DNA of 59,871 nt, filler included, from Catajapyx aquilonaris (taxonomy: Eukaryota): assembly GCA_000934665.2 (NCBI GenBank). It is 3 parts of 3 records of this genome, joined end to end, with 100 filler letters (N's around TTAATTAATTAA, not from the genome) between each part and the next. Parts side by side here need not be neighbours in the genome. Positions count along the whole stretch, not along the records: positions 1 to 19,881 come from JYFJ02006370.1; 2 more parts are not named here. The stretch is one strand, 5' to 3'. The translations under genes and the position numbers were made by a program. Below are positions 1 through 59,871 of the stretch, piece by piece (within the stretch, counting starts at the first letter, position 1; each line of letters opens with the position of its first letter). The notes below the pieces were generated by a model that worked only from the letters and a program-made list of their open reading frames with translations, was not told the origin of the DNA and searched no databases.

Positions 1-229
1 CGTAATACGACACTGAAATAATAATGCACTTGTTTATGTGAATTGTGAAGAGATTGTGAAGTATGTATTGTGGGGCAAGTTGATTAAGTGTTTGAAGTGT
101 CCATATTTAAATTGAAACCATTCCATTGTGAATATTCGAATTTTACATATAGACTAATTTAATTGTCACATACGTACTTTTCATTTGCAGCATAATGGAA
201 GTTTACTGTCATTTACTGCTGGAAATATT

Positions 230-1650
230 TTTCAGGCGTTTTGCGTGCTGGTAACTCTTCTCCTCCAACTCTCTCGGTGTTGTCGCTGCGCTTTTGCTTT
301 ACTATACTGTTCGTATAATATCTGTTGTTCAATATCATGATACACTTATGGGATGAGGCATCCTCGCACCATGCACATTGGCAATGTTACTGTTGCATTT
401 GGTTTTGTTTAATTATATTTCTTCAAGCTCTGGTCACTATTGTCAAATGCTGTGAAGGTTGAAGGGTCACAGAAGGTAAATTGTTTCTCTTGTAAATTTC
501 TATCACATACTGATATGAAATTTCGCAAACTTGAAGGCCTTGATATTAGGCATTTTTTCGTTATAGTTCCTGCAGGTTGTGGCGATGGTACGATCCAGCA
601 CTTCCTCCTCTTGTGGTGCAGAGACATCTTCATGAATTGTAGATATCAGCTACATGTCCAAACTGGACAAATTAATAATCTGGCTGAAAATTGTGCTTTG
701 TTAAGGAGCTCTAGGCAGTTGTTTTCTGTCATCGAAAATATCTGGAAGTCTTCTGCGTTAGTTAGAAGAAAAAGTAACTGCCAATGTACTTTCTTTTGTG
801 TCACAGCAACAATGTCATGCCATGAGTGCAGTGCAGGTCTGTCTGTATGGCCAAGTCACTATACACTGCATAGAATATATCCTAATTACTCGTGCAAATA
901 TTATCCAAATATTAACAAATTATGATTATGTTATCTAAAAATGGCATATGTAGCACAGTGGGAGCGTACGGTAGTCTACATAACTACATAATGTGAAATG
1001 ACTCTTTCCAGGTGACGTATACCGGTACTGTACATTTCAGGTCGCCAGTTAAAGGTTTCGACCTTGTTAAGAGGACGTTTCTGGTTGTTCATTGACCGCC
1101 ATTTGTGATTTATAATTTTAATTTTATTTGCCGAACCACTCTACGTACCTGACTGACAACCATTCCAGCATGTAAATGTCGTCGTAACTAATAAGTAATA
1201 ACTATTCCTTCTTATCTATTTGAGGCATGACGGTGCTCATGAGGCGTCGCAAGTAAGAGTGGTGCGGAATATGTTTATTCAGTATTGTGTTGTGATGAGG
1301 CGATTTCATTTGTCTTGTGCGAAACTGTCACAGCCACAGCACAGTAATTACGATATGTTGCACTTGATCACACGGCTTGATCCGGTTGTAAAGTTCTTCT
1401 TCATCTTCACCAATCTTGTGTCGCTCAAGTTGAATATTTCCTATTGCTAATATTACCTGCGAGTAACTCGGTGAATAATTAAGAATTTTTGCACCATGGT
1501 GAGCAGTAGAGGGAAACACCAGGTTGAAGTTCCTCTACATTTCCTTACAAATAACTTGAATCACCGCACTTTATGATCAGGTGCGGACACTTGCTTTCGC
1601 ATGCATTATTTGCTTGTCTACTCTACAGTGTTTAATTAGCCTCACACGTC
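230..1650 (-). mobile_element. Highly decayed non-LTR retrotransposon (RTE-like LINE) remnant
   Basis: The minus strand gives frameshifted fragments resembling an APE endonuclease N-terminus (SVRT...IQVICKEM*RNFNL; GEDEEELYNRIK) and, near 260-290, an RTE-like C-terminal motif (AQRQHRESWRRRV). Many stops. Boundaries are approximate. Confidence 0.4.
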
Positions 1651-2593
1651 TGAAAACTTCATTCCCATCAGGATCAAGTAAAATATGAAATTGTTTATGC
1701 ACATTCCTAAGAAAATAGTTCAAGACCTATCATGGCGAAAATAGTCAGGTAACTCGTCATCATGTCTTTTCCAAAGATTCTTCGTGATAGAGTTGTCTCA
1801 CAGTTTTATGACGCATGATGTCTCATGCTGGAATCACAGATATTGATGTCATGTGTAACCACAAGCTTAATACATTATTATAATAATTATTAATAGAATA
1901 TAATATGCCAGCCCTTGCCTTACGTAATCCTATGGCCCCTTATTTGCATCGTGTATCATGCAGTAAATAGTGTATACTTGAACATATTATTTTGGTGTCT
2001 GTAACCAGAGCTTCAGGTACCTCATCAAAATGTTCAGATAATATTTCTGATACATATTTGGGCTGCGATAGTTTTTCAGTATAAAGGCGGCGACATCTGC
2101 CCTCTTTATTACTTCACCATCTTTTTTGTTTCTCTTGGTAAAGAATGTAGCCTAATTATTATTAGCACAATCGCCCCACGGTCTTCAAGTGTAGGATATC
2201 ATGATGCAAAATTGAATGGTTCCAAGTTTATGAATGTTACAATAATAATATGCACAATTTCTGGTTACACAGATGATGCATGCGCGTTACTATATAGTCC
2301 AGATCAGGGAAATCTTTAATCATTTAGCCACGGAATAATTCATTCTGTATGTACCCTCTGTGTTTAATACCTAAGATAATGATAGGACATGACACTCCGG
2401 CAGAATTGCTGATTGAACTAGGTCGGACAAGGTCATGCAGTAACTGGAAGTCCATTACAGATAATGTGGTGGTGTTGACTTTTCCTGAAAGCTTTTGGGC
2501 TTATCTGTTCATCTCCATTATTCATTTACGATTCTTTCACACACACTCTTGCTGTTACTTGACGAATGGCGTTAATATACGTTTCAGACCAAA

Positions 2594-4817
2594 ATGCTGA
2601 GGTTGCTTCTACTTTCTGTAACGGTCCATGCAATCCGGACAGTTTCATTGGTAAGTTTCTATTTTGCATATCAATGGTAACTGTTTAACTATGACATTCC
2701 TGCCCGTCTATAGGGCACTGCTGAATTCGACAGAGAAGAAGCAGCTTTGTCTGAAGCTGTTCGACACATATTGGACAACTCCAAATGTTCCTTGGGGTTG
2801 GGCACGGATTATCCGAACCTGAGTCAACCAATCCAGAATATCCTAATTTGGCACCAGAATCGGTATCTGCCTCTGGTATTTCACACAACCGTACCGTACA
2901 CTTTAGACCACACTCATCATCCATGGGTATGGCGACCTGAACAACTGATGTCGTTTCGCACACAACCTCCTGAACTCAGATCCGAATTGTGGCCTGGAAG
3001 TGAATGCGGTTTCACATTAATACTGGCTAAGAACACTTCAACAGTTCCAGAGCTGATCATGAACACTGCAAGTTCGTTCATGATCCGTAACCTGTACGAT
3101 CCTATGTACATACACGTGCATGATCATCACTCACATCCTGAACAATTGCTGCTTCAGGATCCGCTTCTAGGAGTCACACTGAAGCTACTAACACAGTTCA
3201 ACCAGAGCACAAACAGGTATCGTTTCAGTATGTAATGTGTACAGTGTTGGATATGCGTCATTGTCTGCTGCGGCAGAAGTGCAAATCGAAGTGATAGAGC
3301 CGTGCGAGTCAGAAGAGGTAGGCCTTGAGTGACGTCACTGGCTGGAGAGCAATGGAGAAAAGGCTTGTCCTCCAGCCAGTGACGTCACGCAAGGGCTACC
3401 ATTTCTGACTCGTATTAAGGCGGCTACACACGTCTGCCGCATCGGCAAATGTCTCTAGCAGTACAGCACTCATTGCGATTTTGTTCGCAGGCTGACACTT
3501 CACAACGTATGTCACTTCTGCGAGTCAGGTCAAGACTCATTGAATCCGCCAATTTCCACAGACTTTTCGCATGTGAACATCTTTCCTAATCCTCCTCGCA
3601 ACATGAACGGAAAGCTGATGAACATCGGATTGTTTGAGAACATATATGAAGACATGGAGCAAGCCAGATTGCGAAGAGATATGGGTGAGCTTCTGACTGT
3701 TGAGGAAGAACTGTACCTATTTTATGAGAAGCTTTTGAACATCATGATCGTCAACAAAGTTCCGCCACTAGCTTTGTCTGAAGTACGATCAAACGGAAGC
3801 TTAGCTGGATTCTCAGAAGCGATATGGAATCGCGACATAGACGTCGTTGGGATCATAATGTACACAGACATTTCAGTTAAAACGACCATACTTAGTTTTC
3901 CTGTGCTGCATACATGCGCTGGATTTGCGTCCAGAACACATCGCCCTGATATCAAATGGTATGTCATATTCCAACCGTACACGATCGGTGTATGGATGGT
4001 CCTACTGGCTTCGTTGGTACTGTCGGCTCTTTCACTGAACGTACTGGAGAGATCAGGTGTGTTACACCATATGAAACGGGTTCTTCGCGAGTTGGTAGAA
4101 CAACCGTTGGATTCAAGTCGAGACAATGCGGTTATGTTATTCCGTGCCTGTTTCTTCACATTTGCACTTGTCATAATATGTGGATACAAGACCAAATTGG
4201 TGTCGTTCATCACATTCCCATCACCCGAACGACTTCCGATAAATTCCTCGGAGTTGATAACATCCAAATTCACATGGGGCACCATCGAGGCTTTTTTTAT
4301 TGGAGCAAAAATTCTGCTGGTTAACCTGAACGGAACTGTTTACAACACATTGCTGGACAAATCGCACTTGATAACCAGCGTGCGACAGTGTATTGCACGT
4401 ACACAGCGTGAGGACTTTGGTTGTGTGATAACAGACTACATGTACGATCGTGAGTCTGGGTATTTCCTAGACGAAAAGGGCAATGGGAGGACCATATTTT
4501 GGACTGAAAAGGCCATGTGTTTGTTCACAGGTCAGGGTTATTCTAGAGACACGACCAATTTCGTGAACATCAATAGGGATTTGCAGCATTTGGTTCAGGC
4601 CAGTGTGTTTGATCATATCATGTATGATGTGGATCACCGACATTTTATTCGCAATTACTTTATGATCAGGAGGAAATATGGGGACTTCAATTCGTCAGGT
4701 CGATTGTTGAACATGGAGAAGTTGGCCAACATATTTTATATGTGGATTGTAGGTGTGTTTGTGTCGTTTTTGAGGTTTGTGTACGAGAAGGTACAGTTCA
4801 CTTGCAAGAAATCCTAA
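2594..4817 (+). CDS. Divergent ionotropic receptor (IR, variant iGluR chemoreceptor), 3 exons: 2594-2650, 2714-3216, 3491-4817; ~628 aa
   Basis: Exon 1 encodes a signal peptide (MLRLLLLSVTVHAIRTVSL). GT/AG junctions are phase-consistent (0, 2). Motifs: VCHFC, FPNPPRNMNGK, S1 (NGSLAGFSEAIWNRDIDV), M1 (IFQPYTIGVW), M3 (GYKTKLVSFIT, the SYTANLAAF equivalent), final TM (LLNMEKLANIFYMW). Confidence 0.9.
3305..3411. repeat. Hairpin/MITE-like inverted repeat in IR intron 2
   Basis: cgagtcagaagaggtaggccttgagtgacgtcactggctggag pairs with ctccagccagtgacgtcacgcaagggctaccatttctgactcg; weaker pairing extends outward to ~3240/3470. Confidence 0.7.
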
Positions 4818-4840
4818 TTGAATCCTCTTAATGTCGCGGT

Positions 4841-5203
4841 CAGGGAGCATAATATACTATACATAAGAGGCGAAAACTTCGCCTTTGATGTCCGCGTCTC
4901 TCTGTTTGGGGCAGTTGCCAAGGCTGGCGGCCATTTTGAAGTGTGGGCAAATCCAACGAGGTATAAATAGGGTACAGGCAAAAATAGGGTCAGCCGTCTT
5001 TGATGGTTTTGGCGGCCATGGCAACTACACGCCAAGAACACGCGCGAATCAAAGATGGCGGACCCTATTTTTGCCTGTACCCTATTTATCCCTCGTTGGC
5101 GTTGCCCCCACATCAAAATGGCCGCCAGCCTTGGCAACACCCCCAAACAGAGAGTCGCGGAAATCGTATGTTTGCGCCTCTTATGTATAGTATATGCTCC
5201 CTG
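4841..5203. mobile_element. Palindromic (foldback) MITE with target-site duplication, 23 bp after the IR stop
   Basis: Arms of ~160 bp (CAGGGAGCAT...ATGCTCCCTG), flanked by a direct repeat TCGCGGT (4834-4840, 5204-5210), extendable to TGTCGCGGTCA depending on where the termini are placed. Confidence 0.9.
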
Positions 5204-6726
5204 TCGCGGTCATACATGAGAAATTCATGAAGTAATAGTACAGAAAATCCGGGCTTACTGGAATTAAGCGTCTTTCCTGCTGAAAGCTTTGCGGGCTAAT
5301 GCTTTGGCGAAATAAAGTACCGGGTGTGTATACAGTGTATGAAATAATCATGTAACTAAAATGCTTGGTCAATGCGCACTCAGGGGTTACGTAACGTGCG
5401 TATAGTTATATATCAGTTGTCGAAATGTTAATTTATAATTTGAAGTGTGGTGCAAATTTTTGAGTCACAGCAAGTCCTCGTGTTACATATAAGGTGATAT
5501 GCAACACATGATACGTAAATGTCGATTTATTCATTTTGGGTCAGATTAATCACCGAGTACAGGGAACTGTTCTTATCATCTTAAAATCTGATAGTCCCTT
5601 CTATAACCTCATGAGACCCCTGGTACAGTATAGGCTACTGTACCAGTCAAATTTCATAGTGTCCGGGGTGAGTCATCACTACCGGGTTTTGAGCTATTAC
5701 GGTAACATACGTAAAAGTCGATTGACTTAATTAATAGGCAGGTCAAGGATTTTTTTTAAAAACGCGTACGTAAATCCGAACCTACGTAAGTCCGAACCTA
5801 CGTAAGTCAGATCTTCACATCACACGTTGATCAGCGTAGCTAATATCCATCCGCCCCAATCTGCCAACAGTTATATAGCTGCTGTTGAGGGTCCAAAGCA
5901 GCGATTGTTATTTCCGGCCCTCCGTCTCCCAGCAACCCGTTCCAAATCGAACGCCGCCCGGGTTTCCCCTTCATTTTCGACGACTTATATTCGGCCATGG
6001 TTCGTTCTGTATTCCATTATTATACATATATAATATATATTTGACACGGGCCAGCTGAGCTGCGGCCTCGGGGGTGTTCCAGTTGGTGCCCTTAAAAATA
6101 CGACTGGTTTTTAGGCCGTAAGACCGGCAACATTCCGTCCGGCTAAAGTCACGGCATGTTGGCGAATGTAACGTCGATTTTTGCAGTTGCCAATTATTTT
6201 CGCACGTGAAATGTTGAGGGCTTAAGGAGTGGTAAAATGGAACACTTGACTTAAATATTGTAAGAACAAACACTTGCACGATGATTTGGGCATGTAAACA
6301 ACGGAAGGGGGTACTTATTGCATTACATTGTCCGCATTACACCTTGTTGCTGCATTTCTGATCACAAGGATAATTACCAATATATTAACCAATTTATAAA
6401 TAATTAACAAGCAATTAATGTATTAAAATAATTAAAATGAATTAGTAATTAAATTACTAAGCACCGAGGTGTTACTTTTTTGTAACAATGATGTTGCTGA
6501 TTGAACCAAATATGGAAATAAAAATAAATTAACAAGCAATTAATACATTAAAATGATTAAACCTATGAAATAATTAAATTTGTTAATCCTTTTACCTTTT
6601 TGTAGCAACAATAATTACTGATTTAAAGTACATAAATAGCTATATTAAAATAATTAAATTAAATATAATGATGATTATGATTATGACTTATTGCTTTTCT
6701 TTGCAGAGTAAATTTTAAGTGTTACG

Positions 6727-9700
6727 ATGTCACTGAAGTCCGAGTTAACTATAGACTCCAGCATGAGCATTACTGAGGAAGCGGGAGACGTGGATTTTCA
6801 GGTGAGAGGACAGCCTCGGCGTAATGTAATCGCAACTGGGAGGGGGCAACGCAGCTGCCGCAAATTTATGGCCAAAAATTTGTGTCGAGATAATAAGTCA
6901 GTGCTTGACAGATAATTAATGCTGTTGTACCGTTTGCTAAAATAATTGTTCACTCAGGTATGAACCTAATATTGGCCATAACTGATGCGCAAAGTCTAAT
7001 GTTGAAGGTGTAACTACAGCCGTTGACGTTTTGCAAGGAAATGCAGTTTTATTGGAGTGCACTATCCTTTGCAGTTTACTTGTAACTTTGAAATGAAAGT
7101 TCTTGCAAGTTGATTTTTTTTGGCCATAACATGCTTCCTGCTCATGTGCTGCTCTGTTTTCCGCCGCCTTTGCTGCCGCTAGCACTTGAATGCTTTGGGG
7201 CTGCGTGACGCAATAGCGAATGTGCGCCGGGAGAGACGCAGGGAGCGGGAAGAGCGGGAGTGGAAAATGGTAGTCCAGGATTTGCAGGGGGACGGTTCCA
7301 GCGACGAGGAGACCTGCGACCACCAGTATGAGGAAATGGAGTTTGGCGAAGTGGTTGAGGAGAGCGAGTGTGTCATTGAGGATGATGAAGGAACGGACAA
7401 GGAGAAAGGATCTGTCCCTGGTGAGGGGACAATATATGCATGTGTAAGACACAATCTAAGCAAATGTTTTTTTTCAGGCGAGAGCAACCCGGGTCATCTG
7501 CATGTGTCTATAGCGTCGGGCTCTACGGATTCTGCAGCATCGTCTGTATCGAGCCATGTGAATAAAACGCCAGGCAGCAGCACAACTGGAGGTCCAACAG
7601 GAGCCAAATCCCGAGTCGGTCCTGGTGGGAGAACAAGCTCCGTCCATTCTCAGTCTCCGTCACTCATCCGGAAGCAGTACAGGGAGAGGATCCTACAGCT
7701 GAACAGGCAGATAACAGTACGGAGACGCAATTGTTAAAACAAAATCGGGTCTGTAATGCTTCACTTTATTACAGTTCAGTGCTAGCACTCTGTCCCAGTT
7801 CTTCGAGACCCACGTGTTCAACGATGGCCTCCAGCCCCTTCCCCCGTCTTCACCCGAAGCTATATACAGGGCTAAAAGTGCCAGGGAATTTTGCGCCCGA
7901 TTGAACCGGGAATGCTTCGGTCAGGTGAAGCGGAATCTGCAGGAACTGAGGAAGCAGAAAGAGGAGGTGGTCAACTACGTACATTCCAACCGCGTTCACA
8001 ACCGGGCTCTGAGGACCGTGATGCGCTCCTCGGAGACCATACTTCAAGCTTTCAATGTGAGTCCTCACAGGTTGCAGGGAAGTTGGTCCTAAACTTTTCC
8101 TCCGTTGGGAAATTTTTTTAGGACTACCTGGATGAGGTGTCGCTGTTTACGGAGACAGGGATGCTCGACTGCCTCCGTGATTTGGTCCATCTCTCCAGGC
8201 GACTCTTGGGCCTTAGCACTGACCTCGGGGTGCCGTCTGCGGACCTCGAGACTGCCTTGGGGGAGCTAGCCTATGCCGGAAGAGAAGCACAGGTTAGAAG
8301 ATCAAGCAGAGGAAGGTTGCAGCATATTAATCTTTTACACTCCCGTTTCAGGTGAAGGAGTCGCACCACCGTCGCCATATGGAGCAGGTGGCCTGGACGG
8401 AGTATATCGAATCTTATGCTCACAGGTGGATGCCCCAACACATGGAGGAAGGGAAGAGAGGTGCCAGCTCCCACGCCGGTAACAGACCCGCCACCAAGAA
8501 CACTAGCGCCAACATAGACAGCTGGTCTGGCTCCATGTCATCCGCAAGCGAGTCAAGCAGGAGGCCACCTATCCAGGGCAGGAAAGAGAGCAGCACCAAT
8601 CGGAAGAGCTCAACCAGTTCCGATGATAAAACGAGTGCTGGTGAGTCATGTTTGCGTCACCTGCATTACCACAGTATGATTTTAAATCGAATTTGGCCCT
8701 AGGCGTTGACGGCTTATCAGCATCGGGCAGCACTTCAACAGGGAGCAAGACCAGCAAACCAGGTTGGTTCATGAAATCACGAATGGTATTGCTGTGTTTC
8801 AGAGTGTACGTACTCCACGGTCCTTACCTTTGATTGTTGTCGGCAATTCTTGTTAAAACCGAGGTTCTAAAATTTAACCAGGTTGGTGAAACCAGACCTA
8901 ATGGTAGTAAATTAATGGCCAAGCAGTACTTTTGAAAGCAGTAATCGGTGGGTAATGAGACAAACTTTTGACTGACATGCAATTTTCCAGTGAAGGAAGT
9001 GACCTTCGCTACGACTCCTGCCAGAGAGAAAAAGGTGGTCGTACAGCCACCTTCCAGCCTCAAGATAAGCTCCGCCAAGCTCAACGCAACTAAGCAGGCC
9101 GTTAAGACCAACCCGGCTAAGGCGGCGAAAGATGACGCAGGGGTTGGTCGTGGCATCAGAGGCAGGGTCAAGGTGACCACTGGGGCCGTGGCGGTGCAAG
9201 AGAGAGAAGACGACACCCACCGAGTTCTGTCCCTGCAAGAAAATACAGTTAGTATCCAGACGAGAGAATATTATGATTCGTGAATCAAATATTTAGTATG
9301 CGTTCCGCTTCCCCACCTTTCGGCAGAGCCAGGTGGAGGTTATTTCCGCTGCGAGTGATTCCGACCAGGCGGTGTTGGAAGCCAGGTGGAGGGCGGCGGT
9401 GGGGCTCTATTCGAAGGACGAGGAGGCGGAGAGGTCCAGGCTGAGGAAAGAGGCGGAGGAGGCGACGAGAGAGGTGCTTTGGGACCTGGTGGAGAACACG
9501 CTGAACTACATGGCCGACAAGCCCTCTGAGGACGGCCCGAGATTGGTCGGGGAAGAGGAAATCGATGAGCCGTACTCCTGGCCGGGGGACGAAGATGTGA
9601 TACAAACTGGTAAGCTCGTAAATAACTTGTGTTGTCACTCCTGGTTGTAACTATTGGTGTTTGCCTGTTACAGAAGAAGAAGTCCGATCGCAACGCTTGT

Positions 9701-11223
9701 CTGATTCCCTCCAGCAGCGCGTCCTCACCTTGCTGGAGGAGGTGCGAGAGGTGCGGCAACGAAGCTCTGCCCCTTCGGTAGCATGTAAGCAGCAGCCCAC
9801 GTCCTCTCTGCACTACATGGAGTCCCAGTCAGATCGTCAGTTTCTGAACCGCTGCGAGGCTGAAGAGCTGGCCATCCACGCCGAGAAGTTCCTGGCTGTT
9901 GCCCCCATGGTGGCGGAGATGAAGCGGCTGGCCAGGGCGATTCACCACGTGGAGGCGCATGAGGCCGCGGTGTGCGAAAAGGCTTCCAGGGAGTCCGTGA
10001 AGGAGAAGGAAAACATGCGGAAGCTGAGGCTGCTCCAGGCGCAGCTACCTCAAAGCGCGATGCAGCTGGGACTCACGACTGACCAAGTGGAGACCTTGCT
10101 GAAAAGGTTCGTACCACAGGCATCCAACATCCGGCGAAATAAAACATGTTTGCGCTTGCAGGCTGGAACAGATCGAGCAGGAGGAGAACGCGATATGCGA
10201 ACGCCTCCGCCGCACCCTGATGGAGGAGGACTACCGGAAAGGGATGGGAGCCAGCTCGGACAGCAAGGAGGACGAGATGGAGCTGGAGCCGGAGCAGAAG
10301 GGCAAGAAGAAGAAGAATAAGAAGAAGAAGTACAGCGGGAGCAAGAAGCACAATGTAGACGCTACCATGGGGAAGTCTGGGGTTTCCTCTTGCTTTCGGT
10401 TCCTCTGCTTTGGCAAGGAGGCCGCCATGGTTGACAAGGGGGTGAAGGGGAGAGGAGTAGGTGAGAGCGGACTGGACGGGGCTGGGGAGGCAGTTCTGGG
10501 AGAGGGAAGCGGGGACAATAGGTGGGCAATGCTTGCCAGGTGAGTTGCGCAAACTGATCGCTTCCGCATGACTAGTTTATTTCGTCTGTGCATGAAGAGC
10601 CGGTTGCATACACGCAAATTGGTTTGTTCATTCCGCGAATTTTATTGCTCTCTCGGTGGCCTTTTTGAGTGAAATTGTTTATTTTGCTTGTAATGCTATG
10701 TTACGATGGATTATTAGAAACCGATGTCTCGGCAACAATTGGGGCCAATTGTTGCGATTAAAAAATGCATTGGTCCACTTTGCCCTTTTTAAAGTCCAAG
10801 CTGCAAAAAAAAAAAATGAAGTTATTGCTCTTATCTATTCACAGGAATGTTTAAGCGGGCTATTCAATAACTTTAATAGACAGTTTATGATTATTATTGA
10901 TTTCACAGCACTGAAACCAAATTGAATTTTTAAAAAAATGCTATCAAGTACCATACATTGCATGTTTCCTTTTACTTTTTTTGGATTCCCTTTGCATGCT
11001 GCATATGATTGATTTAAGTGTGCGTTGTTGCTGCGAGAATCCGTCACCTTTTTACTTGTGACCTTGCAGAGTGAGCGATGCTATTGTTGAGGACATCATT
11101 GCCGACGTGGCCCTCTCCCTCTCTTCTGCGTTCATCCCCGAAGCTCTGTTTCTGAGGGAGTTCAAGGATCCTGGGACCATTCCGCCTCGCAGCAACGACG
11201 AGCCCATCCGCCTGCATCTCTGA
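6727..11223 (+). CDS. 12-exon coiled-coil protein (~952 aa), candidate Moonraker/KIAA0753-like centriolar protein. Exons: 6727-6801, 7183-7420, 7478-7716, 7775-8056, 8122-8292, 8352-8640, 8703-8762, 8991-9247, 9327-9609, 9674-10106, 10162-10539, 11070-11223
   Basis: All junctions are GT/AG, phase-consistent and give one open frame (2859 nt); exons are GC-rich. C-terminal motifs VETLLKRLEQIEQEENAICERL and RWAMLARVSDAIVEDIIADVALSL...EALFLREF resemble my recollection of the Moonraker C-terminus. The gene structure is well supported; the identity is tentative. Confidence 0.75.
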
Positions 11224-11337
11224 TGCCGTCTGCCTACAAAAAATACCTGTAAATATTTGGCAGTACCAAATTGTATGTGTTGAAAAATTTAGGATTCTGA
11301 GCTGAAGTATTTATTTATTTTTTTTACATTGGTGTGG

Positions 11338-11458
11338 AGATGGGTTCACACGGCATGGACTGGTGACAGTCTTCCCAGTCACATTTGGCTATCGGTTGTT
11401 GCTGATTGGTGACTGGAAGTCTTTCAAAGTGACCGTCACATGCAGTGTGAACCTGTCT
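11338..11458. mobile_element. Small MITE-like inverted repeat
   Basis: agatgggttcacacggcatg ... catgcagtgtgaacctgtct imperfect TIRs, with an internal ccagtcac/gtgactgg pair. Confidence 0.5.
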
Positions 11459-11699
11459 TGTCCTGCCGAGGTGGGCTGATGTCACTAGTCGTTACAGGTG
11501 AATCCCAGTGAACATCTGAAGGAATATTTATATGCACTCTGAGACGTTCAGACTTGTAAGTGCCTGTATTGCTTGTGATTACTTAAAAAACATGTGTTCA
11601 GAGCCAGATTCAACTACCACATGCCAGAGTATATTGACGTAATTTGATGCGGACCATATTTTTATACATTTAATATTATACGAAAGAAGAAATAAAGGT

Positions 11700-14600
11700 G
11701 AATGCGTCCTCGTATAATTTTGTATTGTGACATTTAACGTTGTATAGAGGTCTTGAAGGGAGCACAATTTTTGGGAAAGATTGGAAGCCATGTGTTGGGT
11801 GCAGGATGGACACATGGGCGTTGATGGGTGAACAGGGTGTGTTGTCAGGTGTTGGATCTTTCAACAGTCTATCTGATTAATTTTTGGTTTACTCTAGTAA
11901 TGTGATCAATACGCTTTAGTACGTACTGTTTCAATACATACTATACATACCAAAGATGGATCGCACTGTAATTGCATCCTTCATGTTGTATCATTCCAGT
12001 TGCTTTATTTGACTAGAAAAGTTGCAGGAATGATGGATAAACCCATGATGTGGGTGGTGTTTGAAGCTCTTGTCTCTGTGCGCTTCCATATTTTTCTTCG
12101 TTGGAATGGAACCTAATATACGAATATCGTAATTGCCTAACAATTATTATTATTGGTGAGTTTCAGACTCACAACAGACGGCTTGGTCTGCTGTAGACTG
12201 CTGAAGCTCATCTCTGATAGTTTGTGAATAGTAGCAAAAGGAAGACGTTGCGTTGTTGGCTGATGTGGCTGACGTTTTCCATGGTTTTCCGTATGTTGGA
12301 GCTCTCTTTTTGCCGCGGAGTATTATGTATGGTAATGGCCACGTTTTCATGTGTCTTCGGCTTCCATCAAGTGCAGGTACACATTTGGAGGAAAACATGA
12401 AAGTGCCTTTCAGTTTGGGCTGTTGTCGCCACACTGGCTTCCAATGGTTTCCCTAAGTGTTAGCAGTTCTTCGCAAGTGGTGTGCATCGTGCCATATTTA
12501 AAGCTATGACCCAGTTTTTTTGCTGTGTACTTGTGAATTTGTTTATATAAGAATGCGACACCTTGTGCATTCGGCAATTCGTACGAGGACTCACCCTGTG
12601 TCAAGACTGGACTGGTTTTGTCCAGTTAATTTATTATTATCAATGTACTAGTTTTTGCCAATTTGTGTCGCAATTAGGCAAGGAATTCTCTCATTGTTGG
12701 GTCATCTTACCTCCAGAAGACTCGAAAGTAAAATGTTGCTCTTCGCTATCTTGACTGACCTACTAATTTTTATGTGAGACTAAAAGGGAAACACTCGTTG
12801 CAATATGTACTAGTTCAGAGCCATCACAAACTGTTTGGAAGAGGGTGCAGCTCCTGTCATCATAGCGTATAGGCGAACTGGATTCAGTTGTTTAAATAAG
12901 TTTATATACCGTACCACAAGTGAATTGTGGTAGGTGATAGCCACGCATTATTTTGAGTAATTTATGTTTAGACATTGTTTTGTTGCTGTGCAGGAACTAT
13001 ACTAATATCTTAATCACGGTCGCCATCGAAGTCCAACTATAAAGCATGGATTTGGACTGATTTGATGATCTTCATCCCATTCCACAATTTACAGTCAAAT
13101 AATGAAGTTGAGGTAGTCGCTTCATTGCTGGGTCGTTGTTGTCCATTGCACAAGAGTCTGAATTTTCCCCGAAATGATCCCAATATTTAGGTCGTGTGTA
13201 TGTACCAAATATAACAATGAAATTCAGGACTCCATAACACGGTGTAAGATGGTATTGTGTAGCTTCTCTCACCCTCCTTTAGGGCCATGGGCCTCTACAA
13301 CAGTAACGTTCAAGTGTTGTAAGGGTAAGCGCTTGACAAGGGAATGTTGTACTCCGCATTTAAATCTCTTCCAGCTTCTCTTGGACCCAATTCATTAACT
13401 ATGCTAATGCATGAATGTTTACCATTTTATTTACTTTTGGTTCATCAAAGTTGGTGTGGGTCTGCGCAACGTAACCCTGCTTCTGACTCAGTATACAGTA
13501 TAACAAGTCGAGCTGAGTAAATGTGTATTGTGTGGTAGCGCAGTTTTGGGTTCATCTCCCCGACATAAAATCCAGAGTATGTCTCATGGGTATATAAGGA
13601 TCATGGTGGTGTTGGTAGCGGTACTTGCTGCTCTCTCTGGGTCAAACATCTATTGGCGTAGTTGTAGGTGCTGTCAAGGTGTAGTTGCGCAGAAAATTTC
13701 ACATTTCTCCGCCACCAAAAATTATTTGACCTTCTTTTCTTTGACTCTTTCCTATCTTCCGTATATGAGTGCAGGCAAGATGTCTGATTAAGCCTTAGCT
13801 GCACGAGTCTTGGTGCAACATCACGAGGGTCCGTGCTATATCTCCTTCAAATGTCTCAGTTTCACTGGAAAAGGTGCTGATGCCTTTGAATTGTTTTTCA
13901 GGTGTCTTTGTGATCGTGTCGAGGTAGATGGGAAAAACCACATAAAAAGTGACTTTCAATTGTGTCGCAGTTTGACTTAACAGTGTACTCAGTGTACTTC
14001 GGTTGCTCCAAGAGGATAACATTAAAATGTAACAAGAGATCTCGCACGTCCCTTTGTCTCCAGTGAGGGTCTGACTAATCCCTGAAATGGTTCTTTCTAG
14101 GGACGTGTCTGCCACATGGTTGTTTCACAATGCATTTTGTGATTATATCATATGTTTCTTTAATGATTTATTCTTCAGATTTTTCATGCTTGAAACTCCG
14201 TTATCCGGCAAAAGATGTAATTGGTTTACCTTATACAGTATTATACTGCCTGTGCCGCTTGTACAGTAGTCTTCGAGTGGTTTAATTTGCAGTCATTTAA
14301 TACTCCAGTAGTCTAGTTTGGCTATAACTTGTTTTCTTATACTATATTATTTCTTGTCTTGTCAGATTCGACATGTCCTACCCACTGACAAGTGAGTCTA
14401 GGCGTCTAGGGAGTGCGACGGCCCCTTCTCGTGAGCCAAGAGTTTACATTCCAAGTCTGATCGAATGGATTTTCTTGCAGTCTCTTCTGGAAGACTTGAA
14501 ATTTTGTGTCTTAATAGTTTCTGCATGGAATAATTGAATTCACTTACATCTCTTGGCGATATGTCGTGGATTCCGGCGCAAGATCGCTCGTAACCATAGT

Positions 14601-15200
14601 AAGAGGAAGACGTCGTTGGCTGATATTCCATTGTATTGCTCCTGGGACATCGTAATGGCCGAGGGGGCCAGTTGACCTGCTTTGACTCACCCGTGACCCA
14701 AAGGCATGGGTCGTGATGTTGACTTAGAATATATTGACCTCATTAGGTGCCACTGTAATGGTTAAAGTGTGGTAATGATAAGTTTCAGTAATATGATATG
14801 TTTTTTCTTATTGGAATGAATATTTTTTACATTTTACGGACCCATGAACAAGTTGACTGAGAAGAGTGCATATTATCCCGTGTCAAAATATCATTATGGT
14901 GGAAATAAGGATGCCTTTCCAGGGAATGAAAGGTAGTTGTAGAAAGAGTGAGAGAGAAATGTCTCTCGCCCCAATGGGTATGATCAGCTCTTGGTATGAT
15001 TCACCCGATGTAGGGACTTTTTACAGCAGCATGTTAAAATAGCCTCGTTGGTCTGTGGTGCTAATGACTTGACGGTATAGAGTCGGAGATTCTGCTTGTT
15101 TTTAGGATGTGCGGAGATGTCACTTCTTTTCAAACAGTCTAATATAATCGTGGTGCTGTGCATGACCTGCGTGGACTGATATGGTTGCATGCATATATCT
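11700..15200 (-). mobile_element. Possible highly decayed LINE remnant(s)
   Basis: Minus-strand fragments such as LLLFTNYQR*ASAV (RT FxDyxKAFDSV-like) near 12200-12250 and NLRLYTVKSL (endonuclease-like) near 15070. No intact ORF. Confidence 0.25.
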
Positions 15201-16303
15201 TCATTTTATGTTTATGATTGTCCTTAATGTCCTTAATGGTCTTACTGAGAATTTATTTTTTTGCTGTCACAGTAATAACATGAAGAGTAACATGCGGCGG
15301 TATAGATAATGATATTAAAGTGAGCCCGTGCATAATAATTCATTGGTGTGAGATTATTTCACTTACCTGGGATGACAGCACTCGTCGCAATGTGTGTTTC
15401 TAAGATAGCATTGACTGGCAGTGAATGACTGTACCGCTATAGTTATCGTCTCTTTGTTCTAGACTTCGCTATGCTGATGGAGAGCGTATACGCATAATTT
15501 CCTTCAATCTGCAATTTGTTAGCATCTTATCTGTTTCGTCTGGCAGTTAATAAAACTGGTTTACCATAATTAGAAGCACAAAATGATTGCAATTTTTCAC
15601 TATATTTTTGGTCCATTGCACTTTTGTGAAAGTGCCATCAGTTCAATTCATTCATATAAGTAATGCATTATCTGAAAGGCCTGCCCTGTGATTGTTCTCC
15701 TTGTTGCACCTGGGTCATTCTGTGTGTGGTCTCTTGTACTCCGCTTCTCCGCATGAAACCCTCGATGGATATTCCCATATGAATCCTACACCTCACTCCC
15801 AGACTCCATGTCTGCATGTCCAGTTCATATCAACATGGATTAGTCTTTGAATGTATATTCCTCTGACAATTCAGGCCCTCATCCTTGTACTTGCAAGACG
15901 TTCCATTACACGTCGAAGGATGGGCTTCCCTTCAAGCAGGTGAAGCAGAAATTTGACAACGTCGGATTCGACATAGTCTTGGATATAAAAATAGTTCTCT
16001 CAGTCACCTCTGTACGTAGAGCAATGCAGTGAAGATGGGTTCATCGACAAGTCAACTGAAACTGTAATTGATTGTCACCCACTGGATTTTGTATGTGCAT
16101 CCTATCCCGTCACGCTAGCATGTGAACAATGAAATATGCCACATCGCCCACATGTTTTTCGTGGAAAAGACATGTAAAGAAGTGAAGAGTTTCATTGCCA
16201 CCATATAACAATATGAGATCACAAATTCCTGGCAACAGAATGTTTTGACTAGAATTTGCCTTTTTTTATGTGACATCTGGAGCTTTATTATCAATTCCAG
16301 AAA

Positions 16304-18001
16304 ATGGCTGGAATTATTCAAATTCTCATTGGACAATGCGGAATTAGGTGTGGGATAAAAGTGAGTGTAATAGTTGCGAGTACTGGATGCCACACTATAT
16401 AAACTTCTGGCTCTTATACTCATCAGCTATGGAACATGATGAGAGAAGAACATGCGCTCGATCAAGACCTGACTGGACAGCAAACCGCTGACAAAATGCA
16501 CCTGGAACGCATTTCCACATACTTCCAGGAGAAACAAAGTGTGGTAATTAGTCGCTAATTGTCGCACCCTTAATGAGCTTGCACTTATTCTCTACAGCGC
16601 GCAAGAACTACGAAACCCGAGCCATCGTAGTGGACATGGATGCCAACATGGTGGAGGAGGCTCACGCATTTGGTCGTGGCTATCTGTTCCCTTCGCACAA
16701 ACTGGTGTCCGGAAAGAAAGGGGCGTACAGGAACTGGGCCAGGGGATACCACGGAGAAGGAGAGGAGCTGATGGATGAGTTCCAGGACACTCTTCGTCTT
16801 CACGTGGAAGAGTGTGATAGTCTCCAGGGGTTCCAGATTGTCCATTCAGTGGCAGGCGGGACAGGCGGTGGGCTCGGTTCGCTCATTCTCGGTAAGCTGC
16901 AGGACGACTACTCCGAGTGTACGTTGGACACCATGAGCGTCTTCCCCTCTAATGATTCTATGAAGGTATGGCATTTCATACACGCTAATTCCTGTTTGTG
17001 ACGTGTGGCATTTATGTATTTGTAATGGTCAGCTCTGGAGCAAAGAGAGGCCGACCGACTCTTACAACAGCACCCTGACACTGTCGCACTTGATGGACTC
17101 TGCCCACACGGTGTACGTGTTCGACACCGAGGCTGTGAACAACATAAGTCGAAGAGCGCTCCATCGGCAGTACCTGTCCGAGCCTTGGAACCGGGTCATT
17201 TCGAGCGCCATATCCGGGCTGACCGTGGGTCTCAGGTCACCAGGAGACGTCACCTACAACATGAGTCGGATCTACCGTGACATGGTGCCAATCCCCAGGT
17301 TCAAGTTCCTCTCAAGCAGCTTGTATCCTCGTACTAGAGAAGACAATCTGGCCAACTTCGACACCAGTCTGGACGACGCACACGGCGAGGTGTTTATAGA
17401 CTCTAATGTGATGACATACTGCAAGGCGTCTCGTGGACGTACCGTAGCGTCCAAGGTGTTCTACCGCGGCGATTTTCATAGGAAGGACCTGCGGTTGAGC
17501 GTCGGACGAGCCAAGAACAAGGAGAGAATCGAGTATGTGCAAGGTCTGCAGAAGTTGACCACGGTCAGTCTCCACTCGTTACCTCCTGCCCAGATGCAGA
17601 GGTCAGTGTCATTCCTGACCAACAACATGGCCGTGCAGGACCTGTTTAATCGTATCCACGCGTCCTTCACCTACATGTTAATCAACAAGACGTACCTGCA
17701 GTGGTACCACAGGGAAGGGCTGGAAGAAGATGAGCTGACCGAGGCCTACAACAAACTTGTGGATATACAGTGGGAGTACACTCGAGCTTCGAAGACGCCT
17801 AAGGAGCTGAACGTGGTACCGAGTCTGACGTGGGACAAGAAGGGTTCAGGTAGAATGACCCCGACAGCTGGGAAGGAGATGGATGCAAGAAGACCGTCTC
17901 GCAAGGGACGGAGACAGAGAGGGTTTTCCAGCGATGTGTTAGATGAGCCGTTGAAAGAGAAACCGGAGTGTGAAGAAGAATGCGAAGAAGAAGATCTGTG
18001 A
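16304..18001 (+). CDS. Highly divergent beta-type tubulin, 4 exons: 16304-16360, 16427-16538, 16598-16965, 17033-18001; 501 aa
   Basis: MAGIIQILIGQCG, LERISTYFQE, RAIVVDMD, NWARGYHGEG, ECDSLQGFQIVHSVAGGTGGGLGS, MVPIPRFKF, YLQWYHREGLEEDELTEA. Introns after codon 19 (phase 0) and ~56 (phase 1) match typical beta-tubulin positions. One uninterrupted frame of 1506 nt. Confidence 0.9.
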
Positions 18002-18542
18002 AGGCCAAGAAGAGTCGCTATTTCCCAAATAAGTAAGCCTCAAAATTATACGCACTTTGCATGAAATGTAATGTAACAACGATAATGGAAGCAGATAAAT
18101 TTAGAGCTGCATATATATATCTGCGTTTGATGGTACAACGATCTTGTATGAGCATATCAGAACGCTAACCAGAAATTGTGTTAGTACAGTATTTGTTATT
18201 TATTTGTTTAATGTGCCTGTACTGGTTTGCACGGTATATCCAAAATCCGAAAAAATTGGGATCACACCTCGTAGTTCCTCCTCCGGCCCACCAGAGGCGC
18301 TGCTTCCTCCCATTACGCCGGCGCAGAACGGGGGCCATACAAAGAGACAGCCGTGTAGCCACTGGTGACGGCTGAGCTGAGATGGTGACTCAGGCCGGAC
18401 AAACAAACAAACCTCCTCTCAGTGTTTGCCAACTTTTGGGAATGGGCTCAGCAGTAGTGTACAAAAATTCCGGATCATTGTTAAATAGCTTGTTTTATTT
18501 ACAGCATATTTCGTAATGGATGTAAGACAGAAAGTAGCATTT

Positions 18543-19880
18543 TTATGGCAAATATGGATACCTTGGAGTGTGATATAATATTTCAATTATGAGCACAAGT
18601 ACAGCCACAGTCAAACCAAATATCCATGTGTAAAAGATTGATGCGAACTTCTTCACGTTCAGAAGACTTCCAGACGCTGCGTGGTCCTTCGATTTGTCTT
18701 TCATCATTTTAAAATATTTGTGAACAAAATTCCAGTGGTTGGCAGTAGATTCAATGTGAATGTACATGCCACATTCAAATGACCAGTTGTTTACCTTCTC
18801 AGCAATGACAAACCCAACGTCATCTCGACGCAGACCTCCGCTTGTGTACAGGCTGACCAATGGTTTCGGTGAGAGCAAAACGGTATGTTTACCAGACTTG
18901 TCCAAGTAGCAGTCCCGCTCTTCTCGGTATTTGATGTCCAGCATGAAGCAAACAAAGTCCTCGGTTTGAGTCTTTCTCAAGCATTCGTCCGTGGTCGGAA
19001 CTATTAGGTTGGCTTTCAATAGTTGTCGCTCGAGAGTGTCCTCGGGCAATTCCTTCAAGAGGAGTGACATTCCCAGCGAGGTGAGCAGTGTCGAACCCCA
19101 TTTCATCGGTGACTTGGTGAGCTCTTCTCCCGTTTCAGGGAGAATTTCCAGTCCAGGAAAAGTGATGAATGACACCAGCTTGCTTCTGTATAAAGTAGTT
19201 ATTATGACCCCGAACATGGAAAAGAAGCAGTAAAACATTCGGTTGTGGTTTGTGCTACTGCTATCGTCCGGCTGTTCCATGACATCTCTCAGAAGAAAAG
19301 CGGCGTTTGAACAGACTTTGGAGATGAAGCTTCTTCCTCTGCTACTTGTGGGATTTCTCGAAGATGAGTTGTCCAAATGGTACAAGGTGATGGATGAGAA
19401 AATTAGTGATAATACAAGCGTGATCCACATGGAAAAGCAATAGGGCTGGAATATGACGTACCATCTGAGGACTGGTCGAGGAATCCTGGAGACGAAGGTA
19501 CCTTGCACAAAGAATGTTGGGTATTGCAATCGAACAGCTCTGTAAGATATATCTGTATACAAGATGACTCCAGCCACATCTATTTCATTTGCAATAACAG
19601 CTCTGGCCATTCCCGTCAGGCTTCCGTTTGCGTACAGCTCATTTTCGTTGATTTCAGGGTTGACAATATCTATCAGGCAATTAACCTTGGCCTCGTAGCT
19701 TAATACAAATGTTTCGTCTTTGGTTAGCCGCTCTCCTCGTTTGTTCTTCCTTCTCGCTTCTTCCATATTCATCGGAAATATGTACCCCACCTTCACTCTC
19801 CTCCCGTTCATGTTGACAGGGGGATGCCTCATGAGGTTGTCCATGGCCATCCGAGGGCGGTATGGGATGGGCGGGTTGAC
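18543..19880 (-). CDS. Divergent ionotropic receptor (IR), 5'-truncated by the linker; paralog of the 2594-4817 IR
   Basis: VNPPIPYRP...HPPVNMNGRRV, NGSLTGMARAVIANEIDV, WYVIFQPY, LYRSKLVSFITFP, LLNVKKFASIFYTW; collinear with exon 3 of the first IR. Confidence 0.88.
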   Translation of the reverse strand, partial: VNPPIPYRPRMAMDNLMRHPPVNMNGRRVKVGYIFPMNMEEARRKNKRGERLTKDETFVLSYEAKVNCLIDIVNPEINENELYANGSLTGMARAVIANEIDVAGVILYTDISYRAVRLQYPTFFVQGTFVSRIPRPVLRWYVIFQPYCFSMWITLVLSLIFSSITLYHLDNSSSRNPTSSRGRSFISKVCSNAAFLLRDVMEQPDDSSSTNHNRMFYCFFSMFGVIITTLYRSKLVSFITFPGLEILPETGEELTKSPMKWGSTLLTSLGMSLLLKELPEDTLERQLLKANLIVPTTDECLRKTQTEDFVCFMLDIKYREERDCYLDKSGKHTVLLSPKPLVSLYTSGGLRRDDVGFVIAEKVNNWSFECGMYIHIESTANHWNFVHKYFKMMKDKSKDHAASGSLLNVKKFASIFYTWIFGLTVAVLVLIIEILYHTPRYPYLP

Positions 19881-19881
19881 G

Positions 19882-19981
19882 NNNNNNNNNNNNNNNNNNN
19901 NNNNNNNNNNNNNNNNNNNNNNNNNTTAATTAATTAANNNNNNNNNNNNNNNNNNNNNNNNNNNNNNNNNNNNNNNNNNNN
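19882..19981. other. Artificial contig linker (N run with TTAATTAATTAA six-frame stop)
   Basis: 100-nt N block with a central TTAATTAATTAA, identical in design to 39892-39991. Confidence 0.95.
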
Positions 19982-21205
19982 CAAGACCAGGACATGCCTT
20001 ACTCAGGGGGCCTGTTTGAGGGCCGCCCAAGGGCTTCTAGGGTTCTAACAGTACAGTCTGCATTGGGCATTCTCTCATTAATTGGTACATGCATGGGCAT
20101 TGGACCTAATATCAGCAGGTGCTAAGACTGGTAACTAAACAACGCTGGATGTTGACCTGTCTCAGTTTTGCCAGCTGCGGCCAACAATGAACAGACCAGA
20201 AGGCCTATTTATTGACACACCTGGGTCTGTCCAGTTCCGACGGGTTAGCCCTCTGGTTTGGCAGCTAGTGACCTCATGTGAAACTCTCCAGCGAACACCA
20301 GAACAGGCCTGTTTCCCACGGATGGCCCTTTTTTCCCTCATTAATATTGTTACATGGGCATTAGACCTAATATCAGCAGGTGCTATTCCCGATTCTGCAG
20401 AAAGAGCCAGAAAGCATCTCTTAGCAACGACCTGCTTATAAACAAGCAGCTTGCGCGATTTTTCCAATAACTACTGGTGCCACAGAGTTGGATCACCCTC
20501 TCATGTACTTTTACCACTCAAAAAGATGAGATGATTTTGCATTTGGTTTCAATGCAAAATCATCTCAATTTTTTTGAGATAATGGAGGGAAGCAAAAAAT
20601 AGAGCAAGTGGGCTGGTGGATTAAGAGGTGGCTGCTCTAAACAGTACTGAGCGTGCCGGATGTCGTCACTCATTATCTCGAAAATGACTGCGGAGTGGGT
20701 CTTTTTGCGCTCACCAGTGAATTCTACACATGTGATTTACCCACTGATTGATTTTTGGCCAATTCAGTTATTCTCACATCATGATGTTCCCTTGTTCCTG
20801 TTCCCTTGCCAGAAACAACTTACGAGAAAATTCTGGATTTAAAAATAAATAAATAAACAAATATAATACAAAAATTCAAGGTCAGATTCTGACTCTTGTG
20901 GTAATCATAAGCACTTTGTGGAGAGGTACTGTACAGCACAGGGGGCTGTGTGAATATCATGGTGCGCCTTCAGTCATGCAAGTCATGGAAGAAAAAAACC
21001 ACATACACGTTACAATTTTTATCTCAGCCATTGTTTAAGCTACACATTCATGTGGTACTCATAACAACAGAAACTGCCAATATTGGTGGAGAGTAGAAGC
21101 TGGGTTGAGTCAGAGGTACGCTGTAATTCTTGGGCCTCCCACACAGTTGTTTCTCCCACTTCTTGTGTGCATCTTGTACTTTCACCAAGGCAAGCCATTA
21201 TCCAT

Positions 21206-21740
21206 ATACACAAGTGACATTTTCAACCTAAGAAAAACTTATTTCCTGATACAATGACCAATCATTGTAAGCAAAAGTGACCTTTTAAACTGAAAGAAAC
21301 TATATTCCCTCATAATGGAATGATCTTTGTCTGTATACACAAGTGACATTTTAAACCTAAGAAAAACTTATTTCCTGATACAATGACCAATCATTGTAAG
21401 CAAAAGTGACCTTTTAATCTGAAAGAAACTATATTCCCTCATAATGGAATGATCATTGTCTGTATACACAAGTGACATTTTAAACCTAAGAAAAAACTTA
21501 TTTCCTGATACAATGACCAATCATTGTAAGCAAAAGTGACCTTTTAAACTGAAAGAAACTATATTCCCTCATAATGGAATGATCATTGTCTGTATACACA
21601 AGTGACATTTTAAACCTAAGAAAAAACTTATTTCCTGATACAATGACCAATCATTGTAAGCAAAAGTGACCTTTTAAACTGAAAGAAACTATATTCCATA
21701 ATAATGGAATGATCATTGTCTGTATACACAAGTGACATTT
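21206..21740. repeat. Tandem minisatellite, ~128-129-bp unit, ~4.1 copies
   Basis: The unit tatacacaagtgacattttaaacctaagaaaaacttatttcctgatacaatgacc... recurs at ~21206, 21334, 21463, 21593 and partially at 21723. Confidence 0.95.
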
Positions 21741-21828
21741 AAAATCCAATAATTTTTTTTTTTTTATATGATGAATGACCTTTTAAACTAAATGGTGTTA
21801 TGATTTCCATTGTAAATGCTGTCAGCAT

Positions 21829-24800
21829 CTATGTATGGGAAAGGCTTTGGTGTGTCAGAGGTACAGCAGCAGTCCTTGGTCTCCTCACCAGATGTTGTTC
21901 CTTGTGTGCCTCTTGTGCTTCCACCAGGGCACGTTGAAAGTCCCTTTCCAAGGAGGTGTGACGGGCAGTTTGAGACTTCCTGCCACCAGTGTTCTGTTTG
22001 GTAATGAGAAAAAATGACAATATTAACCCCATATGATAAAATCATTGTGCATACATAAATCACTCTAAAATTAAGCACTAATAGTAAGTAAGTAAGTTTT
22101 AATTCCAATCAACATTTGATACATTATTATGGAAAGACCCTCCACTTATAAAACTATATTACAAAGGTTTAGTTTCTCAATAACGAGACAAAAGAAATTA
22201 TACAAAACAAAAAGTCTGTCAGCTGGCGTCTGATGGAATAACGTATGCATCTTGTCAATTGGCACTTTCGGGAAGCCCTCTAGCGAGCTCTCTCTGAATT
22301 CATTTGCAAAACAACATTCGTACACCATATGATATATCACATTACTCCTTTGGCTATTGCACAACGTACACATCTCCTCATCGTTAAAAGCCAACCTATA
22401 ATTGTTCACCCAAAGTGTTTTAGAATTATTCCTTAGATTTGCCATATATCTTATAATTTCCAGTGGCAATTTTTGATGCATATATTGTTCTTGTGTATAA
22501 CCATTTGATATGTCTTCGTAATACGCATACCCTCTCAACTTTGCCAGGTCTTGCCAATCTTTCTCTATTGTTACATATACCATCCTTCCAACCAAGTCAC
22601 TCAACATTTTTCATTACAGTTCGCTGTACAATATTCCCAAGATAATTATATCAATTTTATTTAACATTCTTTCAACCAATACTAGCCAGTTTTTCTTAGC
22701 AATAAAAGTACCCTGCGTTTGGTAATCATAACTTTGTTTCAATATACTCCTATCCGTAAGTACACTCATTTGTTTTAGGAATAACAGAAATCTTTTAAAG
22801 ATTTTGACTTCCAGTTGCCTCCTGCCAGTCTCCAGTCTCACTAGATCGTGGCAATCCCAGATTTTTTTTTAAGGAAATACGTTTGCACTCGTTCCAGGTC
22901 TTCAGCATATTGCAAACCCCATATTTGCACATTATACAATACTGATGGTACTATTTGTGCGTCAAAAATGCGCAGTGCCACACTTGTATTCCTCACTTTC
23001 ATCTTGATAAGGGTTGGCCATATATTAAAGGGACACTCCACTCAAAATACAAGTTGGGCTCTAAAAATCAAGCAAAAAATCCTCATTCCGAGAATGCGAT
23101 CCGTTTATCTCTGAGGCGAACGGTAATGACAGGGGAAGATACGAAAGTCGGAATAAATTCGACTTCTGATCGATCGTGGAGACGCCCACATCACCCGCGG
23201 CCACCGGGGGAAGTTGGGTACTCGCCACCTGGCGGCTGCCTGAGGAAGTTGGATACCAGACACCAGCAGCGCGAGTTTGAAATGCAGTTCGGGGTCGGAT
23301 ATTACTGGCTGCTGCCAATGCATATGTTGTCACCGAGGTGTTACTAAACTTACTTTCCGGACCTCGCCTTTGCTTGGTCCCTAATTGTTTACGGGTGGAC
23401 TAGATCAGTTGCTCCCGCATCAGATCCCCATGACTCAACGCCCGGAGGGACAGACTATGGCGACACATGTGTATGTTTAGCACTTCGGCAGGGGGGGTTT
23501 ATCATTTCTGGCCATCCAGTCCGGCATATCGAGGCGGGCTTGGACGCAAGTAGCATCATGGGCAAGAAAGGCAAGGGTGGTGTCCCGTTCTGTGTAGTTT
23601 ATTTGTAAGCGCCATAGGAAACGGTTGGAGCGAGTGACGTATTTCGTATTTCCTTGCGAACGTCAGGATTTGATGCGGCAATGGCGAGAAGCCTTGAATT
23701 CGCCACCAACGTATACACCCATGTCAAGTCATCAGGTGTGCATAGATCACTATCACAGGCAGTCGCTATTTCCCTACAGACAGGAACAGAAGAGGCGGAA
23801 ACTAAAGCCTAATGCTGTTCCAACACAGGAGGTAGGAATAATGTGGCACAGCGTCAATGTGCGTATATTTTATTCTTTATTGCACCCCCAGTGCACATCA
23901 GACATGGAAACCAGCACCGGAACATCCACTGTTGATGTGTCCAATACTGATGCACAGGTAATGTTTCCTCAGCCATCGAGCCCAATGACTATGTTTCAAA
24001 TATCTCCTGATGCACCTCTTTTCCCCAGTGCACATCAGTTTGAGAATAGCAGCTAAAATGTGTTTGGGCCGAACATTTTGCTAATGGCTCTGTTTCAATG
24101 ACTTAATTGCAATATGAAGCACTATTGCGACTAAATTGGTGTATGCGGGATGTAGGCCACCGGTAAACAATTAGGGGCCAAGCAAAGGCGAGGTCCGGAA
24201 AGTAACACCTCGGTGACAACATATGCATTGGCAGCAGCCAGTAATATCCGACCCCGAACTGCATTTCAAACTCGCGCTGCTGGTGACGGGCACGGTTGTT
24301 AGAGTATATCCCATGGTATATCCTATTCTGGTATCCAACTTCCTCAGGCAGCCGCCAGGTGGCCGGGGGAGGTGTGGGCGAGACTGGAGGGGCACCGGGG
24401 GTGGTGTCGCCGAGACTGGAGGGGCAGCGGGCCTGTGGCCCGGGGTGGTGGCACCGAGACTGGAGGGGCCGGGGGTTTGCAGACGGCCTACTTTGAGATT
24501 TATTTCTTGGATTACCATTCGCCTCAGAGAAAAACGGATCGCATTCTCGGAATCAGGATTTTTTGCCTGATTTTTAGACACCAACTTGTATTTTGAGTGG
24601 AGTGTCCCTTTAAGTTAATTGCACACACCTGTTATCTTGGCTGATTATAATCTGAATTACTTTGGCAATGTATCGACTGCAAGCCTGAAATGTGCGTGGT
24701 AAGATTACATTGTGCTCTATTACACTAAAATTTTTGAAAGTATTTAAAAGTATCACCGTCTATTCCCTCCAGAAAGCGGGCTGGGTCATTTTCCATTAAA

Positions 24801-27800
24801 CTTACTGAAACAATACTTTCAAAATTTTTAGTGTAATAGAACCACAATGTAATCTTATAATTTCTGGCTTGCCGTCGATACAATTGTGAAGTAATTCGGA
24901 TTATAAACAGCCGAGATAATAAAGGTGTGCAATTAACTCAATTATGATTACAGAAATGGCGATCTCAATGTTTCAAGTATATCATCAGATAGACAAAGAT
25001 GTGCACTATCCAGGGTTCACAGGGGGATTTTTTTGGCTTCCTGAAAGTGTCATAAAAAATTCACCTTGCGGTGCAACGTCGGCAACTAGTCAAAAAATGA
25101 CACTTTTCCCCCTTATTTTTACAATAAAAAATTAGGGACTGACAATAGGAAAACAACTCTCATATATTATGTAACGTGGATTTAAACAAGCTTTCGAACG
25201 ATATATAACTAAATTTTTTTTTGATAATTTGCCTGGGAGTTGTTGAGTCAAACACAGGGCTCTATATTAAATAAACGGATAGTAGTGTGCATGCTTGATC
25301 CGGAGGCCATATATGTGACCCTCCTCTCATACCATACGGAGATCTAAATTTTTAAATGCGCAACAACGTGGCACAGGGGGTATGTTTCGCGCCTACTCAA
25401 ATTTTTTGTCACTTGGCCTGCGTGACAAAAAAGTATATGGGTATGTAGCCTTGGCCCCGCCAAACAAAGCAGCACATAAGCACATGGCATGAATTACATC
25501 ACAGGACAGGCATGCCAGCAACAGAGACAAACATTCACCCCCCCCCAACCGAGTGTATAAACCTCCCTCGCGCCACAGCTGTTCAAAAACCCCGCGGGGC
25601 GTGTGCCCCTCCATCCTGATGGAGGCTGGCCGGTAGTTGCCCAGTGGCCGCCAGCAGCTAATTGTCATTTACGAACACGATTTACTTATTTTAAAGCTAT
25701 TGAATTATTTTTTGAGCTAATTTTAGGGTGGAATCTCTTGAGGAGGTTTGGGGGCAACTATGTATGCCAAAAATTTGCTGGCCAAGGTCGGATTTCTTTT
25801 CTTTTTAGAAGATTTTTTCAGTGGCTGCAAAAAGATGATTTCATTCAAGTTAATCTGGTTAATCCGGTTTATTTATGCAAGATTTTATAGTCCAAAACTC
25901 GATTTTTTATGCGAGAGAAAACTTAAAAAGCCACACAGAAACCACGTTACATAAAGTGGGAAACCGCTATAGTTTTGCCAGCAGAATTTTTTAAAGCCAC
26001 TGTATCAGCATTTATTAGGGTTAGACTCTATTGTATTAACTTGATCACTTCAGCACAATCCCACAACCACAATCAAGCTGCAGTAGTCCACAATCCCTTA
26101 CACCACAGCTTTGAAAGGAATTGTATGCTATTGTGACAGTTTTGGTCAGCCCCCACTATTTCCTGCTCCATCCCATGTAATAGTGCAGCCCCATCTATTT
26201 TACATGTATTGATCTATTCGTTTCTGAAAATTGTTCAAACTGTACCCTTACCTGCTTTCGTCACTCCGACCCATGGCTCCCTTTTTTTCCCCATTATCCT
26301 CTGCATTTTCATCCGCCCTATAAATACTCACCGCCAACCCCATTCGAGGCTTTTTGGCCCTTCCCCTTTTTGGGGGAAGTAAATACCCTGTGGTCCTGAC
26401 TATGGACTCTGCTTCAATGACAATAAACATTCCGTCTTGAACAAGGAACCCCTGTCTTTTGTGTACCCAGAAACCCGTCACACTATTCCACATCATTTTA
26501 AAAAACCCCGTTTGCTAAGTATCCCCTACAGGGGACACCTCAACTATTACCAGGGTTGGCAATAATCAATGATTATTTTAAAATAATCAAATAATCGGAT
26601 TATTTTGATATAATAATGTTATTATTTGTAGTACAGCACTTTATTTCATTTTCCTGATAAAAACCCCACCTGCTATTTGAAGAAAATCAAGAAATGTATG
26701 TCAATATTGTCAAACATGTTACATTCCAAGGAAAGTGCATTATACAATATCAAGAGACAATATACAGTCAATCCTCGTTTAACACTGATTCCGCTTACTT
26801 GGGAGCGACTAGCCGACTACACTATTCAGTAGTGCACGTGTGTACATACCTGTAAGTCTGTAACACTTACAGTATTATTGTACACTACTGTATCTGTATT
26901 ACGCAGAAAGCAGTGCCTGATTACTACCTCTGTGGCTCTGTCATGTTCTCATGTACTGATTATGATAATTAAACTGTATTTTACTACATATACAATAAGT
27001 CAAGAGTCAAGAGTCAAGAGTTTTAAGTTTTAACTTTTTGACTGGTGAGTTTGTGATTATTGGTAGGATAAATGTATGACGAACCTGGTCCCCCAGGAAC
27101 CTATCCCCCTATTTCCCAAAATGTAATAATGTTTCACTTTACACAAAGTCACAAACCTATCCGGCTATCCCCGATGTTAAACGAGGATTGACTGTACATG
27201 GTGCTATGGTTCTATGGTAGGATATTTTTTTAGCCATTCAACATTTTAACTTCTTTAAATTATTGTTATTATTATTGTTATTATTATTATTATTATTATT
27301 AGTGATTATAATAAAGATTTTTCATTATAAATCAGTTGATTATAATCATGATTATAATCAATTGATTATAATCATGCCAACCCTGATATTACCAAGTCAG
27401 ACTTTCGAAATTAGAACTTAGAATTTATAAATATATAAAATTGTATTACCTGGACACTTGTGCAGATGTTAGATATTGAGTTACAGTATTATGTTAGCAT
27501 GTCATTTACTCATAATAATAATTTTTTTAAATAATTCAGGCATATTTGGGTTAAGGGTCCTATCGGTTGTAGATATTTTGCAATACTCACTCCATCCTTG
27601 TACAAGACGACTTTTCCACGGTGGAACCAGTAGAAGTCATGTGTTCCGAAAAACTTAACAGCAATCTCTCCCACACCGTGCTTCAGAGCAAGGATGTTTG
27701 TTGGAATCTGCTCGAGGGGTATGATCCTCCCTGGCCACCATCTGTAGTTACCCGGCTTGGCCCACACTATGTCACCATCCATGTAGACTTTCCCTTTACG

Positions 27801-29809
27801 GCAATCCTCACAAATAAAGCTGCCTTTTGGAGCCTTAATGTCCAGGCACCCATGATGGAAAGCAGCACGACATCTTCCACAGGATATCAAGATGCCACCT
27901 TTTGAGCATTGGCAGCACCAGGTGACATGAGATGTACGAGTCTTCCGCTTTCCACCTTCCACCTCCTGAATGTGCTTTGGGTACAGAATATGCCGTGGAG
28001 TAACGGGAAAGGAACCAGCTGCTCGGCAATGACAATCTGCATACTGAAAATCTCGTCCTTCGGTGTTCTCCAGACAAGATCGGTGGAAATAATTCTGACA
28101 CTTGCCCTTGCACTGCCACAATTCATCCTTGCGCCTCACTGTAAAGATGACATGTAAACGTCAGATTACCTATTGTTTTTAGACATAAGCTTTATCACAT
28201 AAAGCAACATGTATGTAATATGCGAGGGTTGGATTGAGCCATGGCACAACTTTTTCATTACAACTCCTTAGCAATTTCGACATGCTTGTGAAATGCTTTT
28301 ATTTTTAGAAAGTTGTCAATATCACAAGGACTGAGGTCAAGAAGTGAATGCAATGCACGCTGAGTACTTCCCATTCCCACATCGTTGCTGACGAGGTTAA
28401 TCACTTATTAATAGCATTTATTCATCACATATTCATCTCTCACATTGTTTTGTATGATTGGGATGGAGGAGGGGGCGTTTATCTTGTTTCTTGACAGCCT
28501 TTGTTACATTTGCATCATATTTTTATCATATCTGATAGAAGGTGGTCAGAGCAACAAGATGATTCCACAATAAGTTCATGGATGTAAAGGTGCAGGTGTT
28601 CAAATTAAAAAATAAAAGCCATGACCTCCACTTCACCACCATTTTTTAAAAACTTATTAAAAACCACTGAAATATCAATATTATTCATCCCAGCTAGACT
28701 AAAATAAATCCAATGAGGTCCACAAAAGTATTCAGAGTATTGGGTCAGTTACTGGTATTAGTCCATTAATTATTATCACTATTAATATGGGCAGTGCTTC
28801 TCACATCCATTACTCTTATGCCAGAAAAGTAAAGGCAAAAATGTTGGTAGGTCTTACTTTAAAGAAGATTATCTTGCTTTCTTTAGGTACTCATAAACTG
28901 CTTGTGACAGTATTATTGTCAGGGTTCCAGCCAGCCCCACGCAACTCCCTATCTAGAACTATGGTGACGGCTGTTGAATATAAAAGTCTCCCCCAGCCTG
29001 GAATTTGGTGCTTGTGCGGCCCCACAGGCATGTTGTGGTTCAGGTGGCTGACTGGCGATCTGTGAATTCCTTCCGGACCCAGCAGCAATGGATAGAATGG
29101 TTCGGATTGGTTCAGGCGTCTGCGAGCGGCCGCCCCAACCACAACATCCCTATGGGCATGCGCCAGCGCCACGGACGGAGACTTCTATATTCAACTCACG
29201 CATCGTGTGAGTTGCAGGGGGCTGGTTCCAGCCAAGTTTGCGCAGAAAAATTTGAAAACAACAAAATCTAAGCATAAACACATCGTTGAAACACTTATGA
29301 GTCCAAACACACTTCAGTATAGCAGCTTCTTTTGTTTTCCATGGTGCATTGTGGCAGGGTGTATAAATATACAGGTGGGGGACTGTTTTATGCCACTGTG
29401 TTGCTGGAACCAATTGCTCAAGTAAAAAGGGTCCCAGCTGCATTTGTAATTCTTGGCCTGAAGGGAGGCCTCTATGCAATCCACGTCAGGAGGTAATTTT
29501 TTCATGAACCTTAAGGGAAGGGTTCAGTCATTTGGAGTTTGGGTCCAAAGATCAGAAAGTTTCCCTGATTCCAAGTATGTGGTCAGTTTATGAATTTGAT
29601 GATGTAAGCAAATGCTGTTAGATTTCACTAGTAATAGCAATGGTATCAGATGTGCAGTATTGCCTTTCCTGCTATAGCTACCCTCTGACTGGCCAAGTCA
29701 AAACCCTGTATCTTGGCTTTTTGTCATTGAGATATTCATGTTTGAAGTTTTTTGTTTCTATTATGGTACATGGAAGTGCATGATTTATTATAACAATAAT
29801 AATAATAAC

Positions 29810-29863
<54 letters not shown>

Positions 29864-32800
29864 CCGGGGTAGTGCTTGATCTCATCTGAGGTATGCAGCA
29901 CGGACCTTTATTTATTACATCAAATACATTTGAGCCTTTTTACGTAGCGCCCGGGCCCACGGGCAGGATGACAGGAGGGGGATGTGCAAGGTGCAGTGCA
30001 ATGTCTTAAACGTGGCCATTTTTAGTAAACTCCCCCGGGTGGTTTAGTCTGTTGGAAATACCACCCGAGACGAAGCCAGAGGTGACCCTGAACTCTGCAC
30101 GAGATGAAGGGGGTGTCCCCGGGTTGGGATCGAACCCGGGACCTTAACGTCCGTGGGTGCATACGTTACCGCAGCACCACTCCGCCTCCCCTGGAAGTGC
30201 ATGATTTCAATTGGCTATAACTTTGCAAGGGTTTCTCCTCCAGTTGCGGACTTTGTACCAAAAGGTGTGGCTTGCAAAGAGTGCAATGGTACATTTATCT
30301 CCTATTACATGATTTTCGAAGATACGGGGTTCTAACTTGTGCCGTCAGCCCTACCTCCTGTTAGCCCATCTAACCCAATGGTCAAAGGGGTTGTCTTATC
30401 TGTGGAGTCATTTTATAATTGAATCAGTTGTTTCAAAAAGGAATTAAGCCCACTTTTTGGCATTTTCGAGTTAACACTACTATGTTGCTTTTGAATTTCT
30501 ACGCGTCTTCTGAATCTATGATATTCCTTAATTAATGGAGGATCTTCACTAAAATAATTATAGCAAAAGGAAAAGATGGGAACATTTTTTGTGTTTTTCT
30601 CAGAAGTTGGTTCATGGGATTTGAGTCTTTTTCGAAACAACTGATTCGATTCCACTTTGCATCACACTCCACACAAGTCTGCTACCTGCAGCTGAAAATT
30701 CCAACACTGAGCCATCAAAAATAGGCTACCTGGCAGGATGGGATGGGAAAGTGGCCTGCATCACTTTTGCCTCTAGGCATGGCCATCTTGCCTGCAATCT
30801 CAACCAGCTTCTCAATTTTCCACTATGAAGGTACAGAATTGGTAACGAAGTACAGTAAAACTTCTATAAGTCGAATCTCCATGGGACCGGAAAAAAGCTT
30901 CGAGTTATAGAAGATCTGAGTGAGAGAGGTTTGGAATTATTTAAGCAACCTAACTCTATAAGGAAGCCTCCCTTTATATCCAGCAACGAAAGGTGTTCAA
31001 GACTTGAAAATAACTGTCACTATCACACTTATAACATTTCTCGTTGTTTTGTTGTAAAGAAATCTCCGAGATGGACATTTGCCTACTCTTACATTCAAGG
31101 ATTCAATTGTCACAATCGAGTCAAACACTTCTTTCGGTACATCTGGTAGATGGAAATCAGGAAATTGAGCCTTTCTGTACATGTGGCCTACTCTGGACTC
31201 TTCGGCTGGGAAATGAGAAAATTTTCCGTACTCGCCAACATGAACTTCGACTTAGGAAGACTGAAAATGCATTGAAATCCCATCGAAAGGCCATGCCAGC
31301 ACTTCGAGTTATGGAAGTTGATATCCTATTATTTTACATTGTGACCAACAAAGCTCATCATTTTCTTCGACTTAGGGAAGTTCGATTATATTATGGAAGT
31401 TTTACGGTAATAGAAAATCAACTAGGGAGGCGAAGTGTCGCTGCAGTAACGTATGCGCCCACGGATGTTAAGGTCCCAGGATCAAATCCCGCCCGGGGTT
31501 CCCCCCCTTCATCTCGTGCAGTGTTGGGCCATCTCTGGCTTCGTCTCGGGTGGAATCTCCGATAGACTAATCCACCCGGGGGAGTTCACAAAATGTACCA
31601 CATTATAGACATTGCACTGCACTTTGCACATCCCCTCCCAGTCACCCTGCCCGTGGGCCCAGGCGCTTCGCTCAAGGTTCCAATTGTACGTATGTACATC
31701 ACATATTAATGATCAATAAAAGGTCAGTGTAAGATACCCCACAAAAGGTGAAGCACTACCCATGATTATGATGATGATGATGATTATTATTATTATTATT
31801 AATAGAAAATCAACTTTCACTTGCAATTTTACACTTAGGGTATCATTTTTACCAAAACTGACCACATATTTGAAAACATTCTTTTCTGATCATTAAGACC
31901 TGTCCCCAAAGCAGATTTGTTTTAATTTTTTTTACACAAAATCACACTGTTACAGCACCCTCTCACTGCTGCTGTCACAGCTAGGTCTGGTGATGACATT
32001 TCCAAAGTCAACTGTGACACCTACATAATCATGGAAACCATATGACATGGTTAAAATAAAGTTTGTCATACAAGGTGCAGTCATTAAGTTCGAAGCCCGA
32101 ATTAAATCTCGGCTCCCATTTAACATACGAGGTGTGATCAAAAAGTTCCCGGACTGTCGATATACCGTGCAAACCAGTGGAGCTACGAACTTGTGACGTT
32201 AGGGGGCGCTAGGTGCACCTTTCATCTATTAGCCTGAAAAATCTCGTCTTCATAGGTGCACATGTTTCCGAGTTTTGGCAGTTTTCTTGACACCGTGTTC
32301 TTGTGCTTCTGCGATTTTTCGAAATGGCTGATGTTAGGGAGCAAAAGATTTGTATTAAATTTTGCTTCCAGCTCAACAAAACTTCGGATGCAACCAACCG
32401 AATGCTGAACAAGGCTTTAGATGAGCAAGTTGTAAGACAAGCAATAACATATGAGTAGTTTAACAGCTTCAAAGGTGGCGCGCCAAGTGCGCGGCAAAAT
32501 CAACTCAATGCTGATCATTTTCTTTGACATTTTAGGAATTGTGCACATGGAGTTTTTCCCTCCTGGTAAAACTGTCAACGGCAAGTCTTACTGTGATGGT
32601 TTGAGACTATTTAGTCTCAATTTGCCGGAGATATGGAAGAACATAGACTGGTTGCTGCGCCATGACAATGCCGCCTGCACACACCTCACGCGTAGTCAGG
32701 GACTTCCTGATAAAAAATAACATGACCACTGTTCCCCACCCTGCATATTCGTTCGTCCTGTCACCACGTGCTTTCTACCTCTTCCCTAAAATGAAATTTG

Positions 32801-35800
32801 GGTAGAAAAGGAGGGATTTTGACTCCACTAAGGAGGTCTAAGCCAAATCGCAGCAGGTGTTGAACACACTACTGTTTGGCAATTTTTTTTGGTGCTTCCA
32901 AAAATGGGATATTCGCTGGAATTGTTGTATACGTACCCAAGGTGAGTACTTTGAAGGTGGCAGTGGAAATTAGGACTTAAAGTAAATATTAATGTTTTTA
33001 TGAACACAGTCCGGGAACTTTTCGATCACACCTCGTATCACGGCCAAATATTTATGGCACATCGAGAGACTCTTTAGGGTGCAGAGGAAAAAAAAATAGG
33101 TCGCTGGCTCATATTCGATAATAGTTCTGGTCGTTTTCCCGAGAGGGCACGCGGGAGTTCGGCGATGAGAATAAATAACACAAAATGGCGCCTGAGCGGA
33201 GGTTTGAGGAGCAACGCAACTCAATCAAATTTTGTGTGTTGCTGGGCCATACTCCCCAGGAAACACTGGGCATGTTGAGGAAGGCGTACGGCAAATGTGC
33301 TGCTCTCTCATGGCCGGTTGTAAAAAAGTGGCATCGGCGTTTCCGGGAGGGCCGAGAGACAACATCGGACAATCATCGCAGCGGGCGGCCCATCACTAGT
33401 CGAGACACCGATGCCGATTTTTTACAACCGGCCATGAGAGAGCAGCACATTTGCCTTACGCCTTCCTCAACATGCCCAGTGTTTCCCGGGGAGTATGGCC
33501 CAGCAACACGCAAAATTTGATTGAGTTGCGTTGCTCCTCAAACCTCCGCTCAGGCGCCATTTTGTGTTATTTTTTTTTATTATTATTTTTTTTAAAGGTT
33601 ACCCCGTGATAGAGCTCGTGGCCCTCTTAGGGGGGAAGGGGAAGTTCCCAAGGGAGGGCGCCGTGCGATAGCCATTTCTGACATTCTTTAACACCAGACC
33701 TTTTCTCCTGGCCCCGAGCAGAGAAGGGAGTGCAATTCTGCTCCGGCATGTCAGGTGAAAAGCGGAAAAAGACCCGGCCAAGCAGAGGTGACGGGGACGG
33801 GATTTGAACCCCGGCCTCCCGCTTGGCTGGCCAGCGGCGTAACCGCTAGACCACCATGCCGCCCTGATTTTGTGTTATTTATTCTCATCGCCGAACTCCC
33901 GCACGCCCTCTTGGGAAAACGACCAGAACTATTATCGAATATGAGCCAGCGCCCTATTTTTTTTTTCCTCTGCACCCTAAAGAGTCTCTCGATGTGCCAT
34001 AAATATTTGGCCGTGACATGTTAAATGGGAGCCAAGATTTAATTCGGGCTTCGAACTTAATGACTGCACCTTGTAGGTGGGGGAGAAAAAACGAATTTGT
34101 ACTGATCGCGTGACCTCTATCGGTCATCTTATTGATTTAAATCAGCCACGAGCCCCTCCACTTTCACTATAGAATTCTGGGCCAGGAATGCTACTAGTAC
34201 AACTCCTTCCCCTCTGTAGCATTCCCAACCGCTATGACAGCGCCCTCCCAGCTGTCGCGGGGGCACTGTCACAGTGCAATTTTGTGTAAAAAAAAGCTGC
34301 TTTGGGAACAGGCTGTTAGACCCCAACATGCAAAATGAATGGACCTTCCCTTTAAAGAAAAGCTGCAAGAAACTGACTTGCTTCCTCATCAGCAATCCCT
34401 GAGAACTACTCCTTCAAATAAATCATAATATATTTTCTGATCTACCACATGTATTTTACCTTTGACTCAAATAACTACCTCAGGATAGAAGAACTTTACT
34501 CACCACCCTTCTCACATATCTGGCAGACAACGTTCCGCAGTAACTTGCCACAGTTCATCATGGAAAAAGTTGTTTCCCGGAGACTGGAGTCGTTTTCATG
34601 CTGGGTCTCATCTTCATGTACGCTTGCTTCATCCCCCTGCATGCCATCCTCTTCCAAATTTTCATCTTTCTTGTTGACGTCTCCGAACCGCTTTGGTGGC
34701 CTTCTGACTCTTTTTGGCCTAAGCTTAGGGGCTTCCTCCCTATTTTGATCCAGTTCTTCCTGATCATCATTACTACCATTATTGGACCCATATTCCGGTA
34801 CCCACTCTCCCATTTTTCTCAGTCGTTCCTCCAGTTGTTTTCTCTCCTGTCTTATGTAATCTGCGAACGCATACTCCTGATCATCATTACTATCATTATT
34901 GGACCCATATTCCGGTACCCACTCTCCTATTTGTCTCAGTCGTTCCTCCAGTTCTTTTCTTTCCTGTCTTATGTAATCTGCGAACACATACTCTATCTTG
35001 TGATTCGGTGTCACGGTATCCCATTTGCCGCGGAGATGATTTTCAGTCTCCTCCTTATTGAGTCCAATGTCTGCTATCTGTTGCAAACACTTGCCACCAT
35101 TTAGTTCATAAAACAACATGGAAGCACTTTCCAATTTGCCTTTCGTAGGTTTCTTTATTGGGTCCCGTTTTGGTTTTAAAGAGGGTTTACGTATCTTCTT
35201 TGAGCGTGATGAGGCATTTTTCTTCTGCCCTCCAGATTGCTCTTTGGATGAAATTGAACGGCTATGCTTATCTCGTACATCTTCTGCCTTCCAAGCACAA
35301 TATTCCAACCTCGTTTTATTTCCAACATCCTCAAGTTTTCTTGCCTCCTTCATACCTCGATTCCATGTGTGTGTTAGGCGGTGCGGCACCTTTAATGAAG
35401 CTGCCGATATTTGTTTTCCATTCGGTCCTTTTCTCCGACGTGAACCCACTTCAAGTCTTCGGAACTCATGATGACCATATTTTATCAGGTGATATTCTTT
35501 GATCCAAGCATGTTCTGCATTAGATCCAAGAAAATCCACATGGATCTCGGTTAATCCATCTTTGTCACGACGAAACAAATCGATACTTTTATCTTCTGTT
35601 ACAACTGCAGCCCAATATGGGTAACCCTGCAAATGTGCCAAAACAAGGGCACCTGGATTCCATTCAGTTGCTTGTGTCGCCTGTAGTGTGATATCTCCCT
35701 CACTGTCTGATTTGGAACTCCCTGTAGTGGTGATATTACCAGGCTTGTTAAGTTGTGAAGTGTTGGTAATCTCCACATCTAAGGGGCGCTTCTTTGATGT

Positions 35801-35872
35801 CGTATCATCTGTAAGGTCCCCTTTCACACTTGCTTTCTTCTTAATTTTCATCAGTTTGGTTACGCCCTTCAT
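21829..35872 (-). CDS. NSD/Mes-4-derived chromatin reader lacking the SET domain (or recent pseudogene); exons 35872-34504, 28138-27591, 21993-21829; ~693 aa
   Basis: PWWP1 (LVLAHLQGYPYWAAVV...HVDFLGSNAEHAWI), an HMG-like segment, PHD1 split by a phase-1 intron (VCQICEKG|VRRKDELWQCKGKCQNYFHRSCL), PHD4 (WCCQCSKGGILISCGRCRAAFHHGCL), PWWP2 (IVWAKPGNYRWWPG...VKFFGTHDFYW), the post-PWWP helix (FQRALVEA), then a stop. Splice phases 1 and 0 are consistent. Confidence 0.8.
22083..23020 (-). mobile_element. 5'-truncated LINE (L2/CR1-group-like), 3' end of ORF2, frameshifted
   Basis: RIFDAQIVPSVLYNVQIWG...LERVQTYFLKK, RLETGRRQLE, and a CTLCN...HMVYECC zinc-knuckle-like motif, followed by a (CTTA)n tail at ~22083-22096. 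Confidence 0.8.
23029..24609 (+). mobile_element. Non-autonomous Kolobok-like DNA transposon with long TIRs and a THAP-domain remnant
   Basis: TTAA on both sides; AGGGACACTCC...GGAGTGTCCCT termini; ~360-bp imperfect TIRs. Internal THAP-type ORF (ATG 23558, CVVY frameshift CKRH...FP...QW...VCIDHY...LKPNAVPT). Confidence 0.85.
24614..24938. mobile_element. Palindromic MITE
   Basis: gttaattgcacacacc...ggtgtgcaattaac, with ~130-bp imperfect inverted arms. Confidence 0.75.
26551..27385. mobile_element. hAT-like MITE containing a nested Tigger/pogo-like MITE
   Basis: TIRs CAGGGTTGGCA / TGCCAACCCTG, with subterminal GATTAT/ATAATC repeats; near-duplicated flanks ctattac/atattac. Confidence 0.75.
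26765..27194. mobile_element. Tigger/pogo-like MITE (nested)
   Basis: TA-CAGTCAATCCTCGTTTAACA ... TGTTAAACGAGGATTGACTG-TA: perfect 20-bp TIRs with TA TSD. Confidence 0.9.
28932..29224. mobile_element. MITE with 8-bp TSD (hAT/P-like)
   Basis: TSD GTTCCAGC (28924-28931, 29225-29232); TIRs CAGCCCCACGCAACTC / GAGTTGCAGGGGGCTG; internal inverted blocks. Confidence 0.85.
29790..30191 (-). mobile_element. tRNA-derived SINE family A, copy 1
   Basis: Head GGGGAGGCGGAGTGGTGCTGCGGTAAC...GGTTCGATCCC (Pol III A/B boxes), body shared with the other three copies, (ATT)n tail. Confidence 0.9.
30853..31407. mobile_element. Tigger/pogo-like MITE
   Basis: TA-CAGTAAAACTTCTATAAGTCGAA ... TTCGATTATATTATGGAAGTTTTACGG-TA, with internal ttcgacttag repeats. 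Confidence 0.75.
31424..31800 (+). mobile_element. tRNA-derived SINE family A, copy 2
   Basis: Same head and body; (GAT)/(ATT) tail; 15-bp TSD aatagaaaatcaact on both sides. Confidence 0.92.
32128..33035 (+). mobile_element. Internally deleted mariner element (nested)
   Basis: TA-CGAGGTGTGATCAAAAAGTTCCCGGACTGT TIRs; degenerate transposase pieces (EQKICIKFCF; MLIIFFDILGIVHMEF; LRHDNA; HPAYS..LSP). Confidence 0.9.
33573..33866 (-). mobile_element. tRNA-derived SINE family D
   Basis: Minus-strand head GGCGGCATGGTGGTCTAGCGGTT...GGTTCAAATCCC; A-rich tail; TSD attttgtgttattt on both sides. Confidence 0.85.
34760..34993 (-). repeat. In-frame 117-bp tandem duplication within the first coding exon of the NSD-like gene
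   Basis: EYVFADYIRQERKELEERLRQIGEWVPEYGSNNDSNDDQ / EYAFADYIRQERKQLEERLRKMGEWVPEYGSNNGSNDDQ. Confidence 0.95.
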
Positions 35873-35937
35873 GATTTCTCACGTGCACTGTTGCTCCTAA
35901 AACAAATTTCGAAAGGAAATATATATAGTTACAGTCA

Positions 35938-36228
35938 CCGAAGCAGTAGTGGTGTAGTGGTATGGTGTACGACTGCTAATCGGGAGGTCCTGGGTTCGAA
36001 TCCCGGAGGCCGGCGACCCTGATCATGGTTTTCTGTGGTTTCCCATAGTCATCGCCGGATAATTCCGGGGTCGTTACCGTAATAATAGGCCACAGCCGCT
36101 TCCTTCCTTACCTATCCTCGCCTCAATTCCGATGAAAAAGTATAGTAAAAATGGAAAGAGTTCCAGACAAAAAAAAATTGGCCCCCTAATAAAGCCTAAA
36201 GGGCTGATAATGGGATATCAATTATTAT
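35938..36228 (+). mobile_element. tRNA-derived SINE family B, copy 1
   Basis: A box GTGGTGTAGTGG, B box GGTTCGAATCCC, (ATT) tail, TSD tatatagttacagtca; second copy at 53409. Confidence 0.9.
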
Positions 36229-36546
36229 TATATAGTTACAGTCAGTGCATAAAAGCAATCCATCACCCTTTATTCTGCAGCATGCCAGTAAAAAATGAGG
36301 CCTAACAAGGGGCCCATACACCTGAGGGCAGCAGCTGGCCTGCAGAAATTAAACGAATTTCCATAATTCCCCCTTACCTCCAAAATTGTCACAAGTACAA
36401 TAATAAGTGACTAGTAACAAGCTTCACTGGTATTTTTGGGTGTATTGTTAATAATTGCTTCGTACAGTACCTATCCAGTGATGATGCACATCCCACAACT
36501 ATCTGTGTACTTCTCTCCCTCCCTCCCTGGCGTTGCTCTGTTTTAA

Positions 36547-39183
36547 GGGCGCACGATCACGACGATTTTTCCCACTCGCGGAGGCCAAGTCGGGCCGAGG
36601 GACGGGTGCAGTGTTGTGTTCGCACCGCCGCACAGTGGGTTGAGAAGCCCGCGCAGCGCGAACAAATTCGCCTCTCATTTGTTGCACATCCGTCCTACTG
36701 AAATATTGTCCCATCAGGTTTTTTAGGTCATTTACGTCATTTATATTGGTTTGAAGATATTGGGTCGGCTGCTTGTATAGTAGCCTAAGTGGTGAGACCG
36801 TTTGAGGGTTGAAATTGCTTAACGAACAGCAAAAGTCAATGCTTGAGGGGTGTGCTGTGAAAGCTTCTTACTACCGCATTTGCTGCTCATTGCAGCTGAT
36901 TTAATTTGTAAAATGGTGAGGACAGTCTAATGGATCGCTTGCACCGAAGTGGGAGTCAGTGGTATGCGGTGGTATTTTTGCAGCTCACTTGGTTTCGCGA
37001 ACATGGTATACAATTGCACATTGGTGGGTATGATGTCGTTTCGTCCTTATTTTGGGGTCAAAGTTGAATATGTTGCATTTGCTTATTAGTGGACAATAGA
37101 GTGCAACTGGCAGGAACAGCATGCTCTGTTTCTGCATCTTTTAGGTACCGAATTGTGCCACGCAAATGATATCTTTCGTACGCAGGAAATGCTGTAGCTC
37201 ATATATGCTGGTACTTCAGGGGGTCGTGACACGTATGAAAGACTCTATGTGACGATTAATGTTATCAAATGAAATAGTCCATATTCATAACTGTAATGTC
37301 AGACTATGTTTGTGTGTTTTGCACCATGTTCGCGGAATCGAATTTGTTCGCGCTGCGCGGGCTTCTCAACCCACTGTGCGCCGATGTGGCCGTCTTGCTG
37401 GAGGTGCGGACCTGAAATTGTCACAGCATGGCGAGAAAGAGCCAATTGAGCCTCCCGACCAAGGCTCGATCAATTCGGATAATAATTGCGCGATCTAGAA
37501 GGGGAAGAGTTTTTAAAAAACGGGTCACGGCACTGGCTCAGGATGCGAATTTGGGAAGAATCTCGCTTTCTCACGATGGCCTTAGCCCTCCTCTTGCTAG
37601 TCCTCCAAAGTGCGATTTTTTGGGCCGGTGGTATTTGCGCAAGTAGACAAATCGTGTCACCCCCCCAACAAGTAAAATAGCCGGCAGAACTCGCTGATGA
37701 AGAGCGGTTGGTAGTGCAGCCGAGCCCCCCACCCCACCTCAACCCTACTCTCCACTTGCTGCAGGGGGGAACCGGATTGGGATGGTTTTTGGGCTAAAAG
37801 GGTATGGAGGGACGATGCCTGATGTTCTGCGTAATCGTGGAATGCATACCATAGAGAATATCACTGAATATGACTTACACATTATTTTCCCCGGCAAATG
37901 CATTGAAGCGCTGGCCAATGGATGGAACAAATCGACTTGCTTCTTGCGGAAGCGAATCACTGCTATTTTTACTATTTCCTTCCATTTTTGTTGGTGGTGG
38001 TGTTGTTGTTGTTGTTATTATTATTATTATGATCGTTAATGATGATGATGATGATGATGCTAATAATGCGGTCACTCTCATTGTACGCGTGGGACCAATT
38101 TTTCTGACCCATATGCAACAAAACTTGTCAATCGAGTTCAATAATCCTTATACCCCGGGGGTAGGTAAGTTGGGGGTCCTCCTGTCGCCTAAAGTGCTCC
38201 ACCCTTCGGCCCTCCAGGGCGATGTGCGGACCTTCCCAGATGTCATCCAAGTGTACGAGGTCATGGGCCGATGCAGAGAAAGGGAGCAATTAGCAGGAGG
38301 ACCACCAACTTACCTGCCCCCGGGGTATAAGGATTATTGAACTCGACTGACAAGTTTGGTTGCATATGCGTCAGAAAAATTGGTCCCACGCGTACAATGC
38401 GAGTGACCGCATTATTAGCATCATCATCATCATCATTAATGATCATAATAATAATAACACCACCACCACCACCACCACCAACAAAAATGGAAAGAAATAG
38501 TAAAAATAGCAGTGATTCGCTTCTGCAAGAAGCAAGTCGATTTGTTCCGTCCATTGGCCAGCGCTTCCATGCATTTGCCGGGGAAAATAATGTATAAGTC
38601 ATATTCAGTGATATTCTCTATGGTATGCATTCCACGATTACGCAGATCATCAGGCATCGTCCCTCCATACCCTTTAGCCCAAAAACCATCCCAATCCGGT
38701 TCCCCCCTGCAGCAAGTGGAGAGTATGGTTGAGGTGGGGGGGGGGGCNGGGGGGCCTCGGCTGCACTACCAACCGCTCTTCATCAGCGAGTTCTCCCGGC
38801 TATTTTACTTGTTGCGGGGGGTGACGGGATTTGTCTACTTGCGCAAAAACCACCGGCCCAAAAAATCGCGCTTTGGAGGACTAGCAAGAGGAGGGCTAAG
38901 GCCACCGTGAGAAAGCGAGATTCTTCCCAAATTCGCATCCTGAGCCAAGATGCCGTGACCCGTTTTTAAAAAACTCTTCCCCTTCTAGATCGCGCAATTA
39001 TTACCAGAATTGATCGAGCCTTGGTCGGGAGGATCAATTGGCTCTTCCTCGCCATGCTGTGACAATTTCAGGTCCGCACCTCCAGCGAGACGGCCACACC
39101 GGCGGTGAGAACACAACTCTGCACCCGTCCCTCGGCCCAACTTGGCCTCCGCGAGTCGGAAAAATCGTCGTGATCGTGCGCCC
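36547..39183. mobile_element. Large foldback Kolobok-like non-autonomous element (~0.9-kb inverted arms)
   Basis: TTAA-GGGCGCACGATCACGACG...CGTCGTGATCGTGCGCCC-TTAA. 36547-36630 plus 37384-~38180 pair with ~38290-39183; central spacer ~110 bp. Confidence 0.9.
36631..37378. mobile_element. Non-autonomous Transib-like element nested in the left arm of the foldback element
   Basis: Perfect 40-bp TIRs starting CACAGTG; 5-bp GC-rich TSD CGCCG (36626-36630, 37379-37383); absent from the right arm. Confidence 0.9.
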
Positions 39184-39891
39184 TTAAGGGTGCGGAGTAG
39201 TAAAAATATGTTACAGCAGGATGTCTCTGGTGCAATCTGGCAAAGCGAACCTACCGAATGTTTGTACAACAATAAAAAGCAGTTGTTGCCCCCATTGCAG
39301 TGTGTGTCCAAACGCAGGATTGCTTGGACAAAAATGGAAAAACCAAACTGGCAGAGTCGTATCAAATCTGCCCTAGTGTAAGAAAGTAATGTCTGAACAA
39401 TAATAAAAATAGCTTTGGTAGGTTCAATTGAAAAGGGTTTTATACCAGGCAGGTACTCCAGTCGAGTGTTCACCTGCCACCTTTTAATGTCTATTCAGTG
39501 GGCTTCGAATGGTCATGGAAGAAAGGTCACCGCATTTCCCAAATTCAGGCTCATCCAGATTTTAAGCACAGCTTAAAATACCTCTGACTAAGTACTACTT
39601 ACTCTAATGTAGCAATTTGAATGTGACCTTGAAATGTCGCTGACAGTCGTTCTTTTGTTGAGGCTTCCATTACACGCATATGTAGTAACATTTCTCCCAT
39701 TTTAAAGACGAAAAGTTGCAGGTTACACCAAATTTCACTTCGAATCACACATATAATGAAAGACAAGACTCCCCAGTTATGCAGGGTGTATCAGAGTCAC
39801 GGGTCAAGCGAGTGCGAGGGGGGGGGGAAAAATCGTAGGTGGCGACAACCCCGGTCGGTTTTATAAAACAAATAGAAAGAAATACGCCAGT

Positions 39892-39991
39892 NNNNNNNNN
39901 NNNNNNNNNNNNNNNNNNNNNNNNNNNNNNNNNNNTTAATTAATTAANNNNNNNNNNNNNNNNNNNNNNNNNNNNNNNNNNNNNNNNNNNN
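39892..39991. other. Artificial contig linker (N run with TTAATTAATTAA)
   Basis: Same 100-nt design as 19882-19981. Confidence 0.95.
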
Positions 39992-42071
39992 CCTTCCGGC
40001 CCCGCCTGACATCATAAGGTGCCAGCGACTGGAAGAAATGAGGGCCAAGCTGTGTGACGAGAATGCGGATAAACACTTGGCTCACCCCAGGGCATGCCCA
40101 ACCCACTCAGCAGATTCCCCTGCAGTATGACCAAGACACAATGTGCAATTATGGGGCACCCACAGGGATGCTATGTACTATGCATTTCCTTACACCTAAC
40201 ACATCTATAGCCTACTTGTGCTTGTCACCTGCTCTATCCAAGCATATGATTACAACTCAAGAGCAAGGACCTCACAATGTCCACAGATTTCAATTGTGGG
40301 TTTCTAAATTGTGACTGAAACAGTCAAGTGACTTGCACATCATAGCACACTTTATGACACCATTCTGTCAGCCTGTGTATGGCAGCAGCAAAGCATGAAA
40401 CTTATTTATACCATACGAGCAATTCCATGATAATGTCAACCGGGCAGGGGTTTCAAAAAATTTATGGTAGGAGAAAATATATTGCTCTGTGAGTCAATTT
40501 GTTATATGAAAACACTGTTCTGGCAATTGACTCTGCGTAAGAAAGTGTCACAACCTCATAATTCGCAGGAATTTCATATAATGTAGTAAACCCCTTCCTG
40601 TAAGGCTGTTTTACTTATGTCCCGTCCCTAACACGCACAATAACCCTGCTGGTCCTCTTGTGTTATTTGAAAGTGGTCATTTAACACACTGGGTGAAAGT
40701 TCAGATCCTTCTTGTTCCCTGTGCCATAGGTATTACATTATCACTTGCATATTACATCGCAGGACCAGTGATCTGTCCCCGCTTGCACGTGTGATTGTCC
40801 TGTCCCTAACGCTGGAATTGCTCATACATAATGATCCAGATGATGGCTCTGGATAAGATACATTTTCTCACAAGTGGCACGTACCCGCATGCACCAAAAT
40901 GAGATTTAGAAATTGTACCAGAATTTTGAGGATCTAGGCAAGGTGAACACCGGGGTTTATGTGCTTGTGAGGAAGGTTATATTCTGCCTCAATCAGTGAC
41001 GCAAAGTTAAACCAGTATCAGTTAAGTACCGGTACCTTGTCCAGGAAAGAAAGACAGCCCATCTGCAATGAAAGTAGAAAAACCACAGTCATGCAGTCAT
41101 TGTTCTTTGCTACCAAGCCCACCTGCTAATTCAATGCTGTCTCACACATGATAACTTGATGATAAGCAACTGCACTCCACTCCTGCACGCCAACCATTAT
41201 TTCAAAGCTGCTGTCCTAATCATCATTGTTCACTTCAAGTGTTGGTTTTGTACTTTTGATAGCTTGTGACAGTAACAAATTTTATTACAATGCAACGTTT
41301 TCATAATTACGGAAATGAAAACAGGACGATGAATCATGAATGTCCACAAACAATAGGCCTACATAAATTTTTTTATCCTACTTTCCTTACATACACATGG
41401 GAATAATGTGATGCATTGTACAATAATTGTTCATGAATCAGGTTCTACTGGTACTTTTCACGGTTTTCAGGAGCTTATCTGCAACAATAACAACACAAAT
41501 CTACAGCTATAGCATTTGCTGAAGTAATTGCATACAATCACTTCTCAGTCTACCAATACCATCATATTATCATCATCCAAAACATCATAATGTTAGTAAT
41601 GGATTATATTGCTTGTAACATTTGATGTTAAGCACTTTATTATCATCACTAATTCCCAAGTTTATGTCTTGAAATGCTATGAGATCTGGCAACATATCAG
41701 TTACAATAATCAGATCCCAATGATGTGAGCAATGCAATGTGTAATGGGAGCTAACAAAACACTCCTATTAGTCGTATAGTAAGATACTTTGGACAGGTTA
41801 GGTTAGAATATTTTGTCCTGTGCAATTCAAAAATTCAGAACCAGACTCTCAACCAGAGTCAGTACACTACCCACATTTACAATACCGGTATTTATTGTTA
41901 TAAATTTCAGCAATCATGTAGGTTTCTTTTGACCATGTTGCTAGATTTTCTTAGGCACTTACTGTCATCAAAAGAAACCTCAACAATATGAATTAGCCAA
42001 CATGTCATCAGCTCTTGATATTGCTCATAAACACAGATGGGTGAACTCTGGTGAACTGCTGTTGGTGTTGC

Positions 42072-45000
42072 TTAGGCTGCTAACAGAAATGCCCCACGGC
42101 ATTCAATAGTCCTTGCCCAACAGCCTACATCAACCAAATCATGGAGTATCTTCTCTGTCACTTCTGAATTGTGCCTGAAATAGAAGTGGATATTTTAAAA
42201 TGGGTTCAAGCTTATCAAATGGTGTGCTGGCAAATGTAAGAGACATGGCATAAGGCAGGAGAGTTATGGAGAAGAATAAATAGGTGTCAAACGCTCTCTC
42301 ATGACATTTTGGCTTTTCATGTGGCATTATTACTATTGGTTTACCACTTGTGGATTGATGGCAGGATTCTAATTCCCTGCCTTTACTGAACCAATCACAA
42401 TAAGTTTGCATTTAAATACACTGACAACAGTTTGTAGCCACCAGCACATACATACTCGTATCAAAGCACCTTTTGTAGTAAGTTGCAATGTCAATCATTA
42501 CAACATGCTCCAACAGGTGCTAATATACACTTACCTATAGTCAGGATGGGTCCTCACAAAATCACGGATCCAGCGAGCAGTGGTTTTAGACTCGCCTGAT
42601 GCCCTCCTACGCCAGAGGCATAGATATGATTCCAACAGGTCCAAAGTTGCCATATCCAGTTCATTCTTCCAAAATTCAATCTCTTCCTTTATTATCCCAG
42701 CAAGTCCAGGAAAGCACACACATCCCTATATTCAGAAAGAGCATAAATCATTGTAGCTAAAAGTAGTAAGTGAGATAACTCTCAAAAGGGAACAATACCT
42801 TTATCCCATTAACAATCTGATTCACAGACATCAGATTCCAGTCTCTGTCATGGCTTACATCACAACTGATATTCTTCCTTGGTCCTAGAGGAAACCAAAA
42901 CAGTTCCCTCAAGACAGCATCTCTGATGGTAGCCCGACACATGTTATCATCCAAGAAACTAACAGGTACTCGGAAGTTTAAGTCAGGTCGGCGGAGGACA
43001 GCTCTGGACAAAAGAACGACCATGCTCATGAAGGCTGCATTTTCCACTTCACTCATCTGTGCTTCACAAGGCCGGAACTCAACACGCCATCCACACGACT
43101 GGCTCTGTCAAAATTGCATAAATGTTAGCTGCAAATACCGTAATATTTCCTACATGGCATGTGTAACTGCAGCAGTGTTGTTGAAAAGCACATGAGAAAA
43201 CAGCATGAGAGCTTCACCAGCAATATCAGTCATAATTTTGAATACAATTTTCCCCTTACCGGAGGTTTGAGACGCACTGTTTGGTAGCAAAAGCTCAGGC
43301 ATATGTCATGGAAATATCTGTCAGCATCACTTCCAGCACACTGCAGATAATGGTGGTGAAGCAGAAGTGGTGGTTGTGCTAATATGGTTGACACATGGCG
43401 GGCAAGAAGTGAATCTGCACCTCCACTCTCCATCTGGTGTCGAACGCTCTCCTCCACTCCTTCGTGTTCAGCACACTCCCACAAGTCGTTGAACCTTTCT
43501 GCTCCTTCTGACAAGTATCCACCAATGCTAGACACTCTAGGCCGACCAGAGAGAGTTGGCCGAGAATCAAAGGAAGATACTAACAGAGGCCACCGGGTAT
43601 CACTATCAAGAAGCATGCCCCGTAAAGCTGGTGAGGCTGCAGAAAGAGCCAGGAATATTGGCGCCATGGCTGCAAGCTGGTCATAGAGGCGTCTAGCTGA
43701 TGGGAAATCAGGTGCCTGGACTGTCACCTGCACGGCACATGCACTGGCACCCACAGCTGTGCCTTCTGCACATAACACCCCAGACGGAGCCCAACGTGGT
43801 GCTATTGGATCACGCCATGGCCATCGAGTCAGCCTGTCTCGAAACACTGGAAATGACACCATTGCTTAGATTACATGGTCATAAAGCCAATCACATACTG
43901 TTATGAAATACAGCATTCACAAATAGTGCCTCATACTGAGAATATACTGGCAGGAAAATGTGAAAATCCACAACATAAGTTACATGTTGCTGCAGTAGAT
44001 TAATCTTACAACACTCCCATTTCACAATAAACCTGATATGCTGTCTCAGAAATGTATTATGAGGTGGGGAAATTCCATACACTTTTTTTTGGTAGCCGTG
44101 CTTTCAATAGTCACTGCTGTAAATTCATTACTTTTTAATAGATGTTAAGCATGCATGTTAATTAAGCATTTACAATGCAGTATATTCCCTTCTTTTATCA
44201 TAACAAATATGTTCGCCCTCATCACTTTCAGCCAATGGCAATTGCCAACATACGTACAGGGTGGAAATGAATTAGGGGGGACAAACTTGTAGGGGTAATA
44301 GAGGGGACCAAGACAAACATATTTGACACAGGTACCCGTGATGGGAAACGCCATCTAGAGGGGGTTCATAGACAAGGAACGGGTGCGCTCAGACGTGTCA
44401 GGCGGGCGGCGTTAGCGAGCGGACCGTTTAGTTGCTAGGTGGCTCGCAGATTGTACACAACTCAGCAATTCGCAATAACCTGGCAACAACAGAGTTGTGT
44501 TGTTTATTATCTGCGCGCTACCTAGCATGCTGACTTTAGTTGTTAGGTGGTTCAGTTGTTGCCAGATTATGGCAAATTGCGAAGTTGTGTACAATCCGCG
44601 CTCCACCTAGAAACTAAACGGTCCACTCGCTAGCGCTGACCGCCTGAAGTGTCTGAGAGCACCCATTCCTCGTCTATGAACCCCCTCTAGATGGCGTTTC
44701 TGAACACGGGTACCTACGTCAAATATGTTTGTCTTGGTCCCCTCTATTACCCCTACAAGTTTGTCCCCCGAATTCATTTACACCATGTACATGGTATCAT
44801 CGATTCCTCTCAATTGTTGCTATAAAATTACATATCTGTGCACAACCAAAACTTTCATCTACAGTTAAACAAGACCCTACCAGTCTCAATCAGTGAGAAA
44901 ACTACGAGTTTTTCAGTCTCCCCACTCCTTGATGATTCCTCTCAGCCTCAGGGGATAACAATATTGTACCGTTCTTGAGAAGTCTAATGCAGAAAAATAT

Positions 45001-46499
45001 AGTCCAGCATGTAATTCCAAACTGACAGCCATTTTAAAACTGAGATGAATGTGCTGTGCAAGATGCCCTATGTACAAAATTGTCCCAGTTCATCTTACCT
45101 GGAAGCATGACACATGGAGTATGTCCTTTGCTTGTTTGTATTCCTCTGGTGTATGCAGAATATCTGGTTGACCCTCGATATATGACCTGATCAGAGATGT
45201 TTCTCAGTGCTTCATCACTGGTGCTTGGAGTAGTAAAATTCTGGCAGCCCAATCTGTTGAAATGGTGTTATACTTGGAAACTAATACAACTGTACTTTGT
45301 TCATCTCACCTGGGAAAGAGTGCAAATGCAACCAGCCTATGATTGCCATCCATGATTTCTTCAGCTTGCTTTCTTCTAACCAGCATTGTGGACTCCATAG
45401 AAACAATATCAGAAATGCCTTTAAATGGTTGATCAGGCATTGACTCCAGCATATACTCCGCAAACTCGGGCTGCCACGAGCCACCACCTCTGTATAAATT
45501 CAAAAATCAACAGTTACAGAAAACTTGGCCCACTATCTTATCATGTCCGTTAGAACCAGGAAGTGCACTTCACCTTATTCAGTGTAACTGAAATGTATGG
45601 GAACAGATGGGAACACAATGTTCCTCATATTTGTTTTATTTAGCTCTCCTGAGTATTAAAAGTTACAAAATGCATACTATCCCTTTAAAAAGTTTCAATC
45701 AAACATACCCTGATATAATTCAACCACCAGCATTGGTTGAGGTAAAGTCTGTGGGGGTGAAATGCCCCACTTTACTGCTGGTAGTATAGTTCCAGGATAT
45801 GTCTGGTCAGATATTTTTCAAGTTTTTAAACTCTGGAACCATACCGTGGGGTCATTTAGGACCCCATCCATATTTTAATTTTTATTAATTTTATGTAATA
45901 CTTTTAAATGTATTGACTATATGCAATCATTCTTTGAACAATGCCAAAATGATCACTAATGCAAAATAAATATGCACTTACTGTTATATACTTTTTTAAA
46001 TGGAAACAGTTCATTGTAATTACCATTTTAATGCATTTTAATTCCTTTGGGGTCCTAAAAGGTTCCAGTCATGGTTCCAGGGTTAAATAATCTTTTTTTA
46101 AATTATTTTTACATGAAGTACATGCTTGATCACTGCACACTTCACTTTCTAAGTAAGGTCACAATTAATACAGCCCCACAAGGGCACTCACAATTTGTTC
46201 CCTCTTCATACATTTAGAAGCACAAAAACTTAGCCATAGGTTAATCTCAATGTAACCTCTTACTTGTTCAAGGCAGGAAGCAAATTGCTGGCATTGAGGG
46301 CCAATTTGACCTCCTTTTCTGCAAAATCCAGATGCACGATGAGGTGTTCCAATTCATACCCAAACTGAAAAGGGTATGGCTGTCGATCTTGCTTCAGCTG
46401 ACGTAAAAAATGAGTCGCTGCCCTCCTGGCCACCAGTCCATGAGCCTGTTGCACCTGACTCCAGTCATTCAGGGGCAAACCTTCCGCCTCAACCCCCAT
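42072..46499 (-). CDS. Divergent glutamate-cysteine ligase catalytic subunit-like paralog; exons 46499-46264, 45489-45310, 45253-45099, 43846-43260, 43104-42799, 42725-42535, 42174-42072; ~585 aa
   Basis: One open frame across GT/AG junctions (1758 nt), collinear with [99 protein letters not shown]. The end of the last exon is less certain. Confidence 0.85.
44257..44787. mobile_element. Palindromic Tc1/mariner-type MITE in intron 3 of the GCLC-like paralog
   Basis: TA-CAGGGTGGAAATGAATT...AATTCATTTACACCATG-TA, with ~230-bp inverted arms. Confidence 0.9.
45831..46082. mobile_element. piggyBac-like MITE
   Basis: CTCTGGAACCAT...ATGGTTCCAGGG termini next to TTAA-like sites; internal taggacccc/ggggtccta inverted pair. 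Confidence 0.6.
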
Positions 46500-47154
46500 C
46501 TCTCTAACGTGCCACTGTTGTATGAGCACATGCACCTTCTGCTTAAATCCTTTACCCAGGTTGGCCCTGCCAAAAAATTTTCCCCCTTGGGCCAAGGACG
46601 CTCCCTGCATAACCACACCAGTGAAAACCAGTTGAGGACCATATCTACAAAAAATGCTTTAGGGAATGGAATTGTTTTGCATATTTTTTGTCACCCGAGA
46701 TGCTCAGTGCCCTCCCATTCATAACTCTTTATTTCATGGCTCACTTTCTCCTACTTTACACGTGCCTGCCTCAGGTTACAAGTCAATAGCTCAGGTCAAT
46801 GGCCAAGACGGCACTAACGTTTATGTGTTAATCACTGGGTAACACTTCAATTTTATAAAGGATCAAGTCAAATGTCAAATCAAGTCAAATGTCAAATGTG
46901 ATTAAAAACCATACAGCTTTTTGAATGCAATTTAATCAAGGAACAACCAAGCAGGTGGCTCCTATTTTCAACAAATCAGGTGAATGCAAATCAAACAACA
47001 ACAACCAACAATAGCAATGCATAATTTCTGTTTGTCCTAAAAGGTGGAATGCAAGTTAAGTAACATTGGCCCATTTAATCTTGTTTCCTCATGTCCATGT
47101 GAACAGTGTAAGGCAAACAGGTGGAAGGAAAAATCCTGAAAGAATTGTCAAGTG

Positions 47155-50100
47155 CTAGTCTCCACCATTGCACTCTGCTGCCATGGTTATGGTTGGTACA
47201 GAGTTCCTGGTCTTGGATTTAAGTGCTGTCCCTAGAAGATCTGGACATGGAATTTCCCCTCGTTCAATCTGCTGTGATGTCACAATCAAGTCATATGTTA
47301 TCCTGTCCGACACCACAGAATCATTCCTAAAAGGATGATCACAACAGTTAATTAAGGGGGTTTTATCTCTGCAGTTGTCAGTAACTCAGAGAAAGAATCT
47401 GTTAATTGTCCACAAAAAGAATGAACCACTTCATACAGTCATATCAATCATCCCAGGCAGGGCTTCCCTGCCTCCGTAACCATCCCCCCACCCCACCCCC
47501 ACCTGTTACTCCATTATTACTCCTCCTGAATAATATGGGTTAATCATTGCAGACTACCAAAGTCTGCCTTTAAAAACCATTTGATGGATTCTCAAGATGA
47601 CTGAAAATTCTGTTATCTAAGTGTAACAATGTGTAACATATGCAGCAGCTATCAATCCAAGCAACTAACACAATACCAATGTTCAAAACTGCAATGCCGT
47701 TCACGTCATTAAGGACCAGGTCTATGAAGACAAATGAGGGACAATCTCCAATACGTACAGGTATTCACAATATCATTTTGAAGCAATTGGATACTTCCTC
47801 CATACTGGAGTTGATACAACCATCCCTAAAGGCTCACCCACAAACAGCAGGAAGTAAGAAAAAGCATGCTTGCATGCTCTGTCCTGAGAGGTAAGGGGGG
47901 AATCATTCCAGCCACTGCAAGAGAGAATGGATCTCACTAAAATGGCCCAGAAACAGAACATACATGTCTGTGGCACTGAATGTTTGCACCTGCACTCTCA
48001 TCAATGACAGGCTGGTCAATCAGCTCCTTTCCTGGCCACCAATCATGCATAGTGGGCTCAAGCACCCAACTTCTATAGCCACTGCTGCACTGCAACACCT
48101 ACCCACCAGACCCCTGTGTCCCTAAAGGCAAAGGCCCAAACACCACCCCCTCAAACAAAACATTTTGCCAGCCAGCTTTTTCTCACCTCCTGCTTCGGGG
48201 TTGTGCAAATACCACGTGACTGTNNNNNNNNNNNNNNNNNNNNNNNNNNNNNNNNNNNNNNNNNNNNNNNNNNNNNNNNNNNNNNNNNNNNNNNNNNNNN
48301 NNNNNNNNNNNNNNNNNNNNNNNNNNNNNNNNNNNNNNNNNNNNNNNNNNNNNNNNNNNNNNNNNNNNNNNNNNNNNNNNNNNNNNNNNNNNNNNNNNNN
48401 NNNNNNNNNNNNNNACACACACACACGTGAAAAGGGGGGAGGGGGAGCTGGGGGGTTCCAATGGATACCATGGTCGGTCACTGGGGGGAGGGGTCAAAAA
48501 GTGGCCTAAAATCGGTCTCGTGGTATTTGCACGGCCCCTTACCTGCAAATGAGCCTTTACAGAAGGCCTACTGCAGCTATTGTGCACACAGTCATAAACT
48601 TTATCAAGTCAACATATATTGTTGAGGTTTCTACCTCTGAAACTCTCTGCCAATTGAGCAAGCCATTATTATTAAAATTAGAGTGATAAACTCATTTAGA
48701 TGCCAACTATACAGTGTACAGTATTACAGTAATAACTTGTACATCGGAAAAAAAAATCCCTCTCCAAGTACTACAAGATTCAGTCAATTGAAAGTGGACT
48801 GGTCAAATGTATATGGCCTAAGTAATAATAAAACAGGAGTTACAACCTCATCTTCATGTTCACTAACCTGTATTGTGGGTGCTTGACCACAAAATCCCGT
48901 ATCCACCTAGCACAGGTCTTCAGCTCCCCAGAAGCCCGCTTCTGTATGAGCGCTAAATATTGCTGTATGGTGCAATGTGTATCTGCATCGACATCCATGG
49001 AACTTAAATAGCTGTGTATGAGTGGGACCAGCCCAGTGAATCCATCCTCCTGACCATTCACAATCTCATCCAGGCTCATTTCTATAAACTCTTTGGGATT
49101 TATCTCTTCCCCTGAATACTCGCAGGAGGCAGCGCAACAGCAAGAAGAAGCTTCAGGAGGGCTCCTCCCTGTGAGGATGTCCCTACGGAACCAGAATTTC
49201 TGAGTACGGAGAGCATCTTTGCGCTGGGCCCTCTGCATGTTTTCATCCACCAGGCTGATGGGCAGCAGAAAGTTCAGGCGGTAGGAAAGAACCACACGTG
49301 TCAAGAGCACCACAAAACACACCAAAGCAGCATTTTCAAAATCTGTCAACTGGACCTCACAGGGGCGGAACTCCACACGCCATCCTATAGCTGGAAAACA
49401 AGAAAACAATTCATATCAGCGGCAGCCACAAGTTTCCTATGGTGTAAGGAATCAAGTGGAGGGCAGAACAATGTGATTCACTGGAGAACAGTATTCACAG
49501 TATGTGTTCTGTGCAAGGGGGTTCTATCAGCATAAGGAAATTGGAATACAGGATAACGCAACATTTTCATCTTTCAAGTCTGCCTAGTTACACATGATTG
49601 TATAACACAGTTATGAGCATCAGGAAGTTGGCAAATTTTTAGGCAGAAAAAATGCATCCTTACGTTGGTCTGGAGGTGGAGGCTTGAAGCGCATGGTCTG
49701 CCAATTGGTGGATTGCAGATTCTCAAAGTGGTCTGTATCCTTAGAATCATCTTGCTCCACCTTCTCTGTGAAAAGTGACACAGGATCTCTGATGAAAAGA
49801 TGTGCCACATGCCTGGCCAGGGACTCCTCTATTCCTTCTGATAGTAAGTGCTTCAGTGTTGCCTCATCAAGTACCAATGGAATGTCATTGTACCTGAAAT
49901 GACACTGGCGAGATTCTCAATTCTCATGTACTCAATATTCACCCCCTTAGATCAGCAAAAGTGAAATATTAATATCAGACCATGGTCATTGTGTGAGAAT
50001 TAAAAACAGTAAGATTGGCTTTCACAAAACATATCTTCAATCATTTTAAAAATTAAGTCGTATGCATTACCAAAAACTCTTACCGTTGCCCCTCAGGTGA

Positions 50101-53100
50101 GAGGTATGAGTCAATAGAATCATATCTCGACTTGTATATGCGACGCTCGCCTGGCTTCAGTGGTTCCAAGCCCCTCTCCGCAGCAGTGCGGCAGTCAACA
50201 GATGCAGAAATCACATTCCAGCGACAATCCACATCTGCCAAGAGGCCTCGGTGAATTGGAGATGCTGCTGTCAAAGCTAACTAGGATGGCAAAAAAAAGC
50301 CAGATAACTTTTCTGTCCTGAATTTTATCTCAAGTTTTTATGCCATACGGTACCATTATGGGACAGAGTGGAGCAAGCTGGTCATACAAGGTCATTGCCT
50401 CTTCAATGTTGCATGCCTGTAAAAAATGAATAGAAACCTTTTCAAAGCAAAGAAATTTCCTCAACCAATTCCTAATCGACTGAATTCACATGTGCAATTA
50501 CCAGGTCAAGTTGACTTAGTTACCAGGTTGGCTTACGTGGTTTTGAGCATGCAGAGGCTACTCAGTTGTAGGGCATACACTCTGGACCAAGGCAGTTCAT
50601 TACAGGTCAGGGAGGTACATATTCAGGTCAATGTCCTCTGTCAATACCATATAAAAACCTTGGCCTCCTTCTTTTGCAATTCAAGTTTCTCTGAGACAAA
50701 AAAAACTAATGTCACACCCTTCCCCTCTCCTTTTTTATACCCATTTTTTTCACCAGTTATTTAATAAAACCATTCCACCCAGCCTTCCTCTGCACACCTG
50801 CATTTCTTATGCCTCACATACTAGTCCTTAGGAGGTGCTCAGAATGTGATTTCCACCAAGGATTTATTTGATTTTTCTCTTACAGAGCAGCTGGCAAATG
50901 AAGAATATGTGATAGATAACAGTTTAAGGCAAAAAAACATGATCATGTGAATGGGGGAAAAAAATCAAACGTAATAATTCCACTAAATTTGAAATCACAC
51001 AAAGGACCATTTTCAAGGTGTGGCTGTGAGCTAGGAGAAATTCCAGTCTATTTTAAGCTGTCACCTGGAAAGTAAGCTGTAAGCAGCAGCATCCCATTCC
51101 AAATCCCATTGCATCCATGTAGATGTGATCAGGTAGTGCTGCCCTTTGACTCTCTCCATTCACATCTCCAACCTTGGCCAGGTCCTCTACATATGGACTG
51201 GGAGTCTGGCTGTCCTTGAATACTGTGGAAATAATAACCAAAGGTACACATGTCAAATGCAAGGTCACTGGCAGGTTTCCCTTCACCCTATTTTCTCAGT
51301 TTCTGAGAACTGTTTCTTCAAGAACCAACACACCATTTCATGGAACTAATTCTTCCTCTATGGTAATTTTTATGTTATCTATTGTGCAGTCACAGGGAAA
51401 TACACTGTACTCCCAATTATCGAGGCTAATGGCACAGGGTGTCGTCGGATAATCAGAAAACGCAGATAATAAAAAAATGGTCCTAGATACAAATAAAATG
51501 AGCATTCTCCGGTTTTTAATGAACGACTGTACACACTGTATTCTGCTGCTTTAAATAAGATTTAATCAAAATTAGAACAATTTCCATAGATTTTAGTTTG
51601 TCTTCGTGAAAAAGTCTTAAATTTCTATGTTTGTGAGAAAAATTTGCATTTTTTTCGACTGTTCTTTGCTTTACTCATGCATGGACAATAATCCTCATAA
51701 TCGGGATCATCGGGAGTACAGTGTATTATATTACATCTACAATTATGTGACCAAAATAGGTCCTAATAATATTTACATTAGCACAGCAACAAAATTTCAG
51801 ATTGTAACCCTAATCATCATTTCATTTGGAGAAGTAAAAGCAATATTTCAATCTTTTAATTACAATTTCTAATTTTTAAAAAAACATAGGGAAACTCAGG
51901 TGCACACTGCAAATTTAATGCAAATTCAAATATGTTGTGAGTGCTTGCATATCTTCAATACCTACGCTAATTCTTCGAGGGAAATAAACAATCAGTGAGT
52001 AATGACAGGTTTCCGACAATAAATGATAATTCAAACTGTGCTGTAAAAATGGGTGATTAATTGCAACTTCACATGTTCACTTTAAAAAACAGGAGGCACT
52101 TGACCTCCTTAACAGGTATGTAGCACAGACCTTTATTTATACCATTGTAGTTCGATACATATTAGAACCTTGAAAGAAGCACCCGAGCCCACGGTCAGGG
52201 TGACTGGGAGGGGATGTGCAATGTGCAATGCAATGTCTCAAACGGTACATTTTGTGAACTCCCCCGGGTGGATTAGTCTAGCCGAGATTCCATCCGAGAC
52301 AAAGCCAGAGACGACCCAACTCTGCACGAGATGAAGGGGGAGACCCCGGGCTGCCATCCAACCCTTCCATCCATGGGCGCACATGCACGTTACCGTAGCA
52401 CCACTCCGCCTCCCCTAGAACTAACATTTAACTACGTGTTATGCCTCTGAGGCTTCCCTTGAGTTAGATTGGTCAGATATAATATACTATTCTAATAATA
52501 ATAATAATTGATACCCAGTGATAGACCTCCATGAGCCCTTTTAGGGGATCATCTTTTCTATAACCAACTTTAATCATTGTCTGTACTGTGATGGGTTTTG
52601 ATTGTGGGAGGAAACAGGAGAGCCCCGAGAAACCCACGCAAACAAGGAGAGAACCCATTGAAACTCTATCCACATAAGTATCCTCTGTCCGATCTGGGGA
52701 TTAAACTCAGGACCTCAGAGGTGGAAGACTGTGGCTCTAACCACTACACCACCTAGAATTCAAATGGAGTACCACATCAAGTTATTTGAAGTCGAATCAT
52801 AACTTCATAGTATTCAAGAGGTATCCAATATATCTGCAGGTGCATGGTCAATTTCCCCAAGATTACTCGTTCTGTTCTTCTGTAACATAAAGTATGGCCA
52901 CTGTAAGTCTGAACTGACATGCAGGATTCTATGAGGGAGGAAGGGTAGAGTGGTGGTTCCTTACAACAAATTCCAGCATACCATACCCAACACCAACCTT
53001 CCAAACAATCCCTTCTTCCCCCTCAATCTAGATCAGCATTTCTCAACCTGGGTTCCGAGAGAAATGGAGTAGTGACAAATAGGCTAATCATATGAAGCCC

Positions 53101-54828
53101 TTTTGGCAAAAAGGGCACACGTCACTCTTCTGGAATATTCGAGTTATCATCACTAGGTGGCAGGGGGGATTGTTTCTGAGGTCCTGAGAAAAGTGTACAT
53201 CAAAAGGGACATTTGTCACAGCTGAAAATAGGGTTTGAAGATTAGGCTGTTTTGTAACAAGGGCACATGTCAGTGCGTCGGGTTGCATATTATCAGCATA
53301 AAGGGCACTTGTCATTGACCAAGTTGTGCGCTTTTCTCAATTTTCTCCATTCCATTTCCTCCTGACATGTGCCCTATTTGCCAAAAGGGCTTCATATGTA
53401 AAGGTATTCCGAAGCAGTAGTGGAGTAGTGGTATGGTGTCCGACTGCTAATCGGGAGGTCCTGGGTTCGAATCCCGGAGGCCGGCGACCATGACCATGGT
53501 TTTCTGTGGTTTCCCATGGTCCTTGCAGGATAATTCCGGGGTGGTTACCGTAATATAGGCCACAGCCGCCTCCTTCCTTCCCTTTCCCTGCTTCATTCCG
53601 GTGATGAGAAAAATAGTAAAAATGGAAGAGTTCCAGACAAAAAATTGGGAGAAATCCCCCCCTAGGAAAGCCTGTAGGCTGATAATGGGGTATCAAATTA
53701 TTATTATTATTATTATGTAAAGGTATTCTCAAATAAAATTGTCTGATGGAGGATGTGTCAAATGACATGTCCACTGGTCATGCTAAAACTATGAATGATT
53801 GTGCAGGGTATTCCAAGTAAGTGGGTTGCATTAGTTATAGAAATAGCTGGTTATTTTTTGTAGCTTTTTGCGCCCCGATCCAGGTGTCCTATTATACGAG
53901 GTGCTAACTCAAAAGTTTGCGAACTTATATTCCCCCGAAAAAATTAGCTTATGACACACCTTATTTTCCTCCATCACCTTCGAAGTAGTCCCCTTTCCAA
54001 CATAGATAGTGATCCCAGTGCTCTTCCCATGATTTGAATGTTTTGTGGAAGTCATTATTTGTTAGGGCTCTCAGCACCGCATGCGATTCTTTGTGAATCT
54101 GGCTTACAGGGTTAAATCTTCTTCCTTTCAGCTTAATTTTCATTTTCAGGAAGAAAAAGAAGTCACATGGAGCTAAATCTGTCGAAAAATCCAGCACGAC
54201 ACAATCGTCATGTTGTGGGATGCCAAAACTGCTGTGCGGCAAACAGTGTGAGTCAGCATGCTGTCATGATGTTCTCGTGCCACTTTGCGAGGTGTTTCCT
54301 TCAAATGTCCTCCCTCAGCTGCCTTTTTCACCAGATTTAGCTCCCTGCGACTTCTTCGTCTTCCCAAAAATGAAAATTAAACTGAAAGGAAGAAGATTTG
54401 AGAATAATTTCACACACTTTTTCGGGGGTTGTGCTCGTTAAAGGACAACCAGAATGTTGTCATTTTCACTTGAAATGTGGCCATCTTTGAACTGATTATA
54501 CTACTTGTAAGGGGAGGCAGAGTGGTGCTGCGGTAACGCACGTGCCCACAGATGTTAAGGTCCCGGGTTCGATCTCAGCCCGGGGACACCCCCTTCATCT
54601 CATGCAGAGTTCAGGGTCACCTCTGGCTTCGTCTCGGGTGGTATTTCCACAGACTAAACCACCCGGGGGAGTTCACTAAAAATGGCCACAGCGTCAGATG
54701 CACTGCACCTTGCACATCCCCTCCTGTCATCCTGCCCGTGGGCCCGGGCAATACGCTATGTACTGTACAACTAATTAGCAAAAATAAAGGTCTGTGCAGA
54801 TACCAATAAGGTGAGCACTATACCCAAC

Positions 54829-54870
<42 letters not shown>

Positions 54871-54874
54871 TATA

Positions 54875-54922
<48 letters not shown>

Positions 54923-57900
54923 CTTGTATGTAATTGGTTTCCCTAAAGCATTGCCACCAAATGCATTTTGTAGCATCTTGTAAGTTTGCAGCACTTTTGC
55001 CAAGTTTGAAATGAAACCTTGATGCTGTTCTTTCAGGTCGTCAATTTTCACCCCCAACAGAATTGCAGAACGCACCAAACACAATGCTACAAAACAGCCC
55101 ACAGAAACTGATCCATTCAACCTCAGATGCTGCCACTTCGCAGAACAGTTCAGAAAGGTCACCTGCAGCATTACCTAGAGTGGTAGCGACACACTAGATG
55201 CGGTTAAAAATTATTGGCACCAGTTCACAAACTTTTGGGTAGCACCTCATATGTATAGCAATTGTTATATTATTCAACCACCTGGGAATAATTGAGCACC
55301 TGGATTGAGTTGCAAAAAGGTATAGAAAAATAACTACATCTGGTGATATTAGCGATAACTAAAAACGATCCTGATGCTAGGAACACTGGGTATTCTCTTC
55401 CCACCCCTTCAGTCACTCCATAAATACATGCTGATTGAACTCTATGCTGTATCATTAGAATGCCCTGATCATTTTGAGTAAGAACCTGTACACCACAATG
55501 ACTCATAAAAACTCACACTACATATTATATGTTCAGACTGACTTGCAGAAATCCTGCGTTCCTCACGTCAGAATGTACTTGTGCAACTGCTAAGGCAGTG
55601 CTTCCCATTCTTTTTAGTTGGCGACCCTAGAAAATCGTCTTGTAAAATTCTCGACCCCCACAGATGTGTACATTTTGATTCCCTAACATTAAAAGATGGA
55701 TAAACTGTGAAATGAAAATCATTGATAACTGTTGTCGAGTATCTGAACTGTTCTGTAACTTATCTTATTTATGGGCATAATTTTCAAGAGAGAAGTAGTC
55801 ATTTGTTGAAAATAACTTGTTACCCTCTCTTGTGACAGCAATGGTTTGGGAAGCACTGTACTATTATTTCTCCTTCCGTCTGTTCTGGAGGTAGCCTCTA
55901 ACACATCACAATAGTAATAGTACAAGGTCAATTTGAAAAGTTTTGCCTCCTAGGTGATAATTTCAATCATACACAAGATAATCACGTAAACTGTACAGTA
56001 TGTCTGATGAAAGCTTGGAATGTCGTCTATCAGGGAGACTCATTACTTCGACACTTATTGATAGTCCCCATCCCTGTCCACAAGCATGCACCAACGTCGG
56101 ACCAATTGTTGAATCCCATCAGATTAGAAATCAGGCGTCTTCTACCGGCACCAGTGATGCACATCTGGTTGCACCTCCGCATCACTGGTGTAATGGTGTC
56201 TAGGGGTGGCAATCCTGTGCGGGACATGTCCCCCACAGTATTTGGGAAGGGGGGGACGCTTATGGTATCATCCCCCACAAATTTTCGTAAAATTTACATA
56301 CAGCCGGGATCTCTCACCTTGCAACTTTCTCTTTTTCTCAAACCTGAAAGAACACCTGAAGGGACACCATTACACCAGTGATGTGGAAGCAACCAGATGT
56401 GCATCACTGGTGCCAGGAGAAAACGCCTGATTTCTTGTCCAATGGTATGCATCAACTGGTCCAACGTTGGAGCATGCGTGTGTGGATAGGGATGGTGACT
56501 ACGTAGAAAAGTAATGAAACACCCCTGGTAGAGGACATTCCAAACTTTCACCAGACGTACAGTTTACATGATCATCTTCCATATTATTGAAATTATCAAG
56601 TAGGAGGCAAAACATTATAAACCAACCTCATAGTAGTAGCAGCAATAGGCCTACTAGTAGTAATAATAATGTTACCCCATAATAAGCTTCCCACCTGTTT
56701 ATAGGGGCTCCTACTTTAATTCCATACATTATTCATTCAAACTTAGTGGTGATTAATTCCTTTCTACTAAGAGCTCACCCCTCTCATGCAGCCTGGGAAT
56801 CCCAAAATTGAACTAACAAATAAAAATCACATCACTCACATGGAATATTGATAGCCACCTTTTCTCCACGCCTCTCGCGGATATTTTGAGAGAGAGTAGC
56901 AAAACGAGGGTGTCCTGGGAATATGGCTTCATCAGGGAAGAATAGCGAACGTGTAACTCCTTTTTGAGGGGTAGGCTTGTAGGATGGAGCCGTGAAGTCT
57001 GGGCAGCCAAGTCTGAGAGTTAATGTAATAAATGCATGAACATTATGAGAATGAGGTCTTCTTTTTTTAAAAATGTCCTGTCATGCATGTAAATGATGAA
57101 TATTTCAATTATTTGACAACTAGCAGTAATAATGGGTGACTAAAAATGTCTTCAAGTGTGTGGAGCATGAGTAAAATGTTTATAACTCTCTCCTAGTCTG
57201 CCTCCCTCTTAAATGCACTTGTTCAATCAGATTGCATAATTATAGCCATATACGGTAACAAGAAAAACAAATACAATGATGGGCCTATGGGGCTTGTGTC
57301 ACTCAACTATGCTGACCTTGGGAAGGATGTCAGGGTTAGCAGAACTTCATCTGGCTCCAACAATTTCTGTACTTCTTCCCGGCGTGCCCTCATGTTAGCC
57401 TCCACAATGTTGAAATGGGCTAGAAGTCCTCCATATGGTTTCCCTGGAGTACCCTCCACCATGTAAGCACCATACTCTGGTCTCCAGAGGGATGCAACTC
57501 CACTGAAAATATGCACTTAATTTCACTCTTTTGCAACCTTTGTTTTCACTGAGTACACAACAGAAAGTGTAAATCCTAACACCTCAAAAATACCAACTAT
57601 GAATACCCTACCTAAAATTTTCTTCATGTGTCATGCAAAATATCAGATAAGGAAAGTACATTTTATAATTCATGATTCATCCCCTTTAGGTCAAAACCTA
57701 GGTCCTTTTCAATATATGACCACAATCAGAAAGACAAAAAGAGAGAAACGATTGTACTTTTTTCACATGTGAATCCTCTGTCCAATCCTGGGATTTTTTT
57801 TACAATTACAACATCCAGACATTCCAGAGCATACTTCTTATCAGCATATATAATGTTGTATAAAGCATATGAGTGCATTATCAGAAAAGCACTTTGACAG

Positions 57901-58112
57901 GAAATAGGATTAGACAATGCATGTGACTACACTGTATGCAATAAATATATCATTTCAACAGCTGACATTTCATTAAAAAGTTCCTCACTCTACAACAGGC
58001 CTACAGGAGTTAAGAAAGGTCTATGTGATGCCTCATATGATGGCAGCATTACCCACATTATTCATATCCACATTCATGTTCACGTTACTCACATGATTTA
58101 TATTCACATTCC

Positions 58113-58176
<64 letters not shown>

Positions 58177-58406
58177 GAGCAGCAGTACTACAGAAAAAAG
58201 AAGACACCTGATGAATAGAATACAGTATTTATCAAAAATGACAATTACAACAGCAATCACATAACAAGTATTACTTCATGCACACCAACAACTCACTTTG
58301 GATCCTGCAATTCCTTTTTACGTAGGACGTCTAGGATCTCTTTGGCTCGTAAACTCACTTGAGCCTTCATGGCTTGTCGATCAAGCTTCACCAACACATA
58401 CTCCAC
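47155..58406 (-). CDS. Gclc: Glutamate-cysteine ligase catalytic subunit (canonical), 5'-partial; exons 58406-58297, 57502-57317, 57012-56840, 51222-51065, 50416-50354, 50280-50084, 49893-49664, 49390-48868, 47326-47155
   Basis: [129 protein letters not shown]. Phases are consistent (1812 nt). Exon 1 was not found in the window. Confidence 0.97.
48197..48538. mobile_element. MITE spanning an assembly gap (N 48224-48414)
   Basis: ggggttgtgcaaataccacg ... cgtggtatttgcacggcccc imperfect TIRs on either side of the gap. Confidence 0.6.
51403..51723. mobile_element. Tigger/pogo-like MITE
   Basis: TA-CACTGTACTCCC ... GGGAGTACAGTG-TA. Confidence 0.8.
52094..52415 (-). mobile_element. tRNA-derived SINE family A, copy 3
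   Basis: Head and body homologous to the copies at 29790, 31424 and 54511; B-box region degraded. Confidence 0.85.
52492..52754 (-). mobile_element. tRNA-derived SINE with a V-domain-like core (family C)
   Basis: Head GGTGGTGTAGTGGTTAGAG...GAGTTTAATCCC, followed by GTTCTCTCCTTGTTTGCGTGGGTTTCTCGGGGCTCTCCTGTTTCCTCCCACAATCAAAAC; (ATT)n tail. Confidence 0.75.
53409..53713 (+). mobile_element. tRNA-derived SINE family B, copy 2
   Basis: Near-identical to 35938-36228; TSD tatgtaaaggtatt. Confidence 0.9.
53897..55249 (-). mobile_element. Rearranged mariner remnant with an internal inversion and an inserted SINE
   Basis: TIRs CGAGGTGCTAACTCAAAAGTTTG / CAAACTTTTGGGTAGCACCTCA. The C-terminus [22 protein letters not shown]...GDYFEG is on the minus strand, with an inverted duplicate ([16 protein letters not shown]) on plus at ~54320-54400. 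An N-terminal remnant lies at ~54930-55040. Confidence 0.85.
54511..54920 (+). mobile_element. tRNA-derived SINE family A, copy 4
   Basis: Same head and body; (AAT)n(ATT)n tail; TSD-like tacttgta. Confidence 0.9.
55923..56630. mobile_element. Foldback mariner derivative made of two inverted 3' ends
   Basis: ~270-bp inverted arms with TA flanks; the right half encodes [22 protein letters not shown] (a YSPDLAPxD-type mariner C-terminus). Confidence 0.85.
58113..58176. repeat. (ATT)n microsatellite
   Basis: About 21 consecutive ATT units. Confidence 0.95.
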
Positions 58407-59748
58407 CTGTCCACAAATTGAATTCTCATTAGTCCAAGTCCCACCAATTTAATCAATGTGTCCTAATCAATTTCTATCAGCACCTGTTACGTAATACCAC
58501 TTTAACAAAACATGCTCCCCCAACAAGTGGCAACGTAGGGCGGCTTACATCAAAGGAGAGAAGAGGAGTGCTTGGGCGGGAATAGTGACAGGTGTTGCAT
58601 GCAAGCAACAGCCCCCTCCCGGCCTCCCCCTTACTCCCCCAAACACTGCCATTTCAAAAAAAGATGGGATAAAAAAGTTCTAGGAACTCATGAGGAAACT
58701 GTAGACAAGAGGGTGGTGTGGTGGGTTTTGGAGTGACAGGCCAAGTTTTCAACCTGCCAAGGCCACCTATCCATCTCCTCACACCATAGTCTATGCAGGC
58801 CCATCCTGTAGCATTCCATGATTATGTGTCAAGCAAGGTCACAGCAGATCCGTAATAGTAATTGTTCCAGAATTTTCTCACAGGCTGTTCACAGCAACTT
58901 AATTTATTTTGGGATATCCTATTGCACATCCTGGTTTTCTTCAGCACAAGGGTCACTGCTGCATCCTTATCTAAATTTTGTAAAGTGTTGACCTAAAACT
59001 GGCATGCAAAAGCACACTGAACATCCCATGTGTTGCATAACCTGTGATAATATGCTATGAGTAAGAAGTTGCCAGACTTATTTTCTCTGTGCAGACAACT
59101 TAAAACAGTGTAATTGTGACCCTTTATCCCAATGATCTCACAATATACTTTTACAATTGACCTATGGCACAGCACAATATGATTGGTCAGTCAGTAATCA
59201 TCTGACCTTAAGTCATATCTTTTATAGTCTGTTGCTTTGCAACCTCGATAGCAGAAGTTGAAAGAACGTAAACTTTGAAAGACTGGGATGAAATCTTATT
59301 GCCCAATGGTTCACCTGCATTGCACTCAACCTGAAGATATTTACTTTCTCCATATTACATAAGGCTTATTCAAGGTCTAAAGCAACAAGTAAGGGCAATT
59401 AGTGGTATTATGTAATTACCACGTGCCGCCTAGAGCATACCTAAGCTGTATCTAATAATCTCTCCATTCCATAAATATTATTACCAGCTGACTAAACTGA
59501 ATTATGACATTCACATGTGGCTGACACTAATCTGATTTTCAATCACATTTTCATAACAATCCAAGTAGATACTTAACTTTGTTTAGTAAAAATAAAAAGT
59601 CACTGTTTCATGAGTCCCCGCTCTCAATAAAAGGTTAAGTGCAATACAGGGATGAACCACAATTATTGAGAAGTACTCCACAGTTTTTAGATGAGGATAA
59701 GAAGGGTATACTTCATATTTCTGCTGCATCATGTTATGATTCAATATT

Positions 59749-59826
59749 TCGACGCCTAAGAATTATATTGTCGCATGTCCAATGGACTTCCATTGGACAT
59801 ACGACAATATAATTCTTAGGCGTCGA
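59749..59826. repeat. 78-bp near-perfect palindrome in Gclc intron 1
   Basis: TCGACGCCTAAGAATTATATTGTCGCATGTCCAATGGA-CT-TCCATTGGACATACGACAATATAATTCTTAGGCGTCGA, one mismatch. Confidence 0.95.
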
Positions 59827-59871
59827 TTTGTTTGCTGTCAGTCACACACAAATTTGACACACCCTTTTATA

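Follow-up and report, generated by a model that had tools for sequence, protein, structure and literature searches.

Animal alpha- and beta-tubulins rank among the most constrained proteins known, and a tubulin gene of Catajapyx aquilonaris, at 16304-18001 on the plus strand of the window (the whole stretch of DNA analysed, 59,871 nucleotides), departs from them so far that three questions arise: whether its product is still a tubulin, to which class of tubulin it belongs, and whether the gene is maintained or decaying. The gene has four exons, a frame without stops and GT-AG introns throughout, and the predicted protein is 496 to 501 residues long, the range being set by two ambiguous splice choices. 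Its parts are these:

16304..16360, plus strand: exon 1, codons 1-19, with the MAGI start and the T1 loop GQCGIR, ending in phase 0 before GTGAGT
16361..16426, plus strand: intron 1, 66 nt, GT-AG, following codon 19, GC 0.41
16427..16543, plus strand: exon 2, H1 and the H1-S2 loop with beta-type LERI, ending at 16538 (phase 1) or 16543 (phase 0)
16539..16605, plus strand: intron 2, either 16539-16597 (59 nt) or 16544-16605 (62 nt), GT-AG and frame kept in both
16598 (or 16606)..16965, plus strand: exon 3, core of the GTPase domain from S2 to S5, with T2, T3 GAYRNW and T4 AGGTGGG
16966..17032, plus strand: intron 3, 67 nt, GT-AG, within the T5 loop, with an alternative in-frame acceptor at 17047
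17033..17791, plus strand: body of exon 4, from the end of T5 and H5 to H12, with T6 DTEAV, H7, T7 GDVTYNMSR, the M-loop and the H11-H12 region
17792..18001, plus strand: tail of exon 4, 69 codons plus the stop codon, predicted to be disordered

Donor 16539 paired with acceptor 16597 yields 501 residues, and the spliced translation confirms the intact reading frame of that length proposed in the first-pass annotation of this DNA; donor 16544 with acceptor 16605 yields 500. With the alternative acceptor at 17047 the protein is five residues shorter, and its T5 loop then has the same length as in beta-tubulin. The introns are 59-67 nt long, and the start codon lies in the context AAAATGG. An acceptor-like ttccag immediately 5' of the ATG hints at an exon in the 5' UTR. 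Exon 1 aligns residue by residue and without gaps to residues 1-19 of beta-tubulin, and intron 1 falls exactly after codon 19, the place where, we take it, animal beta-tubulin genes have their conserved first intron. Intron 2 lies between 1 nt and 2 codons from the site aligned with beta codons 55/56. The earlier suggestion that the introns occupy ancestral positions is therefore exact for intron 1 and approximate for intron 2, both being judged against positions that we presume for beta-tubulin genes. The gene is touched by no run of N, is spanned by one contig with 0 differences at that contig's single-copy depth, and contains no frameshift, in-frame stop or lost splice dinucleotide, all six splice dinucleotides being intact. 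Repeat sequence follows the gene. Of the sequencing runs listed for this DNA, none is of RNA; four DNA ones stem from a single sample, possibly the source, and a fifth covers the repeat only. No canonical poly(A) signal occurs in the 600 nt downstream of the stop codon, no full RFX X-box is found anywhere in the window (one half-site lies 73 nt 5' of the ATG), and no Rfam family is found across the window.

By Pfam, by sequence search of the PDB and by predicted fold, the encoded protein is a true tubulin. Exon 3 matches Pfam Tubulin, PF00091, at 98.9 bits (cut-off 33; E 5.7e-28), and exon 4 matches Tubulin_C, PF03953, at 53.5 bits (cut-off 26.6; E 3.4e-14), so that a Tubulin/FtsZ GTPase domain is followed by a Tubulin C-terminal domain, as in eukaryotic-type tubulins. 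A match of exon 3 to the Misato-type family Tubulin_3, at 27.1 bits, falls short of that family's cut-off of 30, ranks behind PF00091 and was rejected. In phmmer searches of the PDB, exon 3 reached 1.2e-29 and exon 4 reached 2.9e-32, and all 60 matches listed per search are beta-tubulin chains. AF2 folding covered the exon-3 and exon-4 pieces separately, with pLDDT of 87.2 and 79.5, respectively; pLDDT exceeds 80 for most of the body of the exon-4 model and drops below 50 from about residue 265 of the piece, in the tail. VIA-align pairs the exon-4 model best with yeast beta-tubulin 4ffb_B (Z 28.6, rmsd 2.0 across 254 residues), with fly alpha and BtubA at 27.2 each, Asgard tubulins at about 25.7 and gamma-tubulin at 25.1. 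Tubulins score 24.5-28.6 in this comparison, whereas CetZ (12.9), FtsZ and TubZ all score 12.9 or less. The best Foldseek match is 5lyj_D (E 2.1e-24). ESM Atlas returns generic tubulin clusters at 0.92-0.94, with a "delta chain" cluster at rank 7, and has no discriminating power. On these models, the protein retains the whole tubulin fold.

The beta signal of this protein is the weakest among all rows compared. Over the whole spliced protein, identity is about 32% to canonical beta and about 28-29% to alpha, with scores of 236 and 185 bits, respectively; tblastn with the two large exons gives 128 and 81.6 bits for beta versus 116 and 60.8 bits for alpha. The beta profile HMM outscores the alpha HMM by 56 bits (372.0 versus 315.7), about half the margin of the weakest divergent beta (+95), while Asgard-type rows come to +3 and +15. 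The LERI motif of the H1-S2 loop is present solely in the canonical beta rows and in the Catajapyx protein. Marks of the alpha class are missing: T7 ends in a basic R, where beta has K and the canonical alpha rows have an acidic E, and there is no alpha-specific S9-S10 insertion, an absence that excludes only alpha because Asgard rows also do without the insertion. None of the best 150 of 1686 library matches is other than alpha-, beta- or Asgard-like, so in that search gamma-, delta-, epsilon- and zeta-tubulins score lower.

A careful maximum-likelihood tree was built from 25 of 43 rows, all of alpha, beta or Asgard type; the 18 left out were canonical rows that were redundant and some divergent ones without a name. 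Among these classes it places the protein sister to all beta rows with support of 95/84. With 1.88 changes per site, its end branch exceeds every other in that tree; those of animal-type beta rows, at 0.04-0.06, are about 30 times shorter. By AU tests, neither a grouping with alpha (dlnL 1.97, p 0.18) nor one with the Asgard-type pair (dlnL 2.84, p 0.33) is rejected; nesting among animal-type canonical betas is, marginally (dlnL 13.65, p 0.032). The quick tree of all 43 rows is untrustworthy because an alpha-constrained search beat the free search by 10.3 lnL. Among 131 columns that discriminate alpha from beta, the protein sides with beta in 24, with alpha in 16 and with neither in 91 (binomial p 0.27); in the same columns, bona fide divergent betas have 31-51 beta-like versus 12-18 alpha-like. 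The first-pass description of the gene as beta-type thus agrees with every score, for which beta is the nearest class, and with the tree, but the AU tests, in leaving both the alpha and the Asgard placements standing, and the low count of beta-like columns do not bear it out, and we regard the assignment as weakly favoured by these sequence comparisons.

Within the exchangeable site of tubulin, the residues with known roles belong to T1 (GQCGNQ), T3 (GAGNNW), T4 (GGGTGSG) and T6 (DNEAL, with N204), along with Y222 and N226, and T7 and H10 are the faces that point toward alpha in the dimer. Alignment with canonical beta rows shows every one of the seven motif changes that had been read from the DNA: MREI at the N-terminus has become MAGI, GQCGNQ of T1 GQCGIR, GAGNNW of T3 GAYRNW, the signature GGGTGSG of T4 AGGTGGG, VVEPYN PTDSYN, DNEAL of T6 DTEAV and GQLNADLRK of T7 GDVTYNMSR. 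The proposed alteration of the nucleotide site is therefore real, as the T1, T3, T4 and T6 replacements attest, and so is the proposed absence of MREI. The G98/N99 pair of T3 is replaced by Y/R, Y222 is lost (aligned to S or to a gap), and the near-universal T6 asparagine, N204, is replaced by T, uniquely among the 43 aligned rows. N226 is retained, as are the MVPxPR stretch of H8 and the H11-H12 region.

Conservation is very uneven along the protein. The phosphate-binding loops T1 and T4 are nearly intact, at 62% and 71% identity, and together with S4, H8 (50%), H11 (39%) and the H11-H12 loop (44%) they are recognisably beta-like. T5 (10%), T7 (11%) and the M-loop (7%) are rewritten, and H10 and S7, at 18% each, are among the least conserved elements. 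The short acidic tail of the beta class is replaced by 69 residues with 15 K+R and 16 D+E, in which a basic central stretch, RRPSRKGRRQRG, gives way to an acidic terminus, ECEEECEEEDL, so that acidity is confined to about the last 11 residues.

Such divergence invites the view that the gene is decaying, but judged on intrinsic sequence evidence it looks instead to bear the marks of long-term selection. None of 300 neutral simulations remained free of stops at 32% identity, where the mean number of stops was 14.5; the median identity at which a first stop arose was 97%. Almost all of its divergence therefore arose under selection for an open frame. GC at third codon positions is 0.655; the introns have 0.39-0.42 and other ORFs in the window 0.40-0.59, and the value lies so far above the 0.40 background that passive persistence at saturation is impossible. 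Columns common to alpha and beta are kept preferentially: the protein retains 74 of these 146 but 47 of the 215 that are otherwise conserved in beta (Fisher p 2e-8). The 51% of alpha/beta-invariant columns retained is the lowest share of the compared set. At the 240 conserved columns that differ, replacements are conservative, with a mean BLOSUM62 score of -0.33 versus -1.22 +/- 0.09 in shuffles, of which 0 of 5000 reach the observed value. These four lines of evidence sustain the first-pass view of a maintained gene.

Relatives were sought widely. When 1.84 billion representative proteins, a set that includes insects, Daphnia, myriapods and protists, were searched exhaustively, canonical beta-tubulins came out closest, two double-tubulin fusions being set aside. 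A word-indexed protein search with exon 4 gave 844 candidates, 0 of them at E 1e-5 or better. A metagenome scan gave 39 pattern matches and a single tblastn match, to a bacterial membrane-protein ORF that has one octapeptide in common with the query, which we attribute to chance. As controls, the neighbouring channel-like ORF at 3459-4814 had 0 matches among 4735 candidates, and a conserved GCLC exon had its best matches at 67% identity in beetles, with Daphnia at 63% and myriapods at 61-63%. Both controls show that the Catajapyx lineage is unsampled in protein collections, and the absence of an orthologue therefore says little.

Canonical beta-tubulins (PDB 6i2i_B, 4i4t_B and 4ffb_B; alignment rows P0013 and P0007) share with the Catajapyx protein the two Pfam domains, the fold, the loop lengths, LERI, the GQCG of T1, the basic end of T7 and, presumably, the intron after codon 19. 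At an overall identity of only about 32%, they differ from it in MREI, T3, T5, N204 of T6, Y222, T7 and the M-loop, and in a tail that is acidic and roughly 15-20 residues long. Closer in evolutionary behaviour are the reproduction-restricted tubulins of arthropods, namely Drosophila betaTub65B (CG32396) and betaTub85D, the testis beta2 duplicates of beetles and wasps, and ovary alpha4, which are extra paralogues evolving much faster than housekeeping genes (PMC2880298; bioRxiv 10.1101/185827), like the gene described here. The maximum pairwise distance reported for those beta duplicates is about 0.46, whereas the Catajapyx protein lies about 0.68 from canonical beta, a distance that only the two most distant alphas (0.70) match there (PMC2880298; bioRxiv 10.1101/185827). 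None of these tubulins emerged from the 1.84-billion-protein search as a closer relative, and their expression is known, whereas the Catajapyx tubulin is known as a gene sequence.

Orphan protist tubulins offer a second comparison. These are the "bonus" beta of Naegleria (P0076), the ciliate tubulins P0138 of Tetrahymena, P0110 of Stentor and P0094 of Euplotes, and the foraminiferal type-2 betas P0046 and P0118. They are lineage-restricted paralogues derived from alpha or beta and, like the Catajapyx protein, have degenerate GTP loops; two of its loop variants recur identically elsewhere, T1 GQCGIR in P0138 and T4 AGGTGGG in P0143. Their class signal is clear, however, at +95 to +154 or -80 to -169 bits, and they keep 79-109 of about 146 invariant columns, both beyond what the Catajapyx protein shows; moreover, their sources are protists equipped with numerous microtubule systems, whereas this gene comes from an animal. 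The "tubulin alpha chain-like" protein of Cimex lectularius (P0134, XP_014241903.1) is likewise a very divergent extra arthropod tubulin. Unlike the Catajapyx protein, it is clearly alpha-derived, with 46% identity to canonical alpha and 30% to beta, 51 alpha-like versus 10 beta-like columns, and the S9-S10 insertion partly kept, and it retains GGGTGSG and DNEAL.

Several readings of these results have to be weighed. The protein might be a neofunctionalised member of the fold working outside the alpha/beta system, such as a scaffold or regulator that binds nucleotide and acts through its long charged tail, pairing with no alpha-tubulin and entering no microtubule. The least conserved elements are those of polymer and dimer contact (T7, M-loop, T5, H10 and S7), N204 has gone, retention of invariant columns is at its lowest, and the tail is long, disordered and half basic, as this reading would predict; we nevertheless consider it unlikely, since H8, H11, the H11-H12 loop, S4, T4 and T1 are still recognisably beta-like, the basic T7 end is that of beta and a short acidic terminus survives. 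We know of no animal precedent for a tubulin leaving the polymer system. A dead or dying gene, whether a duplicate that is not expressed or a divergent tubulin once functional and released from constraint too recently for disabling mutations to have arisen, would account for substitutions at near-invariant functional residues, for the missing poly(A) signal and for the failure to find an orthologue, the last with the lineage unsampled in the collections searched. There is precedent in that intact mammalian tubulin copies with "completely unlikely" substitutions were treated as pseudogenes by Findeisen et al. (PMC4202323). Against decay stand the intact frame and splice dinucleotides, the absence of any neutral run that stayed open, the high GC3, the preferential retention of conserved sites, the conservative replacements and the confident AF2 folding of both exon pieces, and together they make it quite improbable.

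It is very improbable, in our estimate, that the gene is not beta-derived at all and belongs to a tubulin lineage of its own, one that arose early, close to the alpha/beta split, and survives in a poorly sampled arthropod lineage. The AU tests, which keep beta, alpha and Asgard positions while marginally rejecting a place with animal betas, would allow it, as would the near balance of the discriminating columns and a 66-residue piece from T5 to H7 that is equidistant from gamma (19.8 bits), beta (19.5), Asgard (19.2) and alpha (18.2) chains. Yet canonical beta remains closest among all the representative proteins searched; the LERI motif, the beta-type loop lengths and the intron after codon 19, at what is presumably the beta position, all speak for beta; and the profile margin is well above that of true outgroup-type rows. 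An ancient class retained by one lineage alone would need very many losses, and since the end branch is the longest in the tree, attraction toward the base is to be expected. A bolder reading, which we hold to be quite improbable, has the protein as a seventh, lineage-restricted kind of animal tubulin, whether it branched off early, close to the alpha/beta split, or descends from beta and has left the class; it would keep the fold and the phosphate loops, would have lost guanine reading and GTP cycling, and would act outside the polymer through its charged tail.

Our verdict is that the gene is a new, extremely divergent beta-derived paralogue. From its sequence, this single-copy and intact gene is very probably a fast-evolved beta-tubulin paralogue, fast even to an extreme degree, that selection has held open. 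For its mechanism we offer a tentative proposal, which leans on analogy. MREI is the nascent-chain motif read by TTC5 in tubulin autoregulation (PMC10403363); an mRNA encoding MAGI instead would be expected to escape that control. Nucleotide would probably still be held through its phosphates, with guanine recognition and the gamma-phosphate switch weakened. The protein would most likely occupy the beta position on alpha-tubulin, a pairing that we infer, since T7 and H10 are poorly conserved. With the longitudinal contacts (T5, T7) and the lateral one (M-loop) rewritten, it should not be a normal subunit of a dynamic lattice. We would expect a specialist of restricted tissue distribution whose job is to alter, cap or stabilise particular arrays of microtubules, the tissue probably being the germ line by analogy with the most divergent insect tubulins; the most divergent beta paralogues of the fly, 85D and 65B, are reported to be expressed only in testis (bioRxiv 10.1101/185827). 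Taken as a whole, a divergent beta paralogue with such a specialist role at the beta position is the explanation we hold at somewhat better than even.

An intact and apparently selected animal gene whose product keeps the tubulin fold, although N204, the sensor in T3, the T7 and M-loops, the tag for autoregulation and the tail have all been rewritten, would amount to a natural experiment, one that would separate the features of tubulin needed by the fold from those needed by the dynamic lattice. Should the gene prove to be unexpressed, it would serve as a caution that a tubulin copy may look open and selected on intrinsic evidence alone. If it proves to be expressed in a restricted tissue, it would extend to an extreme the rule, drawn from insects, that reproductive tubulins diverge freely.

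In the frame listing of 15800-18600, the plus strand carries two long open frames, 16552-17001 and 16964-18001, with two short coding blocks 5' of both. Joining these blocks at GT-AG sites yields a stop-free coding sequence in four exons, reproducing the intact 501-residue beta-type tubulin reported by the first-pass annotation.

Exons of the tubulin gene and the splice choices that remain
16304-16360, plus strand: exon 1
16427-16538, plus strand: exon 2
16598-16965, plus strand: exon 3
17033-18001, plus strand: exon 4
16539-16597, plus strand: intron 2, option A, with the better acceptor
16544-16605, plus strand: intron 2, option B, with the better donor, giving 500 residues and a gapless alignment to beta-tubulin
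17047, plus strand: second in-frame acceptor of intron 3, giving five residues fewer and a T5 loop the length of beta-tubulin's

Enumeration of every frame-preserving GT/AG pair left only the ambiguities at introns 2 and 3. The start context is AAAATGG, and directly 5' of the ATG lies an acceptor-like ttccag|AAA (16296-16303); because of this site, the gene may have an upstream non-coding exon, with a promoter that lies beyond the 100 nt of 5' sequence inspected. All N runs of the window fall outside the gene, the window holds no second tubulin-like stretch, and in the DNA sequencing runs one 13,271-nt contig, at ordinary depth, spans 15800-18445 with no differences.

The gene lies between two related, oppositely oriented open reading frames that look like fast-evolving ionotropic-receptor-type genes, with two other genes further downstream. 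No link between any of these neighbors and the tubulin was seen within the window.

Neighboring genes
3459-4817, plus strand: receptor-like (channel-like) ORF, about 450 residues, apparently single-exon, with no match in Pfam or in the word-indexed protein collection
18543-19925, minus strand: receptor-like (channel-like) ORF, about 450 residues, apparently single-exon, Pfam Lig_chan at 3.1e-8
27510-35878, minus strand: NSD-like histone-methyltransferase gene with PWWP and PHD exons
43230-49415, minus strand: GCLC (glutamate-cysteine ligase catalytic subunit) gene, best relatives insect at 67% identity

Just 3' of the tubulin gene, a short element at 18244-18337 reaches a word depth of 3000-4760 in the DNA sequencing runs, where its single-copy surroundings are at 21-35, and many contigs end in it from both sides. 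It matches no Rfam family and resembles a dispersed repeat present in roughly 100-200 copies.

That the product is a tubulin is clear from both sequence and predicted structure. Exon 3 matches Pfam Tubulin (5.7e-28) and exon 4 Tubulin_C (3.4e-14); each matches 170 distinct PDB chains, with best values of 1.2e-29 and 2.9e-32 respectively, and all 60 of the matches listed for each are beta-tubulin. AlphaFold2 models the exon-3 piece at pLDDT 87.2 and the exon-4 piece at 79.5, with everything beyond H12 below 50. The best Foldseek rows are tubulin crystal complexes (top match E 2.1e-24, rmsd 1.9 over 252 columns), and 44 of the 46 matches listed are chains B or D, which in these crystals are beta-tubulin. 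An independent structure search gave Z scores of 28.6 for yeast beta, 27.2 for both fly alpha and BtubA, 25.6-25.8 for Asgard tubulins and 24.5-25.1 for gamma, before falling to 12.9 for CetZ. The seven motif substitutions listed by the first-pass annotation are all present in the alignment with canonical rows.

Assignment to a class is harder. Over its spliced length, the protein shares 31.6-32.9% identity with canonical beta (236 bits), compared with about 29% for canonical alpha (185 bits). With exon 4 as query, phmmer run exhaustively against 1.84 billion cluster representatives returned 1686 matches at E 1e-3 or better. The top two, dinoflagellate gene models from Symbiodinium and Prorocentrum (P0001 and P0002) with at least two tubulin copies or fragments per predicted protein, were rejected as closest kin, their scores being sums over two matched stretches; canonical beta rows come next, scoring about 113 bits with 28% identity. 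Among 152 of the matched proteins that were analysed, 61 group with beta and 42 with alpha. Forty-three are less than 50% identical to both references, and each of these leans to one class by at least 55 bits, except two Asgard-type rows; the 30 that carry names are divergent protist alpha or beta tubulins, one Heimdallarchaeota tubulin and one bedbug alpha-like protein. Since the best library matches listed are all alpha-, beta- or Asgard-like, gamma, delta, epsilon and zeta tubulins must score lower.

Profiles favor beta over alpha (372.0 versus 315.7), the LERI motif of canonical beta is present, the S9-S10 insertion of alpha is absent, and the last residue of T7 is basic, which matches beta, whereas alpha has E there. 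The beta signal is nonetheless weak: of 131 columns at which alpha and beta have different fixed residues, the protein resembles beta in 24, alpha in 16 and neither class in 91; in the profile test it leans to beta by 56 bits, where other divergent betas, scored leave-one-out, give 95 to 154; and for its T5-H7 piece, chains of gamma, beta, Asgard and alpha tubulins score alike. An earlier quick tree lay off the likelihood optimum. In a careful 25-row tree (LG+C20), the protein is sister to all beta rows (support 95/84) on the longest end branch, 1.88. The AU test does not reject its pairing with alpha (p 0.18) or with the two Asgard-type rows (p 0.33), and marginally rejects nesting within animal-type beta (p 0.032). 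Descent from beta along a very long branch is the probable reading, although trees alone are insufficient to show it.

Neither the representative library, the word-indexed protein collection nor metagenome contigs returned a relative closer than canonical beta. As controls for sampling, a neighboring receptor-like ORF likewise found no matches in the word-indexed collection, and a conserved GCLC exon is at most 67% identical to any protein, a value reached in beetles, and 61-63% identical to the proteins of Daphnia and myriapods; the genome is therefore arthropod-like, with its lineage's proteins absent from these collections. Judged by these searches, the gene is not a widely shared arthropod class.

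Selection was judged by intrinsic tests. When neutral change was simulated down to 32% identity, none of 300 runs stayed stop-free (mean 14.5 stops), and the first stop arose at a median of 97% identity. Third-position GC is 0.655, against 0.39-0.42 in the introns, 0.40-0.43 in the flanks and 0.40-0.59 in other long ORFs of the window; with divergence so great, this is not a passive leftover. The protein keeps 74 of 146 columns common to alpha and beta, whereas of 215 further columns conserved in beta it keeps 47 (Fisher p 2e-8), and at differing beta-conserved columns its replacements score -0.33 against -1.22 +/- 0.09 when shuffled, a value attained in none of 5000 shuffles. Together these results show that fold and frame have long been under purifying selection. 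Function could still have been lost too recently for such tests to reveal it; a small point in favor of such a loss is that AATAAA, ATTAAA and other common poly(A) hexamers are absent from the 600 nt 3' of the stop (18002-18600), where the sole similar hexamers are AATAAG (18028) and GATAAA (18094).

Retention is uneven across the fold. The best-kept elements are T4 (71%), S4 (67%), T1 (62%), H8 (50%) and the H11-H12 loop (44%); the worst are the M-loop (7%), T5 (10%), T7 (11%), and S7 and H10 (18%). In tubulins, T1 and T4 bind the phosphates, T3 is the gamma-phosphate sensor, and N204, Y222 and N226 contact the base, while T5 and T7 make longitudinal contacts and the M-loop lateral ones. Set against these roles, the pattern suggests a protein that would still grip phosphates but would be poor at recognizing guanine and at telling GTP from GDP; N204T occurs in it alone among 43 aligned rows. 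Its longitudinal and lateral contacts would be non-canonical. The tail comprises 69 residues, predicted to be disordered, with a basic middle and an acidic very end.

The N-terminus reads MAGI in place of MREI, the four-residue tag on nascent tubulin described in passages of PMC10403363 as read by TTC5. With the tag gone, the mRNA should escape autoregulation, if that pathway exists in this animal. Our best mechanism, put forward tentatively, is a tissue-restricted subunit in the beta position, paired with alpha, that would modify, cap or stabilize particular arrays rather than build dynamic microtubules. The chief rival reading, in which the protein keeps the tubulin fold and has departed from the polymer system, we consider unlikely. 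For the beta-position subunit the germ line is a guess at the tissue, made solely by analogy with the most divergent fly beta paralogs, which one preprint (bioRxiv 10.1101/185827) describes as expressed only in testis, with betaTub65B unstudied.

Passages of Findeisen et al. (PMC4202323) recognize six classes of eukaryotic tubulins and take intact mammalian copies with "completely unlikely" substitutions to be pseudogenes. Naegleria, ciliates, foraminifera and insects are already known to have divergent orphan paralogs; the Catajapyx gene is an instance of the same phenomenon, at its extreme for an animal: among all rows compared it keeps the fewest invariant columns and has the weakest class signal, together with a rewritten tail. 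Its T4 sequence, AGGTGGG, occurs also in an unnamed divergent beta (P0143), with RGGTGGG in another library protein (P0040), and its T1 sequence, GQCGIR, in a Tetrahymena alpha-like protein (P0138). The recurrence of such loop variants in unrelated divergent tubulins suggests that departures from the glycine-loop consensus are tolerated in a few forms.

What the first reader, a model, noticed from the sequence alone, without database searches (positions are those of the whole stretch)
42072..46499. Tandem GCLC paralog with catalytic core kept and cysteine pocket rebuilt: candidate new gamma-glutamyl ligase
Seen, by comparison with the neighbouring canonical Gclc: the putative metal/ATP/Glu residues are retained (ELE for EVE; PEF...MLE for PEY...MVE; VQVTVQ for LQLTFQ; DTRW for DCRW; WRVEFRP unchanged). 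The acceptor-side motifs are replaced: [16 protein letters not shown]>LCAEGTAVGASACAVQ, HPRF->STRY, KSRYDS->[16 protein letters not shown]>DICLSFCYQT. The 7-exon frame is intact. Established (recalled from the yeast GCL structure): the glutamates, Gln and arginines bind Mg/Glu/ATP, while the Met/Cys/Phe/Tyr/Trp residues line the cysteine/glutathione site; animals usually have a single GCLC. Inference: an old neofunctionalised enzyme that ligates glutamate to another amine or amino acid, or a feedback-insensitive or regulatory subunit.
Basis: partly seen in the sequence, partly recalled or inferred. Interest (0 to 1): 0.8.

Follow-up and report, generated by a model that had tools for sequence, protein, structure and literature searches.

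The report
Divergent expressed tandem copy of Gclc
Right behind an arthropod's normal glutathione-synthesis gene (Gclc) lies an old, intact, spliced second copy that keeps the ATP and metal chemistry but has rebuilt substrate pockets, so it probably joins different substrates, still unknown.

Summary
On the minus strand at 42072-46499 there is a 7-exon, 585-aa gene with six GT-AG introns. It starts 655 nt downstream of the stop of a canonical Gclc on the same strand. The two copies are 38% identical (195 of 517 aligned residues). Three intron positions match exactly, so this is a DNA-level tandem duplicate, not a retrocopy or a fungal transfer.

The copy is not decaying. It keeps the consensus residue in 31 of 31 near-invariant family columns but only 28 of 141 variable ones. 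None of 1000 neutral simulations kept the frame open. Contigs of one public run join exons 2-3 and 3-4 exactly at my splice sites.

All metal, ATP and gamma-carboxylate residues are kept. Trp445 becomes Tyr, Cys264 and Cys266 become Ala, and most of the 254-267 loop is replaced.

No ortholog was found among 1.84 billion representative proteins. Val362 with Tyr445 recurs only in a small fungal paralog group, apparently by convergence.

Best reading: an active ligase with changed specificity. No substrate is shown. It is a new variant of a known kind.

The parts
46264..46499 (-). Paralog exon 1: ATG at 46499, residues 1-78 plus 2 nt. Holds the GYELEH motif (yeast Asp49 to Tyr; Glu50 and Glu52 kept).
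   Evidence: donor AA|GTAAGA, phase 2. The N-terminus aligns with GCLC N-termini.
45310..45489 (-). Paralog exon 2: WQPEF..YMLES, with yeast Glu96 and Glu103 kept.
   Evidence: acceptor ..tacag|, donor AG|GTGAGA, phase 2; contig record 6 joins 45310 to 45253.
45254..45309 (-). Intron 2, 56 nt. It is removed in a contig of run X1.
   Evidence: table 5: joint 45253->45310, ends CT..AC (GT..AG on the minus strand).
45099..45253 (-). Paralog exon 3: LGCQNF..STRY.. It has HPRF changed to STRY and NIRxRRG changed to GIQTSKG.
43847..45098 (-). Intron 3, 1252 nt. It is removed in a contig of run X1 and contains a foldback repeat.
   Evidence: record 3 (333 nt, 0 mismatches) joins 43846->45099; inverted arms 44276-44493 and 44552-44769 are 89% complementary.
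43260..43846 (-). Paralog exon 4, the catalytic core. It holds the rebuilt 254-267 loop, Gln268 and Arg313 (kept), RPRVSS (Tyr362 to Val), CYQT (Trp445 to Tyr) and Lys451 (kept).
   Evidence: PF03074, E 2.8e-31. Searches give the yeast numbering; records 2 and 3 match with 0 mismatches.
42799..43104 (-). Paralog exon 5: GWRVEFRP, with Arg468, Glu470 and Arg472 kept.
   Evidence: PF03074, E 5.7e-25; record 1 covers 42804-43088 with 0 mismatches.
42535..42725 (-). Paralog exon 6: ..[25 protein letters not shown].
   Evidence: PF03074, E 5.2e-13; donor AG|GTAAGT, phase 2.
42072..42174 (-). Paralog exon 7 with the TAA stop at 42074-42072.
   Evidence: In one search, the bin 42072-42219 has depth 2.24.
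46500..47154 (-). Intergenic spacer of 655 nt between the canonical Gclc stop and the paralog ATG.
47155..58406 (-). Canonical Gclc, the tandem partner. Its nine exons in the window are 58406-58297, 57502-57317, 57012-56840, 51222-51065, 50416-50354, 50280-50084, 49893-49664, 49390-48868 and 47326-47155. Exon 1 lies outside the window.
   Evidence: It is 71% identical to a mayfly GCLC and sits inside the insects in the tree.

Best explanation
The locus is a functional, transcribed, very divergent tandem duplicate of the animal's own Gclc.

It keeps the machinery of the glutamate-cysteine ligase family. Three Mg2+ ions are held by five glutamates (a sixth near-invariant active-site residue, Gln268, is also kept). 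ATP is bound by Lys451. The substrate's gamma-carboxylate contacts Arg472, and Arg313 and Arg468 are kept as well. It should therefore still phosphorylate a carboxylate with ATP and pass the acyl group to an amine.

The residues that read the rest of the two substrates have been replaced, mostly by smaller side chains:
- Tyr362 to Val (glutamate alpha-carboxylate)
- Trp445 to Tyr (backbone carbonyl of the cysteine moiety)
- Cys264 and Cys266 to Ala
- Met255, Met258, Phe260 and Met262 to Ala, Thr, Val and Ala

The most likely result is a ligase that no longer makes gamma-glutamylcysteine efficiently and instead joins a different, probably bulkier, donor and/or acceptor.

Shown here: the gene structure, its origin by duplication, selection on the sequence, splicing into RNA, and which residues are kept or changed. 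Inferred: that it is catalytically active, that its specificity changed, and that the pocket is enlarged. Unknown: the substrates.
For: 1. Structure and origin.
- The gene has 7 exons and all introns are GT-AG.
- It is a head-to-tail neighbour of the canonical Gclc.
- Three introns sit at identical position and phase inside conserved motifs: FPR|LGC, IP.|F[KR]D and DYR|.
- A fourth has the same phase in a gapped region, and a fifth is one codon off.
- Overall identity is higher to animal GCLCs (0.38-0.40) than to fungal ones (0.33-0.38), especially outside exon 4.

2. Selection.
- The consensus residue is kept in 31/31 columns that are at least 98% conserved, 49/67 at 90-98%, 64/124 at 70-90%, 34/110 at 50-70% and 28/141 below 50%.
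- 0 of 1000 neutral simulations keep the ORF.
- dN is 0.66 against a saturated dS of 2.68.

3. Expression.
- Contigs of run X1 join 43846->45099 and 45253->45310 exactly at my introns 3 and 2.
- They match exons 2-5 with 0 mismatches.

4. Residues. Numbering is, states, contacts from the PMC5613772 table.
- Kept: E50, E52, E96, E103, Q268, R313, K451, R468, E470, R472.
- Changed: Y362V, W445Y, C264A, C266A, D49Y, and 12 of the 14 residues from 254 to 267.

5. Recurrence.
- Val362 together with Tyr445 occurs in only 3 of the 293 database proteins aligned: P0021 (Cyphellophora europaea), P0022 and P0067.
- These three also share M258T, M262A, G263S/T, C264A/G, C266A/S, Thr312 and K359R with the paralog.
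- They are nested inside filamentous-fungal GCLs with support 99*.
- Similar pocket changes therefore arose independently, which argues for selection rather than decay.
Against: - No substrate, activity or protein is shown.
- No ortholog was found. The best of 810 hits among 1.84 billion representatives is 40% identical over the full exon-4 query (the highest figure listed, 47%, is a 159-aa fragment). Every one of the database proteins that matched both copies (169 compared) scores at least as well against the canonical copy (highest ratio 0.98). Current purifying selection therefore cannot be measured, and the gene may be confined to one poorly sampled lineage.
- Five further highly conserved residues are changed, and I do not know their roles: NIRxRRG to GIQTSKG (N176G, R180S, R181K) and FIRDP to LAQPP (R348Q, D349P). 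Either change could impair catalysis.
- Many divergent GCL paralogs change the same conserved columns (overlap p from 1e-7 to 1e-4 for at least 12 proteins). Part of the 'convergence' may simply reflect the least constrained conserved sites.
- Run X1 is of unrecorded kind and also holds some intron sequence. One contig runs 35 nt past the exon-2 acceptor into intron 1.
Confidence: 0.55

Rival explanations
1. It is still a glutamate-cysteine ligase but with altered kinetics or regulation. It could be insensitive to glutathione feedback, independent of the modifier subunit, or specific to a tissue or stress.
For: The full catalytic set is kept. Glu96, which contacts the amino group of the cysteine moiety, is kept, and Trp445 to Tyr keeps a hydrogen-bond donor (contacts). 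From recall only, not from any call: Tyr362 moves when glutathione binds in the yeast enzyme, so Val there could relieve feedback inhibition.
Against: 12 of the 14 residues of the 254-267 loop are changed, along with Tyr362, Trp445, Ser360 and Asn444. Among the 294 other aligned rows these positions are mostly 85-97% conserved. Loss of the Tyr362 contact to the glutamate alpha-carboxylate should weaken glutamate binding itself.
Confidence: 0.2
2. It is a non-catalytic or regulatory protein. It could be a pseudoenzyme that binds the modifier subunit or the canonical GCLC, or one that senses a ligand.
For: The branch is very long, 2.0-2.7 substitutions per site. The conserved NIRxRRG and FIRDP motifs are changed. 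The C-terminus is about 25 residues shorter than in the neighbour.
Against: Pseudoenzymes usually lose metal and nucleotide ligands. Here 31 of 31 near-invariant columns, which include all of those ligands, are kept.
Confidence: 0.12
3. It is a copy that has recently lost its function and is decaying, with an ORF that is open only by chance.
For: No ortholog is detectable, so selection cannot be tested in the present.
Against: 0 of 1000 neutral simulations keep the frame. Retention follows site conservation. All 12 splice dinucleotides are canonical. Spliced contigs exist.
Confidence: 0.08
4. It was acquired from a fungus by horizontal transfer. It shares WPWRDP, DTRW, RxRVSS and the Val362/Tyr445 pair with filamentous-fungal GCL paralogs.
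For: The top hit for exon 4 is the fungal protein P0021. The motifs are shared. The AU test does not reject a clade of the paralog with the fungal group (lnL 12.5 lower, p 0.233).
Against: Three introns share exact position and phase with the adjacent animal Gclc, and the gene lies next to that homologue. Outside exon 4 it is closer to animal sequences, for example 45-50 of about 90 residues in exon 5 against 30-36 of about 82 for the fungal group. The tree with the paralog held inside Metazoa is 1.6 lnL units better than the free tree and about 14 units better than the fungal placement.
Confidence: 0.03

Closest known systems
Eukaryotic glutamate-cysteine ligase catalytic subunit (GCLC / yeast Gsh1; Pfam PF03074; PDB 3IG5, 3IG8, 3LVV, 3LVW)
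   Same: It has the same family domain. The yeast enzyme is the only solved relative found. The Mg2+ ligands E50, E52, E96, E103 and E470 are kept, as are Q268, R313, K451, R468 and R472. Gene structure is shared with the neighbouring canonical copy.
   Different: It is only 38% identical to its neighbour, whereas that neighbour is 64-71% identical to the 21 best-scoring database GCLCs, those with names being insects. Changes are Tyr362 to Val, Trp445 to Tyr, Cys264 and Cys266 to Ala, 12 of 14 residues in the 254-267 loop, NIRxRRG and FIRDP. It also has several deletions and a shorter C-terminus.
Fungal divergent GCL paralogs with Val362 and Tyr445: P0021 (XP_008720478, Cyphellophora europaea, 'uncharacterized protein'), P0022 and P0067
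   Same: They share the Val362 plus Tyr445 pair, Thr312, Arg359, Ala262, Ser/Thr263 and small residues at 264 and 266. P0021 is of similar length at 578 aa; P0022 (426 aa) and P0067 (419 aa) are shorter, probably partial records.
   Different: They are nested in the filamentous-ascomycete GCL clade (99*). Overall identity to the paralog is only 33-36%. The resemblance is therefore convergent. Their function is unknown, and I found no paper on them.
Other animal 'GCLC-like' paralogs: Mytilus galloprovincialis XP_076117635 (P0141) and Tachypleus tridentatus XP_076326354 (P0024)
   Same: They are extra, divergent GCLC copies in invertebrates that keep the catalytic residues.
   Different: They form their own group as sister to canonical animal GCLC (SH-aLRT 87-88). 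Their branches are much shorter (0.7-1.1). Their pocket states differ: Mytilus has Trp362 and Trp445, and Tachypleus keeps Tyr362 and Trp445. They are 39% identical to the paralog, no closer than canonical GCLCs are.

Membership tests
GCS superfamily (Pfam PF03074, glutamate-cysteine ligase family 3) | Profile match above the curated cut-off | tested here: met
   exons 4, 5 and 6 score 109.6, 88.9 and 49.5 bits against a cut-off of 25.
GCS superfamily (Pfam PF03074) | Mg2+-binding glutamates E50, E52, E96, E103 and E470, plus Gln268 (yeast numbering) | tested here: met
   all six are kept. Their roles come from the PMC5613772 contact table for the five glutamates; the role of Gln268 is recalled.
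GCS superfamily (Pfam PF03074) | Nucleotide and gamma-carboxylate contacts Lys451 and Arg472, with conserved Arg313 and Arg468 | tested here: met
   all are kept.
Bona fide glutamate-cysteine ligase (EC 6.3.2.2), GCLC orthologue | Tyr362 hydrogen-bonding the glutamate alpha-carboxylate | tested here: not met
   It is Val in the paralog. Tyr is found in 250 of the 294 other aligned rows.
Bona fide glutamate-cysteine ligase (EC 6.3.2.2), GCLC orthologue | Trp445 contacting the cysteine moiety | tested here: not met
   It is Tyr in the paralog. Trp is found in 275 of the 294 other rows.
Bona fide glutamate-cysteine ligase (EC 6.3.2.2), GCLC orthologue | Conserved YMDxMGFGMGCxCLQ loop with active-site Cys264 and Cys266 | tested here: not met
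   12 of the 14 residues from 254 to 267 differ, and both cysteines are Ala.
Bona fide glutamate-cysteine ligase (EC 6.3.2.2), GCLC orthologue | Groups with animal GCLC orthologues in a tree | tested here: inconclusive
   The end branch is 2.0-2.7 substitutions per site and the placement is unresolved. AU tests do not reject Metazoa (p 0.569), sister to the neighbour (p 0.109) or the fungal group (p 0.233).
Bona fide glutamate-cysteine ligase (EC 6.3.2.2), GCLC orthologue | Makes gamma-glutamylcysteine and is inhibited by glutathione | not testable with these tools
   This needs an enzyme assay.

The most novel reading that the evidence does not exclude
An animal has turned a spare copy of its glutathione-synthesis enzyme into an ATP-dependent ligase for a different product, such as a gamma-glutamyl conjugate of a bulkier amine or amino acid, or a donor other than free glutamate. 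It reached similar pocket changes (Val362, Tyr445, small residues at 262-266) to those that fungi reached independently. That would define a recurrent, uncharacterised specificity class within the GCL family.
Probability: 0.4. Interest if true: 0.7.

Novelty: new variant of a known kind. Interest (0 to 1): 0.5.

Why it matters
GCLC is treated as a single-copy, single-function, rate-limiting enzyme in animals. Here is a selected, expressed paralog with intact chemistry and rebuilt pockets. It points to an unknown small-molecule product in an arthropod. The fungal, mussel and horseshoe-crab 'GCLC-like' proteins suggest that the family has repeatedly produced new ligases that nobody has assayed. 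The short list of recurrently changed positions (254-267, 312, 359-362, 444-445) gives a concrete, testable specificity code for the family.

Tried and rejected
- Whole-genome search: no genome is held for this window.
- Earlier findings by place, sequence and words: nothing relevant.
- Sequencing runs: no RNA holder is listed. Only one run (X1), of unrecorded kind, was found. When it was laid, the bins over exon 1 had no cover and those over exon 6 next to none (0, 0 and 0.14). I draw nothing from that.
- The two JBC yeast-structure papers are not held, by DOI or by PMC id. Residue roles therefore rest on the contact table of PMC5613772 (passages only) and, where I say so, on recall.
- Literature searches for divergent or duplicated animal GCLC found nothing relevant. 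One search was a syntax error and was corrected.
- A first FastTree of 139 rows placed the paralog with other long branches, P0103 and P0066. I treated this as long-branch attraction and rebuilt with a mixture model, without those rows.
- A metagenome scan for the genomic context of the fungal Val362/Tyr445 group returned only relatives 31-38% identical, not that group. I did not pursue it.
- Pfam scan of 106 of the 184 window ORFs of at least 75 aa: no GCLM-like or glutathione-synthetase-like partner gene.
- The spliced 585-aa protein could not be given to the structure tools, which accept only contiguous translations. No 3D model or pocket geometry was made. 'Pocket enlargement' is inferred from side-chain sizes only.
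Full report
WHAT IS THERE

Reading the minus strand of 42000-46750 and assembling exons in a script gives a 7-exon gene. The exons are 46499-46264, 45489-45310, 45253-45099, 43846-43260, 43104-42799, 42725-42535 and 42174-42072. All six introns are GT..AG and the phases are consistent. The CDS is 1758 nt, giving 585 aa and a TAA stop. The finding's coordinates are exactly the ATG and the stop. Pfam GCS (PF03074) matches the ORFs of exons 4, 5 and 6 at E 2.8e-31, 5.7e-25 and 5.2e-13. The ORFs of exons 1 and 2 match no family.

A canonical Gclc lies directly upstream on the same strand. I placed nine of its exons, from 58406 to 47155, using tblastn with a beetle GCLC and splice-site inspection. 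Its first exon is not in the window. The paralog's ATG is 655 nt downstream of the canonical stop. The two proteins share 195 of 517 aligned residues, or 38%.

ORIGIN

The paralog's introns 2, 3 and 6 lie at the same residue and phase as canonical introns, inside well-aligned motifs: FPR|LGC (phase 2), IP.|F[KR]D (phase 1) and DYR| (phase 2). Intron 1 has the same phase in a gapped region. Intron 4 is one codon off. Intron 5 is unique to the paralog. The canonical gene has three more introns inside the stretch that forms paralog exon 4.

By my own rough estimate, there are 8 canonical introns among about 1650 possible positions, so three exact coincidences by chance are below 1e-5. This marks a DNA-level duplication of an intron-bearing animal gene, not a retrocopy.

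The canonical copy is 71% identical to a mayfly GCLC and 64-69% identical to the other 20 best-scoring database proteins, of which the named ones are insects. It sits inside the insects in the tree, with support 97* and 95*. The host is therefore an arthropod, probably a hexapod, of a lineage not present in the protein collections.

IS IT ALIVE?

Three lines of evidence say yes.

1. I built an alignment of 293 database proteins plus the two window proteins. The paralog keeps the consensus residue in:
   - 31 of 31 columns that are at least 98% conserved
   - 49 of 67 at 90-98%
   - 64 of 124 at 70-90%
   - 34 of 110 at 50-70%
   - 28 of 141 below 50%
2. I mutated the canonical CDS neutrally until protein identity fell to 38%. 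An open frame survived in 0 of 1000 runs, with a mean of 18.8 stops. NG86 gives dN 0.66 and dS 2.68. dS is saturated, so the copy is old and the ratio is only indicative.
3. The one public run that holds the stretch is X1 (kind not on record, 0.25 of the sampled words). It contains contigs that join 43846 to 45099 (skipping 1252 nt) and 45253 to 45310 (skipping 56 nt), with CT..AC ends. These are exactly my introns 3 and 2. Its pieces on exons 2-5 have no mismatches.

Two caveats apply to the third point. The run also holds some intron sequence, and one contig continues 35 nt upstream of the exon-2 acceptor. A processed DNA copy elsewhere in the genome cannot be formally excluded.

ACTIVE SITE

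Yeast numbering was transferred through HMMER alignments to 3IG5. Contacts are from the table comparing the Leishmania and yeast enzymes in PMC5613772, which I saw only as passages.

Kept:
- Glu50, Glu52, Glu96, Glu103 and Glu470 (three Mg2+ ions)
- Gln268
- Arg313
- Lys451 (ADP phosphate)
- Arg468
- Arg472 (glutamate gamma-carboxylate)

Changed:
- Tyr362 to Val. This residue hydrogen-bonds the glutamate alpha-carboxylate.
- Trp445 to Tyr. This residue hydrogen-bonds the carbonyl of the cysteine moiety.
- Cys264 and Cys266 to Ala.
- Asp49 to Tyr. Only its backbone contacts ADP.
- 12 of the 14 residues from 254 to 267, mostly to smaller side chains.
- Ser360 to Pro and Asn444 to Cys.

Of the columns that are at least 90% conserved, 18 are changed. 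These also include NIRxRRG (N, R, R to G, S, K) and FIRDP (RD to QP). I do not know the roles of those two motifs.

The chemistry-bearing residues are therefore intact while both substrate-reading regions are rebuilt.

RELATIVES

An exhaustive phmmer search with exon 4 against 1.84 billion representatives found 810 proteins at E up to 1e-3 and none at E up to 1e-30. The top hit is 40% identical. Full-length blastp against the 168 proteins then held gave at most 36% identity. I then compared 169 proteins (the 168 plus P0291) with both window copies. Every one that hit both copies scores at least as well against the canonical copy as against the paralog, with a highest ratio of 0.98. No orthologue group is detectable.

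The top hits include named divergent paralogs:
- Cyphellophora europaea XP_008720478
- Aspergillus ambiguus XP_073543036
- Tachypleus 'GCLC-like'
- Mytilus 'GCLC-like'

The combination of Val362 with Tyr445 occurs in only three of the 293 database proteins: P0021, P0022 and P0067. These also share Thr258, Ala262, Ser/Thr263, small residues at 264 and 266, Thr312 and Arg359 with the paralog. That group is nested within filamentous-fungal GCLs at 99*.

The paralog is closer to animal than to fungal sequences outside exon 4. With the intron evidence, the resemblance is best read as convergence.

This convergence should not be overstated. Many divergent paralogs change the same conserved columns, with overlap p values from 1e-7 to 1e-4. 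These positions are general hot spots of the family. Only the Val/Tyr pair is specific to the fungal trio and the paralog.

PHYLOGENY

The paralog's end branch is 2.0-2.7 substitutions per site, and it joins other long branches or sits unresolved. AU tests on 37 rows and 630 columns give:
- Paralog within Metazoa: 1.6 lnL units better than the free tree, p 0.569.
- Paralog with the fungal Val/Tyr group: 12.5 lnL units worse, p 0.233.
- Paralog as sister of the neighbour: 11.4 lnL units worse, p 0.109.

None is rejected, so the tree cannot date the duplication.

SURROUNDINGS

Pfam on 106 of the 184 window ORFs of at least 75 aa found no GCLM-like or glutathione-synthetase-like partner gene. It found a tubulin, a THAP domain, PWWP/PHD exons and mariner remnants.

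VERDICT

The locus is most likely an active ATP-dependent carboxylate-amine ligase derived from Gclc, with changed donor and/or acceptor recognition (confidence 0.55). The rival readings are:
- A kinetically or regulatorily altered GCL (0.2)
- A non-catalytic protein (0.12)
- Recent decay (0.08)
- Fungal transfer (0.03)

I found no paper on divergent animal GCLC paralogs. It is a new variant of a known kind, of moderate interest until a substrate is found.

Noticed in passing
window 44254-44790 (inside paralog intron 3): A foldback, MITE-like element. Its arms at 44276-44493 and 44552-44769 are 89% complementary. This stretch and 45772-46067 in intron 1 have very high depth in run X1 (up to 112), so both are repeats.
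   Followed up: partly
window 16552-17998 (+): Two ORFs carry a tubulin GTPase domain (E 2.5e-29) and a tubulin C-terminal domain (E 3.9e-14). This is a tubulin gene; I did not determine which kind.
   Followed up: no
window 27513-28160 (-) and 34499-35878 (-): PWWP and PHD (NSD-like) exons, and a 460-aa ORF with a PWWP domain. The 460-aa ORF contains a direct internal duplication of about 40 residues (..YIRQERK.LEERLR..GEWVPEYGSNN..), seen.
   Followed up: no
window 32256-33520: Mariner-type transposase remnants: Transposase_1 at E 1.9e-7 and HTH_48 at E 4.6e-5. A THAP-domain ORF lies at 23598-24053 (+).
   Followed up: no
window 37701-38910: A large inverted duplication. ORFs on opposite strands encode nearly the same peptides, for example RISLNMTYTLFSPANA.KRWPMDGTNRLASC at 37855-38340 (+) and 38261-38617 (-).
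   Followed up: no
window 19882-19981, 39892-39991, 48224-48414: Runs of N, which are assembly gaps. The 191-nt gap at 48224-48414 lies in the last intron of the canonical Gclc.
   Followed up: yes
paralog exon 4, about 43780-43800 (residues TRWPWRDP): The motif WPWRDP is identical to that of filamentous-fungal GCLs, including the canonical Erysiphe enzyme (P0004) and P0022. Animal GCLCs, including the neighbour, have TPSP[FY].. at this place. I treat it as convergence, but it is unexplained.
   Followed up: partly
proteins P0141 (Mytilus) and P0024 (Tachypleus): Other invertebrates carry divergent 'GCLC-like' paralogs. Together with P0148 they form a group that is sister to canonical animal GCLC (SH-aLRT 87-88). 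This may be an older, uncharacterised animal paralog family.
   Followed up: partly
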